Assembly: GCA_025362135.1 (NCBI GenBank)
Contig: JANYHZ010000281.1
Coordinates: 6,389-70,388, forward strand
Source: Betaproteobacteria bacterium
GTDB taxonomy: Bacteria > Pseudomonadota > Gammaproteobacteria > Burkholderiales > Usitatibacteraceae
Direction: 5' to 3'
DNA length: 64,000 bases
Position numbers and translations under genes: made by a program. The notes under the pieces are model-generated. The model did not search any database and was not told where the DNA came from. It saw only the letters and a program-made list of their open reading frames with translations. Numbering within the stretch: position 1 is the first letter of the stretch; each line of letters begins with the position of its first letter. Below are positions 1 to 64,000 of this stretch, one piece after another.

Positions 1-1
1 G

Positions 2-382
2 ATGGATATCGAAACCAACGGTGCCATCGAGCCCGAAGAAGCTGTCCGTTACGCCGCTCGCGTTCTGGTCGATCAGCTCTCCGTATTTGCTGACCTCCAA
101 GGCACGCCGATGCAGGCGGAAGAAGCCAAAATGCCGCAGATCGATCCGATCCTGTTGCAGCCGGTGGACGACCTCGAACTCACGGTGCGTTCTGCAAATT
201 GCCTCAAAGCAGAAAACATTTACTACATCGGAGATCTGATCCAGCGCACCGAAAACGAACTGTTGAAAACACCGAATTTGGGCCGCAAGTCGTTGAACGA
301 AATCAAGGAAGTACTTGCAAGCAAAGGTTTGACGCTCGGCATGAAGCTCGAGAATTGGCCGGTTGCAGGCGTCACCAAGTAA
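2..382 (+). CDS. rpoA: RNA polymerase alpha subunit, C-terminal part (5' end outside window)
   Basis: The frame is open from the window edge. It carries the alpha-CTD signature [48 protein letters not shown] and is followed by rplQ, as in the conserved alpha operon. Confidence 0.95.
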
Positions 383-391
383 ATTGCGGTT

Positions 392-423
392 GTCCCGATG
401 CAGTGATATCACTGCATCGGGAC
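392..423. repeat. Perfect 32-nt palindrome (stem-loop) in the rpoA-rplQ spacer
   Basis: GTCCCGATGCAGTGATATCACTGCATCGGGAC equals its own reverse complement. It is followed by caagTTTTT. Confidence 0.9.
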
Positions 424-521
424 CAAGTTTTTGCAGTAAATATTTTTCAAACCCATAACGATACCACCGCTGGCTTAAGCGTCTTAAGCAAAACAGCCAA
501 GAGACTACAAAGGAAACAACC

Positions 522-920
522 ATGAAACATCGTCACGGATTAAAGAAGCTCAATAAAACGTCGTCGCATCGACTGGCGATGTTCCGCAACATGACTAACT
601 CACTCCTGTTGCACGAAGTTATCAAGACCACGCTGCCGAAAGCCAAAGCGCTTCGCAAGGTGTTCGAACCCATCATCACCCTTGGCAAAGAACCGACGCT
701 GGCCAACAGGCGTCTCGCGTTCAACCGCCTGCGTGATCGCGACATGGTCACGAAATTGTTCGACGTGCTTGGCCCGCGCTACAAGTCGCGCGCTGGCGGC
801 TACATGCGAATCCTCAAGTTCGGTTTCCGCGTTGGCGATAACGCACCAATGGCACTGATTGAACTGGTTGATCGTCCGGAAATTTCTGCCGCGCCGACGG
901 CGGAAACGACAGGCGAATAA
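522..920 (+). CDS. rplQ: 50S ribosomal protein L17
   Basis: The N-terminus [46 protein letters not shown] is typical of L17, and the gene follows rpoA. Confidence 0.97.
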
Positions 921-921
921 A

Positions 922-991
922 AATCTGCTTAACGCATGAAATAAAAAAGCCGGGCAAGCCCGGCTTTTTTATTTCATGCGTTAAGCAGATT
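922..991. terminator. 70-nt perfect palindrome with a GC core and A/T runs; probable bidirectional terminator between rplQ and aspS
   Basis: Bases 922-955 pair perfectly with 958-991. The core is GCCGGGC-AA-GCCCGGC, flanked by AAAAAA on one side and TTTTTT on the other. Confidence 0.7.
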
Positions 992-1157
992 GTAAAAACG
1001 TGATCGAAATTCCATTTCTACACTGCTATTTCCAGCACGTGCACATGTAAAGCGCCAGCTGACGGGCGTTTTTGGCCGAATACGGCTGATAATGCCCGTC
1101 AATGGTAGAGTTTGCCCTTTTTCCGGAATGGTCTCTGCTTCAGCTGCGAGAACTACG

Positions 1158-2942
1158 CTACGTGTTTTGGGTGGCGCTACGCAATTTAATGTGCAGCTCT
1201 CGCAATTGTTTCTCCGGCACGGTTGTTGGCGCATCGACCATCAAATCCTGCCCCCGTTGTGTTTTTGGGAAGGCGATCACATCGCGGATCGAGTCCCACT
1301 TTTCGCACATCAGCGTCACCGAACGATCGAGGCCAAAAGCGATGCCACCCATCGGTGGCGCGCCGTATTCGAGCGCATCGAGCAGGAAACCGAATTTGGT
1401 GCGTTGATCTTCCGTTGAAATACCGAGCGTCTTGAATTGCTTTTGCTGAAGCGCCGGCTGGTGAATGCGCACCGAGCCACCGCCAAGCTCCCAACCGTTC
1501 ATCGCCACGTCATATGCCTTCGCCAACACTTTCGAAGGATCAGTGTCCATCAATGCAATATGCTCGTCCTTGGGTGCGGTAAATGGGTGATGCGCGGACA
1601 CGTAGCGATTGTTCTCTTCATCGAAGTCGTACGCCGGAAAGTCGACCACCCACACCGGTTTATATCCGGCTTCGGCGAATCCTTTCGCATGACCAATCTT
1701 CACACGCAACGCACCCAGCGTGTCGTAGACCACGTTCGATTTATCGGCGCAAAAGAAAATGAGATCACCAGACTTGGCACCGCATGCATCAATGATTTTT
1801 GCCAGCACTGCCTCGGACAAAAACTTCACAATCGGCGATTGCAGACCTTCGGCGTTGAGCTTGCTGGCATCGTTGACTTTGATATACGCAAGTCCCTTTG
1901 CACCGTAAATTGCGGCAAATGCCGCTAGATCATCAATCTCTTTGCGGGCGAACATGGCATTACCGCCCGGCACATTCAGCGCCGCCACGCGACCGTTCCT
2001 GGCGTTGGCCATGTCAACAAACACTTTGAAGCCGGAATCTCGAACAATGTCAGTCAACTCAGTGAGTTCAAGTTTGACGCGCAGATCAGGCTTGTCGGAG
2101 CCGTACCTGGCCATCGCATCGGCATAGGTGATCCGCGGGAAATCCGGCAGATCCACACCGACACCCGCTTTCCACATTGCCTTGACGAGGCCTTCCATGA
2201 TGTCCTGGATTTCACGTTCATTCAGGAATGAGGTTTCGATATCGATCTGTGTGAACTCGGGCTGGCGATCTGCACGCAGGTCTTCGTCACGAAAGCATTT
2301 CACGATCTGGTAGTAGCGGTCAAAGCCTGACACCATCAGCAGTTGCTTGAACAATTGCGGGCTCTGCGGCAAGGCATAAAACTGGCCGTCGTGCATTCGG
2401 GATGGCACCAGAAATTCACGCGCACCTTCCGGTGTGGATTTGTAGAGTACCGGTGTTTCGATATCGATGAAACCATGCCTGTCCAGATACTGTCGTACAG
2501 CCATGGCGATACGATAACGCATGCGCAAATTCTTTTGCATGGTATCGCGCCGCAAATCGATATAGCGGTACTTGAGACGCACTTCCTCGCTGATGTTTTC
2601 GTCGTCGATCATGAATGGCGGAGTCAGTGCGGCATTGAGGATCTCAACTTTCGAGGCAAGCACTTCTATTTCGCCACTCTTCAGATTGGAGTTGATGGTG
2701 CCTTCGGGACGCGGACGCACTTTGCCAACAACCTTGAGCACGAATTCGCTGCGCGTTTTGTCAGCCGTTTGAAAGGCGGCTGGCGTATCGGGATCAATGA
2801 CGACCTGTACCAGCCCTTCGCGATCACGCAGGTCGATGAAGATGACGCCGCCGTGGTCGCGCCGCCGATGTGCCCAGCCAAACAGGGTGACTTGCTGTCC
2901 CAGGTATTGCGTGTCGATGAAGCCGCAGTAGTTGGTTCTCAT
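1158..2942 (-). CDS. aspS: Aspartate--tRNA ligase
   Basis: The N-terminus MRTNYCG...[19 protein letters not shown] and the class II motifs [18 protein letters not shown] and GGIAFGLDR identify AspRS. I chose the ATG at 2942; the track start at 2957 is a TTG five codons upstream. Confidence 0.96.
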
Positions 2943-3133
2943 AATGGGTTCCGGCAATTTTTTGCGATGAAATTAATTTGGCCAATTCGTGGCCGTACTT
3001 TGGTCGAGAAACGCGCTGTTTTTTTTGCGGCAGCAATGGCTGCATGGAAGGCAGACTTTCTACTCGGTGCTCCCGGGTAAGAAATGACAGCGATTTTTTG
3101 TGCGAGGCCGCAGCCGGCAGAAGCGAACGCCAA

Positions 3134-3784
3134 CTACGGCTGCGGATTGGGGTCGGTGCCGGATGTTCTCATCTCGGTGCCGTTCCTGTGATTGGGTCGC
3201 GGCGGTTCAGCGACGCCCATGGAGATGATGTATCTCAGTGCTTCGTCCACACTCATGTTAAGCGGGCGCACTTCGGATTTCTGCACGAGCAGGAAAAATC
3301 CTGCGGTTATGTTGGGCGTGGTCGGTACGAACACCGCGTAATACTCGAAGCCGAGATGATCGGTGACTTCATGCTGCGGTTCGCCCGTCAGTAGCGCGAC
3401 TGTCCAGGTATCGTGTTGCGGATATCTCACCAGCACGGCTTTGCGGAAGGCCTTGCCCTCAGGCGAAAATAACGTGTCTGATATCTGCTTCACGCCGCCG
3501 TAGATCGAACGCACGATCGGGATGCGTTGCAGCACGAGGTGCCACCAGTGCAGGAGTTTCTTGCCAAAAAAATTTGCGGCAATCACGCCAGTGAGAAGCA
3601 CGATGCTCACGGTGAGAATCACGCCCAGGCCGGGAATGTGCACGCCCAACAAGGCCTCGGTGCGGAATCGCTCCGGAAGCAGAAGGAGGGACTGGTCCAT
3701 CGTATCGATCAGCAATTTCAATACCCAGCCGGTAATCACCAGGGGTATCCAGACCAATAGTCCGGCGATCAAATATTTGCGCAC
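3134..3784 (-). CDS. DUF502-family membrane protein
   Basis: It has two N-terminal TM helices (LIAGLLVWIPLVITGWVL and LGVILTVSIVLLTGVIAANF). The later motifs and its position next to aspS are typical of DUF502. Confidence 0.75.
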   Translation of the reverse strand: MRKYLIAGLLVWIPLVITGWVLKLLIDTMDQSLLLLPERFRTEALLGVHIPGLGVILTVSIVLLTGVIAANFFGKKLLHWWHLVLQRIPIVRSIYGGVKQISDTLFSPEGKAFRKAVLVRYPQHDTWTVALLTGEPQHEVTDHLGFEYYAVFVPTTPNITAGFFLLVQKSEVRPLNMSVDEALRYIISMGVAEPPRPNHRNGTEMRTSGTDPNPQP

Positions 3785-3802
3785 GCGTTCACTCTTTCGT
3801 GC

Positions 3803-4186
3803 TTACTTGGCGGGTACCGACGCTGCGGGCGCTGGGGTCGTGGCCGAGGGTGTTGAGGGCGCGCTGGGCGCTGGCGTTGCGGGCGAAACCGTGGTTGTCT
3901 CAGTCTTCGCGTCGGCTTTGGTTTCCGATTTGGTTTCCACCTTGCCGTCCGACGCAGCCTCTGACTTCGCGGCATCTGTTTTCGGGTCTCCGGCAGGTTT
4001 CTTGCCGTCGCGGAAATCAGTCACGTACCAGCCGCTACCCTTCAGTTGAAATCCAGGTGCCGTTAACTGTTTGGCGAACGTGGCACTACCGCAGGCAGGG
4101 CAAACCGTCAGTGGATCGGCGCTGATTTTTTGCAGCACATCCTTGGCGTGTCCACAGGACGAACATTTATAGGCATAGATTGGCAT
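3803..4186 (-). CDS. FmdB-family zinc-ribbon protein with an A/P/T/K-rich tail
   Basis: MPIYAYKCSSCGH...VCPACGS provides the CxxC...CxxC zinc ribbon. The C-terminal half is low complexity. Confidence 0.8.
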   Translation of the reverse strand: MPIYAYKCSSCGHAKDVLQKISADPLTVCPACGSATFAKQLTAPGFQLKGSGWYVTDFRDGKKPAGDPKTDAAKSEAASDGKVETKSETKADAKTETTTVSPATPAPSAPSTPSATTPAPAASVPAK

Positions 4187-4317
4187 GGCGGGCTTTGGGG
4201 AATCTCAAAGAGTGCGAGTACGCGCGATGAAAGGAGCCGCATCAGGACGCACTGCATTTAATAACTTGTTATTTTAACACAAGCACTTAGCGCGCTTGTG
4301 CAGTGCGGCATAAACCG

Positions 4318-5145
4318 CTATTTGATCACCAATTTGTCGAGTTCTGCCGGTGGGTCCGGGTAACACATTTTCAGGCCGCGCAGTGTGCTGACCAACACCG
4401 AGCAGACATACAAGTCGCGCACCCAGTTTCGGTCCGCCGGGACGATGTACCACGGCGCGTGCGGGCTTGACGTGGCATTGATCGCTCCCTCATAAACGCG
4501 CTGATAGTCATCCCATTTTTCTCGCGCGACCAGATCTCCCGGATTGAATTTCCATTTCTTCGCGTCATCGTCGAGCCTGTCCTGCAGCCGCTGCTTTTGC
4601 TCGTCTTTGGAGATGTGCAGAAAGAATTTGAGAATGATGGTCCCTTCTTCCACCAGCATCGCCTCGAAATTGTTGATCTGCCGGAAGCGCCGCTTGGCAG
4701 TGCGGTCATCAATCCATCCCTCGACGCGGGTGATGAGCACATCTTCATAGTGGCTGCGATTGAAAACCACCATTTCCCCCTTGGCCGGAACCCGCTCATG
4801 AACCCGCCAGAGATAATCATGGTCGAGCTCCGTGGAAGTCGGTGCTTTGAAGCTCGCAACGTGAATGCCGAGCGGATTCATGCCCGAAAACACCTTGCGA
4901 ATGACGCCGTCTTTGCCGCCTGTATCCATGGCCTGCAGCACCACCAGCACTTTGTGTTTGTGTTCGGCGTAAAGCACCTGCTGCAATTCCACCAGTTGCG
5001 CATTCAATTGCGCAAAGATGGCGATCGTAGCAGCCTTGTCGCCGCGGAAACTGCAAGTGGAGCGTGGATCGATATCCGCGAGCTTTGCTTTTCCATTCGC
5101 AATGATCGGGCGTATGGTTTTGATATCTTCAGCTTTCTTGACCAT
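4318..5145 (-). CDS. Polyphosphate kinase 2 (PPK2) family protein
   Basis: It has the P-loop-like motif QAMDTGGKDG and the lid motif FNRSHYEDVLITRV. I set the start at ATG 5145, which is preceded by GGGAGA. The longer track ORF (to 5385) would overlap the divergent ROK gene. Confidence 0.85.
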   Translation of the reverse strand: MVKKAEDIKTIRPIIANGKAKLADIDPRSTCSFRGDKAATIAIFAQLNAQLVELQQVLYAEHKHKVLVVLQAMDTGGKDGVIRKVFSGMNPLGIHVASFKAPTSTELDHDYLWRVHERVPAKGEMVVFNRSHYEDVLITRVEGWIDDRTAKRRFRQINNFEAMLVEEGTIILKFFLHISKDEQKQRLQDRLDDDAKKWKFNPGDLVAREKWDDYQRVYEGAINATSSPHAPWYIVPADRNWVRDLYVCSVLVSTLRGLKMCYPDPPAELDKLVIK

Positions 5146-5283
5146 GAATTTTGTCTCCCTCACCCCGCCCTTTCTCAAGGGAGAGGGTGAAAAATAGCCC
5201 GCTTTAAAGGCGATACGTGCCGTATGTGGTTGCTCGCTGCATAATCGCATATTCCCTTCTTCGCAACAAACGCAAACGCTTCC

Positions 5284-6213
5284 ATGATCCGGTTCGGCAT
5301 TGACCTGGGCGGTACAAAAATCGAAATACTCGCGCTCGATGAGTCGGGCAGCGAGCGCTACCGCCAGCGTGTCGCCACGCCGCATGGGAGTTATGTCGAA
5401 ACGCTGGATGCGATTGTGAAACTGGTAACGGATGGAGAGACTGCATTGGGTGAGACGGGCACGGTTGGTATCGCCACACCGGGCGCGATTTCTCGCGCAC
5501 CCGCAAAAAATGCCGGTAGGATAAAAAATGCCAACTCGACCTGCCTCAATGGTGAGCCGCTGGTGGACGATCTTCAGTCGGCACTGTCGCGTGAAATCCG
5601 CATTGAAAATGACGCGAATTGCTTTGCGCTATCCGAGGCCACCGACGGCGCAGCAGCGGGCGCGACAGGCGTATTCGGTGTCATTCTCGGCACGGGAACC
5701 GGCGGCGGAATTTGTATCAATGGCCGCATCTTGACGGGGGCCAACGCGATTGGCGGCGAGTGGGGACACAACCCCCTGCCCTGGCCTCGAACCGATGAGC
5801 GCACGGGACACGCGTGCTATTGCGGACAACACGGTTGCATCGAGACCTGGCTTTCTGGCACGGCATTGGCAAGACATTTTCTTGAAGATACAGGCCGCGT
5901 TTTGAGTGGAGCGGAGATTGTCGCCAATGCAGCGCATGACCCAGCTTGCGAAGCTGCGCTACTCGCCTATGAAGATCGTCTCGCGCGAAGCCTCGCAACG
6001 ATCATCAACGTGATCGACCCGGATGTGATCGTACTCGGCGGTGGACTATCCAATGTGCCGCGCTGGTATGCCAGTGTGCCAAAACTCTGGACAAAATATG
6101 TGTTTAGCGACTACGTCGCGACGCATCTCGTACCACCAAAATTTGGCGACTCGAGTGGCGCGCGAGGTGCGGCATGGCTATGGAACAGCAACCAAACTCA
6201 ATCTAACCGGTAA
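5284..6213 (+). CDS. ROK-family sugar kinase (NagK/Mak-like)
   Basis: It has the ATP-binding motif FGIDLGGTK, then ENDANCFALSEA, and the zinc motif GEWGH...CYCGQHGCIETWLSG. It appears collinear with E. coli NagK. Confidence 0.85.
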   Translation: MIRFGIDLGGTKIEILALDESGSERYRQRVATPHGSYVETLDAIVKLVTDGETALGETGTVGIATPGAISRAPAKNAGRIKNANSTCLNGEPLVDDLQSALSREIRIENDANCFALSEATDGAAAGATGVFGVILGTGTGGGICINGRILTGANAIGGEWGHNPLPWPRTDERTGHACYCGQHGCIETWLSGTALARHFLEDTGRVLSGAEIVANAAHDPACEAALLAYEDRLARSLATIINVIDPDVIVLGGGLSNVPRWYASVPKLWTKYVFSDYVATHLVPPKFGDSSGARGAAWLWNSNQTQSNR

Positions 6214-6251
6214 TCGCAATGAGCCCTGCACCTTTGTCACTCCCGTCAAGT

Positions 6252-7232
6252 ATGAAATATGTTGCGACCAGCGGCCCCGGTGCCGCCGAGGTCTTGCATG
6301 TCGCCACCGGCCCGTTACCAATGATTGGCGAAAGTGACGTACTGATCAAAGTCGAATACGCTGGCGTGAATCGTCCCGATGTCGCGCAGCGATCCGGCAC
6401 CTATGCGCCTCCGCCAGGTGCATCCCCCATCATGGGACTGGAAGTGTCAGGCAAGATTGCCGCAGTCGGTGCTGCGGTCATGCAATGGCGTGTGGGTGAT
6501 GCGGTCTGTGCATTGACGCCCGGTGGTGGCTATGCCGAATTTTGTACAACACCTGCCGCGCATTGCCTGCCAATTCCGCGCGGCTTGGCTATGCTGGAGG
6601 CGGCAGGCGTACCGGAAAATTTTTTCACTGTTTGGGTGAATGTATTTGACACCTGCAATCTTGAAGCAGGCGAATCGTTTTTGGTGCACGGCGGCTCTTC
6701 TGGCATCGGTCTCACCGCGATCCAGCTCGCGAAAGCGTTTGGCGCAACCGTGTTCACCACCGTAGGCAATGAGGAAAAATTGGCTTTTTGCAAGAACATC
6801 GGCGCAGACCATGTATTCAATTACAAAACGCAGGAATGGGCCAATGAGATTTTTGCCATCACGCAAAAGAAAGGCGTGAATGTGATTCTCGATATGGTGG
6901 GCGGCAGCTATATTGAAAAAAATCTGCGCTCGCTGGCGCTGGAAGGCCGCTACTGCTTCATCGCGTTCCTCGAGGGCGGCAAAGCCGAGGTTGATTTCCG
7001 GCCACTGATGATGAAACGTCAGACCATTACCGGTTCCACCCTCCGCGCGCGACCGGACGCACAAAAAAGCGCAATTGCCGTTTCGCTAAGAGAAAAAGTG
7101 TGGCCGCTACTGGAAGCAAAAAAAGTGAAGCCCGTAATCCATAAAACCTTCCTGTTGAAAGAAGTCGTTGACGCCCACCAGTTGATGGAGTCGAGCGTGC
7201 ATATCGGAAAAATTATGTTGAAGGTATGTTGA
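6252..7232 (+). CDS. NAD(P)H:quinone oxidoreductase, zeta-crystallin/PIG3-type MDR
   Basis: It has GVNRPD, the nucleotide-binding motif VHGGSSGIGLTAIQLAK, and a C-terminal HIGKIML. The start is uncertain: 6252 gives the typical MKYV... N-terminus, while the track uses 6219. Confidence 0.8.
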   Translation: MKYVATSGPGAAEVLHVATGPLPMIGESDVLIKVEYAGVNRPDVAQRSGTYAPPPGASPIMGLEVSGKIAAVGAAVMQWRVGDAVCALTPGGGYAEFCTTPAAHCLPIPRGLAMLEAAGVPENFFTVWVNVFDTCNLEAGESFLVHGGSSGIGLTAIQLAKAFGATVFTTVGNEEKLAFCKNIGADHVFNYKTQEWANEIFAITQKKGVNVILDMVGGSYIEKNLRSLALEGRYCFIAFLEGGKAEVDFRPLMMKRQTITGSTLRARPDAQKSAIAVSLREKVWPLLEAKKVKPVIHKTFLLKEVVDAHQLMESSVHIGKIMLKVC

Positions 7233-7354
7233 GTTTTCGCCAGGTAGGAATGGCAAACTCTATAACTGGCGCGGCGTTTGGCCATAAAATTCGCCACGAG
7301 CCGCCACAGCGCTTGAGTTTCGCATTGAATTTTTTGCTACAAAGCTAAACCACT

Positions 7355-7798
7355 ATGTTTGGGCGTGCTTTCACGAACATTTCGCTCGCTGCGTTGGCGT
7401 CAATTGTGGCTTGCGTAAACCTGCCCACCGATGGAGAACCTTCGTTCTCATTGACCCGCGTCACCGATGCGCAGAAATTCGTCGTCACACTCAAACCGTT
7501 GACGGAGCCGGTAGCCATCAATCAGATTCATTCGTGGCGTATCAAGTTAACGACGGCCTCGGGCGCGCCTGTCACGAAGGCGGTTTTCTATGTCGGCGGC
7601 GGTATGCCAGATCATGGTCATGGATTTCCAACGTATCCGCGCGTGACTGAGCAGCTTGGCGATGGTACTTACCTTCTGGAAGGCATGAAATTCAGCATGC
7701 ATGGACGGTGGGAGATAAAGTTCGCCATCCAGGCCGCCGACGTGTCGGATATGGTGACGTTCAATACGATGGTTGCGCTTCCGGCAACCGGTAAGTAA
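7355..7798 (+). CDS. Lipoprotein with a YtkA/FixH-like domain
   Basis: It has a signal peptide with a lipobox (LASIVAC, Cys20). The later motifs GGGMPDHGHGFP and GMKFSMHGRWEIKF resemble the YtkA-like fold. Confidence 0.6.
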   Translation: MFGRAFTNISLAALASIVACVNLPTDGEPSFSLTRVTDAQKFVVTLKPLTEPVAINQIHSWRIKLTTASGAPVTKAVFYVGGGMPDHGHGFPTYPRVTEQLGDGTYLLEGMKFSMHGRWEIKFAIQAADVSDMVTFNTMVALPATGK

Positions 7799-9119
7799 TT
7801 TCGGTGCAGACCATCTTGAGGCAATCTTGACTTCAACGATTCGAATCGCAACGGCGACGTGCCTGGCGGCGCTAATCGTGGGTCAGTCCGACGCAGGTTT
7901 GGCCAAAGATGGTGTTGTCGGCGTAGTAACATTTGATGATGGCTGGAGTGCAACCGAGATTGACATTCTGGCCTCATTGCGGCTGAGCCAATTGCCGACG
8001 GTGCCGCAAGATCCATCGAACGCATTTGAAAAAAATCTGGCGGCTATCGCCTTGGGCGAAAAGTTTTTTTTTGATTCCCGCTTCAGCCGCAACAGCGCCG
8101 TGTCGTGCGCCAGTTGCCATGATCCGAACCGGTATTTCCAGGACGACCGGCCTCTTGCGCAGGGCGTCGGTATCGCTACGCGTCGCACACCGTCGATCAT
8201 CGGCGCAGGACACAGCCCGTGGCTGTTCTGGGATGGCCGGAAAGACAGCCTGTGGTCGCAGGCGCTCGCGCCAATCGAAGATGGTTTGGAGTACGGGGGC
8301 AATCGCACGCAAGTGGCGCATCGGGTGCGGCGCTACTATGCAGACGAGTACGATGCGGTGTTCGGAAAAATACCCGATCTCCCACATCGTGAAGTCGATG
8401 CGAGTCCGCTCGGATCGCCGGCAGAGAAGTTGGCTTGGAATGAAATGGACGCAAAGATCCAGGACGGCATCTCGCGCGTATTCGCCAATGTCGGCAAAGC
8501 CATCGCCGCCTTTGAGAAAACTCTCCTCCATGGTGAATCGCGCTTTGACGCTTATGTCAAAAGCATTTTGGACAAGAGCCACGTAACGGTGCTCACGCAA
8601 CGCGAATTGAATGGGCTACGAATTTTTATCGGCAAAGGGAGATGCGTCACCTGTCACGCTGGCCCGTTATTCACGGATCATCATTTTCATAGTACCCGAG
8701 TGACAGAACGCGACCCGGCAAATCCCGATCAGGGCCGCGCAGCCGCGGTGCGCAGAATCCAGCAGGACGAATTCAATTGCCTTGGTCGATTTAGCGATGC
8801 GAATCCGGCGCAATGCGAAGAGCTGCGCTTCATGGTAACCAACGACCCGGCGATTTTGCGCGCCTTCAAGACGCCCGGCCTGCGCAATGTTGCCCTCAGG
8901 CCTCCCTACATGCACGCCGGACAGCTCTCATCGTTGCGGGACGTCATTGACCATTATGTGCGGGCACCCGACGCAGCGCTTGGGCCCGATGGGATGACAC
9001 ATAAGCTGGGCTTCAATTCAGAGTTACGACCCGTGCCGCTTTCGGAACAGGAAATTCAGGACCTCATCGATTTTCTCGCCTCACTTTCCGGCGGCGCGAA
9101 CCAACGCAGGGTGCCCTGA
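7773..9119 (+). CDS. Dihaem cytochrome c peroxidase / MauG-family protein
   Basis: There are two CXXCH sites: CASCH (8106-8120) and CVTCH (8643-8657). It also has the CCP-family motifs RRTPSIIGAG and LFWDGRKDSLWSQALAPIE. A TTG at 7827 with GAGG upstream is an alternative start. Confidence 0.85.
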   Translation: MRFRQPVSNFGADHLEAILTSTIRIATATCLAALIVGQSDAGLAKDGVVGVVTFDDGWSATEIDILASLRLSQLPTVPQDPSNAFEKNLAAIALGEKFFFDSRFSRNSAVSCASCHDPNRYFQDDRPLAQGVGIATRRTPSIIGAGHSPWLFWDGRKDSLWSQALAPIEDGLEYGGNRTQVAHRVRRYYADEYDAVFGKIPDLPHREVDASPLGSPAEKLAWNEMDAKIQDGISRVFANVGKAIAAFEKTLLHGESRFDAYVKSILDKSHVTVLTQRELNGLRIFIGKGRCVTCHAGPLFTDHHFHSTRVTERDPANPDQGRAAAVRRIQQDEFNCLGRFSDANPAQCEELRFMVTNDPAILRAFKTPGLRNVALRPPYMHAGQLSSLRDVIDHYVRAPDAALGPDGMTHKLGFNSELRPVPLSEQEIQDLIDFLASLSGGANQRRVP

Positions 9120-9145
9120 AGACCGCGGGCCCAAAGTCTTGCGAC

Positions 9146-11281
9146 TCAATACGGTTGTCTTTCGATACGTTTCACCTGCGTGAAACCGTTGACCGTATAG
9201 GTCATCATTGCGTTGCTCGCATCGCTGAAATCGAGTGAAATTGTTCCGACGATGTTTGCGGTGAACTGCGACCCGTTGTACGCAACGCCCAGCCAGGCAG
9301 CCGAGGTATGCGCGTAAACAGTACCGGACCAAACTGTCCCACTCCAGCTACCACCCTGGGCCGTGAAGAACGTCGCCTTGCCTGCCGCGTCGTACGTGTA
9401 CCAGACCGGAAACAACACGCGCCCTTGCTGGGCGATATTCAACCCCCATCCGTCCTCTGCAGAAGTCGCCCACCAAAGATCATTGGTGCGCAAGTTCGGC
9501 CCCGTGATTTCGGCAGAGAAAACCTGTCGCTGGATAGACTTGGTCGCACTGATCCCGTTGATCGTGTAGGCGAGGGTGGCGGTGCTGTTGTTGGCGTAGG
9601 TGATGGTCGCCGTGCCAATCGGTGCACCTACCACAAACTTCGTCTTGTCGTACGCGCTGAACGGTGACGAATTTGGTAGATATAACGAACCGGTAAAGAC
9701 CGTCCCTGCCGCGTTGAAACTGCCACCCGGCATCACATACCAAAGCGATTTGCCTGCGCTGTCGTAGGCAAAGATTACATTGAACTGGATCGGCCCATGC
9801 TGGCTGATCGACACGCCCCAGCCATTTTCCGCACTGCCCGCCCACCACATATCGGTGAAATCGGCCGGACCCTGCGCAACCACACGCAGGTCAAACGTGG
9901 CCTGCTCGGATATCCGGCCGGAGATATGGCCGGTCGGGTAGAAATAGGTTGCCACGTATTGTTTGACACCACTAGTTACCGTCGGCGCGGTCACCGTACA
10001 CGTAGCCACGGCCGAATCAGTAGAATCGGGAACGCCGCCGAGTGCGACCTGCGCGCAACCCGCTACTGCCACACCGTTGTCAGAGAACGTCACCGTCCCT
10101 ACCGGGCTGCCCATCTTGACCAGCGCCGTGAGGGCCGTGGTGCGACCGCTGACAATCGGAGGCAGCGGATAGGCCGCCACGGAGAGTACTGCCGAGTTCA
10201 CCGCGACAACTTGTGAAAAGCTGACGCTGGATGCCTGATTGTTGGCGTCACCCGAATATGCGGCAACGTAGATGCGAGGATTCTGGTTCTGAAAACTGCC
10301 CGGAACACTACAACTCGCCGCGCCTGCAACCAACGGAACACTACCGCAAGCGGGCAGCGGGCGCGCTCCGCTGCTGGTGCTGACGCTGAACGCCACCGTA
10401 CCGGTCAGGCCGCTGCCAGCGGCTGACGCAATCAAAGTGACTGGCGCACCATAACCAGCCACGTTGGCGGATGAAGCTAAGGTGATCGATGCGCTCGCCG
10501 GTACCGCTGGAATTACATTGACTGGCCCTGACGCTAGGCCAGTACCGTTGGCATTTGTTGCCGTCACCGAGCAGGAATAAGTGGTGCCGTTTGTAAGCAA
10601 CGTGACGGTAATTGGCGAAGCGCCGCCTGTCGCTGAACGCGTCGTCTGTCCGGCTGCTGTGCAAGTGACTGTGAAGCCTGTGATCGGGCTGCCGCCATCG
10701 GTGCCTGGCGCAAACGCGACGGTGGCCTGCCCGCTCCCGGGCACCGCCGTGCCAATCGTTGGTGCAGCGGGTGCGGTACCAGGGCTGGGCAGCACCACCG
10801 TGCCGGTCGCGCCGGCGTTGTTTGTTGGTGTGTTGGTGGCGGTCGCGAGGTTGCGATCAATCGAAAGCGTGCCGTCGGTAGGTACCGATGGAAAACTGAC
10901 GAAATCAACGCCCGCGAAATTTATCGTCAGATTACTCGTGAAAACGAAACCATTTTGAACGATGTAATCTGGCGCCGGGACACCGGCAAGTGCGGCGTAT
11001 CCCGTCGTGCCAATCAACACCTTCGCTCCCGCAACGCCTCTGGAAAGATTAGTCGGGAACATGTACGATTTGATGGACCCACCCTGCGCGCTGGAAATCG
11101 TCTGCCCCGAAAAAAAAGTCTGACCGCCCGACAACATCGTCAGTTCGATAAACTGCACTGTCCCGCTCGCGTTGGAGTAGACCTCGTTGATTTGCACCAT
11201 ATGAAACGCCGAATGCGAATTCATGCTGACCGCAAGAAGCATAAAAATGAGAACGGTCCGTGCACGCAGTTTTTGGAACAT
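9146..11281 (-). CDS. Large secreted multidomain protein (LTD-like, FN3, Ig-like, then two copies of an unknown C-terminal module)
   Basis: The signal peptide is MFQKLRARTVLIFMLLAVSMNSHSA, with AAGGA upstream of ATG 11281. INEVYSN...VQFIELT resembles a lamin-tail domain. GSPITGFTVTC...TTYSCSVTATNANG resembles FN3. The C-terminus has paired WW..SAE.GWG modules. Confidence 0.7.
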   Translation of the reverse strand: MFQKLRARTVLIFMLLAVSMNSHSAFHMVQINEVYSNASGTVQFIELTMLSGGQTFFSGQTISSAQGGSIKSYMFPTNLSRGVAGAKVLIGTTGYAALAGVPAPDYIVQNGFVFTSNLTINFAGVDFVSFPSVPTDGTLSIDRNLATATNTPTNNAGATGTVVLPSPGTAPAAPTIGTAVPGSGQATVAFAPGTDGGSPITGFTVTCTAAGQTTRSATGGASPITVTLLTNGTTYSCSVTATNANGTGLASGPVNVIPAVPASASITLASSANVAGYGAPVTLIASAAGSGLTGTVAFSVSTSSGARPLPACGSVPLVAGAASCSVPGSFQNQNPRIYVAAYSGDANNQASSVSFSQVVAVNSAVLSVAAYPLPPIVSGRTTALTALVKMGSPVGTVTFSDNGVAVAGCAQVALGGVPDSTDSAVATCTVTAPTVTSGVKQYVATYFYPTGHISGRISEQATFDLRVVAQGPADFTDMWWAGSAENGWGVSISQHGPIQFNVIFAYDSAGKSLWYVMPGGSFNAAGTVFTGSLYLPNSSPFSAYDKTKFVVGAPIGTATITYANNSTATLAYTINGISATKSIQRQVFSAEITGPNLRTNDLWWATSAEDGWGLNIAQQGRVLFPVWYTYDAAGKATFFTAQGGSWSGTVWSGTVYAHTSAAWLGVAYNGSQFTANIVGTISLDFSDASNAMMTYTVNGFTQVKRIERQPY

Positions 11282-11661
11282 GGCAATTCCTTTCATGCAA
11301 AAGTAATTCGTCGCGCCGCTTGAGTCTTGGCCGCTGATGTTTGCACCATAGTCTAAGCCACTCGTGCATTTCTTACAGCACATTTTCCCGAAAAAGTGTG
11401 ACTGCGTTTGCGCCGACTTGTGTGGCTCAGGGAGTATCACGCCCAACAGCGATGCTGAAGGGAACGCAAATGGGAAGGCGATGGCTGGGTGCGAGCGGTA
11501 GCCAATACGCTGAGGCGCGGGTTCTTTTGAATCGGGCCTTTACAGCGATCCCCACCCGACCGCACCTTGAAACAGCCAGACCGGCTATTTTGGCGAAACG
11601 CTTCTGCCAACGGAAAGGCCCGCTTGCGCGGCCCCCCCAAGAGGTAACAAATGACGAAAAA

Positions 11662-12141
11662 TCAGAATGGAATATCGTCATCCATATCATCAAATTTCGC
11701 TGCGCCTCCCTTGGCAGTCCCCGAAGGCTTCGACGCGGTACCGGAGGCAGGTGCAGACCCGCCACTCGAAGCCTTGGCGTAATCCCCGCCGCCATCGCCT
11801 CCCAGCCCCTGCCGCCCGCCCAGCATCTGCATTACGTCCGCGATCACTTCCGTCGTGTATTTATCCTGGCCATCCTTGTCCTGCCACTTCCGCGTACGCA
11901 GTTTGCCTTCAACATAAACCTGCGAGCCCTTTTTCAGGTACTCACCCGCGATTTCGGCAAGCTTGCCGAAGAATGAAATTCGATGCCATTCGGTGGCTTC
12001 CTGCTTTTCGCCACTTTTATCTTTCCAGGTCGAAGTTGTCGCGATGGAAATATTGGTGATCGCTCCGCCGTCGGGCATGTAGCGCGTTTCCGGGTCGCGC
12101 CCGAGGTTGCCGACCAGAATAACTTTATTGACTGATGCCAT
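11662..12141 (-). CDS. ssb: Single-stranded DNA-binding protein
   Basis: It starts [21 protein letters not shown], has a glycine-rich linker, and ends with the acidic tail DDDIPF. AAGGAAGGAAAG precedes ATG 12141. Confidence 0.95.
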
Positions 12142-12374
12142 GAGACTTTCCTTCCTTTTAACGATTGGGTAGGAGGAGAGGCTTTGCCGCTCCCCACGTG
12201 ATTGCGTCGCTTTTTTGCGTAGCCCCGCTATTGTGCTCGAAAAAACAGGTGTGGAGAGACTCATGAAAGCTGTAAAATACACGGTTGCCTTTTTGTTTCC
12301 GGGGTTGTCCGATTGGTCAAGCTTTCATGGCGATTCGTGTCAGTGTTTTAGCCCGTTTTCCTTTTAAGAGATTC

Positions 12375-15221
12375 ATGGAATTTATCAAGATTCGCGGTGC
12401 CCGCACCCATAACCTAAAAAACATCAGCCTCGATTTGCCGCGCCATTCTTTGGTCGTGATTACCGGACTCTCCGGCTCTGGAAAATCGTCGCTCGCCTTC
12501 GATACGCTCTACGCGGAAGGGCAGCGGCGTTACGTGGAGTCGCTGTCGACGTACGCGCGGCAATTCCTGCAGTTGATGGAAAAGCCGGATGTCGATTTGA
12601 TCGAAGGGTTGTCGCCGGCTATTTCGATCGAGCAGAAAGCGACCTCGCATAACCCGCGCTCGACCGTGGGCACCGTAACCGAGATTCACGATTACCTGCG
12701 GCTCTTGTTTGCGCGTGCTGGTACACCATATTGCCCGGAACACAAACTGCCGCTGGAAGCGCAGACCGTTTCGCAAATGGTCGATACCGTGCTTGGTCTC
12801 CCTGATGGCACCAAATTGATGTTGCTGGCCCCCGTTGTGGTGAATCGCAAGGGTGAACACGTGGACATGATCGAAGAATTCCGTTCGCAGGGGTTTGTGC
12901 GTTTGCGCGTGAACGGCAAGGTGATCGAGATCGATGCCTTTCCAAAACTCGACAAGATGAAAAAGCACACCATCGAAGTCGTGGTTGACCGGCTTAAAGT
13001 CGCAGCAGATGCAAAGCAACGACTAGCCGAGTCGTTCGAGACGAGCTTGCGTATCGGAGGAGCCAAGGTAGTCGCGGTCAACATGGAGACAAATGCGGAA
13101 ACACTCTTCTCGTCCAAGTTTGCCTGCCCCGTCTGCGATTATTCGCTTTCCGAAATGGAGCCGCGTCTGTTCTCATTCAACAACCCGATGGGTGCCTGTC
13201 AAAAATGCGATGGCTTGGGGCAGATTACATTTTTTGACCCCAAACGGATCGTTGCTTACCCCGGCTTGTCGCTCGCAGGCGGTGCCATTAAAGGCTGGGA
13301 TCGGCGCAACCAGTTTTATTTTCAAATTCTGGTAGGCTTGGCCGAGCATTTCCAATTTGATATTGACAAGCCATTCGATCAGCTCGCACATGAAATTCAG
13401 CAGCTCATTTTGTTTGGCTCTGGCAAGACCAAAATAGCGTTCAAATATCCCGGAGAGCGCGGTAAACCGATCCTGCGTGAAGAGGCTTTTGAAGGCATCG
13501 TACCGAGTCTTGAACGCCGCCACCGTGAAACCGACTCCATGGCGGTGCGCGAAGAGCTTTCCAAATACATCTCGACCAAGACCTGTCCAGAGTGCGACGG
13601 CACGCGTTTGCGCACAGAGGCGCGCAACGTGAAAGTAGGCGACAAGACCATCCACGAACTCTCCGCGATGTCGTTGAAGGACTCGTTTCAATGGTTCGAC
13701 AAAGTAAAACTCAGCCCACAAAAAATGGCGATTGCCGACAGGATTCTGAAGGAAATTTCCAGCCGTCTCACGTTCCTGAATAACGTCGGCCTCGATTATC
13801 TTTCACTGGTTCGTTCGGCCGATACGCTTTCCGGGGGCGAAGCACAACGCATTCGCCTTGCTTCGCAAATTGGCTCCGGCCTTACCGGTGTGATGTACGT
13901 TCTGGATGAGCCGTCGATTGGCCTTCATCAGCGCGACAATGACCGCTTGCTGGAAACGCTCAAGCGTTTGCGCGATCTGGGAAACTCGGTAATTGTCGTC
14001 GAGCACGATGAAGACGCCATCAATGCGGCGGACCACGTCGTGGATATGGGGCCGGGCGCGGGAGTACATGGCGGACAAGTCGTTGCCCAAGGTACGCCGG
14101 AAGAAATCCAGCGCGCTTCACAATCGCTGACCGGTCAATATTTATCGGGTAAAAAGCAGATTCCGGTTCCCAAGAAGCGCGGTAAAGTGGACCTGAAGAA
14201 AATCCTCCGCATCAAAGGCGCGTCCGGTAATAATCTGAAAAACGTAACGCTCGATTTGCCGGTGGGCGCGCTCGTTTGCGTCACCGGCGTTTCCGGTTCG
14301 GGCAAATCGACTTTGATTAACGATACGCTGTACAAAACGGTCTCCCATCACATCTATGCGTCGTCGGACGAACCCGCGCCCTTCGAATCCATCGATGGCC
14401 TGGATCACTTTGACAAAGTGATCAACGTCGATCAATCGCCGATCGGTCGTACTCCACGATCCAACCCCGCGACGTACACGGGTTTGTTCACGCCGATCCG
14501 GGATCTTTTTTCCGGTGTGCCGGAGTCGCGTGCGCGTGGCTACGGGCCGGGTCGTTTTTCGTTCAACGTCAAAGGGGGCCGTTGCGAAGCCTGCGAGGGC
14601 GACGGCGTTATTAAAGTGGAAATGCATTTTCTGCCGGATGTGTACGTGCCCTGCGATGTCTGCTTCGGCAAACGCTACAACCGCGAAACACTCGACGTGC
14701 GCTATAAAGGCAAGAACATCCACGAAGTGCTCGACATGACGGTCGAACTCGCGTTTGATTTTTTCAAGCCAGTGCCCGTCGTTGCACGCAAACTCAGCAC
14801 CCTGCTCGATGTGGGCTTGGGCTATATCCGGCTTGGCCAAAGTGCGACAACCTTGTCGGGCGGCGAAGCGCAGCGTGTGAAGCTCTCACTTGAATTGTCC
14901 AAACGCGATACCGGCAAAACGCTCTTCATCCTTGACGAACCCACCACGGGTCTCCACTTCCACGACATCGATTTATTGCTGAAAGTTTTGCACCGCCTGC
15001 GTGAGCACGGTAATACGGTCGTCGTGATTGAGCACAATCTCGATGTAATCAAGACGGCGGATTGGGTCATCGATCTTGGTCCAGAGGGCGGCGACGGGGG
15101 CGGTGAAATCGTTGGCCAGGGTACGCCCGAGGATTTGGCACAGATGCCGCAGAGCTATACGGGTCGGTATCTTGCCCCCCTGCTGGGTGTTGCCCAGAAG
15201 CGCGCCGCTGCGCGAAAATAG
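12375..15221 (+). CDS. uvrA: Excinuclease ABC subunit A
   Basis: It starts [44 protein letters not shown], with a second Walker A at GVSGSGKST. It has zinc modules ([15 protein letters not shown]) and is divergent from ssb. Confidence 0.97.
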
Positions 15222-15226
15222 TCCCG

Positions 15227-16537
15227 ATGAATCCACGTGAACTACTGATCGATAGTTTTCGTGCGGCGTTGTCTGCTGCTGATCCACTCGTTATTGTGCC
15301 TGCGCATCTGCCCTCACCGCCCAAAGGCAGAACGGTTGTCGTTGGTGCAGGGAAGGCGGCAGCCGCAATGGCCAGGGCGGTGGACGCAGCCTGGCCTGCC
15401 GATGTGGCGCTTGAGGGTATCGTTATTACCCGTTATGCGCATGGCTATTCCAGCGTCGATAGTGAGAACACGCCGCCCCCGCGAATACGCGTGCTCGAGG
15501 CGGGGCACCCGGTGCCGGATGAGGCTGGCGAAACGGCCGCGAAAGAGATTCTTGCCATCGCCGAATCACTTGCCGCAGACGATCTCCTGTTGGTGCTCGT
15601 TTCAGGCGGCGGTTCCAGCCTGCTATCTCTGCCTGCTGCTGGCATCGCCATGGCAGACTTGAAAGAAGTCACCGCGAAATTGCTCGGTAGTGGCGCGCCG
15701 ATTCAGGAAATGAACATCGTGAGGAAGCACCTGTCGGCAATTCAGGGAGGCCGTTTGGCAGCCGCGACGAAGGCGCGCGTGCTGTCACTGATCATTTCTG
15801 ACGTCACTGGTGATGACCCCTCGGCAATTGCATCCGGGCCAACGGCTCCAGACCCATCGACCTACCAGGATGCGCTGGATATTCTCAATTCGTACCGTAT
15901 CGTCCCGCCGCTGTCGGTGATAAGGCATTTGTCCAACGGCGCACGTGGTGATATTGCCGAAACGCTGAAGCCTGGCGACGCGATTTTCACGCGGGTTGAA
16001 AACCGGGTAATCGCTACGCCGCAGGCGAGCCTTTCACGAGCGGCTGCATTTTTCCAGCAACGCGGCGTAACGCCGATGATTCTGGGCGATAGCGTGACGG
16101 GCGAAGCGCGCGAGGTCGCAAAGGTACATGCAGCGCTGGCCAGACAGATTCAGCAACATCACCATCCGCTAAAGCCGCCGGTGGCGATTATTTCCGGCGG
16201 GGAATGCACGGTCACGCTGCGAAACGCACAGGGGACGACCGGCGGTCGCGGCGGTCGTTGCAGCGAATTCCTGCTCTCGCTGGCGCTTGATCTTGATGAG
16301 CGTGAGAATATTTTTGCCATCGCCTGCGATACGGATGGCATCGATGGCTCAGAAGATAATGCCGGTGCGTATATTGAACCCGATTCCCTGCGACGTGCCC
16401 GGGCAGGCGGTATTCAGGGGAAGGCCCTTCTGGGGGTGAACGATGCCTACGGTTTTTTTTTACCACTCGATGATTTGATCTTCACCGGCCCTACCCGGAC
16501 AAATGTGAACGACTATCGTGCGATTCTTATTCTCTGA
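15227..16537 (+). CDS. Glycerate 2-kinase / hydroxypyruvate reductase-like (DUF4147 + MOFRL)
   Basis: It has VVGAGKAAAAMA, then LVSGGGSSLL, and a C-terminal TDGIDG...GPTRTNVNDY typical of MOFRL glycerate kinases. Confidence 0.8.
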   Translation: MNPRELLIDSFRAALSAADPLVIVPAHLPSPPKGRTVVVGAGKAAAAMARAVDAAWPADVALEGIVITRYAHGYSSVDSENTPPPRIRVLEAGHPVPDEAGETAAKEILAIAESLAADDLLLVLVSGGGSSLLSLPAAGIAMADLKEVTAKLLGSGAPIQEMNIVRKHLSAIQGGRLAAATKARVLSLIISDVTGDDPSAIASGPTAPDPSTYQDALDILNSYRIVPPLSVIRHLSNGARGDIAETLKPGDAIFTRVENRVIATPQASLSRAAAFFQQRGVTPMILGDSVTGEAREVAKVHAALARQIQQHHHPLKPPVAIISGGECTVTLRNAQGTTGGRGGRCSEFLLSLALDLDERENIFAIACDTDGIDGSEDNAGAYIEPDSLRRARAGGIQGKALLGVNDAYGFFLPLDDLIFTGPTRTNVNDYRAILIL

Positions 16538-16617
16538 GTGCCCGCTGAGGGCTTTCGTGTGCGGTGAGGAAACGACGTGGCGAAGGATCTGCAAGCACCC
16601 ATGATCGGCGGCGCGAC

Positions 16618-18162
16618 ATGAATGACAAACGTGACGCAGAGGAAGCTCTGCGGGCGTCCGAGGAACGCTTTCGCGCCCTCACAGAGATTTCGTCAGACTG
16701 GCTATGGGAAACGGATAATGAGCATCGCTTCACCTTCCTGTCGCTGGAAACGACGATAGATACTAAAACAAGGCGCAGTGACATCCTCGGCAAGACGCGA
16801 CGGGAGCTATTCCCGGAGGCGATGACGGCGCAGGAGTGGGCAGTTCACGATGCGACGCTGGCGGCGCGGCGACCATTTCAGGGTATGGTGACGCGCACCT
16901 ACAATGGCGCGACGGGTCAGGCGACAGGATTCTTCAGTCTCAGCGGGCGCCCCATGTTCGATCCCCACGGTGCGTTCACAGGCTATCGTGGCATCGGTCG
17001 CGACATTACCCGCATCAAGCTGGCCGAACAGGAGATCGCAGAGAGCGAAGCTAGATATCGGCTCATCACGCAAAACATGCGTGACATCATCGTCCTGATG
17101 CAACTCGACGGCAAAACGATCTACCTTTCGCCTTCGTTCACTCGCGTTACCGGACACGATATCGAAGCCAGCCTTCGCGAGGAGGTGGCAAGTTTTTTTC
17201 ACCCGGACGATTTTGCCTGGCTGCAGCAGGATTTTGCGCGTTGTGCAGACGGAGACACGGCGAACCGACAGTTAGCGTTGACGTATCGCTTTCGTCACGC
17301 CGACGGAAACTATCTCTGGCTGGAAGGCCAACTCCATCTGGTGCGCAATGATCAAGGTTTGCCGTGGCATATCCAGATCAGCGCACGTGATGTTACTTCG
17401 CGGCGGCAGGCGGAGATTGCTGTTGAGGCAAAGACACAGGAACTCAAACAGGCGAACGTTGCACTGGAAACCGAAGTGCGCAGCCGCCAGGAACTAGAGA
17501 GAAATATTCTGCTGGCCATTGAAAAAGAACTTGAACAGGTAGGTCTGGAGTTACACGACGAGTTGGGGCAGGACCTCACGGGCATCGCGCTGCTCACCAA
17601 GTCGCTCGCGCAAAAACTTGCCGACAAGAACCCTGACGAGGCCGGCCTTGCCCGCCGCATTTCTGAACTGGTCAATCGCACCATCGGCCACACGCGAATG
17701 ATCGCGCACGGACTATCGCCCTACATCTGGGGCAACGACGGGCTCGTGGCGGCATTGCGGCAGCTTGCAAGCGATGTAAACAGCCTCGAGGCGGTGAAAT
17801 GCGACGCAAGAATTCCGACGGCCGTGACAATCACCGATGAAGTCGTTGCGCTTACGCTGTATCGCATCGCGCAGGAGGCAGTCAACAATGCGCTCAAACA
17901 CAGCAAGGCAGACAAAATCCGCATTGCATTGACGCGCACCAGCCGCGGAGTCGAACTGGTGGTTTCAGACAATGGCATCGGGCAGCCTGTTGCAGCCGAT
18001 GATGCGGAAAGCCAGCCACGCCTACACAGTATGCGTCACCGATGTCGCGCCATCGATGCCACGCTATCCATCGGCGAGGGAAGACTCGGTGGTACGATGG
18101 TGCGGGTCGCTTGGCGGGGCGTTGCGGCAGGCAAACCTTCAGTGAATATGAAAACAAAATAG
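16618..18162 (+). CDS. Soluble PAS-PAS sensor histidine kinase (HisKA_3 / NarX-LiaS type)
   Basis: There are two PAS-like segments (SEERFRALTEISSDWLWETD and ESEARYRLITQNMRDIIVL). It has the H-box ELHDELGQDLTGI and the N-box QEAVNNALKHS. I see no TM helix. The track start is a GTG at 16564. Confidence 0.85.
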   Translation: MNDKRDAEEALRASEERFRALTEISSDWLWETDNEHRFTFLSLETTIDTKTRRSDILGKTRRELFPEAMTAQEWAVHDATLAARRPFQGMVTRTYNGATGQATGFFSLSGRPMFDPHGAFTGYRGIGRDITRIKLAEQEIAESEARYRLITQNMRDIIVLMQLDGKTIYLSPSFTRVTGHDIEASLREEVASFFHPDDFAWLQQDFARCADGDTANRQLALTYRFRHADGNYLWLEGQLHLVRNDQGLPWHIQISARDVTSRRQAEIAVEAKTQELKQANVALETEVRSRQELERNILLAIEKELEQVGLELHDELGQDLTGIALLTKSLAQKLADKNPDEAGLARRISELVNRTIGHTRMIAHGLSPYIWGNDGLVAALRQLASDVNSLEAVKCDARIPTAVTITDEVVALTLYRIAQEAVNNALKHSKADKIRIALTRTSRGVELVVSDNGIGQPVAADDAESQPRLHSMRHRCRAIDATLSIGEGRLGGTMVRVAWRGVAAGKPSVNMKTK

Positions 18163-18173
18163 GAGGCGGCGCT

Positions 18174-18824
18174 TTGAAATCAAGAATCATGATTGTCGAT
18201 GACCATGCCATTGTCCTGCACGGCTTGAAAGAGTTGATCAACAACGAGCCCGACCTCGAAGTCACAATGACTGCGGGCTCTGCGGAGCACGCGCTGGAAC
18301 TCCTTCGTGAACAGCAGCCGGATATTGTTGTGACTGATATTTCCCTTCCCGGATTATCGGGATTGGAATTGATTAAGGAGCTCGCGCGATTGCAGCCGGG
18401 TCTGCCCGCCCTGGTGCTGAGCATGCATGATGAACTCGTCCATGGTGAGCGCGCCCTGCGCGCGGGGGCGAAGGGCTATCTGGTCAAACAGGAAGCCCCC
18501 GAGAACGTGATCAAGGCCATACGCAAAGTGCTGGCCGGTGAGCGTTATCTTAGTGAGCGCATGCAATCGCTGCTGGCGCACAAGGTACGTGGCCGTCCGG
18601 CCAATCAACCGATCTCTGTCTTGTCCAGCCTGACCGATCGGGAACACGAAATCTTCCGCTTGATAGGCATCGGACTTGGTACCAGCGAAATTGCGGTGAA
18701 ATTAAATCGCAGCGTGAAGACCATTGAGGCGCACCGCGGAAATATGAAGCAGAAGCTGGGATTACGCAACGCGTACGAATTGCATCGTTTCGCGGCGAAT
18801 TGGGCTGACCACGAACACGCGTGA
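18174..18824 (+). CDS. NarL/FixJ (LuxR-type) response regulator
   Basis: The receiver domain shows IMIVDDH...VVTDISLPG, and the C-terminal HTH shows LTDREHEIFRLIGIGLGTSEIAVKLNRSVKTIEAHR. AGGAGG at 18161-18166 lies 7 nt before TTG 18174. An ATG at 18189 is an alternative start. Confidence 0.9.
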   Translation: MKSRIMIVDDHAIVLHGLKELINNEPDLEVTMTAGSAEHALELLREQQPDIVVTDISLPGLSGLELIKELARLQPGLPALVLSMHDELVHGERALRAGAKGYLVKQEAPENVIKAIRKVLAGERYLSERMQSLLAHKVRGRPANQPISVLSSLTDREHEIFRLIGIGLGTSEIAVKLNRSVKTIEAHRGNMKQKLGLRNAYELHRFAANWADHEHA

Positions 18825-19035
18825 CGCTTTTCCGCGAACGTTTTTGTACAGGCGCTCCCTGTAATCCCAATCCCGGCGGCATCAGGGGGATTGCCTATTT
18901 CACTGCAACGTGGGGCAAGCCCATTTCCCGCTGCGCTCAAAGTGGCAACCTCTGCCCGTCGGGCCGCATTTTCGCGCGTACACTTAGCATTGGCGCGCTT
19001 TTTCAGCCATTATCGACCCGCAATGCCCGCCGATG

Positions 19036-20187
19036 CTAGACCTTCATTAGCCTGCTCGCAGCCTCCGCGAGTGTCGTTTCGCGCTTTGCGAAACAGAAAC
19101 GAACAATCTGTCGATCTGTTGCGTCGTGATAAAACGCCGACACAGGAATGCAGGCCACACCGAATTTTCTTGCCAGAAGTAGTGAGAAGTCGACATCCGA
19201 CATGCCCGCAAATTCAGCGAGGTGGGCGTATTGTGCTGAAACAAAATAGGTGCCATGTGAGGGCTGCCACCTGAACCGCGAGTGTTGCACCTGCGACAGG
19301 AAGAAATCCCGCTTGGCCTGATAAAAATGCTGCAGTACATTGTGCGTGCCCAGTTCCATGTATTTAGCAAGCGCGTGCTGTGACGGCGTATGCACCGTGA
19401 AAACGATGAACTGATGCGCTTTCCGAAACTCGTTCGTCAACGCCCTCGGGGCCAGGCAATACGCGATTTTCCAGCCGGTGACGTGGTAGGTTTTACCGAA
19501 CGAGGAGATGACGAATGCGCGCTCGGCCAGCGCGGGAAAACGCGCAACGCTCTGATGCGGCGCGTCGTCAAAGACCATATGCTCATACACTTCGTCGCTG
19601 ATGAGAAAAATATCAGTGTCGCGAAGTAGGTCGCTCAGCACATTCATATCCTCACTGGGCCAGCAGGTTGCGGTCGGATTGTGCGGCGTGTTGATCATGA
19701 TCGCGCGGGTTCGCGGCGTGATGAGTGCCCGCACCTGCTGCCAGTCGGGCCGATAGTCGGGGAATTTCAACGTCGCAAACACGGGCACGCCACCGTTCAG
19801 CCGAATCACCGGCTCGTAGCTGTCATACACCGGCTCAAAGATGATTACCTCGTCGCCCGGATGCACGATTGCCGTAAGCGCGGTCTGGATGGCCTGGGTT
19901 GCGCCGGCAGTAATCGTGATTTCATGTGCTGCGTCGTAATGGTGCCCATAAAGCGCGGCTACCTTTGCGGCGATCTGTTCGCGCAGCGCAGGTATACCTG
20001 CCATCGGCGGGTACTGGTTATTTCCCGCGCGCATGGTTTCATGCATCAGGTCGATAAGACGCGGATCGCATTCGAAATCCGGAAATCCCTGGCCGAGGTT
20101 GACCGCGCCGACCTCCTGCGCGAGTGCGGACATGGTCGTGAAAATGGTGGTGCCAACGTTCGGCAGCTTTGAAGTAAGTGCTTTCAT
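19036..20187 (-). CDS. Class I/II PLP-dependent aminotransferase (YbdL/methionine aminotransferase-like)
   Basis: It has NLGQGFPDF, NQYPPMAG, and the PLP-lysine context SSFGKTYHVTGWKI. I trimmed the start to MKALTSKLPNVG. Confidence 0.85.
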   Translation of the reverse strand: MKALTSKLPNVGTTIFTTMSALAQEVGAVNLGQGFPDFECDPRLIDLMHETMRAGNNQYPPMAGIPALREQIAAKVAALYGHHYDAAHEITITAGATQAIQTALTAIVHPGDEVIIFEPVYDSYEPVIRLNGGVPVFATLKFPDYRPDWQQVRALITPRTRAIMINTPHNPTATCWPSEDMNVLSDLLRDTDIFLISDEVYEHMVFDDAPHQSVARFPALAERAFVISSFGKTYHVTGWKIAYCLAPRALTNEFRKAHQFIVFTVHTPSQHALAKYMELGTHNVLQHFYQAKRDFFLSQVQHSRFRWQPSHGTYFVSAQYAHLAEFAGMSDVDFSLLLARKFGVACIPVSAFYHDATDRQIVRFCFAKRETTLAEAASRLMKV

Positions 20188-20355
20188 GAGAGCATGATAG
20201 CAGCGCGCTTTATTCCTGCGCTGTCGGCGCGCAGCGCTCAAAGTGGTCCCACGCGCTTCGGGTGACCTGCGACGGCATAGAATGCCGGTCGAAACGAAGA
20301 CTCGCGTTTGAGATTCCGAAGCAGAGGAACCTTATGTCTTGTGATGAGTCTTTAA

Positions 20356-21423
20356 ATGCACACTAAAACATTTCGTTTCAGGGAAATTCCATTGCGCATG
20401 CAGCTTCTACTTCTTTCATTCACGTTTGGCGCGCTGTTGTCTACTTCAGCGATGGCACAATCAACTATCGTGCCAGCAGGGCTCCCGCCAGTCGTACTCG
20501 ACAAGATTCTCGTCAGTGGCGAACAACCCGGACCCGGCATGTGGAAGGTTTCGAACGGTAAGAATGTTCTCTGGATCATCGGTACGCAAACGCCCGTTCC
20601 GCAAAAGATGACATGGCGCGCCAAAGGACTCGAAGCTATTGTTGCCCAATCGCAGCAAATACTCACCGAGCCATCGATAAAAGTGTCAATCAAGCAGATT
20701 GGCTATTTCACTGCGCTGACCATGCTGCCCGCAGCGCTACAGCTTCGCAAAAATCCCGACGGCGCGATGTTGAAGGACATCGTGCCAGCGGATATTCATG
20801 CGCGCTGGCTGGTGTTGCGAGATAAATACATCGATTCATACAATATCAACGACGAAGAGAAAAACATCGAGCGCTGGCGTCCGATGTTTGCCGCGTACGA
20901 GCTTTACAAAAAGGCGATCAGCCAATCCGGCCTCACGAGTTCGAGTCCGGTGTGGCCGGTCATCCGGGAAGCTGCAGGTAAACACAACGTCAAGATCACC
21001 GAAGTACGGTTTGAGCCGACCATCAACAACCCGCGCGCCGCACTGAAGGAGCTCCAGGCTTCCCGACTCGCAGACATCGACTGCTTCGCCAAAACCATCG
21101 AGCGCATCGAAACCGATTTGATCACAATGCGAATCCGCGCCAACGCGTGGGCGATGGGCGACATCAATGCGATTCGAAAACTTCCCTTCGCTGACCAGCG
21201 TGCCGCCTGCGAGGCCGCGATCCGTGACGCCTCATTTATCAAGACGCTCGGCGCGCAAAATCTGCCAGCCCAGATAGAGGCAACATGGCTGAACGCCGCA
21301 GAGGCAGCGCTAAAAAACGACGCGGTTGCGCTCGCCGTGCTGCCGATGGTGCAGTTGGTTTCGCCCGATGGTTATCTGGCGAAGCTGCGCGCGCGCGGCT
21401 ATGCAGTTGAGGAACCAGAATAG
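20356..21423 (+). CDS. Secreted TraB/GumN-like family protein (tentative)
   Basis: It has a signal peptide (LLLLSFTFGALLSTSAMA). The motif GMWKVSNGKNVLWIIGT resembles the LWKV...GT motif of GumN/TraB proteins. Confidence 0.5.
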   Translation: MHTKTFRFREIPLRMQLLLLSFTFGALLSTSAMAQSTIVPAGLPPVVLDKILVSGEQPGPGMWKVSNGKNVLWIIGTQTPVPQKMTWRAKGLEAIVAQSQQILTEPSIKVSIKQIGYFTALTMLPAALQLRKNPDGAMLKDIVPADIHARWLVLRDKYIDSYNINDEEKNIERWRPMFAAYELYKKAISQSGLTSSSPVWPVIREAAGKHNVKITEVRFEPTINNPRAALKELQASRLADIDCFAKTIERIETDLITMRIRANAWAMGDINAIRKLPFADQRAACEAAIRDASFIKTLGAQNLPAQIEATWLNAAEAALKNDAVALAVLPMVQLVSPDGYLAKLRARGYAVEEPE

Positions 21424-21604
21424 CGTCGAATTGAATTCGCCCGTTGCTACGCCAGAGCAGGCGAAATTAAGGGATGTCTAGTACTGGCGGGTGCCTCGTA
21501 GGCTTTTCGTGCCGCAATCCGCGCCAGTGCTTGACTTTCTCGCCCAGTGCTCGATGCTTCCCGCCCGCCTCTTATAATTAGCTATTCAACTCTAGGGGGA
21601 CGAC

Positions 21605-22537
21605 ATGGCCATTGCATTAATCGTTCATGGTGGTGCGGGAAGCTGGCGTCCCGGCTCGGATGACGATGCGATTAAAGGCACGACTGCCGCCGTCGCCGCA
21701 GGCCGTAAAATTCTTGTGGCTGGCGGGTGCGCACTCGACGCCGCAGTCACGGCATCGCTAATACTTGAAGACAATCCGATCTTCAACGCGGGCACAGGTG
21801 CGGTATTGAATTTTGATGGCTTTGTGGAATTCGATGCCTGCGTGATGGTCTCCGCACTTTCACAGATTGGCGCGGTCTCCGGCTTGCAGCGCGTGAAGAA
21901 TCCGATTCTCGTCGCGCGCCAGGTGATGGAAGAAACCGACCACGTTATGCTCACCGGTGATGGTGCCACGCGGTTCGCGCGGGCAATGGGCCACGCGGAT
22001 TACGACCCGATCACGCCCGCACGGTATGCGGATTGGCAGGACAAGAAAGCCAAGCTCGATGTGGCTGTCGGCGCGGATGGGAAAGGTGCGATGAAGATTC
22101 GCCGTTTCCTCAAGAGTCATCCCGAATACGCGGGCGGAACTATCGGCGCAATAGCGCTCGACGCCAGCGGCGTGTTGTGCGCCTGTACGTCCACTGGAGG
22201 TGTGACCATGAAGCTGGTAGGCCGCGTTGGAGATACGCCGCTGCCGGGTTGCGGGACATACGCGTCGAAATTTGCGGCCGCCTCGGCCACTGGTACGGGT
22301 GAGTACGTGATCCGTGCGCTGGCCACGCGACAGATTTCCGACAACGTCGAGCAGGGAATGAGTCTTGAAGACAGTATTGCTTCGGTACTTGACGCGTTGG
22401 GTCGTGACTTTGACGCCGATGTGGGTTTCATCGGCATTGATGCCTTGGGCAATGCAGTCGGCGCACATCGCACGCCGCATATGCCGCACGCCTGGTTCTC
22501 AGGCACTTCGGAGATCGTCGCGAAGATGCGCGCCTGA
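21605..22537 (+). CDS. Isoaspartyl peptidase / L-asparaginase (Ntn hydrolase, asparaginase-2 family)
   Basis: It starts ALIVHGGAG, has the autoprocessing site GGTIGAIALD (Thr nucleophile), and later GTGEYVIR. Confidence 0.85.
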   Translation: MAIALIVHGGAGSWRPGSDDDAIKGTTAAVAAGRKILVAGGCALDAAVTASLILEDNPIFNAGTGAVLNFDGFVEFDACVMVSALSQIGAVSGLQRVKNPILVARQVMEETDHVMLTGDGATRFARAMGHADYDPITPARYADWQDKKAKLDVAVGADGKGAMKIRRFLKSHPEYAGGTIGAIALDASGVLCACTSTGGVTMKLVGRVGDTPLPGCGTYASKFAAASATGTGEYVIRALATRQISDNVEQGMSLEDSIASVLDALGRDFDADVGFIGIDALGNAVGAHRTPHMPHAWFSGTSEIVAKMRA

Positions 22538-23115
22538 TGCCGCGAAAAGACTACATCCTGCTTGAAACAGAACGGCTGGTCTTGCGCCGCATTACCATGT
22601 CCGACTTGGATAACATGTCGCGCATAAACGGCGACGCGGAGGTCATGCGCTACATCGGCGATGGATCAGTGTGGACACGCGAGCAGAGCGAAGCACGCAT
22701 TCGCCGCATCCTGACCGTCTACGAGATTTTTCCAGGGCTCGGGCTGTGGATCGGTGAGGAAAAATCGACCCGGCGTTTCGTCGGCGCGTATGCGTTGATT
22801 TACATCCCGAAGACAGTTGAAGTGGAAGTCGGTTATCGCCTGCAAAAATCGGCATGGGGCCGTGGGCTCGCAACGGAAGGTGCCCGTGCGCTGGTACGCT
22901 ACGGCATGTTCGAGTTGGGCCTTGATCGCGTGGTGGGTCTGACACACCCCGACAACGAAGCATCCAGGCAGGTGTTGTTGAAAACAGGATTGCAACCCCG
23001 TGGATTGGGGCGCTACTACGATAAATCGCTCTGTTATTTCGTTGCGGAGAAAATTAACTTTTCTGCGTTCGCAACACCTGATAAGCCCCCGATGACAGAA
23101 ATACGCCGAAGGTAA
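22537..23115 (+). CDS. GNAT-family N-acetyltransferase (RimJ/RimL-like)
   Basis: It has LETERLVLRR and the acetyl-CoA motif WGRGLATEGARAL. Its ATG overlaps the upstream TGA by one nucleotide. Confidence 0.8.
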   Translation: MPRKDYILLETERLVLRRITMSDLDNMSRINGDAEVMRYIGDGSVWTREQSEARIRRILTVYEIFPGLGLWIGEEKSTRRFVGAYALIYIPKTVEVEVGYRLQKSAWGRGLATEGARALVRYGMFELGLDRVVGLTHPDNEASRQVLLKTGLQPRGLGRYYDKSLCYFVAEKINFSAFATPDKPPMTEIRRR

Positions 23116-24004
23116 TGGCTGCAATACCGATGTAGTCGATGGGTTCGGGCCATTCCCCCAATATTGGAATGGCAGACAGCATGGCCAGCACGGGCACGAG
23201 GGACGCGAAACTGGCACCGAGCGATGCACCCAGAATCGACACCGCGCGCGCGTAGGCGAACAGCGAAATGATGCTGACGAAAACGCCCTGGTAAATCGTC
23301 TGGATGACTATGGGGCCGATCGGCGCGTCCATGATGCGGTGCGGCAGAAACAGCGCGTACATCGGTAGATAGACCAGAGCCGAAAAAACAGACACGACCG
23401 ATGCTGCCTGAAGTGGCGAGAAACCGGATAGACCGGCAGACCGCATCGCCACGGTGAAACTTGCCCAGCACATTGCAGCAGCGAGAAACAACAGGTGCCC
23501 GCGCCAATATCCGCTGGCAAACTCGGTAAGCCCCGCGCCAATGAAAATGAAGATACCGACCGGAATCAGCAGGAGCCCCAGTTTGCGCACACCGGCGATT
23601 TTTTCTCCCAGAAAAAACATTGCCAATAGCGACGCCCATAGTGGCATGGTGCCGGGAATCAGCGCACCCGCATGTGCGGCAGGGGCGAACTGCAATCCGC
23701 TCGAAGAGATCAGCACGTAGGGCACACCGGCGCAGCTGACGATCACCAGCCATTTCTTCAATCCAACACTGCCGATCCCCCAGCCTTGCTGATAAACAAC
23801 CGGGGCCAGCAACAAACCGGCGCAGGCAAACCGCAACGCAGTGATATCGTATGGCGAGAGCGACGTCGTGACGCCATGCCGCGTCAGCAGTATCCAACCT
23901 ACCCAGATCGAGATCGCAAAGAGGCCCCATGCTGCACCTTGCAGATAATGGGCTCTGGCCAGTGACGGGTTTGGACTTGTTGCGGACTGCGGCTGGGAGG
24001 ACAA
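23054..24004 (-). CDS. EamA/DMT-family transporter
   Basis: It has about 10 hydrophobic helices in two halves, which is typical of duplicated EamA domains. Confidence 0.8.
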   Translation of the reverse strand: MSSQPQSATSPNPSLARAHYLQGAAWGLFAISIWVGWILLTRHGVTTSLSPYDITALRFACAGLLLAPVVYQQGWGIGSVGLKKWLVIVSCAGVPYVLISSSGLQFAPAAHAGALIPGTMPLWASLLAMFFLGEKIAGVRKLGLLLIPVGIFIFIGAGLTEFASGYWRGHLLFLAAAMCWASFTVAMRSAGLSGFSPLQAASVVSVFSALVYLPMYALFLPHRIMDAPIGPIVIQTIYQGVFVSIISLFAYARAVSILGASLGASFASLVPVLAMLSAIPILGEWPEPIDYIGIAAITFGVFLSSGAYQVLRTQKS

Positions 24005-24087
24005 GGGAGACTTTCAAAAACTGAGCGATATTTTATCAGAATGGTTACGCTGCCCTGCGCATTTGCCCGTGCCAACCACCTTACAAT

Positions 24088-24552
24088 ATGCCTATGACAG
24101 TCAGCACGCTGTACAAAATTCCGCGCTCCATTCTGGTGATTATTTACACGGCCAAATTGGACGTGTTGCTGATCGAGCGCGCGGATTATGTCGGATATTG
24201 GCAATCGGTGACGGGGAGCATGGAGAAGGATGAAACACCCCGCCAGACCGCTACACGCGAGGTGCTCGAAGAAACCGGCATCGATGCGACGCAATATGCA
24301 TTGAACGACTGGCAGCAGGAAAATATTTGGGAAATTTATCCAATTTGGGCGCATCGCTACGCACCGGGCACGACGCACAACACCGAACACGTGTTTGGCC
24401 TACAGCTTCCGGACCGTGTGAGTGTCACACTGCATGTCCGCGAGCACTTGCAATATGTGTGGCTGGCCTCCGAAAAAGCCGCACCCTTGTGTTTTTCCCA
24501 TTCCAATCGCGAGGCAATACTTGACTTGCCACGCCGCGCGGCAATTCCATGA
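24088..24552 (+). CDS. nudB: NUDIX hydrolase, NudB-like (dihydroneopterin triphosphate diphosphatase)
   Basis: The Nudix box is GSMEKDETPRQTATREVLEETGI, and the preceding WQSVTG is as in NudB. Confidence 0.7.
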   Translation: MPMTVSTLYKIPRSILVIIYTAKLDVLLIERADYVGYWQSVTGSMEKDETPRQTATREVLEETGIDATQYALNDWQQENIWEIYPIWAHRYAPGTTHNTEHVFGLQLPDRVSVTLHVREHLQYVWLASEKAAPLCFSHSNREAILDLPRRAAIP

Positions 24553-24595
24553 AGCGCGACGCGTGGTGGTTACACGATAAACGTGCAGGTGAACC

Positions 24596-25369
24596 ATGAC
24601 CGAACAAATCACCGTAGCCACTTACAACATCCACAAGGGCCTGAGTCCGCTCAATCGCCGCCTGGTGATTCACGACGTGCGCGAAAAAGTGCAGGCACTG
24701 AATGCAGACATTGTTTTTTTGCAGGAAGTGCAGGGCTTGCACACCAAGCATGAGAACAAGTTCGACGATTGGCCCGAACTCGCGCAGCACGAGCACATCG
24801 CGGAGGGCCGCTACACCGATCTGGTTTACGGGCTCAATGCGACGCACAAGCACGGCGATCACGGCAATGCAATTCTCTCGGCGTTTCCGGTCATCAACTG
24901 GATCAATCGCGATGTCTCGCATCATCGTTATGAAGCGCGCGGGCACTTGATGGCGCGCATCGATGTTCCCGGATGGAAAACGCCATTGACCTGCGTATGT
25001 ATTCACCTCGGCCTGTTTGCGCGCAGCAGAAAAATGCAGGTTGAGCGCTTGATCGAATTCCTGCAAGAAGCGTCGCACGATGGACCATTGCTGGTCGCTG
25101 GTGATTTCAACGACTGGCGCGCCGGTGCCAGTGGCACGAGCAAGCGCCTGCGCGAGGCGCTAGGTCTCATCGAAGTTTTCGAACACGCAAACGGCAAACC
25201 CGCACGCACGTTCCCAGCAATGCTGCCAGTTTTTGCGCTTGACAGAATTTATGTGCGCGGCCTTGCGGTTGAGCAATCCAGCAGGTTGCACGGTAAGGTG
25301 GATGGTGTGAATTGGCGCAGCATGTCGGACCACGTCGGGTTGACGGTGACGCTGCGGTCAGGCGAGTGA
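24596..25369 (+). CDS. Endonuclease/exonuclease/phosphatase (EEP) family protein, YbhP-like
   Basis: It has ATYNIHKG, VFLQEV, GDFND and SDHVGL. It sits directly upstream of clsB, as ybhP-clsB does in E. coli. Confidence 0.8.
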   Translation: MTEQITVATYNIHKGLSPLNRRLVIHDVREKVQALNADIVFLQEVQGLHTKHENKFDDWPELAQHEHIAEGRYTDLVYGLNATHKHGDHGNAILSAFPVINWINRDVSHHRYEARGHLMARIDVPGWKTPLTCVCIHLGLFARSRKMQVERLIEFLQEASHDGPLLVAGDFNDWRAGASGTSKRLREALGLIEVFEHANGKPARTFPAMLPVFALDRIYVRGLAVEQSSRLHGKVDGVNWRSMSDHVGLTVTLRSGE

Positions 25370-26568
25370 GACGATCCAGACAGCTACGTATCGTTCCGGG
25401 CAACCACGTCACGCTGCTCAAGAACGGTGGCGAATTCTTTCCGGCCTTGATTGGGGCGATCAATGCGTCAACGGTCGAGATCCGGCTGGAGACATATATT
25501 TTTCGCGACGATGTCGCCGGCATCAACATCGCCGAGGCGCTAAAGCGTGCGGCACAGCGCGGCGTGAAAGTGCAATTGTTGATCGATGGCGTCGGCTCGT
25601 ACAAAACGCCCCAGGCGTTCTTTGATGCGATGCAGCAGGTCGGCATTGCGGTGCTGGTGTTTCGCCCCGAGCGAAAATTTTTCAACATAAAAAAAAGCCG
25701 GTTGCGCCGGGTCCATCGCAAAATTGCCCTGATCGACGGCAAGGTTGGTTTCGTCGGGGGAATAAATTTGATCGACGATATGACAGAGTGCCTGTCCGAG
25801 TTTCCACGCTACGATTACGCGGTGCAGCTGGAGGGGCCGATACTGGCCGACATTTATCTCGAAATGGTCCGGCTCTGGCGGATGGTTTCATGGTGGAAGT
25901 TCGGAAGAAACAGCGCGAGTATTCCGTTGCCAAATTTCCCAAAGCATGTACCGACTGCCATTTTGCGGGAAGCGAAAGTGGGGAACACGAACGCATTCTT
26001 TGCCGTCCGCGATAATTTCCGGCATCGTCGCGATATTGAAAATGCCTATCTCGTGGCCATCCGCAATGCGCGCCACGACATCGTCATCACCAGTCCTTAC
26101 TTTTTGCCGGGCAGGCATTTCCGTCACGCGTTGATATCGGCGACGCGGCGCGGCGCGAAAGTAACGTTACTATTGCAAGGGCGTGCCGACCACCCGATGT
26201 TGCAGCAGGCAACGCGCGCGCTTTACACGCAACTGCTGGGTGCGGGCATCCGCATTTTTGAATACCACCGGAGCATGTTGCATGGAAAGGTCGCGGTGGT
26301 GGATGACGAATGGTCCACGGTGGGATCAAGCAATCTGGAGCCATTCAGCCTGTTTCTGAATCGAGAAGCAAACGTGGTGGTCATCGATGAAACATTTGCC
26401 AGCGCCCTGCGCGCCTCTGTGGTGGAAGAAATTCGCCTGAACGCGACAAAGCTCGATCCGATGGATTGGCAGAATCGAGGATGGCTGGACCGTACGGCGT
26501 CGTGGATTGCGTACGGGTTTGCGCGCTGGGTGATGGGCTGGTTGGGATTCGCGAAGCGGTGGGATTGA
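25366..26568 (+). CDS. clsB: Cardiolipin synthase B (phospholipase D family)
   Basis: There are two HKD motifs, HRKIALIDGKVGFVGGINL and LHGKVAVVDDEWSTVGSSNL. The proposed GTG start at 25366 overlaps the upstream TGA (GTGA). Confidence 0.85.
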   Translation: MRRSRQLRIVPGNHVTLLKNGGEFFPALIGAINASTVEIRLETYIFRDDVAGINIAEALKRAAQRGVKVQLLIDGVGSYKTPQAFFDAMQQVGIAVLVFRPERKFFNIKKSRLRRVHRKIALIDGKVGFVGGINLIDDMTECLSEFPRYDYAVQLEGPILADIYLEMVRLWRMVSWWKFGRNSASIPLPNFPKHVPTAILREAKVGNTNAFFAVRDNFRHRRDIENAYLVAIRNARHDIVITSPYFLPGRHFRHALISATRRGAKVTLLLQGRADHPMLQQATRALYTQLLGAGIRIFEYHRSMLHGKVAVVDDEWSTVGSSNLEPFSLFLNREANVVVIDETFASALRASVVEEIRLNATKLDPMDWQNRGWLDRTASWIAYGFARWVMGWLGFAKRWD

Positions 26569-26612
26569 AGCAGCCGTCCCGCTGGGTCGAAAAACACGTT
26601 ATATAAATTTAA

Positions 26613-26678
26613 AAACACCAGCATTGGCGCGGCTCTTCAGGCAGTTTATGTCTGCAAGGCACGTCAATGCTGGTGTTT
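26613..26678. terminator. 14-bp inverted repeat between convergent clsB and argB (possible terminator)
   Basis: AAACACCAGCATTG (26613-26626) pairs with CAATGCTGGTGTTT (26665-26678). The loop is 38 nt and a T-rich stretch follows. Confidence 0.35.
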
Positions 26679-26708
26679 CGTCTTTTTATGCTGGATAAAG
26701 CGCCTGCA

Positions 26709-27764
<1,056 letters not shown>

Positions 27765-27796
27765 TCACACGCGTTATGGTTGGATAAAAATATCAC

Positions 27797-28792
27797 TTAT
27801 GCAGACTCCGGCTTGGTATCGCGCGACAACAGCTGTTTTACGGTGTCGCGGGGGTCTGCCTGCGCAAAAAGCACCGCATTTACCGCTTCGGTAATTGGCA
27901 TGTCGACGCGATGCCGCCGCGCCAGCGCCAAGGCCGTTTGCGCGGAGTTCACGCCTTCAGCAACGTGTCCAAGTGCGGCAAGAATAGACTGCAATTTTTC
28001 GCCCTGCGCGAGACGTATCCCGACGCTGCGGTTGCGTGAAAGGTCGCCAGTTGCGGTCAAGACGAGATCGCCCAATCCGGTGAGACCCATAAAGGTTTCG
28101 GATTTGCCGCCCATTGCGACGCCGAGGCGAACGATTTCAGCCAGCCCGCGGGTGATGAGCGCCGCCCGGGCATTCATTCCAAGTTGCATGCCATCGCAGA
28201 TTCCAGCGGCGATCGCCATCACGTTTTTCAGTGCGCCACCCAGTTCCACACCGACCAGATCGTCGCTCGAGTAGATACGCAGCGTCGGGCCGTTGAGTTG
28301 AGCGGTCATTTCGCGCGCGAAGTCCAAATCGTTAGCCGCAAGCGTCAGGGCGCACGGCAAACCCCTGGCGACTTCCAGCGCGAAACTCGGACCGCTCAGC
28401 GCGCCATAGCGTATGCCAGGCTTCGTACCCTTGAGTTGGCCGACGGTTTCGTGTGGCAGCTTGCCTGTGTCTTTGTCGAAGCCTTTGCAGGCCCAAAGAA
28501 TCGGCAGGTCTGGCGTGTGTTCGTGGATCAAGGCGGTGATTGCGCTCAAGCCGACTGTGGAGGTGGCTATCAGGGATAAATCTGCACCTGCCAGGGCGGC
28601 GGTGAGATCCGTGTCAATAGTAAGCGAATCCGGGAACGCGATGCCGGGCAAATACCGTTCGTTGGACCGCGTGATTTGCAGGCGCTCAATATGGACGGTG
28701 TCGCGCCCCCAAAGTGTCACAGCGTGCTTTTGAGAAAGCGAGATTGCAAGCGCCGTACCCCACGCACCAGCACCCAGCACAGCAAGCTTCAT
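27797..28792 (-). CDS. gpsA: NAD(P)H-dependent glycerol-3-phosphate dehydrogenase
   Basis: It starts MKLAVLGAGAWGTALA and later has GALKNVMAIAAG. The start ATG at 28792 forms an ATGA overlap with the upstream gene's stop. Confidence 0.95.
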   Translation of the reverse strand: MKLAVLGAGAWGTALAISLSQKHAVTLWGRDTVHIERLQITRSNERYLPGIAFPDSLTIDTDLTAALAGADLSLIATSTVGLSAITALIHEHTPDLPILWACKGFDKDTGKLPHETVGQLKGTKPGIRYGALSGPSFALEVARGLPCALTLAANDLDFAREMTAQLNGPTLRIYSSDDLVGVELGGALKNVMAIAAGICDGMQLGMNARAALITRGLAEIVRLGVAMGGKSETFMGLTGLGDLVLTATGDLSRNRSVGIRLAQGEKLQSILAALGHVAEGVNSAQTALALARRHRVDMPITEAVNAVLFAQADPRDTVKQLLSRDTKPESA

Positions 28793-29283
28793 GCGCCCCA
28801 GACTTGTTGGGCACGCACATAGCCTGCTTGTCCATCGCGGTGCCTCACCGGGAGCCAGCCATCGGCGGTGGCTGGACCAGTCGGTTCCAGAAGGACGGCG
28901 CGCTGTGCCTCGAATACAACGGCGGCATTGCCGTTCGGCGCTATTCGAATTTCGGCGGTGAGGCTGGCAATCTGGACGAACCGTTTGTCGCCCAGGGACG
29001 CGTTTTCCAGCCAGCCAATGGTGTTCCCCGCGTCGCGTATTTTCGTCCATTTGTCCAGCTTCACCAGCACTTCCACCGGATGAAAGCGGGACAGGATGAA
29101 GATTTTGTTCGCTCTGGTGGACAGGCCGTCGTACAGGATCGCCGGTTTTTCACCAATCGATGCGAACAACGGTGCCTGCGAGGGCGATGGTTGCGCCAGC
29201 GCGGGTACCAAACAAAACGCCGCACAAAAGGTGGCGGCGTTTCGGTAAGTCAGGAAAATTTCCATGACGACATTGTGCATCAA
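28789..29283 (-). CDS. Secreted SH3-like domain protein
   Basis: It has a signal peptide (AAFCLVPALA). Two segments look SH3b-like (WTKIRDAGNTIGWLE and GWLPVRHRDGQAGYV). It sits between secB and gpsA. Confidence 0.55.
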   Translation of the reverse strand: MMHNVVMEIFLTYRNAATFCAAFCLVPALAQPSPSQAPLFASIGEKPAILYDGLSTRANKIFILSRFHPVEVLVKLDKWTKIRDAGNTIGWLENASLGDKRFVQIASLTAEIRIAPNGNAAVVFEAQRAVLLEPTGPATADGWLPVRHRDGQAGYVRAQQVWGA

Positions 29284-29289
29284 ATCGTT

Positions 29290-29778
29290 CTAATGCGTCA
29301 CCAACTGCGCGGCGGCAGGGTCGACAACCGCCTGTTGGGAGTCGTGTTGCTTTTGCGCCTGATACAGCGCTTCAAAATTGACAGGGTTCAACAGTACTGG
29401 CGGGAAGCCAGCACGTACGATGGCGTCCGAGACGGTCTCGCGAACATAAGGGTAAAGAATATTCGGGTTGCTGATGCCAAGGACCGGATCAAGATCCGCT
29501 TCCGGCACATTGCGGATCGCAAAGATGCCAGCCTGATTTGCCTCGACCAGAAACATGGTTTTCTCTCCAATCTTGGCGGTGATGGTCAACGTCAACTCAG
29601 TCTGGAACACACCTTCATCGACTTTGCTTGAAACGTGGTGAAGTTGAACATCCACTTGAGGCGCTTCGCGTTCAAGGAAAATCTGGGGTGCATTGGGAAC
29701 TTCCAGCGAAAGATCCTTTACGTAGATCTTTTCAATGGAGTAAACGGGTTGGTTTTCTGGGGTCGTTGCATCAGTCAT
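29290..29778 (-). CDS. secB: Protein-export chaperone SecB
   Basis: It has IEKIYVKDLSLEVPNAP and FAIRNVPEADLDPVLGISNPNILYPYVRETVSD. Confidence 0.93.
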   Translation of the reverse strand: MTDATTPENQPVYSIEKIYVKDLSLEVPNAPQIFLEREAPQVDVQLHHVSSKVDEGVFQTELTLTITAKIGEKTMFLVEANQAGIFAIRNVPEADLDPVLGISNPNILYPYVRETVSDAIVRAGFPPVLLNPVNFEALYQAQKQHDSQQAVVDPAAAQLVTH

Positions 29779-29796
29779 TTCATTTCCCTCGGTAAG

Positions 29797-30081
29797 TTAT
29801 ACGTTTTTCAAAATGTCAGGCGCGAGAAGCGGATCAAGTTCACCCGCCTTGTCCAGTGCAGAGAGATCGTCGAAGCCACCCACATGCCGTTCGCCGATAT
29901 AAATTTGCGGCACGGTACGTCGACCGGTTTTCATCATCATTTCGTCGCGTTGGACCGGATCCAGATCGATACGAATCTTCTCGATCGCTGCCACACCCTT
30001 GGACCGCAGGAGGCGTTCAGCCATGTGGCAAAACGGGCACACACCGGTCAGATACATGGTAATTTTGGGTATCGCCGACAT
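29797..30081 (-). CDS. grxC: Glutaredoxin 3
   Basis: It has the CPFC active site, TVPQIYIGERHVGGFDD and a C-terminal GELDPLL. The start is at MSAIPKITMY. Confidence 0.9.
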   Translation of the reverse strand: MSAIPKITMYLTGVCPFCHMAERLLRSKGVAAIEKIRIDLDPVQRDEMMMKTGRRTVPQIYIGERHVGGFDDLSALDKAGELDPLLAPDILKNV

Positions 30082-30086
30082 CTTCT

Positions 30087-30500
30087 TTATTTTTCGACTG
30101 GCAGGTTGGCCTGTTGCCACGCCCCAAAGCCGCCTTGCAGTTGATATACGTCAGCGAAACCGCGCTGCTTCAGGAGCCGCATCGCGGCACCCGCGCGAGC
30201 ATTCGTGCCGCAGGTCACAACGACGGGTTTGTCTTTGTATTTTGCGATTTCGTCGATACGCTTGTCGATCTCCGCTAGCGGGATATTTTTCGATTTCGGG
30301 ATGCGCCCGCCGCCGAATTCACCCGTCGCACGAATATCAAGAATGAGCGCATTGCCGGTGTTCATCAATCGCGTGGTTTCGAGCGTCCCGATTTCCCGGG
30401 AACTGCCGATCAACTTCGAAACCGACGGCCACAGCAACATGGCACCACTGGCGACGAACAGCAGAACCAGCATGATATTTTGTGAGAGGAACTCGGTCAT
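30087..30500 (-). CDS. Membrane-anchored rhodanese-domain protein
   Basis: It has an N-terminal TM helix (IMLVLLFVASGAMLLW) and the rhodanese active-site loop VVTCGTNARAG. I trimmed the start to ATG 30500. Confidence 0.85.
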   Translation of the reverse strand: MTEFLSQNIMLVLLFVASGAMLLWPSVSKLIGSSREIGTLETTRLMNTGNALILDIRATGEFGGGRIPKSKNIPLAEIDKRIDEIAKYKDKPVVVTCGTNARAGAAMRLLKQRGFADVYQLQGGFGAWQQANLPVEK

Positions 30501-30677
30501 AGGTCGGCAATGAGAAGGTGATTTGGACTGGTTATTCGGATGAAGACGCGACCGGGCGCGAAAACCTGATATTTTACCAACTTGCTGCGACAAAGTACTC
30601 AATTGCGTGGCAATTTCTTCCGCTTGTGTAAATGTAGACGATTGCAACAAAAGCAAGACCTTATTGAGGCAGCTCCA

Positions 30678-31427
30678 ATGAAAAAACTCGTATTGATGCG
30701 TCACGGCGAAAGTACCTGGAATCTGGAAAACAGGTTCACCGGCTGGAAAGATGTTGAATTGACCGAAAAAGGTGTCGAAGAAGCGCGCCAGGCGGGACGC
30801 CTGCTCCGGGCCGAGGGCGTCGATTTTGACCTCGCTTACACTTCACTCTTGACGCGAGCAATACGCACCTTATGGCTGACGCAGGAAGAAATGGAACTTC
30901 AGTGGGTGCCCGTCGTCAAACACTGGCGTTTGAACGAGCGACATTACGGTGCGTTGCAGGGCTTAAACAAAGCGGAGACGGCGGCAAAATTCGGCGACGA
31001 ACAGGTGTTGTTGTGGCGCCGAAGTTATGATGTTCCCCCGCCTGCGTTGGCGCGCGACGATGAACGCAATCCAGCGAAGGATCCGCGCTATTCGTCGTTG
31101 CTGCCTGAGGAGCTGCCACTTAGCGAGTGCCTCAAGGATACGGTGCTCCGCGTGGTGCCGTACTGGCAGATGGAAATTGCGCCACAGGTGCGTGCGGGCA
31201 AGAGGGTCATCATTGTCGCACACGGCAACAGCCTGCGCGCGCTTATCAAACATCTCGATCACGTGAGTGATGAAGCAATAGTCGGGCTCAATATTCCGAC
31301 GGCTGTGCCGCTGGTCTATGAATTGACCGATGACCTTAGGCCGATACGCAATTATTATCTGGGCGACCAGCGTGCGATCGCCCAGGCACAGGCTGCGGTT
31401 GCAAATCAGGGCAGGGCGAAGGCGTAG
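30678..31427 (+). CDS. gpmA: 2,3-bisphosphoglycerate-dependent phosphoglycerate mutase
   Basis: It starts [23 protein letters not shown], and later has ERHYGALQG and [10 protein letters not shown]. Confidence 0.95.
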
Positions 31428-31455
31428 GCCCATGGAATGGCCAGGCGGATAACCC

Positions 31456-32655
31456 GTGAGGCGAAATCGAAATTGGGCGTCGGCGTTACTGTTTGCGCTC
31501 TCCTGTGCCGTGAGCACTGCGGACCAAAAAACAGAACTCAATCAACTCCGGGGCCGAATCGAAAATCTACAGCGCGATCTTGCCAGGAGCGAGGAGTCAC
31601 AAAGCGAGGTCGCTGACGCGTTACGGACATCTGAAAAGGCCGTCAGTGAGGTCAATCGCGGCCTGCTCGCATTGGGTCGCGAACAGGGCCATATTTCACA
31701 AAGCCTGTCCGACCTCAAACGAAGGATCGATGCGGGACGCGCCGATGTCGCGCGGCAGCAAGGGTTGCTGGACCGGATAATCCGGTATCAATATATTTAT
31801 GGGAATACCGACGCGCTTCGACTGATGCTTAATGGTGAAGACGTTGCCGTTGTTGGGCGGCAGATGCATTACTTTGGTTATGTATCCAAAGCGCGGGTAA
31901 CCGCCATTGCCGGATTGACGGAAAGTCTGGCGGCGCTCGCGGTGCTGGAAAGCAATGCAAGCACTCAACAGCAAGAGTTGGCAGCGAACGCCGACGCGCA
32001 GAAAAAAGCGCGCGCTGCGCTGCAGATCGAACGGGCAGCACGGCAGAAAGTATTTTCCAGGATAAAGGCCGACATCACCCGGAATCGCCGCGAAATCGGT
32101 CGCCTCAAGCGGGACGAGGATCGACTCACAAAGTTGATCGATCAATTGGCGAAAACGCTGGCGAAAGATCGTGCGAGCCGCAAAGACCGCCGGGTCGAGC
32201 GCATCCAGCAAAAGGAACAGTCCGTAGAAACTGACGCGGACGATTCTTTCGTTGGGCGTGCCTTTCAGACCTTGCAGGGTAAACTGAAATTGCCCACGCG
32301 AGGGGAACTTAAGGGCCGCTTCGGTAGCCTGAGGGAGGATGGCGGAGTGACCTGGAAGGGCTTGTTCATTCGAGCCGAGGCGGGGCAGACCGTGAAAGCG
32401 GTCGCGGATGGTCGGGTGGTTTTCGCTGACTGGTTGCGAGGATTCGGAAACTTGCTCATTGTTGACCACGGCGGAGGCTACATGAGCCTCTACGGGAACA
32501 ACGAGACCCTGCTGAAGCAGGTCGGTGAAAGAGCGCAGAGCGGCGAAACAGTCGCGTCGGTCGGGTCAACGGGCGGTGCGCTGGAATCGGGTGTATATTT
32601 TGAATTACGTTACGAGGGTAAGCCGTTCGACCCGATGAAATGGGTGGCGCGCTGA
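31456..32655 (+). CDS. Murein hydrolase activator EnvC-like (coiled coil + M23 peptidase domain)
   Basis: It has a signal peptide, a long coiled-coil region, and a C-terminal LytM/M23 domain (LLIVDHGGGYMSLYGNN...GGALESGVYFELRYEGKPFDP). Confidence 0.85.
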   Translation: MRRNRNWASALLFALSCAVSTADQKTELNQLRGRIENLQRDLARSEESQSEVADALRTSEKAVSEVNRGLLALGREQGHISQSLSDLKRRIDAGRADVARQQGLLDRIIRYQYIYGNTDALRLMLNGEDVAVVGRQMHYFGYVSKARVTAIAGLTESLAALAVLESNASTQQQELAANADAQKKARAALQIERAARQKVFSRIKADITRNRREIGRLKRDEDRLTKLIDQLAKTLAKDRASRKDRRVERIQQKEQSVETDADDSFVGRAFQTLQGKLKLPTRGELKGRFGSLREDGGVTWKGLFIRAEAGQTVKAVADGRVVFADWLRGFGNLLIVDHGGGYMSLYGNNETLLKQVGERAQSGETVASVGSTGGALESGVYFELRYEGKPFDPMKWVAR

Positions 32656-32695
32656 ACAAGAATTTTGAGTTGAAGTCAATAATTATGAGGATGGC

Positions 32696-34348
32696 ATGGA
32701 CAACGCATCAAAGAACGTTCCCGGCAATACGCTGAGTCGCAAAATAAAAGCGGCTGGTTTGGTAGGGATCGGAGCCATCGCCGGGGTCATGTTGAGTCTT
32801 AATTTCTCCGCAGTCGCCGAGCGACAAAGCACGATGCTCAATCTGCCGATTGAAGAGGTGCGAATGCTCTCCGAGGTGTTTGGTCGCATCAAGAGTGACT
32901 ACGTGGAAGATGTGGACGACAAGCGCCTGATCAAAGAAGCGATCAACGGCATGTTGACGGGCCTGGATCCGCATTCGGCGTTCCTCGATGCGGATGCGTT
33001 CAAGGAAATGCAGACCACGACAACCGGCAAGTTTGGTGGCTTGGGCATCGAGGTTGGTGCCGAAGATGGATTTGTTCGCGTAATCTCACCGATTGACGAC
33101 ACGCCGGCCTTTCGGGCGGGTATCAAGGCAGGTGACTTCATCATTAAGGTAGATGAAACCAGCTTGCGGGGGATATCACTTACCGAAGCAGTCAAACGCA
33201 TGCGCGGTGAGGCTGGTACCGAAGCCAAACTCACGATTTTGCGTCGAGGCGAAGCGAAGGAATTGATATTCAGTGTCAAGCGCGCCATTATCGAAATTCA
33301 AAGTGTCCGGTCACGTTTGATCGAACCCGGTTATGCCGTTATCCGGCTGACGCAGTTTGAAGAAAATACTGGCGAAAAGATGACGCGCGCAATCATTGAT
33401 GCCTACAAGCAAAACGGCGGCGCACTGAAGGGATTGGTGCTCGATCTGCGTAACGATCCAGGTGGTCTGCTGAACGCGTCGGTTGCAGTGTCGGCCGCTT
33501 TCCTGCCGAAGGACGCGCTGGTTGTTTACACGGATGGCCGTGTTGAAGACGCCAAGATGCGTCTGCACGCCCGTAAGGAAAACTATCTGCGCAGCCCCAA
33601 TCGGGAAGATTATCTTGCCAAACTTCCACCTTCGATAAAGAACGTGCCGATGGTGGTGCTGGTCAACAACGGCACGGCGTCGGCTTCCGAAATCGTAGCG
33701 GGTGCGTTGCAGGATCACAAACGCGCGACGATCATGGGTTCACAAACCTTCGGCAAGGGTTCGGTTCAGACAATTCTGCCTTTGGGCAACAATAGCGCGA
33801 TCAAATTGACGACAGCGCGGTACTACACGCCGAATGGTCGTTCGATACAGGCCAAAGGAATCGCCCCCGACGTAAACGTGGATGACGGCTCGCAGCGGTT
33901 GGCAGTGCGCGAAGCTGATCTTGAACGGCATCTGGTTGGCGACGACGAAAAGAAAGCGGCAGACGCATTGAAGGCAAAACTCGAGTCCACGACCGAGGCG
34001 ACACTATTGCCACCGGAGAAAAATGGCAAGGATGGCAAGATAAAAGGTTCACCCACGAGTGGTTTGCCCGGCAAGGATGGAAAGACTGCGGTTGCTGGCG
34101 GCGCAAGCGTTGCGGTGCTCGATAGCAAGGCCGAAGAAAAGCAGGCGGACTACAAGCCTTTGAACGGCGTTGATGGGAAGCCAATTGATTTTGTTTTGCA
34201 ACAAGCGATGAACCAGTTAAAGGGTCTACCGGTTGCTGCCAATCCACGCGCGCTGGTGGCTAGTGCCAGCAGTACAATGGCGCTGCCCAAGCCAAAGCTG
34301 GACAAAGTCGACGGCCCTGCTGAGAAGGCCGAGACTGGCGCGCGGTAA
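32696..34348 (+). CDS. ctpA: Carboxy-terminal processing protease (S41 family)
   Basis: It has the PDZ motif FGGLGIEV, the catalytic-region motifs DLRNDPGGLL and NNGTASASEIVAGALQD, and a K/G/A-rich insertion near the C-terminus. Confidence 0.9.
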   Translation: MDNASKNVPGNTLSRKIKAAGLVGIGAIAGVMLSLNFSAVAERQSTMLNLPIEEVRMLSEVFGRIKSDYVEDVDDKRLIKEAINGMLTGLDPHSAFLDADAFKEMQTTTTGKFGGLGIEVGAEDGFVRVISPIDDTPAFRAGIKAGDFIIKVDETSLRGISLTEAVKRMRGEAGTEAKLTILRRGEAKELIFSVKRAIIEIQSVRSRLIEPGYAVIRLTQFEENTGEKMTRAIIDAYKQNGGALKGLVLDLRNDPGGLLNASVAVSAAFLPKDALVVYTDGRVEDAKMRLHARKENYLRSPNREDYLAKLPPSIKNVPMVVLVNNGTASASEIVAGALQDHKRATIMGSQTFGKGSVQTILPLGNNSAIKLTTARYYTPNGRSIQAKGIAPDVNVDDGSQRLAVREADLERHLVGDDEKKAADALKAKLESTTEATLLPPEKNGKDGKIKGSPTSGLPGKDGKTAVAGGASVAVLDSKAEEKQADYKPLNGVDGKPIDFVLQQAMNQLKGLPVAANPRALVASASSTMALPKPKLDKVDGPAEKAETGAR

Positions 34349-34426
34349 AGGCGTACTGCGGCCAGGGTATGCGTTAGGACCGCGCAGCAGACCTCTGGTC
34401 GGGTAAGTTCGGTGCCAGAAACCACA

Positions 34427-35218
34427 ATGGATGATGATGCACTGCTTCGCTATAGCAGACATATCCTGCTCAACGAGTTTGGACTCGAAGCCCAGCAGAG
34501 GCTTGGCCAGTCGCATGCGTTGGTAGTGGGCGCGGGTGGACTCGGCTCGGCGGCGTTGATGTATCTCGCTTCGGCGGGTGTCGGGCGCATCTCCATTGCA
34601 GATGGTGACAAAGTCGACCTTACGAATTTGCAGCGCCAGATTGTCCATCGCGAGGATACGCTCGGAATGAACAAGGCTTTGTCTGCGGAGCGCCAGTTAC
34701 GGACAATCAATTCGACCATCCGTATCGATGCGATCCAGGAGAGACTGCACGGAAAGACACTCGGTGACGCAGTCCGAAGTACGGATGTCGTCTTGGACTG
34801 CTCCGATAACTTCACGACCCGTCATGCGATTAATCGCGCATGCGTTCACCACAAGAAACCGCTCGTTTCGGGTGCCGGCGTGCGCTTCGATGGACAGATC
34901 ACAAGTTTCGATTTGCGACGTGCAGATAGTCCTTGCTACCACTGTCTGTTTCCTGATGATGCCGATGCCGAGGAAGAAAGATGTGCAGTCATGGGTGTTT
35001 TCGCGCCGCTCGTCGGTGTTATCGGCACGATGCAGGCGGCGGAGGCAATTCGATTATTGGCCGGCATCGGAGAACCGCTTACCGGGCGCATGTTGATGCT
35101 TGATGCGCGATCAATGAATTGGCAGACAGTCAAGTTTCGTCGGGATGCGCATTGTGCGGTCTGCGCCCCGCTCGCAGGGACAGCGGTTACGGAGAAGAAA
35201 TATGAAACGACTATTTGA
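34427..35218 (+). CDS. moeB: ThiF/MoeB-family adenylyltransferase (molybdopterin-synthase adenylyltransferase-like)
   Basis: It has LLRYSRHILL, the nucleotide loop VGAGGLGSAA, and CxxC pairs (CYHC and CAVC). Confidence 0.85.
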   Translation: MDDDALLRYSRHILLNEFGLEAQQRLGQSHALVVGAGGLGSAALMYLASAGVGRISIADGDKVDLTNLQRQIVHREDTLGMNKALSAERQLRTINSTIRIDAIQERLHGKTLGDAVRSTDVVLDCSDNFTTRHAINRACVHHKKPLVSGAGVRFDGQITSFDLRRADSPCYHCLFPDDADAEEERCAVMGVFAPLVGVIGTMQAAEAIRLLAGIGEPLTGRMLMLDARSMNWQTVKFRRDAHCAVCAPLAGTAVTEKKYETTI

Positions 35219-35741
35219 ATTTTTTTTGCGGCAGGCTTTGGTTGCGTGCATTGCTTTTTTCGCACTCTTCGCGAATGCGCAGGAACTCTGGAAATACACG
35301 GACAAGAACGGCCGAGTGACCTACTCGGACAAAGCGCCGATTGGCGGTGAGAAAGCGGAGCGCGTTAGTGCGGACACGACGGGAACGGTGATCCCCGCAG
35401 CCAAGAATTTGTTGGACGGCGCTACGCAAAGCAGCGCGAGCGTGAACGCCCGGGCATCGGCTCGCGAAGGCGTGCGGGAGCGTTATCGCAAGAATGTGGA
35501 TACGGCCCGGGAAGAATTGGAGCTGGCAAGAAAAGCACTGCAGGCGGGGCAGGAGCCTACACAGGAAGAACGCTTGATCGTTGTCGGTCGTGGCAAGGAC
35601 GGACAACCCACGGGTACCAACGCGGTGAATCGCAAGCCAGAATACTTTGACCGTATCGCCGGTTTGGAAGCGGCAGTGAAGACGGCTGAGGAGAAAGTGG
35701 CAAACGCGGAAAAAGACTTTCGCCAAAACGCGCCAAAATAA
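35202..35741 (+). CDS. DUF4124-domain secreted protein
   Basis: A signal peptide is followed by ELWKYTDKNGRVTYSDKAP, the DUF4124 signature. The gene overlaps the moeB 3' end by 17 nt. Confidence 0.65.
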   Translation: MKRLFEFFLRQALVACIAFFALFANAQELWKYTDKNGRVTYSDKAPIGGEKAERVSADTTGTVIPAAKNLLDGATQSSASVNARASAREGVRERYRKNVDTAREELELARKALQAGQEPTQEERLIVVGRGKDGQPTGTNAVNRKPEYFDRIAGLEAAVKTAEEKVANAEKDFRQNAPK

Positions 35742-35755
35742 CAACGGTTGCGGCG

Positions 35756-36793
35756 TTAGCCTACCGATATTTCCTCAAGCGCCCATCGCGGCTTGATGTT
35801 AAACGAGATGTCCGAATTCTCAAGTAGGGCAGGATCTTCGGCAAGCCGCATCGCAGCCGCAAAAGCGATCATGGCGCCATTATCGGTGCAGAGCTCCATC
35901 GGTGGGTAGAAGACTGCAACACCGCGCCTCCGTACTGCTCGAGTGAGTTTTTCCCTCAGTGATTTGTTGGCACCGACTCCGCCTGAAACCACCAGGCGGG
36001 TCAAGCCGGTTGATTTGAGTGCTGCGAGCGATTTTGTGACTAGCACATCAACGACCGCTGCCTGAAACTCCGCCGCGACATCAGCGCGGGACTGCACATC
36101 GAAAGTGCTGTTGGCCTCCGCCTTTCGGATGAGCGTCATCGCGGCAGTCTTCAAGCCGCTAAAACTGAAATCCAGATCTCCGCTCGCAACCATCGGTCGG
36201 GGCAATTTGAAGCGCCCAGGATTCCCCGTCTCCGCAAGCTTGCTCAACGCCGGGCCACCGGGGTAACTCAGCCCTAGCAACGATGCGGTCTTGTCGAACG
36301 CTTCCCCAGCCGCGTCATCGACCGTTTCGCCCAAAAGTTGGTATTGGCCGAGTCGTTCGACTGCCATTAATTGTGTGTGGCCCCCGGACACAAGTAACGC
36401 GACAAACGGAAAATCCGGTCGCGGCCGGGAGAGTAGCGGGGAGAGCAAATGTCCCTCCAGGTGATGTACGCCGATAACAGGCTTGCCGAGCGCAGCACCC
36501 AAACCGGCGGCGACACTGCTTCCGACCAGAAGCGCCCCCCCCAAGCCCGGGCCGTGGGTAACAGCAATAGCATCAATTTCGCAAAGTGAACGCCCACCTT
36601 CCTTAAAGACGCTCTCTATCAAGGGAACAAGACGACGAATGTGGTCCCGTGATGCCAGTTCCGGGACGACACCACCGTATGCGGCGTGCATCTGAACCTG
36701 AGAATGTAGGCGGTGCGTGAGCCGCCCGGTCGCGCTGTCGTAAAGCGCTACGCCGGTTTCGTCACAAGAGGATTCAATACCAAGGATCAGCAA
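35756..36793 (-). CDS. tsaD: tRNA N6-adenosine threonylcarbamoyltransferase
   Basis: It has [16 protein letters not shown] and [11 protein letters not shown], and is divergent from rpsU. TTG 36793 gives the canonical N-terminus; the track start is another TTG at 36826. Confidence 0.92.
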
Positions 36794-36970
36794 GCAAGAA
36801 CGATCAAGGAGGGAATAGCTTGGCAAAATTGCCGTAAGTCGTTATTATATTGGGCTTTCTGCCGTAACCATTGGTAAAAAGAAAGCAGTTAGCAGTACAA
36901 CTTCAGACCCTCAATCTACCGTCAGGTCAGATTGGTTGGGCATAACTAGAAAGCCAGAAAGGTATTTTGA

Positions 36971-37180
36971 ATGTTAGTCCGATTGAAAGAGAACGAACCG
37001 TTTGACGTCGCCCTGCGCCGCTTCAAACGCGCAATTGAAAAGACTGGTTTGCTTACCGAGCTTCGTGCTCGTGAGTTTTATGAGAAACCTACCGCTGAGC
37101 GCAAACGCAAACACGCGGCTGCCGTCAAGCGCCGCTTCAAGCGTCTGCGCAGCCAGATGTTGCCGCCTAAGCTTTACTAA
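36971..37180 (+). CDS. rpsU: 30S ribosomal protein S21
   Basis: It has [45 protein letters not shown]. Confidence 0.95.
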
Positions 37181-37206
37181 ATATCAAGAAGGTTAGAACT
37201 TATTGA

Positions 37207-37236
37207 GGCAGGTGACACGCGTCGCCTGCCTTTTTT
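37207..37236 (+). terminator. Rho-independent terminator/attenuator after rpsU
   Basis: GGCAGGTGAC-ACGC-GTCGCCTGCC forms a 10-bp stem with one G-U pair, followed by TTTTTT. Confidence 0.7.
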
Positions 37237-37253
37237 ATTTCTGGAGAAGCGAA

Positions 37254-37697
37254 ATGACGTTACGTGAAAAAATCAACGAGGACATGAAAGCAGCGATGAA
37301 AGCACGCGAGACCGAAAAGCTAGGCGCGATTCGACTCTTGCAGGCGGCGCTGAAGCAAAAAGAGGTCGATGAACGTATCGAGCTTACGGATGACATCGTA
37401 TTGGCCATCATTGAAAAAATGCTCAAGCAGCGCAAAGACTCGATCGAACAATTTACGGCAGGCAATCGCCTCGACCTGGTGGCAAAAGAAAAATTCGAAG
37501 TCGGGGTGTTGTCAGTATATTTGCCACAACAATTGTCCGAAGCCGAGGTGCTGGCGATTCTTGATAGCGTTATTCGTGAGACTGGTGCCACCTCTGCAAA
37601 GGATATGGGTAAAGTGATGAACGCGCTGCGTCCCAAAGTTGCCGGTCGTGCGGATATGGGCGAGTTGTCCGGGATGGTGAAATCGCGACTTGCCTGA
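37254..37697 (+). CDS. GatB/YqeY-domain protein
   Basis: It has MTLREKINEDMKAAMKARE...AIRLL and a C-terminal GKVMNALRPKVAGRADMG. GGAGAAG precedes the ATG. Confidence 0.85.
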   Translation: MTLREKINEDMKAAMKARETEKLGAIRLLQAALKQKEVDERIELTDDIVLAIIEKMLKQRKDSIEQFTAGNRLDLVAKEKFEVGVLSVYLPQQLSEAEVLAILDSVIRETGATSAKDMGKVMNALRPKVAGRADMGELSGMVKSRLA

Positions 37698-37769
37698 AAG
37701 GCACAACCGTTACGGCGCAAACGCTGGCCCGCCCGCCGGGCCTTGATTTATCAGCGTCTATAATTGTTC

Positions 37770-39581
37770 ATGATTCCGCAAGATTTCATTCAGCAACTGC
37801 TCGCGCGTGTCGACATCGTCGACATCGTCGACAAACACGTGAAGCTGAAAAAATCCGGTCAAAATTACTCGGCGTGTTGCCCGTTTCACAACGAAAAATC
37901 TCCGTCATTTTCAGTCTCGCCGACGAAGCAGTTCTATCACTGTTTCGGCTGCGGTGTACACGGCACGGCCATTTCGTTTTTGATGGAATATAACGGCATG
38001 GGCTTTCGCGATGCGGTGAAAGAACTTGCCGACGGCGTTGGCATGACGCTGCCAGTCGAAGCCAATCGCGAGGAGGCCGTTGAGCGCGCACATGAGGCCG
38101 CATCATTGGGTGAATTCCTGACTGCGGCGATGAATTTCTATCGACGAGAACTTAAAAAAACACCGAAGGCCATTGACTACTTCAAGAATCGCGGTCTTAC
38201 AGGCGAGATCGCCGCCAAATTTGCACTGGGCTATGCGCCCGATGACTGGCAAGGATTGAAAGCGGCTGTCGACGATTACACCGCATCTGCACTGGTAGAG
38301 TGTGGTCTGGTGATCGACAACGACGAAGGCAAACGTTACGACCGCTTCAGGGATCGCGTCATGTTTCCCATCCTCGACCAGCGCGGCAACGTGATTGGTT
38401 TTGGTGGCCGTGTGATTGGTCCGGGCGAACCAAAATACCTGAATTCGCCAGAAACGCCCTTGTTTGAAAAAGGCCGCGAACTCTACGGACTTTTCCATGC
38501 GCGACGCGCAATTCGCGATACGCAGACGGCTATTGTCGTTGAGGGCTACATGGATGTTGTTGCCCTCGCACAAAATGGGGTCGAGAACGCGGTGGCGACA
38601 CTCGGTACCGCAACCACACCCATGCATGTGCAGAAATTGTTGCGCATGGCCGATAACCTCGTATTTTGCTTTGATGGTGATAAAGCCGGTCAACGTGCCG
38701 CATGGCGGGCTCTCGAGCAAACCCTGCCCGTGGTGATTGATGGCAAAGACGTGCGCTTCCTGTTTCTGCCGCAGGAAGACGACCCTGATACCTTCGTTCG
38801 CCGACTCGGCAAGGAGGCATTTCTTGCGGAAGTTAAAAACGCCAAGCATTTGTCTGCTTTCCTTTTTGATGAGCTAGCCGCACAAGTTGATCTGGCCAAC
38901 GAAGAGGGTCGCACGCGATTATTGATGTTGGCCAAACCGTTGCTGTCCCAAATCACAGCGCCCGCGCTGAGTCTCATGCTGCAGCGAAAACTTGCCGACA
39001 TTGTTGGCTTGGGTGTGGTCGAGATTCAACGGTTAATTCCTGTTGCTGCCGGGAACAATTCGTCACCTGATAGCCGAACCGCGCCCCAATATACGCGCGG
39101 CAGTGACAATGCTCCGCAAAACAAGAATGGCAACAAAGGCGGTTTCGGGAAATGGAAAGCGCGCGGTCCGGAGCCCGGCGCACCGGTGCCGCGACGCAAA
39201 ACCGCGCCCGCTGGTTCAGCCGCTCAATTGATTGCGCGAATGCTGCTAAAACCGGCACTTGCCGGACGCTTCGACGTCACAGTCGATGAACATGACGACA
39301 CGTCGGTCGGCAGTGCATGCCGCGTAGCCGCGTACATCCGTGATCACGATTTCGAAGTGACCCAAGCGCAACTGATTGAACATTTTCGAGGGTCTGAGGA
39401 CGAAGCTGAAATAAGCCGTGCGGCGTTGCAGCCCTTGCTGACCGACATGGATACCAACAAGCCTGACTTCGACCTCGACGCGGAATTTGATGGGGCACTA
39501 GCCAAACTGAGAGATGACGCGATCGCGGAACGAAAGAAGCGCGAGCAACAGAAGCGCGCGCAGGAAATGGGCCTGGGGTAG
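37770..39581 (+). CDS. dnaG: DNA primase
   Basis: It has the zinc ribbon CCPFHNEKSPSFSV...YHCFGCGVHG and the TOPRIM motifs VVEGYMDV and CFDGDKAG. Confidence 0.95.
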   Translation: MIPQDFIQQLLARVDIVDIVDKHVKLKKSGQNYSACCPFHNEKSPSFSVSPTKQFYHCFGCGVHGTAISFLMEYNGMGFRDAVKELADGVGMTLPVEANREEAVERAHEAASLGEFLTAAMNFYRRELKKTPKAIDYFKNRGLTGEIAAKFALGYAPDDWQGLKAAVDDYTASALVECGLVIDNDEGKRYDRFRDRVMFPILDQRGNVIGFGGRVIGPGEPKYLNSPETPLFEKGRELYGLFHARRAIRDTQTAIVVEGYMDVVALAQNGVENAVATLGTATTPMHVQKLLRMADNLVFCFDGDKAGQRAAWRALEQTLPVVIDGKDVRFLFLPQEDDPDTFVRRLGKEAFLAEVKNAKHLSAFLFDELAAQVDLANEEGRTRLLMLAKPLLSQITAPALSLMLQRKLADIVGLGVVEIQRLIPVAAGNNSSPDSRTAPQYTRGSDNAPQNKNGNKGGFGKWKARGPEPGAPVPRRKTAPAGSAAQLIARMLLKPALAGRFDVTVDEHDDTSVGSACRVAAYIRDHDFEVTQAQLIEHFRGSEDEAEISRAALQPLLTDMDTNKPDFDLDAEFDGALAKLRDDAIAERKKREQQKRAQEMGLG

Positions 39582-39930
39582 AGCAAGCATTGGTGCGGTT
39601 CTCAGGTCAAAAATGCCTGGAAAAGTGCGCCAAATGGCGGTCTCCGTGGGTTAATCTGGCAAGGCCGAAAAGGCGACCGACTTGCTGCCTTTGCGCGACT
39701 CCGCTTGGATAAACGCTTTCAGGACGCATATTAGTTGGTGCCGCGCGACATGCGTTAGGAAATAAGCTTCCTGACACGGTAGATCCGGGCGACGCAACAC
39801 CGTTTTGCCTTCAAAAAGCTATCAAAAACAGACAGCTTTCGATATAATTGAGGGTTCCCCTGCCTTACTCCCGCTGTACTCCCTATTGACTCCCGTAGCG
39901 CATGTCGGCTGCGGCACCGGAAGCTTTGAT

Positions 39931-41853
39931 ATGGCACGCAAACCCAAAAGCGCACGCGACACCGACGAATTTCCCTTCCCCAATTTCAAGGCGCTTAAAG
40001 CCGAGGCAAAGGTGGTGGATGTCGAGGTGCAACGGACGCGTCTGAAGACCTTGATCACGCTCGGTAAAGAGCGCGGCTTCCTGACTTACGCCGAAATCAA
40101 CGATCACCTGCCGGACATGGTCGACGCAGAGCAGATCGAAGCGATCACGACCACGTTCAACGAAATGGGCATTCAGGTTTATGACGAAGCGCCCGACGCC
40201 GAAACGCTATTGCTGAATGAGGCCGCACCCACGGTCGCCGATGACGAAGACGCCGCCGAAGAAGCCGCTCAGGCACTTTCCACAGTGGATTCCGAATTCG
40301 GCCGCACCACCGACCCGGTCCGCATGTACATGCGCGAAATGGGTTCGGTAGAGCTGCTCACGCGCGAAGGCGAAATCGAAATCGCCAAACGCATCGAAGA
40401 CGGTTTGAAGCACATGATTCACGCGATCTCGTCGTGCCCGACGACCATTCAGGACATCCTGAATCTCGCCGACATGGTGGAGAAAGACGAGCTGCGCATC
40501 GACGAAGTGATCGATGGCCTGGTCGATCCGAACGAAGATGAAGTCGCCGAAGCGGAACTCTCCGACGACGATATCGATGAGGAAGAGATCGAGGAAGAGG
40601 AAGACGAAGATGGCTCAATTGCGGCCGCCAACCTGGAGCAGCTGAAACAGGATTCTCTCGCGCGCTTCAATGCCATCCGCAAGCTCTACAAAAAAATGCG
40701 CAAGGCGCTGACCGAGAAAGGCCACCGTTCGCGCGCGTACAAAGATTTGCAGGAAGAACTATCCGCCGAACTGATGCAGATCCGCTTTTCCGCCAAGCAG
40801 GTAGAGCGGCTTTGCAACGGCTTGCGATCGCTGGTCGATTCCGTGCGTCAGCGCGAGCGCCATATTCAGGAATTATGCGTAAAAAATTCCAGCATGCCGC
40901 GGGCGCACTTTATCAAGTCGTTTCCCGGCAACGAAACGAATCTGAAATGGATCACTGAAGAAATTACCAACGGTAAAGGCTATGCCGCCGCGCTGGTGAA
41001 GTTCAAACCTTCGATCATCGAGGAGCAGGAATTTCTGATCAATTTGCAAAAAGAAGTCGGTCTGCCGGTCAAGGACCTGAAGGAAATTGCGCGGCAAATG
41101 AGCACGGGTGAGGCCAAGGCCCGCCGCGCCAAGCGCGAAATGATCGAGGCCAATTTGCGTCTGGTAATTTCGATCGCCAAGAAGTACACCAACCGCGGTT
41201 TGCAATTCCTCGACTTGATCCAGGAGGGCAATATCGGTTTGATGAAAGCCGTGGACAAGTTCGAATATCGCCGTGGTTATAAATTCTCGACCTATGCCAC
41301 ATGGTGGATTCGTCAGGCCATTACCCGCTCGATTGCCGATCAGGCCCGTACGATCCGTATTCCCGTGCACATGATCGAAACCATCAACAAGATGAACCGC
41401 ATTTCGCGGCAGATTTTGCAAGAGACCGGGCTTGAGCCGGATCCGGCGACGCTGGCCAAGAAAATGGAAATGCCGGAAGACAAAATCAGGAAGATTTTGA
41501 AAATCAGCAAAGAGCCGATCTCGATGGAAACGCCGATTGGCGATGACGATGATTCACACTTGGGCGATTTCATCGAGGACACACAGACGCTTGCACCGGA
41601 CGATTCGGCTCAGTACACGTCGCTGCGCGATGTCACCAAGGATGTACTGGATTCATTGACCCCACGCGAAGCGAAGGTATTGCGGATGCGCTTCGGTATT
41701 GAAATGAATACCGATCACACGCTGGAGGAAGTCGGCAAACAGTTCGACGTGACGCGGGAACGGATTCGCCAGATTGAAGCGAAGGCATTGCGCAAGTTGC
41801 GTCATCCGTCGCGCTCAGAGAAGCTGAAAAGTTTTTTGGAAACCGACAGTTGA
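39931..41853 (+). CDS. rpoD: RNA polymerase sigma-70 factor
   Basis: It has an acidic region-1 insert, region 2 ([56 protein letters not shown]) and region 4 ([28 protein letters not shown]). I trimmed the start to MARKPK. Confidence 0.97.
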
Positions 41854-41877
41854 TTTTCCATCCAGGCATCAAGAAAG

Positions 41878-41902
41878 TGGCCCGCATTGCGGGCCATTTT
41901 TT
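41878..41902. terminator. Rho-independent terminator after rpoD
   Basis: TGGCCCGC-ATT-GCGGGCCA is followed by TTTTTT. The T-run reaches the stop codon of the convergent gene. Confidence 0.7.
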
Positions 41903-44636
41903 AGCCGGGTTTGAGCTCGGGACTTAGCGCCAGCACCACTTTGAGTGTGTGATTTGGATCGTTACCCGGCTCTGAAATAAAACCAAGATGGGCCGCGAGT
42001 GACAGCATCCCGGCATTTGCCGATAAGACTGCACCATCCATCGAAACGTACCCCGCTGCGCGTGCGCAGACGATCAATGCTTTCATCAACGTAGTGCCGA
42101 CGCCACGGCCCTGCCATTCATCAGCGACTACGCAAGCGAACTCGATACTTACGCGATCTGCGTTAGGAAAATATCGTGCGACACCGACAATTTCACTGGT
42201 CGCCGGTACCAGCAGCAGCAACGCCATTTCGCGGTCGTAATCGAGTTGTGTAAAGCGCGCCATCATTTCTGCCGATAGTACAGAAACCGGATATTGAAAT
42301 CGCGAATAGCGCGAGGCAACCGAAAGCTTGGCAACGAATGCATGCTCGCGCTCGGCATCGTCCGGGCGAACGGGCCGCAACATCAATTGGCCGCCGTCGT
42401 TCAGCAAAATCGCCTGTTCCAATTCGATGGGATAGGGAAAGATCGCCATATGGCGGTAGCGATTGTCGCTAATGGGCAGTTTGGGATTGATGACGATACG
42501 CGCGTCCACAACAGACGCACCCCCCGGATGCACCAGCACCGGATTCAAATCCATTTCTTCGATCCACGGCAACAGGCAAGACATCATCGATACGCGTTGC
42601 AAGATGTCGATAATCGCGTTGTCATCGATGGCCGGCACATCGCGATACGCGTTTAGCAAACCGCGAATACGGGTCGAAGCCATCAACGTCGCCGCGAGGC
42701 TCGGGTTCAAAGGTGGCAGTGCAAGTGCCAAATCGTGCAGGGCTTCTACGGCGACACCACCAGCGCCAAATGCAATCACCGGGCCGAATACCGCATCGCG
42801 TTTCAGTCCAACAATGACTTCGCGCTGATGTGCAAAATTCATCATTGGCTGGATATTGACGCCAACGATGTGCGCTTCTGGTTTGATGAGTCCGACCTGC
42901 TCCATCATGTCATCGTAGGCATGCCCGACTTGTTTTGTATTTACCAGGTTCAGTCGTACGCCGCCTACGTCGCTTTTGTGTGTGATGTCAGGGGAATGAA
43001 TTTTCATCGCTACCGGATAGCCCATCTTTTTCGCAGCCGCTTGCGCTTCATCACGTGTAGCGGCTATTTCCCCGGCATTTACCGGCAATCCAAACGCAAC
43101 GAGTAACGATTTCGCTTCAATCTCGGTCAGCAAAGTGCGCTTCTGGCTTAACACCAGCGCGCGGATGCGCGTTGCCTCCGCCACCGCTTGTGCGGCATGG
43201 TGGAAATTCAATCCAGTGAACGCCGGTACCGATTCAAGCAACATTGCTTGATGCCGCTTGAAGCGAACCATAAAGGACATCGCCTCCACTGCATTTTCCG
43301 GCGTCATGAAGTTGGCAATTCCAGCCTTTTCCAGCATCGTCCGAGCCTCGATGATCGACGCGCCGCCGAGGAACGCGGTAAACAGTGGCTTTGCGTGCTG
43401 CTGCGCAATTGGAATGATCGCCGCGGCGGCAGCCTCCGGCGTCGTGACTCGCTGTGGACAGAACAATACCAGCGTCGCATCCACATTTGTGTCATCCATG
43501 ACCGCCTGGGTGCTCACTGAAAAACGCTCAGCTGTCGCATCACCGATAATGTCAACTGGATTTGCCCTTGACCAGTGTTCCGGCAATGCTGCATCCAGTA
43601 CTTCCATCGTACTCTTGGAGAGTTTGGCGAGTTCAAGTCGGTTATCGATTGCAACATCAGCGGCAACGACCCCAGGACCACCGCCGTTCGTGACAATCGC
43701 CAATCGCGCCCCGGTCGGACGTTTCGTCATAGTGAGTACGCGCGCCGCAGCAAATAACTGTAGTGAGCTCGATACGCGCACGGCACCCGAGCGCGCAAGT
43801 GCGGCATCAAAAACTGCATCACTGCCTGCCAGCGCGCCCGTGTGGCTGGTGACTGCCTTGGTGCCTGCGCTGTGACGCCCCGCTTTGAAAACCACCACCG
43901 GCTTTACCCGCGCGGCTGCACGCAGGGATGCGAGAAAGCCGCGCGCATCTCGTATGCCCTCGATGTATAACAATATGCTTTTCGTTTCGGCATCCTGAAC
44001 GAGAAAATCGAGCAGTTCGCCAAAGTCGAGATCAAGCGCGCCGCCCAGAGAGACGACGCTGGAAAAGCCTATCTCCGTCGTTGCCGCCCAATCCAGCAAC
44101 GCAGTACACACCGCGCCAGACTGTGAAATCAACGCAAGCGGACCTGGCCTGCAGGTGGCATTGGCGAAGGTGGCATTCAAGCCGATGGAGGGGCGCATGA
44201 TACCAACGCAATTGGGGCCGATCATACGCATACCACTGCGTTTCAGTTCGTTTTGAAGGAGCTGTGTGCGGATGCGCCCTTCTTTGCCGGATTCATTAAA
44301 GCCCGCAGAAAGGACCACAGCGTATTTAATGCCCTGGGTGCCCGCGACATGCATAACTTCAGCGACGGTGTTTGCTGGCGAGGCAATCACAATTAAATCT
44401 GGCACGGTCGGCAAGTCCTCGATAGAGCGATAACACGTGTCGCCAAATACGGTGCGATATTTAGGGTTCACCGCGTACAAGACGCCCCCATGCGCGCTCT
44501 GGTACTCGTTGCTGCGCATGTTTTCGAGCACAAAGCGGCCCAGCGCACCTTCGCGCTCCGAGGCACCGATCACCGCTACGCTACGCGGAACCAGAAGGTG
44601 ATGAAGATAATGGATCGACATCGCATTAGTATGCAT
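41901..44636 (-). CDS. Pat/PatZ-like protein lysine acetyltransferase (NDP-forming acyl-CoA synthetase-like domains + C-terminal GNAT)
   Basis: It has N-terminal CoA-binding (PRSVAVIGAS), IGPNCVG, ISQSGA, an ATP-grasp region (GYPVAMKIHSPDITHKSDVGGV) and a GNAT end (QGRGVGTTLM). It appears collinear with E. coli PatZ. Confidence 0.88.
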   Translation of the reverse strand: MHTNAMSIHYLHHLLVPRSVAVIGASEREGALGRFVLENMRSNEYQSAHGGVLYAVNPKYRTVFGDTCYRSIEDLPTVPDLIVIASPANTVAEVMHVAGTQGIKYAVVLSAGFNESGKEGRIRTQLLQNELKRSGMRMIGPNCVGIMRPSIGLNATFANATCRPGPLALISQSGAVCTALLDWAATTEIGFSSVVSLGGALDLDFGELLDFLVQDAETKSILLYIEGIRDARGFLASLRAAARVKPVVVFKAGRHSAGTKAVTSHTGALAGSDAVFDAALARSGAVRVSSSLQLFAAARVLTMTKRPTGARLAIVTNGGGPGVVAADVAIDNRLELAKLSKSTMEVLDAALPEHWSRANPVDIIGDATAERFSVSTQAVMDDTNVDATLVLFCPQRVTTPEAAAAAIIPIAQQHAKPLFTAFLGGASIIEARTMLEKAGIANFMTPENAVEAMSFMVRFKRHQAMLLESVPAFTGLNFHHAAQAVAEATRIRALVLSQKRTLLTEIEAKSLLVAFGLPVNAGEIAATRDEAQAAAKKMGYPVAMKIHSPDITHKSDVGGVRLNLVNTKQVGHAYDDMMEQVGLIKPEAHIVGVNIQPMMNFAHQREVIVGLKRDAVFGPVIAFGAGGVAVEALHDLALALPPLNPSLAATLMASTRIRGLLNAYRDVPAIDDNAIIDILQRVSMMSCLLPWIEEMDLNPVLVHPGGASVVDARIVINPKLPISDNRYRHMAIFPYPIELEQAILLNDGGQLMLRPVRPDDAEREHAFVAKLSVASRYSRFQYPVSVLSAEMMARFTQLDYDREMALLLLVPATSEIVGVARYFPNADRVSIEFACVVADEWQGRGVGTTLMKALIVCARAAGYVSMDGAVLSANAGMLSLAAHLGFISEPGNDPNHTLKVVLALSPELKPG

Positions 44637-44710
44637 GCAATTCCTTGCCGTTCGATGACAAGAGGCTACGCCGAGCCGCTATAATCTTGACTGCAATTCC
44701 TTTCAAGCAA

Positions 44711-44787
44711 GGGCCGTTAGCTCAGTTGGTTAGAGCAGAGGACTCATAATCCTTTGGTCCCTGGTTCAAGTCCAGGACGGCCCACCA
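44711..44787 (+). tRNA. tRNA with CAU anticodon, most like tRNA-Ile2 (lysidine-modified, ileX type); elongator tRNA-Met not excluded
   Basis: It is a 77-nt cloverleaf with acceptor stem GGGCCGT/ACGGCCC, anticodon loop CT-CAT-AA (CAT at 44755-44757), T-arm GGTTCAAGTCC and an encoded CCA. The body resembles E. coli ileX much more than metT. Confidence 0.9.
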
Positions 44788-44799
44788 AACACTCTGCAA

Positions 44800-45795
44800 A
44801 TGGTTCAACCGCATATTTCGCCCGCTGCCTCAACGGGCCTGCATTTCAAATCCGTCTGCGTCGCGGGGCTGAAACCCGGGCCGAGCGTTATCATCACCGG
44901 GGCGGTGCACGGCAACGAAACGTGCGGCACACAGGCAATTCATCGCGTACTCGAGGACATCGCCCAGAAGCGCTTGAGTATCGTCAGCGGCATGGTCACA
45001 TTCGTGCCGATTACCAATCCGCTGGCATACGCGCGCCACGAACGGGCGGGAGATCGGAATCTGAATCGCAATCTTTATCCGGTCGCGCAGCCCGCCGATT
45101 TTGAAGATCATGTTGCCAACTGGCTGTGCCCGTTGTTAGCGCGTCACGAGGTGCTGCTCGACCTTCACTCGACCCGTGCGCAGAATCCCGCCTTCGCGAT
45201 GCTCGGGCCCGAAAACAATACCGGTATTTTGCAGCCGTTCAAGCATTTCGAAAAGGAACGAGCGCTCGCCAAACGACTCGGCGTGCATCGGTTTGTAGAT
45301 GGTTGGTTAAGCACCTATGCGAAGGGTGTGGAGAGGCGCGTGAGTGATACGGTTCCCTCCGGCAATCGCGCGAACGCGCTGAACACCGATCCGCGTTACG
45401 GCGTCGGCACCACTGAATACATGCGCTCCGCTGGCGGCTATGCGATCACGCTCGAATGTGGCGCACACGATGATCCGGCGTCGCCGGAGGTTGGCTATCG
45501 CGCAATTCTCAACACGCTCGCGTTCCTCGGGATTACGTCGTCGCCACCACCACAACCGGTGGAAAAATACGAAGCACTACGCATGGTTGAAGTTCACGAC
45601 AAGAACAATGTTGGCGACGCCTTCAGCCGCGCGTGGGCCAGTTTTGATCGCTTAAGCAAAGGGGATCTCATCGGCACCCGGCATGACGGCACGCGCTTGC
45701 TAGCCGAAGACGAGGGCTGCATTTTGTTTCCGGACGCGAAAGCGGAGCCTGGCAATGAGTGGTTCTATCTGACGAAGACGGTTGTAGAGATTTGA
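44800..45795 (+). CDS. Succinylglutamate desuccinylase/aspartoacylase (AstE/AspA, M14-like) family protein
   Basis: It has the zinc motif GAVHGNETCG followed by DRNLNRN and DLHS. Confidence 0.8.
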   Translation: MVQPHISPAASTGLHFKSVCVAGLKPGPSVIITGAVHGNETCGTQAIHRVLEDIAQKRLSIVSGMVTFVPITNPLAYARHERAGDRNLNRNLYPVAQPADFEDHVANWLCPLLARHEVLLDLHSTRAQNPAFAMLGPENNTGILQPFKHFEKERALAKRLGVHRFVDGWLSTYAKGVERRVSDTVPSGNRANALNTDPRYGVGTTEYMRSAGGYAITLECGAHDDPASPEVGYRAILNTLAFLGITSSPPPQPVEKYEALRMVEVHDKNNVGDAFSRAWASFDRLSKGDLIGTRHDGTRLLAEDEGCILFPDAKAEPGNEWFYLTKTVVEI

Positions 45796-45892
45796 GTAAA
45801 GTCCAGGGATACGCAGAACAATCGATTTTTGTGCGACCGAGAGTCAAGGCGCGCGTTCGGTGTGGCGACGCAAGCCCAATTTGCCCGCAACG

Positions 45893-46969
45893 TCACGGCG
45901 CGCGCACAACTTTGCCGCCAAACCATGCCCGGACGGGTTCTTCGACGCGCGTCATGAGTACGTGTGCAACAGTGATCGACACCACTACCGACGAAACCAT
46001 GAGTAGTGCGAAATGCTCTGCCGTGCTGAAAAATATCGAGAGCGCCATTAGCAGCGGAAAGTGGACGCAATAGAGAGGGTAGGAAAGGCGTCCGAAATAG
46101 GTGCATACCTTGTGCCAGACGCTGTTGCTTTCGATGGTGCACCTTAGCGTGCAGATGACGAGGACCGGCATGAGAATCACGGCGTTCACGAACCAATAGG
46201 CGTGGTGCCCGTCGAATCGCGGGACGGCCAACAAAAGCATGACCAACAATATCAGGTAGGCCGGCTTGATGTGCGGAACAAAGTGGAATTTGTCTTTGAG
46301 CTGGAAAATTAACACACCGGCAAAGAAGGAAAAAAATACTCTTGGAAACCCGCCAATGAAATTCTCGGTGCCCCACCCAGGTGCTTCGCCAAGCGCGCTG
46401 GTCGCGAAATAGAGTCCGATACTGGATGTCGCTACAAGTACAAATGGTATCTTTCGGGAAACACCAATCGTCGCGGCGTAAAAAAAATTGGCGAGCAATC
46501 CGAAAAACAACGACCAGGCCGGGCTGTTCAGGGGGAAAATAGCGCCGGGTATCCGGTCGATAAACACCTGTATATCGTAGCTGTTCAGATAGGGCAGAAA
46601 GGCCAGGTTCAGCAGCGAGGCCTTGGTCATCGCCTCCCAGGTGAAATCTGTCAGGCCATGGATTTTCAGCATAACAAGCGCGATTATGCCCAGCACGAGC
46701 CCAACAAAGTACATTGGGTATAGACGTATCAGGCGCTTCTTCGCGTACAAGGTTAATGCCATCCCCTGGATCAGTCTTTCGTGATAAGAGTAGGCAAGGA
46801 CGAAACCGCTCAGGCAGAAAAACAATTCGACACCGATGGCGGCAGAGGAAAACACCGCTATATGGCCGATACTGTGCTGCGTGAAGTGATGTATGACAAT
46901 AGCCAACGCCGCGACTCCCCGCAATCCATCGAGGAAAACGTATCGCTGGCGGGAAAAATTCTCTTTCAT
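45893..46969 (-). CDS. Acyltransferase family 3 membrane protein (OafA-like O-acyltransferase)
   Basis: It has RYVFLDGLRGVAALAIVIHH and about 10 TM helices. Confidence 0.8.
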   Translation of the reverse strand: MKENFSRQRYVFLDGLRGVAALAIVIHHFTQHSIGHIAVFSSAAIGVELFFCLSGFVLAYSYHERLIQGMALTLYAKKRLIRLYPMYFVGLVLGIIALVMLKIHGLTDFTWEAMTKASLLNLAFLPYLNSYDIQVFIDRIPGAIFPLNSPAWSLFFGLLANFFYAATIGVSRKIPFVLVATSSIGLYFATSALGEAPGWGTENFIGGFPRVFFSFFAGVLIFQLKDKFHFVPHIKPAYLILLVMLLLAVPRFDGHHAYWFVNAVILMPVLVICTLRCTIESNSVWHKVCTYFGRLSYPLYCVHFPLLMALSIFFSTAEHFALLMVSSVVVSITVAHVLMTRVEEPVRAWFGGKVVRAP

Positions 46970-47324
46970 TGCCGAGTGTCGCTTCGCGTTTAGTCAAGTC
47001 GTGGCATACGCGTCGTCGGCAGACCATCGCAGCGCCGTCCGGGATCGCAACCAGTTGTAATCAGTGTTTGGTGCCAATGATATTGGAAATCATGGGCAAA
47101 GACGTTGGCGTCACCAAAAAACAGTTTTTTGGTGACCCGCAGGCACCAGGAAAGCGCCGTGGAAGCGGCACGCGCAGCCTCGAAGGTTTCCGTTGATCGC
47201 AGAATGCGTCGAGCTCATGCATGGATGCACCTCAGATGAAAGACCCGCAAACGCGAGCATTGACGAGCATTTCGGAGCATTTATGCTCTAAACACCCCGT
47301 CAAATGGCGTTCTGCGTTTCTACA

Positions 47325-48563
47325 TTAATGAAAAAACAGATACGCCACAAATATCGCCGCCACCACCCCTGCGAAATCCGCGAGCAATCCGTAGGTAATC
47401 GCATAGCGTGTCTTCTTGATACCAACCGAGCCAAAATACAGCGCGACGATATAAAACGTCGTGTCGGCTGAGCCCTGGAAAATACATGCGAGCCTGCCGA
47501 CAAAGGAGTCGACGCCATACGTTTGCATGGCGTCGATCATCATCGCTCTCGAGCCTGAACCGCTGATCGGTTTCATCAACGCTGTCGGCAGGGCGGGCGT
47601 GAAATCGGTGTTCACACCCAGTTGCGTAAAGAACCAGGTAAATCCGCTGACGACAAAGCCGAGGATGCCGGAATTACGCAGCACGCTGATCGCGACCAGC
47701 ATGCCGACGAGATAGGGGATGATCTTGAGAGACGTCTCAATGCCGCCTTTGGCACCTTCGATGAAGGCGTCGTACACATCGATGCGTTTACGCAGCGCGG
47801 CAACGATGAAACCGGCGATGATCGAAAACAAGATCAGGTTGCTGAACACTTTGGAGAAAACTTCAATTTCCGGTTTGGTGAGAAAATTGCTCATATACCA
47901 GACCGCAGCGACGATCAGCGCGGTGAGCCCGCCCAGCCATCCCATGATGACGCGATCAAACAGGTTGATGCGCTGCTTGATCGCGACAGCAACCATTGAA
48001 ACCACGGTGGCTACGTAAGTCGCGATCAGCGTCGGAATAAAAATATCGGAGGCGTCCTTCGCCCCCAGGATCGCGCGTTGCGCCATGATGGACAGCGGGA
48101 TCAATGTCAGACCGGAGGTGTGTAGCACCAAAAACATGATCTGCGCATTGCTGGCCTCTTCCTTGTTCGGGTTTAGCGTTTGCAAACTCTCCATCGCCTT
48201 AAGGCCGAAGGGGGTGGCAGCGTTGTCTAGCCCGAGAAAATTGGCGGAAAAGTTCATCACCATATGGCCGGTGGCTGGATGGTCTTTCGGCACCTCCGGG
48301 AAAATGCGCGAAAAGAACGGCGCGATGATTCTTGCCAGCAGATTGATCGCACCGGCTTTCTCGCCGATACTCAATATCCCCAGCCACAGAGTCATAATGC
48401 CCGCGAGCGGCAACGCGATATCCATCACCGCCACCTTCGCTGCGGTGAAGGTACCGTCAATGATTCGTTTGAAGACTTCCACATCGCCGAGAAACAGCCA
48501 TTGCGCGAGTGCCGCCAAAAAGCCAACCAGAAAGAAACCAGTCCAGATGTAGGTGAGCGTCAT
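47325..48563 (-). CDS. Nucleoside-recognition (SpmA/SpmB-like, Gate domain) membrane protein
   Basis: It is polytopic, with LPLAGIMTLWLGILSIGEKAGAINLLARIIAPFFSRIFPEVP and NFSANFLGLDNAATPFGLKAM, as in fused SpmA/SpmB proteins. Confidence 0.7.
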   Translation of the reverse strand: MTLTYIWTGFFLVGFLAALAQWLFLGDVEVFKRIIDGTFTAAKVAVMDIALPLAGIMTLWLGILSIGEKAGAINLLARIIAPFFSRIFPEVPKDHPATGHMVMNFSANFLGLDNAATPFGLKAMESLQTLNPNKEEASNAQIMFLVLHTSGLTLIPLSIMAQRAILGAKDASDIFIPTLIATYVATVVSMVAVAIKQRINLFDRVIMGWLGGLTALIVAAVWYMSNFLTKPEIEVFSKVFSNLILFSIIAGFIVAALRKRIDVYDAFIEGAKGGIETSLKIIPYLVGMLVAISVLRNSGILGFVVSGFTWFFTQLGVNTDFTPALPTALMKPISGSGSRAMMIDAMQTYGVDSFVGRLACIFQGSADTTFYIVALYFGSVGIKKTRYAITYGLLADFAGVVAAIFVAYLFFH

Positions 48564-48792
48564 GGCGGGAAAGTCTTTTTATTGTTGGCGGTGTTGGCAC
48601 AGCGATGGAAAGTCTTCCGTACTTTACACGTCCGTCTCCCGTTTGGTGATGTCAGAATGCGTTTTGTGGGTGCGGTGACCTTGCCGCGATTGGCCTGTCT
48701 CTCGGTTCCACTGCTTCGCTTCAAGTGTGCCCTTGTCTCGCCAGGTTAGCGGGAGCGGAAATCCTAACCCTGACCGACCAATTCATCACCCT

Positions 48793-50301
48793 ATGTCGCC
48801 CACCCTCCTTTTCTGCTTCGTCATCGCCTACTTCGCGCTGCTCCTCGGTGTGGCGTGGCTCACGTCGCGCAACACCGACAACGAATCTTTTTTCATCGGT
48901 AACCGCAAAAGTAACTGGATGCTGGTGGCCTTTGGCATGGTGGGTACCTCGCTCAGCGGCGTGACGTTCATCAGTGTTCCGGGCGCGGTTGGTGCCGGCG
49001 CGTTCACCTATTTCCAGATTGTCATCGGCCAGTTGCTCGGCTATTTCGTCATTGCCTTTGTCCTCTTGCCGATTTACTACCGGCTGAACCTCACCTCGAT
49101 TTATCACTATCTCGATACGCGTATGGGGCGGCACGCGTACAAAACCGGGGCTGGCTTTTTTGTCTTGTCACGCACGCTTGGCGCGACAGCACGCCTGTAT
49201 CTGGTGGTGAAGATTTTGCAGGATGCCATTCTCGATGGACTGCACGTGCCGTTCTGGGTGACTGCCTTGGTTATCCTTGTGATGATCCTGCTCTATACCT
49301 ACGAAGGCGGTGTCAAAACCATCGTCTGGACCGATACCCTGCAAACGGCGTGCATGCTGGCAGGCTTGGTGATTTGTGTGAGTTACGTACTTGAGGGACT
49401 GCATCTTTCGATTGGGGAGAGCCTGGCGCAATTGAATGAGCGCGGGCTATCAACGATTTTTTCCACCGACATCAACAGCAGCAAGTTTTTTGTTAAACAG
49501 ATCCTCGCCGGCGTGTTCATTGCCATTGCGATGACAGGGCTCGACCAGGAAATGATGCAGAAGAACATCTCGGTGAAAACGTTGGTGGACTCGCAAAAAA
49601 ACATCATCACCTTGAGTATCATTATGCTCGGCGTCGTTCTGCTATTTCTATACCTTGGCGGCCTGCTCACGCTCTATGCACCGACAGTCGGCGTACTAGA
49701 GACGGGCGACAAAATTTTCCCCGCCGTCGTATTGAGGCATCTGCCTGCGATGGTGCAGGTCATCTTTGTCATCGCGCTGATCTCCGCACTTTTTCCCAGT
49801 GCCGACGGCGCCATCACCGCGCTGACCTCTTCGTTTTGCATCGATATCCTCGGCATCAATCGACGCAGCGATTTGAACGAGGCGCAACGCAAAAATGTGC
49901 GCCACCGGGTGCACATTGGCTTCGCCGCGTTGTTTTTGCTGCTGGTGATGGGTTTCAAGTGGGCCGACAATCCAAGCATGATCGGGCTGATTCTGAAGCT
50001 CGCAGGCTACACCTATGGGCCGCTGCTGGGGCTATTTGCGTTCGGCATTCTCACGCGCCGGGTCGTTCGTGATCGACTCGTTCCGTTCATCGCCATAGCC
50101 GCGCCGATCATTTGCTTTTTTATCGACAAGTATCAGCGGGTGCTGTTTGGCAACTATGAGGTCGGGTTGGAGCTGTTGATTATTAATGGGGCGCTTACGT
50201 TTGCCGGTCTTTGGATGGTCTCCAGCGAAAGCAGGGTGGGCAAAGCGTCGCGTGCCCACGCGATCGCCGATGGTGGGCACGCTACACGTGGCCTGTCCTG
50301 A
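48793..50301 (+). CDS. Sodium:solute symporter (SSF) family transporter
   Basis: It has about 13 TM helices. The N-terminal FFIGNRKSNWMLVAFGMVGTSLSGVTFISVPG is typical of SSF. I trimmed the start to MSPTLL. Confidence 0.85.
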   Translation: MSPTLLFCFVIAYFALLLGVAWLTSRNTDNESFFIGNRKSNWMLVAFGMVGTSLSGVTFISVPGAVGAGAFTYFQIVIGQLLGYFVIAFVLLPIYYRLNLTSIYHYLDTRMGRHAYKTGAGFFVLSRTLGATARLYLVVKILQDAILDGLHVPFWVTALVILVMILLYTYEGGVKTIVWTDTLQTACMLAGLVICVSYVLEGLHLSIGESLAQLNERGLSTIFSTDINSSKFFVKQILAGVFIAIAMTGLDQEMMQKNISVKTLVDSQKNIITLSIIMLGVVLLFLYLGGLLTLYAPTVGVLETGDKIFPAVVLRHLPAMVQVIFVIALISALFPSADGAITALTSSFCIDILGINRRSDLNEAQRKNVRHRVHIGFAALFLLLVMGFKWADNPSMIGLILKLAGYTYGPLLGLFAFGILTRRVVRDRLVPFIAIAAPIICFFIDKYQRVLFGNYEVGLELLIINGALTFAGLWMVSSESRVGKASRAHAIADGGHATRGLS

Positions 50302-50328
50302 GTCTGCCGAAGGGCCCACCCAACAGCA

Positions 50329-51918
50329 TCATTTGATCGTCACCCAGATCGGCGCGAACTTGTTGTCGGAACGATGTATTACGCTGACATTGGCACGCGA
50401 AACCCAGGGAATCACCTGGCGGTGCAGCGGAATGACGAGCACTTCGTTCTTGACCAGTTCGACGGCCTGATTGATCAGCGCCTGGCGTTTGGCTGTATCC
50501 ATTTCAACTTCGGCTCTGTCGATCAGATCATCGAGCGCGGCGTTTTTGAAGTTGCCATAGTTGGTGTCACCGGCACCCTTGTCATTGAGGCTATGAAACA
50601 GCGGTTTTAACGTAAACATGGCGTCGCGATTATTGTCACCCCAGCCCTGCATGCAGGCGCTGAATTCTTTTTTTGGGGTGCGCTGGAAATACTGCGCTTT
50701 CGGCATCGTTTCGACTTTCGTATTGATGCCAATACGCGCCCACATACTCGCGAGTGCGACGCAGATTTTTTCGTCGTTCACATAGCGGTCGTTCGGGCAG
50801 TGCAGCGTAAAGCCAAAGCCATCCGGATAGCCCGCATCAGCCAACAATTTTTTTGCCGTTTCGGGATCGAAGGCGAAACGCTTGTCCATTGCAGCGGGAA
50901 CACCTTCGCCCAATGGGCTCGGCGTCGCAAGCGCGGTTGGGGTTGCCAGCCCGCGCATGATCGAAGTCTTGATCGCATTCACGTCGATGGCCTGATACAG
51001 CGCCATGCGCACGCGTTTGTCCTTGAACGGGTTCTTGCCTTTCACATCCGAAAACAGCAATTCATCGCGCGCCTGATCGAACGTGATCGAGATGATGCGT
51101 GTCTCGTCACCCTCCCAGACTTTCAGGTTTTTGTCTTCCTTCAGTTTGGCGATGTCCTGCACGGCGGGGTCGAGAACGAAATCGAGTTCGCCGGATTGCA
51201 ATGCTGCCATGCGCGTTGCCGCGTTGCCAATCGGGCGATACTCAATCGACTCAATGTTGCCCTCAAAGCGGCCGGCCTTGATGCCCCACCAGTCGGGATT
51301 CTTCGCGAGTACGGTCTTGATGCCGGGTTCATAGGAAACCAGCTTGAACGGGCCCGTTCCCATCGCGTTGCGTGAGGCGAAAGTGACTTCCTTGGTGCTG
51401 AAATCCTGCGCCACCAGGGCGTTATTTCTTTCCGCCCATTTCTTGCTCATGATCGGCACTTCACCGAGATAAATGTGCCCGACCGGATTTGGCGCTGCCG
51501 TTGTGAATTCAACGGTGTAGTCGTCAATTTTTCTGGCCACACCGGCAGGAACCGCATATGTTTTGTACTGATTTGACTTGGCCGCACGTTCAAACGAGAA
51601 CACCACGTCGTCCGCCGTGAAGGGTGTGCCGTCCTGAAATTTTACGTCTCGACGCAATGTGACCACGCGTTTGGTCGGGCTCACCACTTTATAGCCGGTC
51701 GCAAGCCACGGCGTGGCAAACATATCCTTGCCGGGCTGAAACAGTCGCTCGTAGATCATCTGGTTGATCGACTTCGTGAAGCTTTCGTCCTGCCCGTGCG
51801 GGTCTTGCGTCGTTACATCGCCCACCGATGCCCAGCGAAAGTTTTTTGCCGACACAATGTTCGGAAACGTGGTGCATAGTGAAAAAAGGAAGCAAGTCAA
51901 CAGAACGCGGAAATTCAT
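50329..51918 (-). CDS. ABC transporter substrate-binding protein, family 5 (peptide/nickel type)
   Basis: It has a signal peptide (MNFRVLLTCFLFSLCTTFPNIVSA). Its motifs and roughly 530-aa size are typical of OppA/DppA-type binding proteins. Confidence 0.85.
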   Translation of the reverse strand: MNFRVLLTCFLFSLCTTFPNIVSAKNFRWASVGDVTTQDPHGQDESFTKSINQMIYERLFQPGKDMFATPWLATGYKVVSPTKRVVTLRRDVKFQDGTPFTADDVVFSFERAAKSNQYKTYAVPAGVARKIDDYTVEFTTAAPNPVGHIYLGEVPIMSKKWAERNNALVAQDFSTKEVTFASRNAMGTGPFKLVSYEPGIKTVLAKNPDWWGIKAGRFEGNIESIEYRPIGNAATRMAALQSGELDFVLDPAVQDIAKLKEDKNLKVWEGDETRIISITFDQARDELLFSDVKGKNPFKDKRVRMALYQAIDVNAIKTSIMRGLATPTALATPSPLGEGVPAAMDKRFAFDPETAKKLLADAGYPDGFGFTLHCPNDRYVNDEKICVALASMWARIGINTKVETMPKAQYFQRTPKKEFSACMQGWGDNNRDAMFTLKPLFHSLNDKGAGDTNYGNFKNAALDDLIDRAEVEMDTAKRQALINQAVELVKNEVLVIPLHRQVIPWVSRANVSVIHRSDNKFAPIWVTIK

Positions 51919-52205
51919 TACATCCCCCAGCAAAAAAAATTGGATTGATTTTGTCAATGTGGAAATAGTCTATTCGACTACACACGAAAGCGCCATATGC
52001 GACTGTCCCTTTGGTGCCCGGCAGCGCATCGTCAACCCGATTGCTCAACTGCCCCCGGTTTGTTTCGGGCATTTATAGGTAACCTTTCAGGGCAATGTCC
52101 GTTGTTTGCCCGTGCAAAATGGTGTTCGTTGGGCGCAAAATCTCTTGGGGGGTTGAAACGGAATGTTCCGCGTGCGTTCCAATAAGGTAATTTCCGGAGA
52201 TTGTC

Positions 52206-54023
52206 ATGCGTGTTAGTTGGTTGCCGTATTGCTGGCGGTATCTGCTCCTGTCGCTATTTTGCGGGTGTTGCGTTGCGCCCAGTTTCGCCACAACAAAAAA
52301 CCAGCGAATCGAAAAATCCTCGTCGGGTCCACGTCCCGAGTTTCCGACCGCGCGTAACCAAAGTGTGGAGTTCCCGCCGCTGGGGCCCGGCAACTATCCT
52401 GTTGCCTGTTCCAATCTTGCTCACGATGTGGCGCGCATGAACCAGCTCGGCGGGTCGCTGGAAGATTATTGGTCCGGCACGAACGACCATTACGTCGGCG
52501 ATATCCTGCTCGAACCCGGTAGTACATTGAAGACCAGCCCGCTGGTGCCTGATAACGATCTTTATCCGGGGCGACGTAACTCGGTGGTGGAATTTGTCGT
52601 CATTAGCTGTTATCCAACCGACATCAGCAACAACCGTCCAGACTATCTGTTGCCGGACGGCCAACGCATTCCGCACATGCAACGGGGCGGTCAGGCGGCC
52701 GTTCTCGCCAGCCAACCCTGCACAGCGATTTTTCCCCTGCCGACAGGCTGCGGGCGCTGGCCGATGGTGGTGTTCTCCCACGGGCTGGCGGGGAGCCCAG
52801 TGGACGGCAAGTCGATTGATTTTCTGATGCGGCTGGCGAGCTACGGATATATCGTCGCCGCACCGTTTCATGGCGACGGTCGATTTTCGCGTCTGAGAGT
52901 CGAAGACCTTGGCGACCTTTTCTACATCATTCGCAACTTTGACCGCATCGTCGAACTACAGGCGATGCGACCGTTCAGCATGAAGTCTATGATCGACATG
53001 ATGCTCGCGCATTCTGATTTCGGCGCGCGAATTGACGCGACACGCATCGGTGGCATTGGTGGCAGCATGGGTGGCGCCACCATGACTTGGCTACTTGGCG
53101 CACAACTAACCGACAATTACCCGCGATTGACAGCCAAGTCAACGGTGCAAGACCCGCGCATCAAAGCAGCTGTGGGTTACGTTCCTTACGCCGGGCAGAA
53201 ATTTTTGCCCGCCTTCGGTGATGATAACGCGACAGCAAAAAATGTCACCGCGCCTTACCTTTCCATTTCCGGCACCAATGACACTACCGCGCCGATGTTC
53301 ATGATGGAGCAGGCCGTGAACAACTTCCGCGGCGCACGCTATCAAGTGGCACTGAGCGGCGTTGAACACACTTACTCGCCCAGCTACGCCAACGATGTGT
53401 TTGGCTGGACAATTCCGTTCTTTGCTGCGTACCTCAATGGCGACAAATCCGCGCTCGACCGATTGACGCGACAAAGGCACGTGAGCGGTGGTCTTGATGA
53501 TTATCTTCGCATCGACTACGTGCCGCCGTCGGCGCAGGTCAACGGCGAAGTACTGGTGGACGAGTTCTACAACACCCTCGTCAAGCGTCATTTCATCACC
53601 GCAAGCACGGCCGATAAAGATGCAATCGATCGCGGCAGCATGGGGGCGGGCTGGATAAGAACGGGTTATCAATTCAAGGCGTATACGCTACCTGGCCCTG
53701 CGGAAATGCGCGTCGCAACGCAGGCACCAGTGTGCCGATTTTATGCGCCGGTTCAGAATACACACTTCTTTTCAGCCGATAGCCGCGATTGTCAACTGCT
53801 GCGTGCAAGTCGTGCGTGGAATGATGAAGGAATCGCGTTCTGGATCAATAGTGCGTCGCGGACGAGTTGCGCGTCTGGCACGCTGGCCGTGACGCGGCTA
53901 TCGGACTCGCGCTGGCGCGAGAGCACATCGAACCATCGCTACACGACGAGCAATTCCCAAATTGAGGATATGAAAGCCAACGGCTGGTTTGAGGAGGGCG
54001 TGGTGATGTGCGCACCGTTGTAG
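52206..54023 (+). CDS. Secreted alpha/beta-hydrolase-like protein with three C-terminal DUF5648-like repeats
   Basis: It has a signal peptide, VVFSHGLAGS, and the nucleophile elbow GGSMGG. Three C-terminal repeats follow (53526-54020) of the form (R)FY...HF(Y/F)T...E/D...GW..EG. Confidence 0.6.
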   Translation: MRVSWLPYCWRYLLLSLFCGCCVAPSFATTKNQRIEKSSSGPRPEFPTARNQSVEFPPLGPGNYPVACSNLAHDVARMNQLGGSLEDYWSGTNDHYVGDILLEPGSTLKTSPLVPDNDLYPGRRNSVVEFVVISCYPTDISNNRPDYLLPDGQRIPHMQRGGQAAVLASQPCTAIFPLPTGCGRWPMVVFSHGLAGSPVDGKSIDFLMRLASYGYIVAAPFHGDGRFSRLRVEDLGDLFYIIRNFDRIVELQAMRPFSMKSMIDMMLAHSDFGARIDATRIGGIGGSMGGATMTWLLGAQLTDNYPRLTAKSTVQDPRIKAAVGYVPYAGQKFLPAFGDDNATAKNVTAPYLSISGTNDTTAPMFMMEQAVNNFRGARYQVALSGVEHTYSPSYANDVFGWTIPFFAAYLNGDKSALDRLTRQRHVSGGLDDYLRIDYVPPSAQVNGEVLVDEFYNTLVKRHFITASTADKDAIDRGSMGAGWIRTGYQFKAYTLPGPAEMRVATQAPVCRFYAPVQNTHFFSADSRDCQLLRASRAWNDEGIAFWINSASRTSCASGTLAVTRLSDSRWRESTSNHRYTTSNSQIEDMKANGWFEEGVVMCAPL

Positions 54024-54032
54024 CTGAGGCTG

Positions 54033-54569
54033 CTACTCGTCTTTCAGTATGGCATTGGCACGCTGTAACGCATCCGCGTCAACCGGTGCGACCGTTTGCA
54101 TCATTGCATTACGACGCCGATTCATTATCCACAGCAGGATCGCGCCGCCGATCAATAAAAAGAATGGGCCGAACCACAGAAGCCAGGTTTTGCCATCCAC
54201 CGGCGGACGGTAAAGCACGAAGTCGCCGTACCGCGCCCGCAGGTGTTCTTTTATTTCTTCGTTCGATTTGTTCTGGTCCGCCAGCAGACGGATTTCACGG
54301 CGCAAATCGCCCGCCAGTCCCGCAGGAGATTCGGCCAGCGTCTGGTTCTGGCAAACCAGACAGCGCAATTCGGTTTCGAGTTTCTTTAACCGAACCTCCA
54401 GTTCAGGCGACATCGGTGCCATCTCCGGGGTCGGCGTTTGCGCGTGAGCGGCGAACGCGCATGCTATGAGTATGAAAGTCAAGCACTGGCGCGCTTTCCA
54501 GGCTACAAATGCCCCAAACTCCGCGCCAGGTATTGCGTTTGCCAAAAATATCCGCGCGATGGCCTTCAT
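54033..54569 (-). CDS. ccmH: Cytochrome c-type biogenesis protein CcmH
   Basis: It has the LRCLVCQNQTLAES motif and a C-terminal TM helix. It forms an ATGA overlap with ccmG. Confidence 0.88.
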   Translation of the reverse strand: MKAIARIFLANAIPGAEFGAFVAWKARQCLTFILIACAFAAHAQTPTPEMAPMSPELEVRLKKLETELRCLVCQNQTLAESPAGLAGDLRREIRLLADQNKSNEEIKEHLRARYGDFVLYRPPVDGKTWLLWFGPFFLLIGGAILLWIMNRRRNAMMQTVAPVDADALQRANAILKDE

Positions 54570-55102
54570 GATTTCTTCAACTCACGAATAACCGGCAACA
54601 ATTTCTCGCTAAGCACCGTCGCGTCGATCGGGCCGGTATGCTTGTAGCGGATCATGCCGGTGGCGTCGATCACGAATGTTTCGGGCGCGCCGTACACGCC
54701 GAAATCGATGGCGGTGCGACCATCGAGATCACTTACTGAAGCCGTGTAGGGATCACCGAACTTTGCAAGCCACGCCTTGGCGTCTTCAGGTTTGTCTTTC
54801 CAGTTGAGCCCGATGATGGGCAACACTTGCGCTTTGGACAACTCATTGAGGAACGGATGCTCATAGCGGCACGATACGCACCAGGAACCCCAGACGTTAA
54901 GCAACCACACCTTGCCTTTCATATCTGCATTGCCCAATTTTTTTTCGGGCGAGTGGAGTTGCGCCAACGCGAATATGGGCGTGGGCTTATTGATCAGCGC
55001 AGAGGGAATTTCGCGCGGATTAAGCGACAAGCCGGTGTAAAGGAACCAGAGCAGCCCGAAAAAAATGGCCAGTGGCAGAAAGTAACGCCAGGTGCGAAGC
55101 AT
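54566..55102 (-). CDS. ccmG: Thiol:disulfide interchange protein DsbE/CcmG
   Basis: It has an N-terminal anchor, the WGSWCVSC active site, and GVYGAPETF. Confidence 0.92.
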   Translation of the reverse strand: MLRTWRYFLPLAIFFGLLWFLYTGLSLNPREIPSALINKPTPIFALAQLHSPEKKLGNADMKGKVWLLNVWGSWCVSCRYEHPFLNELSKAQVLPIIGLNWKDKPEDAKAWLAKFGDPYTASVSDLDGRTAIDFGVYGAPETFVIDATGMIRYKHTGPIDATVLSEKLLPVIRELKKS

Positions 55103-55126
55103 GTGTTTATTCCCGATGTCGTATGA

Positions 55127-57208
55127 CTATTGCGCTGGCTGCGAGCCGGCTTTCGCTGGCATCGCCTTGCGTTGTTTCACCTTGGCGGTTGCAGCCGCAG
55201 GGTTCGCTACCGGTGCGGCTGGCACATCCACTGGCGACGCCGTCGACGTGCGCACCTTCACCTTCAGGCGATAGCGGCGATCCAGCATTGCCAACAGGCC
55301 GCCAAGTGCCATGAAAATACAGCCAAACCAGATCCAGTTGATAAACGGTTTGACGTAAATACGCACCCCCCACGCCCCATCGGCTGCACCTTCGACCTGT
55401 TCGCCGAGTGCGACGTAGATATCGCGGGTAATGCCGGCGTTGATGGAGGCTTCGGTCATGACTTGGCCGGAGGCAAAATAGCGGCGTTTCTCTGGCGATA
55501 ACGTCGCCACCATTTTGCCGTCTTTGCTTACTTCAAAGATACCTTCTATGGCGGCGTAGTTTGGGCCGGGAACATCGCCGACTTTTACAAATTTGAATTG
55601 GTAGCCGCCCTCGGACACCGTTTGACCCGGTGCCATGCGCACATCGCGTTCGGTTTCGTAGCCCTTGACGAGGGTGACGCCGATGACGAACACGGCAATG
55701 CCGACGTGTGCCAGATGCATGCCGTAATAGCTGGAACGATTGGCGGCAATTCTGGCAAAGAAACTATCGCCTGGTGTTGCCTGATAACGATGCGCGAGTG
55801 CCGTCACACACGCGGCGATGATCCAGGTTGCCAGCAGTAATCCGCCGGCGACCATCGGCGTCCATTTACCCATCAGCAATGGGACTACGATCCCGGACGC
55901 CACCGCGATGCCGAATGCCCACTTCAATCGTGAGACGAGGTCCGGCAACGTGGCGTTACGCCAGCGTGAAATCGGCCCGACCGCCATCAGGAACAAGGCG
56001 GGTGCCATCAGCGGATAGAACACCGCTTCGAAATAAGGGGGGCCAACCGAAATCTTGCCGAGTTTCAATGCATCCAGAAACAAGGGATACAAGGTGCCCA
56101 ACACCACCGCCAACATGGCGACGACGAGCAGCACGTTGTTGGCGAGCAACAAGGATTCGCGGGATGTCGGCGAAAAATCGCGCGGCACTTTGCCCAAGCC
56201 CAATTGGGGGGCCCGCCACGCATACAACGCCAGCGAGCCGCCAATCACGACGACGAGGAAGGCGAGAATAAATACACCCCGTTTGGGATCCGTTGCGAAG
56301 GCATGAACCGACGTCAGCACACCGGAACGGACAAGGAATGTTCCGAGCAAGGAAAGCGAGAACGCGATGATCGCGAGCAACACCGTCCAGCTTTTGAAGA
56401 CACCGCGTTTTTCCGTGACCGCAAGCGAGTGAATAAGTGCGGTGCCCACCAGCCACGGCATGAATGACGCATTTTCCACCGGGTCCCAGAACCACCAGCC
56501 GCCCCAGCCTAATTCGTAATACGCCCATGCTGAACCGAGCGCAATCCCAATGGTGAGGAAACACCACGCAGCTGTGGTCCACGGACGAGACCAGCGCGCC
56601 CAGGTGGCGTCAAGTTTGCCGCCGATCAGCGCCGCCACCGCAAACGCGAAGGCCACCGAGAAGCCAACGTAGCCCATATAAAGCATCGGCGGGTGGTAGA
56701 TCATGCCGGGATCCTGCAACAGCGGATTCAGGTCGCGCCCTTCGATAGCCGCGGGCAGCAGGCGATCAAACGGGTTGGAGGTCAGCAGCATGAACAGCAG
56801 AAAGCCGACCATGATCATGCCCATCACGGCCAGCACGCGGGCGATCACCTCCTGCGGAAGATTGCGACTGAAAATCGATACCGCAAACGTCCAGCCCGCC
56901 AGCATCAGTACCCACAACAGCAGTGAGCCCTCGTGCGAACCCCAGGAGGCGGTAATGCGGTAGTACACCGGTAATTTGGTATTTGAATTTGCCGCGACGT
57001 TCTGCACTGAAAAATCACTGCTAATAAAAGAATAGAGCAGACAAGCAAAGGCAAAGACGACGAACACAAACTGGCCGTGCGCCAAGGGTCGGGCGAGCGA
57101 CAGCAGGCGTTGGTCGCCTCGGTACGCACCGACCAGCGGCAAAATGGCCATCGATAGCGCAAGGCAAAGCGCGAGAATGAGTGAAAACTGGCCTAGTTCT
57201 GGAACCAT
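55127..57208 (-). CDS. ccmF: Cytochrome c haem lyase subunit CcmF
   Basis: It is polytopic, has the WWD domain WGGWWFWDPVENAS, and conserved histidines. I trimmed the start to MVPELGQFSL. The C-terminus is an A/P/K-rich tail. Confidence 0.95.
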   Translation of the reverse strand: MVPELGQFSLILALCLALSMAILPLVGAYRGDQRLLSLARPLAHGQFVFVVFAFACLLYSFISSDFSVQNVAANSNTKLPVYYRITASWGSHEGSLLLWVLMLAGWTFAVSIFSRNLPQEVIARVLAVMGMIMVGFLLFMLLTSNPFDRLLPAAIEGRDLNPLLQDPGMIYHPPMLYMGYVGFSVAFAFAVAALIGGKLDATWARWSRPWTTAAWCFLTIGIALGSAWAYYELGWGGWWFWDPVENASFMPWLVGTALIHSLAVTEKRGVFKSWTVLLAIIAFSLSLLGTFLVRSGVLTSVHAFATDPKRGVFILAFLVVVIGGSLALYAWRAPQLGLGKVPRDFSPTSRESLLLANNVLLVVAMLAVVLGTLYPLFLDALKLGKISVGPPYFEAVFYPLMAPALFLMAVGPISRWRNATLPDLVSRLKWAFGIAVASGIVVPLLMGKWTPMVAGGLLLATWIIAACVTALAHRYQATPGDSFFARIAANRSSYYGMHLAHVGIAVFVIGVTLVKGYETERDVRMAPGQTVSEGGYQFKFVKVGDVPGPNYAAIEGIFEVSKDGKMVATLSPEKRRYFASGQVMTEASINAGITRDIYVALGEQVEGAADGAWGVRIYVKPFINWIWFGCIFMALGGLLAMLDRRYRLKVKVRTSTASPVDVPAAPVANPAAATAKVKQRKAMPAKAGSQPAQ

Positions 57209-57230
57209 CGTGATTGCCTCGGTGCTAGAT

Positions 57231-57719
57231 TCAATTGGGTTTCGGTGCTTGTGTAGGGACTGCTTTTTGTCCGGCAAACATACTGCCGTCGATCGATTTG
57301 CCGGCGTTCTTCAGCGCTTCTGCGGCTTCGGGAGGCATGTAATTCTCATCGTGCTTGGCCAACACCTCTGCCGCCCGAAACACGCCATCTTGTCCAATCT
57401 TGCCTTGCGCGACGACGCCTTTGCCTTCCTTGAACAAGTCGGGAAGAATACCGGTGTAGGTCACGGGAATGGTCTTGGCGGTATCGGTGACGTCAAATGT
57501 CACCGTAAGCCCATCGGGTTGGCGCTTCACGCTACCCGCGGTCACTAACCCGCCAATGCGGAAGGTACGGTCAACGGGCGCTTTGTTCTCGGCAACCTGG
57601 GAGGGCGTAAAGAAAAACACCAGATTTGAATTGAAGGCACGCAATACAAGGGTCACGGCAACGCCAATCACCAATAACCCAAGCGCAATCCACATGAAAC
57701 GACGGTGTCTTGCTTTCAT
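57231..57719 (-). CDS. ccmE: Cytochrome c maturation haem chaperone CcmE
   Basis: It has an N-terminal anchor, [17 protein letters not shown], and the haem-binding AKHDENYMP. Confidence 0.95.
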
Positions 57720-57895
57720 TGCGCAGGTCTTTTCGCTTTATCAGCCATCAGTTCTTCCCCAATTTCGGCTTGCGCGCGTTTTCCGCGCAAGCGCACCAGC
57801 GTAATTTCCAGCATGATCGCGACCACGAATGCACCGAATGAGCCCCACATATAGAACGCGCGCGCATCCATGGAAAAAAATGCTGCCCAGTTCAT
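57716..57895 (-). CDS. ccmD: Haem exporter protein CcmD
   Basis: This 59-aa single-TM protein ([33 protein letters not shown]) lies between ccmC and ccmE with ATGA overlaps at both ends. The track hides it inside a longer ORF (57716-58123). Confidence 0.75.
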
Positions 57896-58650
57896 GATCC
57901 TGCCACAATGTTGGTTGCAGATAACGTGTTTGCCACCCGGGTGCTGTGGCTTCGGCCGCGTTCCCGCTCGAGGATGATGGCACGAACACGCACCAGTGAA
58001 ATCGTGATCGCGTAAGTCCAGCAGGCTATTGCCATGATCAGCATCGCCCACAGCATTATCGCGGCCATTTTCGGCGAGGCGGTCACCGATACCGATGCGC
58101 CCTGATGCAGTGTATTCCACCATTTCACGGAAAAGTAAATGATAGGCACATTGACCGATCCAACGATGACCAGCAGCGCCCCCGCTTTGTCCGCACGCTT
58201 TTTATCTTCAATGGCGTTGATAAGCGCAAGGTAGCCGATGTACAGAAACAAAAGTATCAGCGTCGACGTCATGCGCGCGTCCCACGCCCAGTACGTGCCC
58301 CATGTCGGCTTTCCCCAAAGGGCACCAGTCCAAAGCGCGAGCGCGGTGAAGATTGCGCCGGTGGGTGCCAGCGCCTCCATCATCATTGCGGACAGGCGGG
58401 TATTGAAAGTAAGCGCCATCACGCCATACATCGCCATCGCCAGATAAATAACCATCGCCATCCAGGCCGCCGGCACATGGATGAAGATGATGCGGTAAAC
58501 CTCGCCTTGCTGAAAATCCTCGGGTGCGACGAACAAGCCCAGGTATAGACCGATAACAGCAAAAATGGCGGCCAGCGCGGCGAACCACGGTACTAGTTTG
58601 CCTGCGAGGGGATAGAACGCAGTGGGGGAGGAATATTTGAATAGGCTCAT
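57892..58650 (-). CDS. ccmC: Haem exporter protein CcmC
   Basis: It has the WWD motif WGKPTWGTYWAWDARMT and six TM helices. Confidence 0.95.
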   Translation of the reverse strand: MSLFKYSSPTAFYPLAGKLVPWFAALAAIFAVIGLYLGLFVAPEDFQQGEVYRIIFIHVPAAWMAMVIYLAMAMYGVMALTFNTRLSAMMMEALAPTGAIFTALALWTGALWGKPTWGTYWAWDARMTSTLILLFLYIGYLALINAIEDKKRADKAGALLVIVGSVNVPIIYFSVKWWNTLHQGASVSVTASPKMAAIMLWAMLIMAIACWTYAITISLVRVRAIILERERGRSHSTRVANTLSATNIVAGS

Positions 58651-58654
58651 TGCA

Positions 58655-59374
58655 TCAATCCAGAGAAATCTTCAACGCTGCCGCAACCGCAAACGGCACT
58701 GCCAGTCCAGCCAACAACACAATCGCACCAAGCAGCGACAGATTTGCTGAAAAATCGATAGAGACCATTGCTTGTTCGACGGCACCGGCACCAAAAATGA
58801 GCACCGGAATGTATAGGGGAAGTACCAGCAACGCCAACAATATGGATCCGCCGCGTACGCCTAGCGTCAACGCCGCGCCAATTGCGCCAATCATTGACAA
58901 TACTGGCGTTCCCAATATCAGACTTACACACAGTACAGCAAGTTCACCCGACGCAAGCCCAAACTGCAATCCGAGCAAGGGTGAGAGCACCGCCAAGGGT
59001 AAACCCGTCATCAGCCAATGCGCCACGATTTTGCCGGCGACGATTGTTGGCAATGGATACACCGACAATGCCAGCTGTTCCAGCGTGCCGTCAGCGTGAT
59101 CATTGGCGAACATTCTGGGCAGGGTCAGCAACACCGACAATAGCGCCGCCACCCACACAACGCCCGGGGCGATGCGTTTCAGCAATGCAGATTCAGGACC
59201 TATCGCGAGCGGAAACAAACTGACTACAACAACAAAAAATGCTAACGCCTGTATTGCTTCCCCTTTTGAGCGCGCCGCGAGTCTTGCGTCGCGCGCCATA
59301 GCCACAATAAAACCGCGCTCAGGTTGAAATACCGGCGAGTCAATCTGGGTGAGCGAGTTCAGAGTGGCGGTCAT
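58655..59374 (-). CDS. ccmB: Haem exporter permease CcmB
   Basis: It is a polytopic protein of about 220-240 aa between ccmA and ccmC, and has the FPLAIGPE-type motif. Confidence 0.9.
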   Translation of the reverse strand: MTATLNSLTQIDSPVFQPERGFIVAMARDARLAARSKGEAIQALAFFVVVVSLFPLAIGPESALLKRIAPGVVWVAALLSVLLTLPRMFANDHADGTLEQLALSVYPLPTIVAGKIVAHWLMTGLPLAVLSPLLGLQFGLASGELAVLCVSLILGTPVLSMIGAIGAALTLGVRGGSILLALLVLPLYIPVLIFGAGAVEQAMVSIDFSANLSLLGAIVLLAGLAVPFAVAAALKISLD

Positions 59375-60063
59375 CGCACCACTTCTATTCGTGAATCCAG
59401 ATTCATTTCTTTTGCTCGCGATGCGATATCCAAGGCGAGATGCGTTGCGATACAGGCAATTCCGCCGCGACCAAGATGGCGGCCGATGAGCTCGGTGAAC
59501 AGCAAGACGCCCTCACTATCTAACGCATTGGTAGGCTCATCGAGCAGCCAAAGAGGTTTGTGATGCGCATGGGAAAGCGCCAGCCACAATCGCGCCAGTC
59601 CGATGCGGCGCTTCTGCCCCTGCGAGAGTCGTCGCGCCAGCACGTGACGCCGATCAATCAAGCCGACCTTTTCAAGTGCCTCAAGTTGCGCGCTGGGCTC
59701 AAGGGAAATACCGTCGATCGACAACGCGTCGGCGAGGTTCTCGTGCGCGGTGAAATCGTCCTTGAGCGCGTTGTTATGGCCAAGATAAAGCGCAACGCTA
59801 CGCCACGTTGCCGACAGCGCCCTCAAAGGCTCGCCGTTCCACAAGACGACACCTGCATCTGGCAGCGTCAGGCCCGCAAGCATCCGTAGGAGACTCGTCT
59901 TGCCCGAGCCATTCGCGCCCCGCAAGATCAATGCCTGGCCTGACGCAATGCCGAACGATATATTGTCAATAATCGTGCGAGAGCCGCGTTCCAGCCGCAG
60001 TCCGCTGCCCCTCAAAGTATCTGCAGCGGTCTGGGTTGAATTCGAGACCGAGGATGCTGCCAT
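59371..60063 (-). CDS. ccmA: Cytochrome c biogenesis ABC ATPase CcmA
   Basis: It has Walker A (GANGSGKTS), the signature LSQGQKRR, and Walker B (LWLLDEP). Confidence 0.9.
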   Translation of the reverse strand: MAASSVSNSTQTAADTLRGSGLRLERGSRTIIDNISFGIASGQALILRGANGSGKTSLLRMLAGLTLPDAGVVLWNGEPLRALSATWRSVALYLGHNNALKDDFTAHENLADALSIDGISLEPSAQLEALEKVGLIDRRHVLARRLSQGQKRRIGLARLWLALSHAHHKPLWLLDEPTNALDSEGVLLFTELIGRHLGRGGIACIATHLALDIASRAKEMNLDSRIEVVR

Positions 60064-61454
60064 CAGGGTGCAACTTTGCCTATGGTCACGGTAACGCCCG
60101 ACGCACCCGGTTTCACCACATCGGACAGTCCCGACAAGTCACCGGGTTGAAGTTGCGCATTCCCGGATTTTGAAACTCGCGCTTCGATGACCACTTCGGC
60201 GAACGAGGACAGGTTGACGCCGGGGGCCATCGCCATCGCGTCGGTAAGTTCGAATGCAACTGGGAAAGCATTGGCTTTCGGTGCGGGCACCCGCATGACC
60301 GCGAGCGGCATACGCGGCCCCTCCTTGGCGCGAGCGAAGACGAATAACGTATCGCCAGAGGCTAACTTGCCCGCAACATCGGGCGCGATGACAACTTTCC
60401 CTGTTACCTTGACGCCTGGTTTTGAAGCACTATCCTTCCCCGCATTACTGCTGGCCACTTGCGGGCTTTGTGCCAAAGGCGATGCTGCGGGCGCAGGCGC
60501 GCCTGCAACGGCATCAAGTTTCGTCGTCTTTACTTCTGCGATGATGGTCTCGACTTCGCGATAATCAGCGGAATCCTTTGGCACCAGTGTTTTCAATTTT
60601 TCCCAATAGACTAAGGAAGCAGGGCGATTGCCCATCCGCAGCTCAGCGGTGCCGGCCAGCGCAAGCGCTTTCATGTGGTTCGGATCCAGTTTCAATGCCT
60701 GCTTGATCAGCGCATATGGCTTGCCCTCAAATCGTCCCTGCTGGGTCATCACGGCGGCGTCGGCATAATCCGCCAAGAGCTGTGGATCGTTGGGCGTGAG
60801 TGCAGCCGCCCGCTCAAATGCGGCGCTCGCTTCGGCGTAGCGTCCCAATGCATTCTGCGATCTTGCCAACAGGATCCAGCCGCGCGGATCGGTCGGGTTC
60901 TGCTGCATTTTTTGCGAAAGACTGTCCACCATGGCCAGAATTTGTTTATCTGACATCGGAGGCTCTTCGCCCGGCTTGGTATTTTCTGTGTGCCCGATTG
61001 GCATACCGGTAGAGGTGGGTGCAATCCCAGCCATTTCTATGGCACGCGGCGCGCCGAGCGTCCCGTAGAGCACCACCGCGCTTAATGGCATTGCAACCGC
61101 GAGCAGCGCGACCAGCCACCATGGGTGCTTGTTTACCGCCAGTGTGGGGGCCGAAACCATTTGTTGTTCGGGCACTTCGTCGACCAAGCGCGCGGACAGT
61201 TCGCCCAGCGCCGCGGTGTGCTCTGCTTCGCTGATCGCACCGCGCGCTAATTCTTCATCGAGTTCGCGCCGTTGCGACTGGAAGATCGTGACGTTACTGC
61301 GCGCACCGGAAACCGGTTCGGTCGGCGTTTTCTCACGCACCAGCGGTATCACCACAAATGCCAACGCGACAACCAACATCAACAACGCAACGATTGAAAA
61401 AATAAGCACGGTCTGGTCAGTCAGGTAAGGTATGGCGCGCGCGACCGCAGCCAA
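60063..61454 (-). CDS. ccmI: Cytochrome c-type biogenesis protein CcmI/CycH (TPR)
   Basis: It has two N-terminal TM helices flanking a charged loop (QRRELDEELARGAISEAE), a TPR-like middle, and a conserved C-terminal beta-domain (TLFVFARAKEGPRMPLAV). Its stop overlaps the ccmA start by 1 nt. Confidence 0.8.
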   Translation of the reverse strand: MAAVARAIPYLTDQTVLIFSIVALLMLVVALAFVVIPLVREKTPTEPVSGARSNVTIFQSQRRELDEELARGAISEAEHTAALGELSARLVDEVPEQQMVSAPTLAVNKHPWWLVALLAVAMPLSAVVLYGTLGAPRAIEMAGIAPTSTGMPIGHTENTKPGEEPPMSDKQILAMVDSLSQKMQQNPTDPRGWILLARSQNALGRYAEASAAFERAAALTPNDPQLLADYADAAVMTQQGRFEGKPYALIKQALKLDPNHMKALALAGTAELRMGNRPASLVYWEKLKTLVPKDSADYREVETIIAEVKTTKLDAVAGAPAPAASPLAQSPQVASSNAGKDSASKPGVKVTGKVVIAPDVAGKLASGDTLFVFARAKEGPRMPLAVMRVPAPKANAFPVAFELTDAMAMAPGVNLSSFAEVVIEARVSKSGNAQLQPGDLSGLSDVVKPGASGVTVTIGKVAP

Positions 61455-61775
61455 TATCGCACTAAATTATAGCCTGCGCCAGTGCGAGGATACGGATAGT
61501 GAAGCGGAACGACGTCCATGCCATCCGGCAGCGGTACTCGCGAAATTTTCGATTTGACTAAATACCAAAAACGGTTAGACTCAAGTCCGCGTTTGTCGAA
61601 GGGCTTTTGCTTGGGCAAACTAGAATAAGTGTTGCGAAGTTGTTTAGTACTCGTGGGCGGAAATGAAGGCCAGGCTTGATCAGCGTACTGCTGATGTTCC
61701 GGGCTTTTAAACCGCATGTCGACAGGCGTCAAGGGGTGGCCTGTTGAAAAATAGCCTTAGGGGGCCACAGTCATC

Positions 61776-62606
61776 ATGCGTCATCGCACTATTCTCGAAT
61801 ATCGTGATTACCGATATTTAAAGCTGGCGGTGCTTATCGTCGTAGCGGTTATTTTTGCCTACGGCTGGTACGCATATCCTCTCGGACATTACGGCGGCAC
61901 ACCGCTCGGCTACACGCTGGGCACGATCGGTGCACTGCTCATCTTCTGGCTTATGTGGCTGGGCGTACAGAAACGCCGCTATCGCACTACCGGCGACGTG
62001 AAGGGCTGGCTATCGGCCCACATCTATTTGGGTACCTCGTTGCTGGTCATCGCGACACTCCACGCCGCCTTTCAGGTCGGCTGGAACGTACACACCCTCG
62101 CTTATGTTTTGATGATAATCGTGATCGCGTCAGGTTTCTATGGCGTGTATACCTATCTGCGATTCCCCGGCCTGATGACCGAAAATCTTGCCGAGGATAC
62201 GCTCGAGAGTCTCACGCTAAAAATTGCCGACATTGATCGCGAGGCGCGTCGACTCGCGCTCGGCATGTCCGATGAGGTTAACCAGGCGGTGCTCGCATCG
62301 ATTCAGAAAACGCGCATTGGCGGAGGCGTCTACGCGCAATTGCGCGAGCAAGTCTCCAGCTGCCCAACGACATCTGCGGTCAAGCTTATCAAATCCCGTT
62401 CGGGGACGGTGAAAGGCGATGCGGCGCGCAAGCATCAGGACCTGTACGGCATGATGTTGCGCAAGGAGCGTCTGGTTAGGCGTGCACGGATAGATATTCG
62501 CTATAAGGCAATCATGGATATATGGCTTTTTTTCCATGTGCCATTATCCGTCGCGTTGCTCGCGGCACTGGTGGCGCATATCGTCGCCGTTTTCTTTTAT
62601 TGGTAG
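61776..62606 (+). CDS. 5-TM membrane protein with two H-x13-H pairs (putative dihaem b-type cytochrome)
   Basis: The predicted TM helices lie at about aa 16-35, 46-64, 78-99, 107-128 and 249-273. His82/His96 fall in TM3 and His254/His268 in TM5. I cannot name a family from memory. Confidence 0.6.
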   Translation: MRHRTILEYRDYRYLKLAVLIVVAVIFAYGWYAYPLGHYGGTPLGYTLGTIGALLIFWLMWLGVQKRRYRTTGDVKGWLSAHIYLGTSLLVIATLHAAFQVGWNVHTLAYVLMIIVIASGFYGVYTYLRFPGLMTENLAEDTLESLTLKIADIDREARRLALGMSDEVNQAVLASIQKTRIGGGVYAQLREQVSSCPTTSAVKLIKSRSGTVKGDAARKHQDLYGMMLRKERLVRRARIDIRYKAIMDIWLFFHVPLSVALLAALVAHIVAVFFYW

Positions 62607-62612
62607 GCATTG

Positions 62613-64000
62613 ATGAAAACCAAACTTGCGACCATTACGCGTAACAAGAAAGGCCAACCTGCGAGCACCGAACAGACGGTGGTCGCAGAGACACTCCGCA
62701 TTGGGCGCGGTGCAGATTGCAAGTTACACCTGTCCGATCCACGCATTGCGCTGTTCCATGCCGAAGTCATTTGTGGAGTAGACGGCGTATCGTACATCGA
62801 GGCACGCGGCGGTGTGGTGAGCGTGGATGGGAGCTTCGAGAGCGCGGCAACACTGAAAACCGGGCAGCGGATACTGGTCGGCCCGTTTGAATTAATTGTC
62901 CTGCCGCCGCAGACCGATGTGGACCTTGCACTGAGCGTGGAACTCATCGATCCGCTGAAAGACGACCTTGAAGAGGTAAAGAGTCACGTCAAAGCGGGCC
63001 TGAAATCGACGTGGTTATCCAAGCGAACCTTCAGTTGGCTGGCGGGCGCTGCGGTATTCCTTGTTTTTCTTGCATGGCCGGTACTCAACGCACTCGAGCG
63101 CGGGCATGGAAAGGATACAACCAAGCCCGTACTGGCTGCAGACGCGTCCTGGGATGTCGGGCCACTGGCAAGCGCGCACGCAAGCTTTGGCAGTAACTGC
63201 AGCTCGTGCCACCAGCAACCATTCGTGCACGTAACCAACGGCGCGTGTGAAGACTGCCACAAGAAAATCGGCTGGCATTTTGCCCTTGATACCAAGGAAG
63301 CCAAGGCGGTGCATACAGGGGTATTCGGCGACACCCGCTGCTCGTCCTGCCACCGCGATCACAAGGGCGCGAATGGTTTGGTGAGAACGGATTCGAGGCT
63401 CTGCACCGATTGTCACCAAAACTTGAAATCCCGGCACCCACAGACAGGCGTTGTCGATGTTGCGGAATTCACCAAAGATCACCCACCTTTCAAGGTGTCG
63501 ATGCTGGTGCCCGGAAAGACCGGTGCCGCTGCGCTCGTCCGTATTGCGCAGGACGACAAAACGCGTTACGTCGAAGCCTCGGGCCTGAAATTCCCGCACG
63601 ACGTTCACATGAGTGCGAAAGGCCTGCGCGGCCCTAATGGCAAGGCGCAAATGGAGTGTAAAAACTGCCATGTGCCGGATGAGACCAGTACTCGTTTCAA
63701 GCCGGTGACGATGGGTGAACATTGCCAGTCCTGCCATTCGCTCGAATTCGAACCGAAGGCGACGACGCGCCAGGTGCCGCACGGTAAGGTGGCCGATGTC
63801 ATGGCAACCTTGCAGGAATATTATGCGCAGGCAGCACTGACCGATGCAGCGATCGACGTGGTGCTCGAAGATGGCATCAAACGGCCTGGCCAGCGCGTTG
63901 GGGAGACCAAGCGCGAAGCAGCGCTTTCCTGGGCGAACAGCAAAGCGGAAAAAATTACCCAGGAACTATTTGAAATACGCGTTTGTTTTGAGTGCCATCA
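62613..64000 (+). CDS. FHA-like domain + TM + multihaem cytochrome c (3' end outside window; ORF absent from supplied track)
   Basis: My own translation from ATG 62613 gives 462 codons with no stop to the window edge. The N-terminus reads TLRIGRGADCKLHLSDPRIALFHAEVI...LKTGQRILVGPFELIV. A TM segment lies at 63027-63089. CXXCH motifs start at 63198, 63246, 63339, 63402, 63657, 63723 and 63984. Confidence 0.8.
   Translation, partial: MKTKLATITRNKKGQPASTEQTVVAETLRIGRGADCKLHLSDPRIALFHAEVICGVDGVSYIEARGGVVSVDGSFESAATLKTGQRILVGPFELIVLPPQTDVDLALSVELIDPLKDDLEEVKSHVKAGLKSTWLSKRTFSWLAGAAVFLVFLAWPVLNALERGHGKDTTKPVLAADASWDVGPLASAHASFGSNCSSCHQQPFVHVTNGACEDCHKKIGWHFALDTKEAKAVHTGVFGDTRCSSCHRDHKGANGLVRTDSRLCTDCHQNLKSRHPQTGVVDVAEFTKDHPPFKVSMLVPGKTGAAALVRIAQDDKTRYVEASGLKFPHDVHMSAKGLRGPNGKAQMECKNCHVPDETSTRFKPVTMGEHCQSCHSLEFEPKATTRQVPHGKVADVMATLQEYYAQAALTDAAIDVVLEDGIKRPGQRVGETKREAALSWANSKAEKITQELFEIRVCFECH

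What the first reader, a model, noticed from the sequence alone, without database searches (positions are those of the whole stretch)
61776..62606. Membrane protein with cytochrome-b-like bis-histidine spacing, placed 6 nt upstream of the multihaem gene
The 276-aa product has four N-terminal TM helices, a K/R-rich loop of about 120 aa, and a fifth TM helix. His82 and His96 in TM3, and His254 and His268 in TM5, are each 14 positions apart. The cytochrome b subunit of the bc1 complex has the same spacing (His83/97 and His182/196). By the positive-inside rule, TM3 and TM5 both run from cytoplasm to periplasm. That would place His82 with His254 at the inner face and His96 with His268 at the outer face, the geometry needed to ligate two stacked b haems. 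The stop at 62604-62606 lies only 6 nt before the next ATG, so the two genes look co-transcribed. Together they would form a quinol or cytoplasmic donor to dihaem b to multihaem c conduit. I do not recognise this pairing as a named complex.
Basis: partly seen in the sequence, partly recalled or inferred. Interest (0 to 1): 0.7.

Follow-up and report, generated by a model that had tools for sequence, protein, structure and literature searches.

The report
Predicted two-haem membrane cytochrome b subunit
This gene encodes a five-helix inner-membrane protein whose four invariant histidines very probably hold two b-type haems and pass electrons across the membrane to the ten-haem cytochrome encoded right after it; a 2017 genome survey already predicted this protein type, but nobody has tested it experimentally.

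Summary
ORF 61776-62606 (+) encodes a 276-aa protein with 5 TM helices. It has His82/His96 on TM3 and His254/His268 on TM5, and a stop codon 6 nt before the next ATG. In 108 homologues (down to 32% identity) the only invariant columns are these four His plus Gly49 and Gly120. The gene is always followed, with a median gap of 9 nt in 81 loci, by an FHA-TM-decahaem cytochrome c gene. That pair heads a conserved operon: a lipoprotein with HbpS-like domains, a probable outer-membrane barrel, a decahaem/LVIVD protein and a c554-like cytochrome. The di-haem-b reading therefore stands, though on computation alone. It is not new. He et al. 2017 (PMC5566968) described this class: 5 TM, SGxxG on TM4, and WX3HX13H on TM3 and TM5, next to multihaem genes. 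The window protein fits exactly. Matches to Ni_hydr_CYTB, DUF4405 and Ferric_reduct are weak (sub-threshold for the window protein), and no solved structure matches. New here: in 20 of 70 related loci with enough upstream sequence, a cytoplasmic FAD/NAD(P)H-cNMP-[4Fe-4S] protein gene sits directly upstream, which suggests a NOX-like split conduit. The window lineage has a ccm operon there instead, so its electron donor (quinol, or a flavoprotein encoded elsewhere) is unresolved.

The parts
61776..62606 (+). g0: 276-aa, 5-TM inner-membrane protein and predicted di-haem b subunit. Motifs: W78-x3-H82-x13-H96 (TM3), S119-G-x-x-G123 (TM4) and W250-x3-H254-x13-H268 (TM5), with a cytoplasmic helical domain at about residues 129-245.
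   Evidence: Ni_hydr_CYTB scores 25.0 bits against a cut-off of 30.1.
62019..62063 (+). TM3 histidine pair: the H82 codon (62019-62021) to the H96 codon (62061-62063).
   Evidence: Invariant in 108/108 sequences and 125/125.
62091..62093 (+). H106 codon: a fifth conserved histidine at the periplasmic start of TM4 (GWNxH motif). It lies 14 residues before the invariant G120.
   Evidence: 105/108 and 122/125.
62535..62579 (+). TM5 histidine pair: the H254 codon (62535-62537) to the H268 codon (62577-62579).
   Evidence: Invariant in 108/108 sequences.
62607..62612 (+). 6-nt spacer between the g0 stop codon and the g1 ATG.
   Evidence: The gap ranges from -1 to 34 nt (median 9) in 81 loci.
62613..64000 (+). 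g1, the 5' 462 codons, cut by the window end. It has a cytoplasmic FHA domain (about aa 13-97, nt 62649-62903), one TM helix (about aa 137-160, nt 63021-63092) and a periplasmic multihaem c domain. There are 7 CxxCH motifs in the window and 10 in the 600-aa orthologue.
61455..61775 (.). 321-nt divergent intergenic region between ccmI and g0. One weak sigma-70-like site lies at 61554-61581 (+).
   Evidence: The promoter count is within chance expectation.
55127..61454 (-). Divergently transcribed System I cytochrome c maturation genes: ccmI/cycH 60063-61454, ccmA 59371-60063, ccmB 58655-59374, ccmC 57892-58650 and ccmF 55127-57277. They are the likely maturation machinery for the multihaem products.
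   Evidence: ORFs; Pfam families on the orthologous L001 genes; ccmI lies divergently upstream in 28 of 70 loci.

Best explanation
g0 is the membrane-spanning di-haem b-type cytochrome subunit of a two-gene inner-membrane module. Its partner is g1, a bitopic decahaem cytochrome c with a cytoplasmic FHA domain. TM2-TM5 form a four-helix bundle. H82 and H254 ligate a haem near the cytoplasmic face, and H96 and H268 ligate a second haem near the periplasmic face. Invariant or near-invariant small residues in the same 14-residue register (G49/G63 on TM2, G120/G123 on TM4) leave room for the porphyrins. Electrons cross the membrane through the two stacked haems and pass to or from the periplasmic decahaem. 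The decahaem connects to the rest of the conserved operon: a lipoprotein with HbpS-like domains, a probable outer-membrane barrel, a decahaem protein with an LVIVD propeller, and a c554-like cytochrome. Together these would form a trans-envelope electron conduit. Three things are shown here: the conservation pattern, the topology and the operon linkage. Three are inferred: haem binding, the physical g0-g1 complex and the direction of electron flow. On the cytoplasmic side, many relatives encode a roughly 800-aa FAD/NAD(P)H-2x cNMP-[4Fe-4S] protein directly upstream of g0. That implies NAD(P)H -> FAD -> FeS -> haem b -> haem b -> haem c, a 'split NOX' arrangement. The window's lineage has no such gene within 64 kb. 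Here the donor or acceptor is either the quinone pool or a flavoprotein encoded elsewhere.
For: (1) H82, H96, H254 and H268 are invariant, and G49 and G120 are the only other invariant columns, in 108 homologues with a mean column identity of 27%. The same holds in 124 cluster representatives. (2) All four helices share a 14-residue register: G49/G63, H82/H96, H106/G120 and H254/H268. (3) The topology is N-in, with TM3 and TM5 both running from inside to outside. (4) There are weak but recurrent hits to the two-haem cytochrome families. Ni_hydr_CYTB matches 75 of 108 members (best E-value 3.8e-8), DUF4405 matches 17 and Ferric_reduct matches 6. The window protein scores 25 bits. (5) g0 and g1 are adjacent in 81 of 81 loci, and g1 has 10 CxxCH motifs in 73 of 75 complete copies. 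The g0-g1-g2-g3-g4 order holds across Beta-, Alpha- and Gammaproteobacteria and Vicinamibacteria. (6) The flavo-FeS gene lies directly upstream in 20 of 70 loci and in distant relatives. (7) A ccm operon is adjacent. (8) The protein fits exactly the class for which He et al. 2017 proposed two b haems.
Against: There is no biochemical evidence of haem. The window protein falls below Pfam's Ni_hydr_CYTB cut-off (25.0 against 30.1) and has no NCBIfam hit. The profile search of PDB sequences found nothing significant. Foldseek of the confident model found no significant PDB match; the best was E = 0.24, and cytochrome b561 (4o6y) reached only E = 0.87. hhalign against E. coli MsrQ and YodB was null. 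The flavoprotein gene is absent from the window, so the donor here is unknown. A terminator-like hairpin lies inside the last codons of g0, though the count is within chance.
Confidence: 0.7

Rival explanations
1. g0 is a quinol dehydrogenase or quinone reductase, functionally like Geobacter CbcL/CbcBA, CymA or the cytochrome b subunits of hydrogenase and formate dehydrogenase. The b haems would link the membrane quinone pool to the decahaem, with no cytoplasmic partner. This is the function He et al. 2017 proposed for the class. It differs from the best explanation only in the donor, and for the window's lineage it may well be correct.
For: There is no flavo-FeS gene in the 64-kb window, or within +/-10 kb in the Burkholderiales-type loci. 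The strongest Pfam signal is to Ni_hydr_CYTB, a family of quinone-reactive cytochromes b. He et al. proposed this. A conserved polar motif, N104-x-H106, sits at the periplasmic membrane surface and could form part of a quinone site.
Against: The roughly 117-residue cytoplasmic helical domain is retained in the lineages that lack the flavoprotein gene. That is hard to explain without a cytoplasmic partner. The ancestral-looking operon has the flavo-FeS gene abutting g0. No quinone-site motif has been identified.
Confidence: 0.35
2. g0 is a non-redox scaffold or anchor. It would stabilise the FHA-decahaem in the membrane and dock cytoplasmic partners, as the Ferrigenium preprint suggested. The conserved histidines would serve a structural or metal-binding role rather than binding haem.
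For: The preprint found no redox motif in InterPro for the orthologous 5-TM protein. There is no significant match to any solved haem protein. The cytoplasmic domain looks like a docking module.
Against: Four invariant intramembrane histidines, in two x13 pairs on parallel helices, with matching glycines on the neighbouring helices, are the classic bis-His di-haem signature. Recurrent sub-threshold hits all fall on two-haem cytochrome families. Every gene neighbour is an electron-transfer protein.
Confidence: 0.1
3. g0 and the FHA domain form mainly a signalling device. The haem or haems would sense redox state, and the cytoplasmic domain together with FHA and phospho-threonine would relay it, rather than carrying bulk electron flow.
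For: An FHA domain sits on g1. A Ser/Thr kinase and an extra FHA protein are adjacent in L090. The flavoprotein carries cNMP-binding domains. Metallophosphoesterase genes flank the pair in Sphingobium.
Against: Ten c haems on g1, at least 15 more haem motifs downstream and a barrel protein point to a conduit, not a sensor. No output domain (histidine kinase, GGDEF or DNA-binding) is part of the conserved core.
Confidence: 0.1

Closest known systems
'Conserved inner membrane protein' (IMP) of the PCC3/PCC4 porin-cytochrome clusters and of the MHC-IMP clusters in Supplementary Table 6 (He et al. 2017, Front Microbiol 8:1584, PMC5566968)
   Same: It has 5 TM helices and is about 300 aa long. SGxxG lies on TM4 and WX3HX13H on TM3 and on TM5. 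It sits next to a multihaem cytochrome c gene, often with a porin gene and an 'other redox protein' of about 800 aa or a PF13247 Fe-S gene. The window protein has every motif.
   Different: PCC3 has periplasmic and extracellular multihaem cytochromes with about 21-35 haems. Here both are decahaems, and the operon adds a lipoprotein with HbpS-like domains and an LVIVD propeller. No PCC3 or PCC4 reference sequences were available, so which sub-family this protein belongs to is untested. The class itself has never been characterised biochemically.
Ferrigenium straubiae 'NHC' cluster (bioRxiv 10.64898/2026.01.22.701106, section 6.3.2)
   Same: It has a membrane-anchored multihaem c with a cytoplasmic FHA domain and one TM helix. 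A 5-TM protein and a [4Fe-4S] protein are encoded beside it. This matches the triad seen in relatives of the window gene.
   Different: It has nine haems rather than ten, and a different gene order (NHC, then the TM protein, then the FeS protein). The authors did not recognise the 5-TM protein as redox-active. The window lacks the FeS gene. No sequence comparison was possible.
Ferric-reductase-domain proteins (NOX, FRE, STEAP, MsrQ; Pfam PF01794)
   Same: Two His pairs sit on TM3 and TM5, both running from inside to outside, and carry two stacked b haems. The electron source is cytoplasmic NAD(P)H via flavin; in NOX and FRE this is a fused domain. This rests on established knowledge of the family and on He et al..
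   Different: Those proteins have six TM helices and a short TM4-TM5 loop. Only 6 of 108 members give even a weak Ferric_reduct hit, and hhalign against E. coli MsrQ gives a probability of 0.4%. Here the flavin module is a separate protein with added Fe-S clusters, and the acceptor is a multihaem c.
Prokaryotic cytochrome b561 / Ni_hydr_CYTB family (FdnI, HyaC, CybB; Pfam PF01292) and Geobacter Cbc-type b-plus-multihaem-c quinol oxidoreductases (CbcL, CbcBA)
   Same: This is the best sequence signal: 75 of 108 members hit, and TM5 aligns to the last, two-His helix of the model. A di-haem b paired with a multihaem c is functionally the Cbc design (own knowledge).
   Different: The window protein scores below the gathering threshold (25.0 against 30.1). 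That family has 4 TM helices, with the haem ligands spread over TM1, TM2 and TM4 (own knowledge of FdnI) rather than 2+2 on two helices. hhalign against E. coli YodB was null.
Cytochrome b of the bc1 complex
   Same: It has the same 14-residue His spacing on two parallel helices (H83/H97 and H182/H196). Conserved glycines occupy the same register on the two flanking helices (own knowledge). The pattern here is G49/G63, H82/H96, H106/G120 and H254/H268.
   Different: There is no detectable sequence or fold similarity. Cytochrome b has eight helices, sits in a Rieske/c1 context and runs a Q cycle. The resemblance is an analogy of design.

Membership tests
He et al. 2017 IMP class (PCC3 / PCC4 / MHC-associated) | Five predicted transmembrane helices, about 200-310 aa | tested here: met
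   276 aa. Helices at 13-31, 43-68, 75-97, 105-138 and 215-275.
He et al. 2017 IMP class (PCC3 / PCC4 / MHC-associated) | WX3HX13H on TM3 and again on TM5 | tested here: met
   W78-x3-H82-x13-H96 and W250-x3-H254-x13-H268. All four His are 108/108; the Trp residues are 103/108 and 107/108.
He et al. 2017 IMP class (PCC3 / PCC4 / MHC-associated) | SGXXG on TM4 | tested here: met
   S119-G120-F-Y-G123. S/T is 106/108, G120 is 108/108 and G123 is 106/108.
He et al. 2017 IMP class (PCC3 / PCC4 / MHC-associated) | Encoded next to a multihaem cytochrome c gene | tested here: met
   The decahaem gene starts 6 nt downstream and is adjacent in 81 of 81 loci.
PCC3 cluster | Porin, plus an extracellular and a periplasmic multihaem cytochrome with very many haems (medians 34 and 21), plus the IMP | tested here: not met
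   The orthologous operon has two decahaems and a roughly 5-haem cytochrome, plus a lipoprotein with HbpS-like domains.
PCC4 cluster | Porin, plus three periplasmic multihaem cytochromes (4, 5 and 10 haems), plus the IMP; subgroup II has a PF13247 Fe-S gene upstream of the IMP | tested here: inconclusive
   A 10-haem and a roughly 5-haem cytochrome and a barrel-like protein are present. A PF13247-containing gene lies upstream in relatives. No tetrahaem was seen, the window lacks the Fe-S gene, and no PCC4 reference sequences were available.
Pfam PF01292 Ni_hydr_CYTB | HMM score at or above the gathering threshold (30.1 bits) | tested here: not met
   25.0 bits, E = 1.9e-5. 75 of 108 relatives hit at E <= 0.1, and some are flagged PF01292 in precomputed data.
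Pfam PF01292 Ni_hydr_CYTB | Four-TM bundle with haem ligands on TM1, TM2 and TM4 (FdnI type) | tested here: not met
   Here there are 5 TM helices with 2+2 ligands on TM3 and TM5. The family's ligand pattern is from my own knowledge.
Pfam PF01794 ferric reductase domain | HMM match, or profile similarity to a member | tested here: not met
   6 of 108 members hit weakly (best E = 0.0014). hhalign against E. coli MsrQ gives a probability of 0.4%.
Pfam PF01794 ferric reductase domain | Six TM helices, with bis-His pairs on TM3 and TM5 | tested here: inconclusive
   The His placement is met. The sixth helix is absent, and a 117-residue domain is inserted between TM4 and TM5.
Any b-type cytochrome | Non-covalent haem b bound by the conserved histidines | not testable with these tools
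   This needs spectroscopy of purified protein.
Solved-structure relatives | Significant sequence or fold match in the PDB | tested here: not met
   The best hmmsearch hit has E = 0.81. The best Foldseek hit has E = 0.24, and TM-scores are at most 0.45.

The most novel reading that the evidence does not exclude
The complete form of this system may be a quinone-independent, NOX-like 'split' trans-envelope conduit. A cytoplasmic FAD/NAD(P)H-[4Fe-4S] protein with two cNMP-binding domains would feed the di-haem b subunit. The b subunit would hand electrons to an FHA-anchored decahaem, and from there they would reach an outer-membrane barrel and propeller-decahaem module. The whole would be gated by Ser/Thr phosphorylation read by the FHA domain. 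The system is widespread in soil Burkholderiales (Usitatibacteraceae, Casimicrobiaceae), Vicinamibacteria and marine Alphaproteobacteria (including SAR116), and has no solved or characterised homologue. The window's lineage would be a derived version that has swapped or relocated the cytoplasmic donor.
Probability: 0.3. Interest if true: 0.8.

Novelty: new member of a known kind. Interest (0 to 1): 0.5.

Why it matters
If the prediction holds, this is the inner-membrane entry or exit point of a very widespread, wholly uncharacterised electron conduit across the cell envelope. The family has at least 586 species-level genomes and 2,407 clusters at 50% identity. It occurs in groups not known for extracellular electron transfer, such as soil Usitatibacteraceae and Vicinamibacteria and marine SAR116 and Oceanibacterium. 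The family has no solved structure, and the confident model has no significant fold neighbour in the PDB. The flavo-FeS partner seen in relatives offers a testable alternative to the usual quinol-dependent models (CymA, CbcL, ImcH) for how electrons leave or enter the cytoplasmic membrane. It also supplies the redox role that a 2026 study of Ferrigenium could not assign to the orthologous 5-TM protein. Three cultured hosts make the genetics feasible: Oceanibacterium hippocampi CECT 7691, Sphingobium herbicidovorans MH and Comamonadaceae G21597-S1.

Tried and rejected
The following attempts gave nothing useful.

- **First AF2 run.** With a shallow 20-sequence alignment the TM region was low-confidence (pLDDT 65.7). 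It was replaced by the 108-sequence run.
- **Foldseek of the full model against the PDB.** Only generic helical bundles came up (TorS sensor, BAR domains). The cytoplasmic domain probably dominates the search, and I could not trim the model.
- **Profile search of PDB sequences.** Nothing significant.
- **hhalign of the family profile against E. coli MsrQ and YodB.** Null. Single-sequence templates are weak, so this does not exclude remote homology.
- **NCBIfam on g0.** No hit.
- **The search for homologous proteins with the distant member P0239.** It returned only itself and one other protein, so no named PCC3 or PCC4 hosts were recovered.
- **Exact look-up of the window protein's own contig.** Not on record. 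The 91%-identical L001 locus was used as a proxy for the part of the operon beyond the window end.
- **He et al. supplements.** A search for domain names and taxa that would tie this operon to PCC4 found nothing. Supplements 2 and 8 were irrelevant.
- **Model coordinates.** They were not exposed to scripts, so His-His distances could not be measured.

Considered and rejected:

- **A bc1-type cytochrome b or a b6-like protein.** No HMM hit, the wrong helix count and the wrong context.
- **An adiponectin-receptor / HlyIII-like zinc hydrolase.** It was the top PDB sequence hit at E = 0.81, which is chance level, and the His pattern differs.
- **A chance ORF.** The ORF has more than 4,500 homologues and conserved synteny.
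Full report
**1.

The window has an ATG-initiated ORF at 61776-62606 (+) encoding 276 aa. Its histidines are at residues 3, 38, 82, 96, 106, 220, 254 and 268. His82/His96 and His254/His268 are therefore each 14 positions apart.

Hydropathy and a confident AlphaFold2 model (pLDDT 93.9, pTM 0.87) agree on the helices:
- four N-terminal membrane helices: 13-31, 43-68, 75-97 and 105-138;
- a cytoplasmic insert at about residues 129-245;
- one long helix, 215-275, whose last 30 residues form the fifth TM segment.

The insert is moderately basic, with 22 K/R against 14 D/E in 117 residues. It is predicted to be a folded four-helix domain rather than a loop.

The positive-inside rule gives a clear topology. 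The N-terminus and the 65-77 loop (5 K/R) are cytoplasmic. Loops 32-42 and 98-104 have no K/R and are periplasmic. TM3 and TM5 therefore both run from inside to outside. That places H82 with H254 near the inner face and H96 with H268 near the outer face.

The TAG stop at 62604-62606 is followed 6 nt later by the ATG at 62613. The next ORF has an FHA-like N-terminus, one TM helix and CxxCH motifs. Seven of these motifs lie before the window ends.

**2. Conservation is the main evidence**

The family is large:
- more than 4,500 homologues in the word-indexed search;
- 2,407 clusters at 50% identity with E <= 1e-3;
- at least 586 species-representative genomes.

The hosts include Usitatibacteraceae, Casimicrobiaceae and other Burkholderiales. 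They also include Alphaproteobacteria (the cultured Oceanibacterium hippocampi, SAR116 and Kiloniellaceae), Gammaproteobacteria and Vicinamibacteria.

In an alignment of 108 members reaching 32% identity, the mean column identity is 27%. The only invariant columns are G49, H82, H96, G120, H254 and H268. An independent MAFFT alignment of 124 representatives gives the same result.

Near-invariant positions complete a striking 14-residue register on all four helices TM2-TM5: G49/G63, H82/H96, H106/G120 and H254/H268. From my own knowledge, cytochrome b of bc1 has the same design. Its His pairs sit on helices B and D, and glycine pairs on helices A and C let the porphyrins pack. H38 and H220 are not conserved. 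H106, in a GWNxH motif at the periplasmic start of TM4, is conserved in 105 of 108 sequences.

**3. Relation to known cytochrome b families is real but remote**

- The window protein scores 25.0 bits on Pfam Ni_hydr_CYTB, below the 30.1-bit cut-off. The match aligns TM5 to the model's last helix.
- Across the 108 members, 75 hit Ni_hydr_CYTB (best E = 3.8e-8), 17 hit DUF4405 and 6 hit Ferric_reduct. By my recollection these all belong to Pfam's two-haem cytochrome clan.
- NCBIfam has no model for this protein.
- Neither a profile search of PDB sequences nor Foldseek of the confident model gives a significant hit.
- hhalign against E. coli MsrQ and YodB was null.

The protein therefore works like a bis-His di-haem bundle but cannot be filed as a member of PF01292, PF01794 or bc1 cytochrome b.

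**4. The kind is already in the literature**

He et al. 2017 (PMC5566968) described a 'conserved inner membrane protein' in their PCC3 and PCC4 porin-cytochrome clusters. It has five TM helices, SGXXG on TM4 and WX3HX13H on TM3 and TM5. They proposed that it carries two b haems and talks to the quinone pool.

Their Supplementary Table 6 lists further pairs of a multihaem cytochrome and an IMP. One is a Gallionella set: a 9-haem cytochrome of 544-556 aa, an IMP of 308-310 aa and an 'other redox protein' of about 800 aa.

The window protein has every motif: W78-x3-H82-x13-H96, S119-G-F-Y-G123 and W250-x3-H254-x13-H268.

A 2026 preprint on Ferrigenium straubiae describes the same gene set as an FHA-bearing nonahaem ('NHC') with a 5-TM protein and a [4Fe-4S] protein. 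It remarks that FHA plus multihaem was unreported, and it fails to see a redox role for the 5-TM protein. No paper in the searchable library reports biochemistry on any member.

**5. Genomic context**

The window ends inside the second gene. I therefore used a 91%-identical orthologous locus, L001. The operon there is:

| Gene | Product |
|---|---|
| g0 | 276 aa, the protein studied here |
| g1 | 600 aa: FHA, TM helix, 10 CxxCH |
| g2 | 635-aa lipoprotein with HbpS/GlcG-like domains |
| g3 | 609 aa, signal peptide, no Pfam hit, ends ...LLLTY; barrel-like |
| g4 | 1,283 aa: 10 CxxCH plus LVIVD repeats |
| g5 | c554-like cytochrome, 4 CxxCH plus 1 Cx3-4CH in complete copies |

tblastn shows this gene order in nearly every one of 80 species loci. 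g0 and g1 are adjacent in 81 of 81 loci, with gaps of -1 to 34 nt (median 9). g1 has ten CxxCH motifs in 73 of 75 complete copies. The FHA domain passes Pfam's threshold in Alphaproteobacterial and Vicinamibacterial orthologues. g4 is the best-conserved gene of the operon, at 61-88% identity in most loci. None of g2-g4 has an informative solved relative.

**6. A cytoplasmic partner in relatives**

A 32%-identical family member (P0239, in loci L084-L086) is preceded directly by an 814-aa protein. That protein has a Pyr_redox_2/3 FAD/NAD(P)H domain, two cNMP-binding domains and 4Fe-4S dicluster domains, including PF13247.

The same gene abuts g0 in 20 of 70 loci that have at least 3 kb of upstream sequence. 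These are essentially the Alpha- and Gammaproteobacterial ones. It also does so on a Sphingobium megaplasmid and in two more distant metagenomic relatives. In one of these relatives, L090, a Ser/Thr kinase and an extra FHA protein lie just upstream.

This arrangement argues for a chain NAD(P)H -> FAD -> FeS -> two b haems -> decahaem c. That is a NOX- or FRE-like logic split over three polypeptides.

The window has no such gene in its 64 kb. In its place, a System I ccm operon diverges from g0. That arrangement is shared by 28 of the 70 loci. For this lineage the cytoplasmic-side partner is therefore open: it could be quinol, or a flavoprotein encoded elsewhere. The cytoplasmic helical domain is retained, which mildly favours a protein partner.

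**7. Verdict**

The best explanation is a di-haem b transmembrane electron-transfer subunit paired with an FHA-anchored decahaem c, heading a trans-envelope conduit (confidence 0.7). Haem binding, complex formation and the direction of electron flow are inferred, not shown.

This is a new member of a class first predicted in 2017, not a new kind of protein. Three points carry the remaining interest:
- the class is entirely uncharacterised and has no structural relatives;
- it is very widespread, in organisms not known for extracellular electron transfer;
- the flavo-FeS, FHA and kinase context suggests a quinone-independent, phospho-regulated conduit, a hypothesis that is cheap to test.

**8. 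Weak points**

- No coordinates were available to measure the His geometry.
- No multimer model was possible.
- No reference PCC3 or PCC4 sequences were available, so the sub-family is unassigned.
- A terminator-like hairpin lies within the last codons of g0. The count is within chance expectation, and it probably reflects the conserved VFFYW codons.

Noticed in passing
window 55127-61454 (-): A System I cytochrome c maturation operon (ccmI/cycH, ccmA, ccmB, ccmC, ccmF and others) is transcribed divergently from g0 across a 321-nt intergenic region. The same ccmI-divergent arrangement recurs in 28 of 70 related loci, which suggests a dedicated or co-regulated maturation system for the multihaem operon.
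   Followed up: partly
window 62649-62903 (+), aa 13-97 of the ORF starting at 62613: The decahaem cytochrome carries a cytoplasmic FHA (phospho-threonine-binding) domain ahead of its single TM helix. In the window copy it is near Pfam's threshold (20.1 against 20.7 bits). It is above the threshold in orthologues (32.9 and 27.9 bits). A 2026 preprint calls this combination previously unreported.
   Followed up: partly
L090 4004-8825: In a distant relative, a Ser/Thr protein kinase and a separate FHA protein sit directly upstream of the flavo-FeS gene, g0 and a cytochrome with two FHA domains. This points to phospho-regulation of the module.
   Followed up: no
L001 16372-20223 and orthologues: The 1,283-aa decahaem plus LVIVD-propeller protein is the most conserved gene of the operon (61-88% identity in most loci, where the FHA-decahaem is only 31-84%). 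That level of conservation is more typical of an enzyme than of a passive electron wire. It has a short local match to Geobacter ExtM (68 bits against a cut-off of 800) and no PDB relative.
   Followed up: partly
L083 (Sphingobium herbicidovorans plasmid pMSHV) 9275-24639: On this conjugative 959-kb replicon, the flavoprotein-g0-g1 triad and the g2-g3-g4 genes lie on opposite strands. They are separated by a metallophosphoesterase gene and two small genes. The inner-membrane triad is therefore the tighter unit.
   Followed up: no
window 62569-62589 (+): A terminator-like hairpin followed by a T-run lies inside the last codons of g0, 23 nt before the g1 start. The count of such sites in the region is within chance (3 found against 1.4 +/- 1.1 expected).
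   Followed up: no
L044 7392-9717: The flavo-FeS gene upstream of g0 in this gammaproteobacterial MAG matches in several pieces in different frames. It is either a pseudogene or an assembly error.
   Followed up: no
window 62597-63802 (-): Several long ORFs on the opposite strand overlap g1 (for example 63015-63782, 255 aa). They look like GC-rich shadow ORFs rather than genes.
   Followed up: no

Follow-up and report, generated by a model that had tools for sequence, protein, structure and literature searches.

A predicted decahaem cytochrome c with a cytoplasmic FHA-fold domain, and its conserved partner genes, in a member of the Usitatibacteraceae

Gene content of the locus

The window (the whole stretch of 64,000 nucleotides that was analysed) closes inside a gene on the forward strand (62613..64000), of which the first 462 of 600 codons are present before it leaves the window at its edge. 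The predicted product combines a cytoplasmic domain of the FHA fold, a single transmembrane (TM) helix and a decahaem cytochrome c. As the earlier note described, translation from the ATG at 62613 meets no stop over 462 codons, and the supplied ORF track contains only antisense ORFs at 62613-64000 (62597-62947, 62984-63334 and 63015-63782), because the ORF lister leaves out ORFs running off the source.

Directly upstream, on the same strand (61776..62606), is a gene for a 276-aa protein with five TM helices (5-TM), a putative dihaem cytochrome b, whose stop codon lies 6 nt ahead of the cytochrome ATG. Upstream of these genes, in divergent orientation, is the ccmIABCDEFGH operon for System I cytochrome c maturation (54033..61454, minus strand), as revealed by Pfam, NCBIfam, the gene calls of contig L001 and ORFs. 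It comprises ccmI (60063-61454), ccmA (59371-60063), ccmB (58655-59374), ccmC (57892-58650), ccmD (57716-57895), ccmE (57231-57719), ccmF (55127-57277), ccmG (54566-55102) and ccmH (54033-54569). This adjacency is kept in Burkholderiales loci. The intergenic region between ccmI and the 5-TM gene contains a sigma-70-like promoter match of weak consensus only (61554..61581, plus strand); the scan gave two matches against 1.1 expected, and the promoter and terminator results were near chance. An Rfam scan of 61000-64000 found no RNA.

Recovery of the full ORF, suggested in the earlier note, was possible with protein P0001 (a whole protein of 600 aa), which is 100% identical over the 462 aa encoded in the window and supplies the missing C-terminus; the window encodes the N-terminal 77% of it. 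The gene is continued on contig L001, a near-identical contig (98.4% DNA identity, collinear with the window) that served as a stand-in for P0001's own contig. The start codon at 62613 was accepted because the N-terminus is conserved and in-frame stops occur 2-5 codons upstream in many homologous loci. Comparison with close relatives gave dN/dS values of ~0.02-0.04 in the FHA part and the cytochrome part alike. Values for L003 were used, together with FHA and linker values for L004-L009, whose cytochrome values were discarded because indels after the helix invalidate an ungapped comparison. The mean pairwise identity is 0.49 for the FHA domain versus 0.60 for the cytochrome part. The conclusion that the 62613 ORF is a real gene, encoding a type-II (N-in/C-out) inner-membrane protein, is strongly supported.

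The cytoplasmic FHA-fold domain

The assignment of residues 1-110 (62613..62942, plus strand) to the FHA fold is based on an AF2 model, Foldseek and sub-cut-off Pfam scores. The N-terminal ~100 residues had been described as FHA-like from short strings that are indeed present, and a structure model had been suggested as a check. The AF2 model (pLDDT 81-93) is an 11-strand beta-sandwich, and all of the best 50 Foldseek matches in the PDB (50/50) are FHA domains, with E-values down to 1.8e-5 and target-normalised TM-scores of ~0.7-0.8. The closest structural neighbours are OdhI, CT664 and GarA; 8p5x and 6i2q, which are among the top neighbours, represent OdhI/GarA FHA domains bound to 2-oxoglutarate dehydrogenase.

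At the level of sequence profiles, the Pfam FHA model (PF00498) gives 20.1-20.4 bits on the window protein (cut-off 20.7). The same model matches 32 of the 32 family members tested with E<=0.01 (best 1.6e-7), and one member of a more distant subfamily, P0401, scores over the cut-off (27.3 bits). The best FHA-type match of the window protein is Yop-YscD_cpl (PF16697), at 26.6 bits with a cut-off of 33.2. A role in type III secretion was rejected on the basis of this score and of the gene content, as no secretion-system genes occur in any neighbourhood examined.

When the N-terminal domain alone was used for a profile search of a large protein database, the only matches were eight fragments from the same family, with no other architecture. 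One homologue, in locus L086, lacks the FHA domain, which may therefore be dispensable for the redox core; a second candidate of this kind, P0280, was rejected as a fragment at a contig edge. In P0262 an additional PilZ-like N-terminal domain precedes the FHA domain.

Membrane topology and the periplasmic haem domain

The FHA domain is followed by a cytoplasmic linker (aa 111-138; 62943..63026, plus strand), ending in the conserved K/R-rich motif T-W-L-S-K-R at the membrane face, and by the single TM helix (aa 139-160; 63027..63092, plus strand). The hydrophobic segment TFSWLAGAAVFLVFLAWPVL corresponds to aa 139-158, with a hydropathy peak of 2.09 and five K/R among the 17 residues before it, and the AF2 helix spans residues 138-162. 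Hydropathy, charge bias and the AF2 model thus agree with the earlier description of a K/R-rich stretch followed by one hydrophobic helix in an N-in orientation. With one helix and the N-terminus inside, the haem sites are therefore on the periplasmic side; the predicted topology puts every one of them outside the cytoplasm, a placement on which the original claim had been made to depend.

The periplasmic part present in the window (aa 161-462; 63093..63998, plus strand) is composed of a variable linker and seven of ten CXXCH sites, located at aa 196, 212, 243, 264, 349, 371 and 458 (63198-63212, 63246-63260, 63339-63353, 63402-63416, 63657-63671, 63723-63737 and 63984-63998, respectively, all on the plus strand). 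These positions had been given exactly, but the total of seven has to be raised to ten, since P0001 contains further sites at aa 504, 527 and 545. The site at 458 had also been taken for the start of a fourth close doublet, and this view has to be abandoned, as the next site is 46 residues on. All of the Cys residues after the helix (20/20) fall within the ten CXXCH motifs. These motifs and ten non-motif His residues are invariant in 109 homologues; the extra His are sufficient for bis-His ligation of ten haems.

Profile searches with models from the list in the earlier note gave matches above cut-off for c3/c7 cytochromes, below cut-off for FHA and Yop-YscD_cpl, and none for NapC/NirT. Cytochrom_c3_2 scored 46.4 bits on the window part and 52.6 on the full-length protein (cut-off 25), while Cytochrome_C7 scored 55.1 bits on the latter (cut-off 24.8). 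A layout in which a c3-like part with four haems is followed by a middle of three haems, containing a long helical insert, and by a c7-like end with three haems is strongly supported, as is the prediction that the periplasmic domain is a decahaem cytochrome c of class III (c3/c7 type).

In NapC/NirT proteins the first haem is located at the membrane. Membership of this family was rejected, since there is no Cytochrom_NNT match in the window protein or 32 homologues, and the first CXXCH is far from the helix (~35 residues past it, after the variable, low-confidence linker). The MtrA/DmsE decahaem family (TIGR03508) was also rejected (18 bits, cut-off 192.2); MtrA (6r2q_A) gave a weak local PDB match with an E-value of 6e-4. 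It remains true, as the earlier note had stated, that no characterised respiratory or signalling family fits the FHA-TM-decahaem protein.

Conserved partner genes

The analysis of homologous loci revealed two obligatory partners that had previously been missed: the 5-TM protein, with its four His, and a cytoplasmic flavo-FeS protein. The 5-TM gene is directly upstream of the cytochrome gene in all of the ~70 loci reaching that far, which come from Burkholderiales, Lysobacteraceae, Acidobacteriota, Alphaproteobacteria and Moraxellaceae. Its 276-aa product has a 128-aa cytoplasmic helical insert in addition to the five TM helices, and contains two pairs of invariant His residues (H82/H96 on TM3 and H254/H268 on TM5), each 14 residues apart. 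By positive-inside topology, each face of the membrane has one of these pairs. The Ni_hydr_CYTB/cytochrome b561 model (PF01292) gives 25 bits (cut-off 30.1), and weak, sub-threshold matches to it are found in 36 of 40 homologues (best 7.7e-8). A Foldseek comparison with the PDB revealed no structural match (best E 0.44; the membrane part of the AF2 model is of low confidence), and a PDB profile search gave a chance ribosomal match alone. From the His spacing and the sub-threshold Pfam matches, we infer that this protein is a putative dihaem b subunit.

The flavo-FeS gene is present in every locus reaching far enough (48 loci). It encodes a cytoplasmic protein of ~800 aa with Pyr_redox_2/3, two cNMP_binding domains and ferredoxin-type Fer4. 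The FAD/NAD(P)H domain is thioredoxin-reductase-like and 4Fe-4S clusters are predicted; no CCG domain was found. In the distant subfamily (L083/L085, L073, L076, L079) the genes form a tight operon in the order flavo-FeS, 5-TM, FHA-cytochrome. In the window lineage the flavo-FeS gene is ~8 kb downstream, past the window edge, and was observed solely in relatives whose proteins are 83-88% identical (e.g. L004, L006, L009).

The region between the cytochrome and flavoprotein genes of the window lineage encodes four exported proteins: (i) a lipoprotein with three HbpS-like domains, (ii) a ~615-aa protein with a C-terminal end resembling that of outer-membrane barrels, (iii) a decahaem beta-propeller protein, and (iv) a tetrahaem c554-like protein. 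PDB sequence searches with the downstream ~615-aa, ~1,280-aa and ~478-aa proteins gave no match.

Distribution and previous reports

At 50% identity, the family comprises no fewer than 1,269 clusters (E<=1e-30), and nearly all of the best 150 of these cluster matches are full length. Its hosts, which belong to the Proteobacteria and Acidobacteriota, live aerobically or facultatively so. Cultured carriers include Zavarzinia sp. CC-PAN008 and, according to a published survey (PMC10734462), isolates of the Gallionellaceae.

The presentation of the fusion in the earlier note overlooked two sightings in the Gallionellaceae. A "cluster 403, Forkhead-associated protein, 10 haem motifs" was recorded in 27 of 87 iron oxidisers (Hoover et al. 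2023, PMC10734462), and the FHA-type architecture of a nonahaem cytochrome c ("NHC") of Ferrigenium straubiae was flagged in a 2026 preprint (bioRxiv 10.64898/2026.01.22.701106). Both reports on FHA-multihaem proteins are in silico or at the transcript level. A literature search on FHA-haem fusions, on LVIVD or HbpS with multihaem proteins, and on Usitatibacteraceae cytochromes found nothing beyond these two.

Proposed role of the module

Because of the linkage of the 5-TM and flavo-FeS genes to the cytochrome gene, we propose a transmembrane redox module of three parts that would function in the manner of Hmc, Tmc or CbcL, with the window protein as its cytochrome c subunit, the other two proteins as partners and the FHA domain in a docking or regulatory role. 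We give this reading, which is drawn from gene order and sequence features, slightly better than even chances.

In such a module, the 5-TM gene would be co-transcribed with the cytochrome gene, and attachment of the haems c would fall to the System I Ccm proteins encoded next to them. The 5-TM protein would use its two His pairs to bind two haems b, one close to each face of the membrane. Electrons would pass from NAD(P)H and FAD through the Fe-S clusters to the cytoplasmic haem b, the periplasmic haem b and the ten haems c, or in the reverse direction; in the window lineage, the chain would run on to the four further exported proteins. In the most speculative step, the FHA domain may serve for docking or gating in a phospho-independent (or non-canonical) manner, and would tether to the complex either the flavo-FeS subunit or the insert that the 5-TM protein has in the cytoplasm. 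This role is suggested because the canonical Ser and Asn have been lost, yet an invariant Arg-rich loop surface is kept under strong purifying selection. The binding of OdhI/GarA FHA domains to 2-oxoglutarate dehydrogenase is phospho-independent, and the docking proposed here may resemble, by analogy, the way in which these FHA domains bind enzymes.

The residues behind this suggestion are those of the phosphothreonine (pThr) pocket, which in FHA domains is formed by Gly, Arg, Ser, His and Asn (G69, R70, S85, H88 and N107 of Rad53 FHA1). In 109 close homologues of the window protein, Gly31-Arg32, Asp42 and Arg44 are invariant and His49 nearly so. Among 144 diverse representatives, the Gly is conserved in 144, Arg32 in 136, His49 in 112 and Arg44 in 98. 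Arg32, at the position that contacts phosphate in FHA domains, could form a phosphate-binding pocket together with Arg44 and His49. The canonical S-R and S.NGT motifs are missing from the window protein, exactly as had been claimed. Ser occurs at the pThr-contacting position in 11 of the same 144 representatives, against 70 with Ala, 16 with Pro and 12 with Leu; at the next position, Leu has taken the place of Arg in 111, and the Asn of NGT shows no conservation.

The loss of the Ser, the following Arg and the Asn across the family speaks against the link to cytoplasmic phospho-signalling that the earlier note had drawn. The suspected association with Ser/Thr kinases or PP2C phosphatases was not found either: no Pkinase or PP2C genes are annotated within 10 kb in L001, L002, L080, L081 and L082, and tblastn with PknB and PstP (approximate queries of low sensitivity) detected none in the window or 82 loci. 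These results weigh against the alternative that the domain is a true pThr reader, through which a distant Hanks-type kinase and a PP2C phosphatase would switch the haem wire or report its redox state. The reality of the FHA fold, the retention of Arg32 and His49, the presence of Arg44 on the same loop and the scores of some subfamily members over the Pfam FHA cut-off all favour this alternative. A phosphorylated target could be found in a partner protein or in the cytochrome's own linker: candidate phosphosites are invariant Thr residues of the 5-TM protein's cytoplasmic insert and the nearly invariant linker residue Thr133. On balance, we consider a pThr reader rather unlikely in any of these forms.

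It has also been proposed, for the Ferrigenium nonahaem protein, that the cytochrome acts on its own, oxidising quinol or reducing quinone in the manner of CymA/NrfH (bioRxiv 10.64898/2026.01.22.701106). Its helix would contact the quinone pool and its haems would wire to periplasmic or outer-membrane partners, while the neighbours and the FHA domain would be accessory. One N-terminal helix followed by periplasmic haems is indeed what CymA and NrfH have. However, none of the 32 members tested matches NapC/NirT, the first haem site is separated from the helix by ~35 residues of variable, low-confidence linker, and the 5-TM four-His protein is co-encoded in every locus reaching it. A lone quinone-reactive cytochrome is, in our estimation, distinctly unlikely.

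FHA domains are typically regulatory, the flavo-FeS partner bears two cNMP-binding domains and P0262 has a PilZ-like domain before its FHA domain. These features would fit a redox sensor, rather than a bulk conduit, in which the periplasmic haems would sense the redox state and the FHA domain would relay it to the cNMP-binding flavoprotein or to other cytoplasmic effectors. Ten bis-His haems, a putative dihaem b, FAD and several Fe-S clusters nevertheless exceed the needs of sensing, further multihaem proteins are encoded in the operon, and the cluster contains no conserved output domain (kinase, GGDEF or DNA-binding); we attach very little probability to a sensor. Finally, the open frame might be explained as an artefact or pseudogene, arising by chance, by frameshifted fusion of two genes or as an assembly chimera. 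Truncation of the gene at the window edge is the sole point for this view, which is refuted by the existence of the identical 600-aa protein, more than 1,000 homologous clusters with matching end-to-end architecture, dN/dS far under 1 and the collinear second contig.

The three-part redox module may be taken one step further. The triad could represent an unrecognised, very widespread transmembrane complex that wires the NAD(P)H pool, without quinones, to periplasmic or extracellular haem wires, with the FHA domain as its docking or gating adaptor. We put this forward tentatively, as a possibility with less than even chances. The inner-membrane entry or exit of extracellular electron transfer is known for a few model organisms (CymA, ImcH, CbcL), and this step is a gap for iron oxidisers and most environmental bacteria. 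The uncharacterised family described here is large, extends across several phyla and is tied to the same two partners in the loci reaching them. If the complex exists, it would connect NAD(P)H in the cytoplasm with the haem wires of the periplasm by a new route, and the FHA fold would gain a new structural role, as an adaptor of a kind not known in respiration. In iron oxidisers of the Gallionellaceae type, the complex could also be an inner-membrane step so far missing from extracellular electron uptake or release. The smallest operon has three genes and cultured carriers exist, which makes the question testable.

Comparison with known systems

The Hmc and Tmc complexes of sulfate reducers couple periplasmic and cytoplasmic redox chemistry, and include an HdrD-like CCG Fe-S subunit and a NarI/HdrE-type cytochrome b. 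The proposed module follows a similar logic, in that a c3-type multihaem cytochrome in the periplasm is combined with a cytochrome b in the membrane and an Fe-S protein in the cytoplasm. In contrast to Hmc/Tmc, the cytoplasmic subunit is of a FAD/NAD(P)H, cNMP-binding and ferredoxin type, the membrane subunit belongs to a distinct 5-TM family, and the cytochrome is itself anchored in the membrane and carries an FHA domain. Membership of Hmc/Tmc was rejected because the cytoplasmic partner has no CCG domain and the membrane subunit is of another family; the resemblance is functional only.

CbcL and ImcH of Geobacter, as well as CymA and NrfH, are likewise multihaem cytochromes c with an inner-membrane anchor, and supply electrons to haem chains in the periplasm. 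A cytoplasmic FHA domain is not known from any of them, nor is a cytoplasmic flavo-FeS protein as a dedicated partner. CymA and NrfH differ in bearing the NapC/NirT signature, which is absent from the window protein. In CbcL, a b561/HydC-like dihaem b domain is fused to a nine-haem c domain, whereas here the two parts are encoded by separate genes and the similarity of the b-type protein is sub-threshold.

The FHA fold is shared with GarA and OdhI, but the canonical Ser and Asn kept in these proteins are lost here. It is also shared with YscD/EscD of type III secretion, and the FHA domain of YscD is similarly cytoplasmic on a single-pass inner-membrane protein.

The path suggested for electrons, from NAD(P)H through flavin and two stacked haems b to an acceptor outside the cytoplasm, is like that of NOX and the ferric reductases, in which His pairs 14 residues apart are also found on two helices. 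There is no sequence relationship with these enzymes, and the module would consist of separate proteins with interposed Fe-S clusters and a haem c wire as the acceptor; the likeness is an analogy only.

The nearest counterparts are Ferrigenium NHC and cluster 403, which are built in the same way, with an FHA domain in the cytoplasm, a single helix and 9-10 haem motifs. NHC is likewise encoded next to a 5-TM protein and a 4Fe-4S protein. Its published neighbourhood is matched by the P0401 subfamily (38% identical end to end, with nine CXXCH and one CX4CH), in which the operon flavo-FeS, 5-TM, cytochrome adjoins an SHP/cytochrome c''-like gene. These features, compared by description and not by sequence, suggest that the window protein and NHC belong to one family. 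Unlike NHC and cluster 403, the window lineage has ten plain CXXCH motifs, four extra exported proteins in the operon, the flavo-FeS gene at the operon end, and the ccm operon adjacent to the module.

The decahaem cytochrome c gene and its product

Translation from the ATG at position 62613 (+ strand) revealed 462 stop-free codons up to the window edge. Only antisense ORFs (62597-62947, 62984-63334 and 63015-63782) had been listed in this region, because the ORF tool omits frames running off the source. A 600-aa database protein (P0001) was found to be 100% identical across all 462 residues, and on a near-identical second contig (L001; 98.4% DNA identity to window positions 52619-64000) the gene continues to its stop codon. 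The FHA part gave dN/dS values of about 0.02-0.04 against relatives with saturated synonymous sites, and the comparisons indicate strong purifying selection on both halves of the gene. The antisense ORFs are thus shadows of a real gene, as the earlier note had held; an artefactual open frame was excluded.

At positions 62604-62615, the TAG of the upstream 276-aa gene and the cytochrome ATG lie in one frame, two codons apart (TAG GCA TTG ATG). In other loci the reading frames of the two genes often differ, so this arrangement gives no hint of programmed read-through.

The seven CXXCH sites of the window part (residues 196, 212, 243, 264, 349, 371 and 458) were found where they had first been read. 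The full protein contains three more (504, 527 and 545), giving ten in total, and all 20 cysteines C-terminal to the hydrophobic helix fall within these motifs. The ten motifs are invariant among 109 homologues, as are ten further histidines (189, 222, 250, 290, 329, 332, 390, 496, 499 and 552), which would be enough for bis-His ligation of each haem. In one subfamily (database proteins P0255, P0275, P0340, P0352 and P0401) CX4CH (CQQSGCH or CQQSRCH) takes the place of the sixth CXXCH.

The protein has a single hydrophobic segment (hydropathy peak 2.09; helix 138-162 in the AlphaFold2 model), with five K/R before it and a net charge of +1 after it, and lacks a signal peptide, since its N-terminus is a folded FHA domain. 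Every haem site is C-terminal to the helix. Hydropathy, charge bias and the modelled helix agree with the topology first proposed, and the predicted N-in/C-out orientation would place the haem sites outside the cytoplasm, within reach of System I.

FHA-fold N-terminal domain

In Pfam searches, the window protein scored below threshold with both Yop-YscD_cpl (26.6 bits, cut-off 33.2) and FHA (20.1 bits, cut-off 20.7); all 32 homologues tested matched FHA at E<=0.01, and a member of a distant subfamily exceeded the cut-off (27.3 bits). In an AlphaFold2 model made from 109 sequences, residues 1-110 formed eleven strands (pLDDT 81-93). The best 50 Foldseek matches in the PDB were all FHA domains, including OdhI, CT664, GarA, DgcB and Rv0020c (E down to 1.8e-5, target-normalised TM-score 0.7-0.8), and a PDB-sequence profile search matched GarA/OdhI-type FHA domains to residues 13-101. 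Model and profiles together thus establish the predicted FHA fold, which the first reading had recognized only as degenerate.

The earlier note also tied the protein to phospho-signalling. Were the domain a true phospho-reader, the conservation of Arg32, Arg44 and His49 would be readily understood. Among 144 representatives at <=50% identity, pocket Gly31 is kept in all, Arg32 in 136 and His49 in 112. However, the pocket Ser is mostly lost (Ala 70, Pro 16, Leu 12, Ser 11), Leu stands in 111/144 in place of the Arg usually found directly after it, and the position of the NGT Asn shows no conservation. Asp42 and Arg44 are family-specific: both are invariant in 109 close homologues, and 122 and 98 of the 144, respectively, retain them. 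Judged from this alignment, the phosphothreonine pocket is not conserved across the family. Moreover, no kinase or phosphatase genes were found nearby (within 10 kb in five annotated loci, or by low-sensitivity tblastn of the window and 82 loci), and we consider a phospho-reader unlikely.

One 694-aa homologue (P0262) has an additional segment (residues 1-119) ahead of the FHA domain, whose PilZ-like motif (NISRGGMFV) hints at c-di-GMP input from the cytoplasmic side. Another locus (L086:7070-17455) encodes a 484-aa homologue without an FHA domain, 98 nt from the 5-TM gene; its propeller cytochrome is shortened to 874 aa and a reverse-strand gene is inserted, so that the cluster looks partly decayed.

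Gene neighbourhood and partner proteins

A homologue of the ORF at 61776-62606 (+ strand) is located immediately upstream of the cytochrome gene in every locus reaching far enough. Its product (276 aa) has five helices and a cytoplasmic helical insert of 128 aa. Invariant histidines include H82/H96 (helix 3) and H254/H268 (helix 5), spaced 14 residues apart in each pair; positive-inside topology would put one pair near each membrane face, the classic dihaem b pattern, and the protein is a putative dihaem b subunit. Cytochrome b561 (PF01292) was matched weakly by 36/40 homologues, and structure and PDB searches gave no informative match. The second partner, encoded in 48/48 loci extending far enough, is a cytoplasmic flavo-FeS protein of ~800 aa that combines two cNMP-binding domains and ferredoxin-type 4Fe-4S clusters with an FAD/NAD(P)H part resembling thioredoxin reductase.

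The distant subfamily (L083/L085, also L073, L076 and L079) has the three genes in one compact operon, in the order flavo-FeS, 5-TM and FHA-cytochrome. In the lineage of the window, the stretch between the cytochrome and flavoprotein genes encodes four exported proteins: (i) a lipoprotein with three HbpS-like domains, (ii) a ~615-aa protein (L004:13692-15533 in a relative's locus, downstream of the window; same position in 61 loci), (iii) a decahaem protein of ~1,280 aa that includes an LVIVD beta-propeller (L004:15535-19386), and (iv) a tetrahaem, c554-like protein. The ~615-aa protein has no family match and no Cys; it ends in NLLLTY in L004, and its final residue is Tyr or Phe in 61/61 loci. 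This C-terminus resembles an outer-membrane beta-barrel signal, and the cluster may therefore include a porin-cytochrome conduit. The decahaem propeller protein also has a choice-of-anchor B domain and, over a short segment of 52 aa, strongly matches ExtM (E 4e-19), the cytochrome of a selenite/tellurite reduction operon.

The System I operon ccmIABCDEFGH (54033-61454) is divergent and upstream of the cytochrome gene. Adjoining ccmH is a gene (52206-54023, + strand) whose 605-aa product contains DUF5648 and gives a weak match of PAF-acetylhydrolase type; the gene holds the same position in L001, L002 and L080. A 103-aa ORF (61421-61732, - strand) takes up the space between ccmI and the 276-aa gene; its counterpart was called as a 98-aa gene without family match on L001, and no gene was called there on L002. 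The housekeeping genes tsaD, dnaG and rpoD (35756-44636) are present 20 kb upstream, which places the cluster on the chromosome, outside any obvious mobile element.

Distribution and earlier reports

When all 1.84 billion representatives were scanned, at least 1,269 clusters matched at E<=1e-30; nearly all of the best 150 were 545-620 aa long and covered the whole profile. One species-level genome scan gave 181 carriers. Most are Burkholderiales (Usitatibacteraceae, Casimicrobiaceae) and Arenimonas/Lysobacteraceae, and some belong to Acidobacteriota, Moraxellaceae and Alphaproteobacteria. All 80 of the 181 carrier genomes that were listed are metagenome-assembled; a family member is also present in the isolate Zavarzinia sp. 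CC-PAN008. One 54.6-kb contig (JANYDB010000076.1) contains two complete cluster copies in opposite orientation (L026 and L027), with cytochromes that share 58% and 60% identity with the query.

The earlier note could match the architecture with no characterized family. No NapC/NirT match was indeed obtained, but the fusion itself had been listed before: a ten-haem 'Forkhead-associated protein' cluster appears without comment in 27/87 Gallionellaceae iron oxidisers (Hoover et al. 2023, PMC10734462), and a 2026 preprint, which terms the combination unreported, describes a 'nonahaem' FHA cytochrome of Ferrigenium straubiae beside 5-TM and 4Fe-4S proteins (bioRxiv 10.64898/2026.01.22.701106). The subfamily with nine CXXCH and one CX4CH is 38% identical to the window protein end to end and adjoins an SHP/cytochrome c''-like gene, as in the published Ferrigenium neighbourhood; the window protein thus very probably belongs to the same family, and the CX4CH at site 6 is probably why the two papers count the haems of the same protein differently. 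The architecture is therefore real and interesting, but has precedent; new here are the family's size and spread, its unvarying core of three genes, the signature of four His in the 5-TM partner, the systematic loss of the phosphothreonine pocket and the expanded operon of the window's lineage.

Proposed role of the three-gene core

These results strongly support a decahaem cytochrome c that is anchored in the inner membrane, carries a cytoplasmic FHA-fold domain and shares its operon with a 5-TM protein. Linkage and motifs suggest that the three core proteins together make up a transmembrane redox module; such a conserved module is a better reading than phospho-signalling. Two b haems would carry electrons between NAD(P)H/FAD/Fe-S in the cytoplasm and the haem c chain in the periplasm; in the window's lineage the electrons may go on to the possible porin-cytochrome system.

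A stand-alone CymA-like quinol dehydrogenase, as proposed for Ferrigenium, is disfavoured and appears more doubtful still than a phospho-reader, given that neither the window protein nor 32 homologues gave a NapC/NirT signal, the first haem is ~35 residues past the helix, and the 5-TM partner is obligatory. A sensor role is possible, if highly improbable, since it would need fewer cofactors than are present.

Within the proposed redox module, the FHA domain might, speculatively, dock or gate the cytoplasmic subunit without phosphothreonine. The FHA domains of OdhI and GarA, structurally the closest to that of the window protein, bind their enzyme targets in this way. Functionally, the module would resemble the Hmc/Tmc complexes of sulfate reducers and Geobacter CbcL; the likeness to NOX-type oxidases is no more than an analogy.
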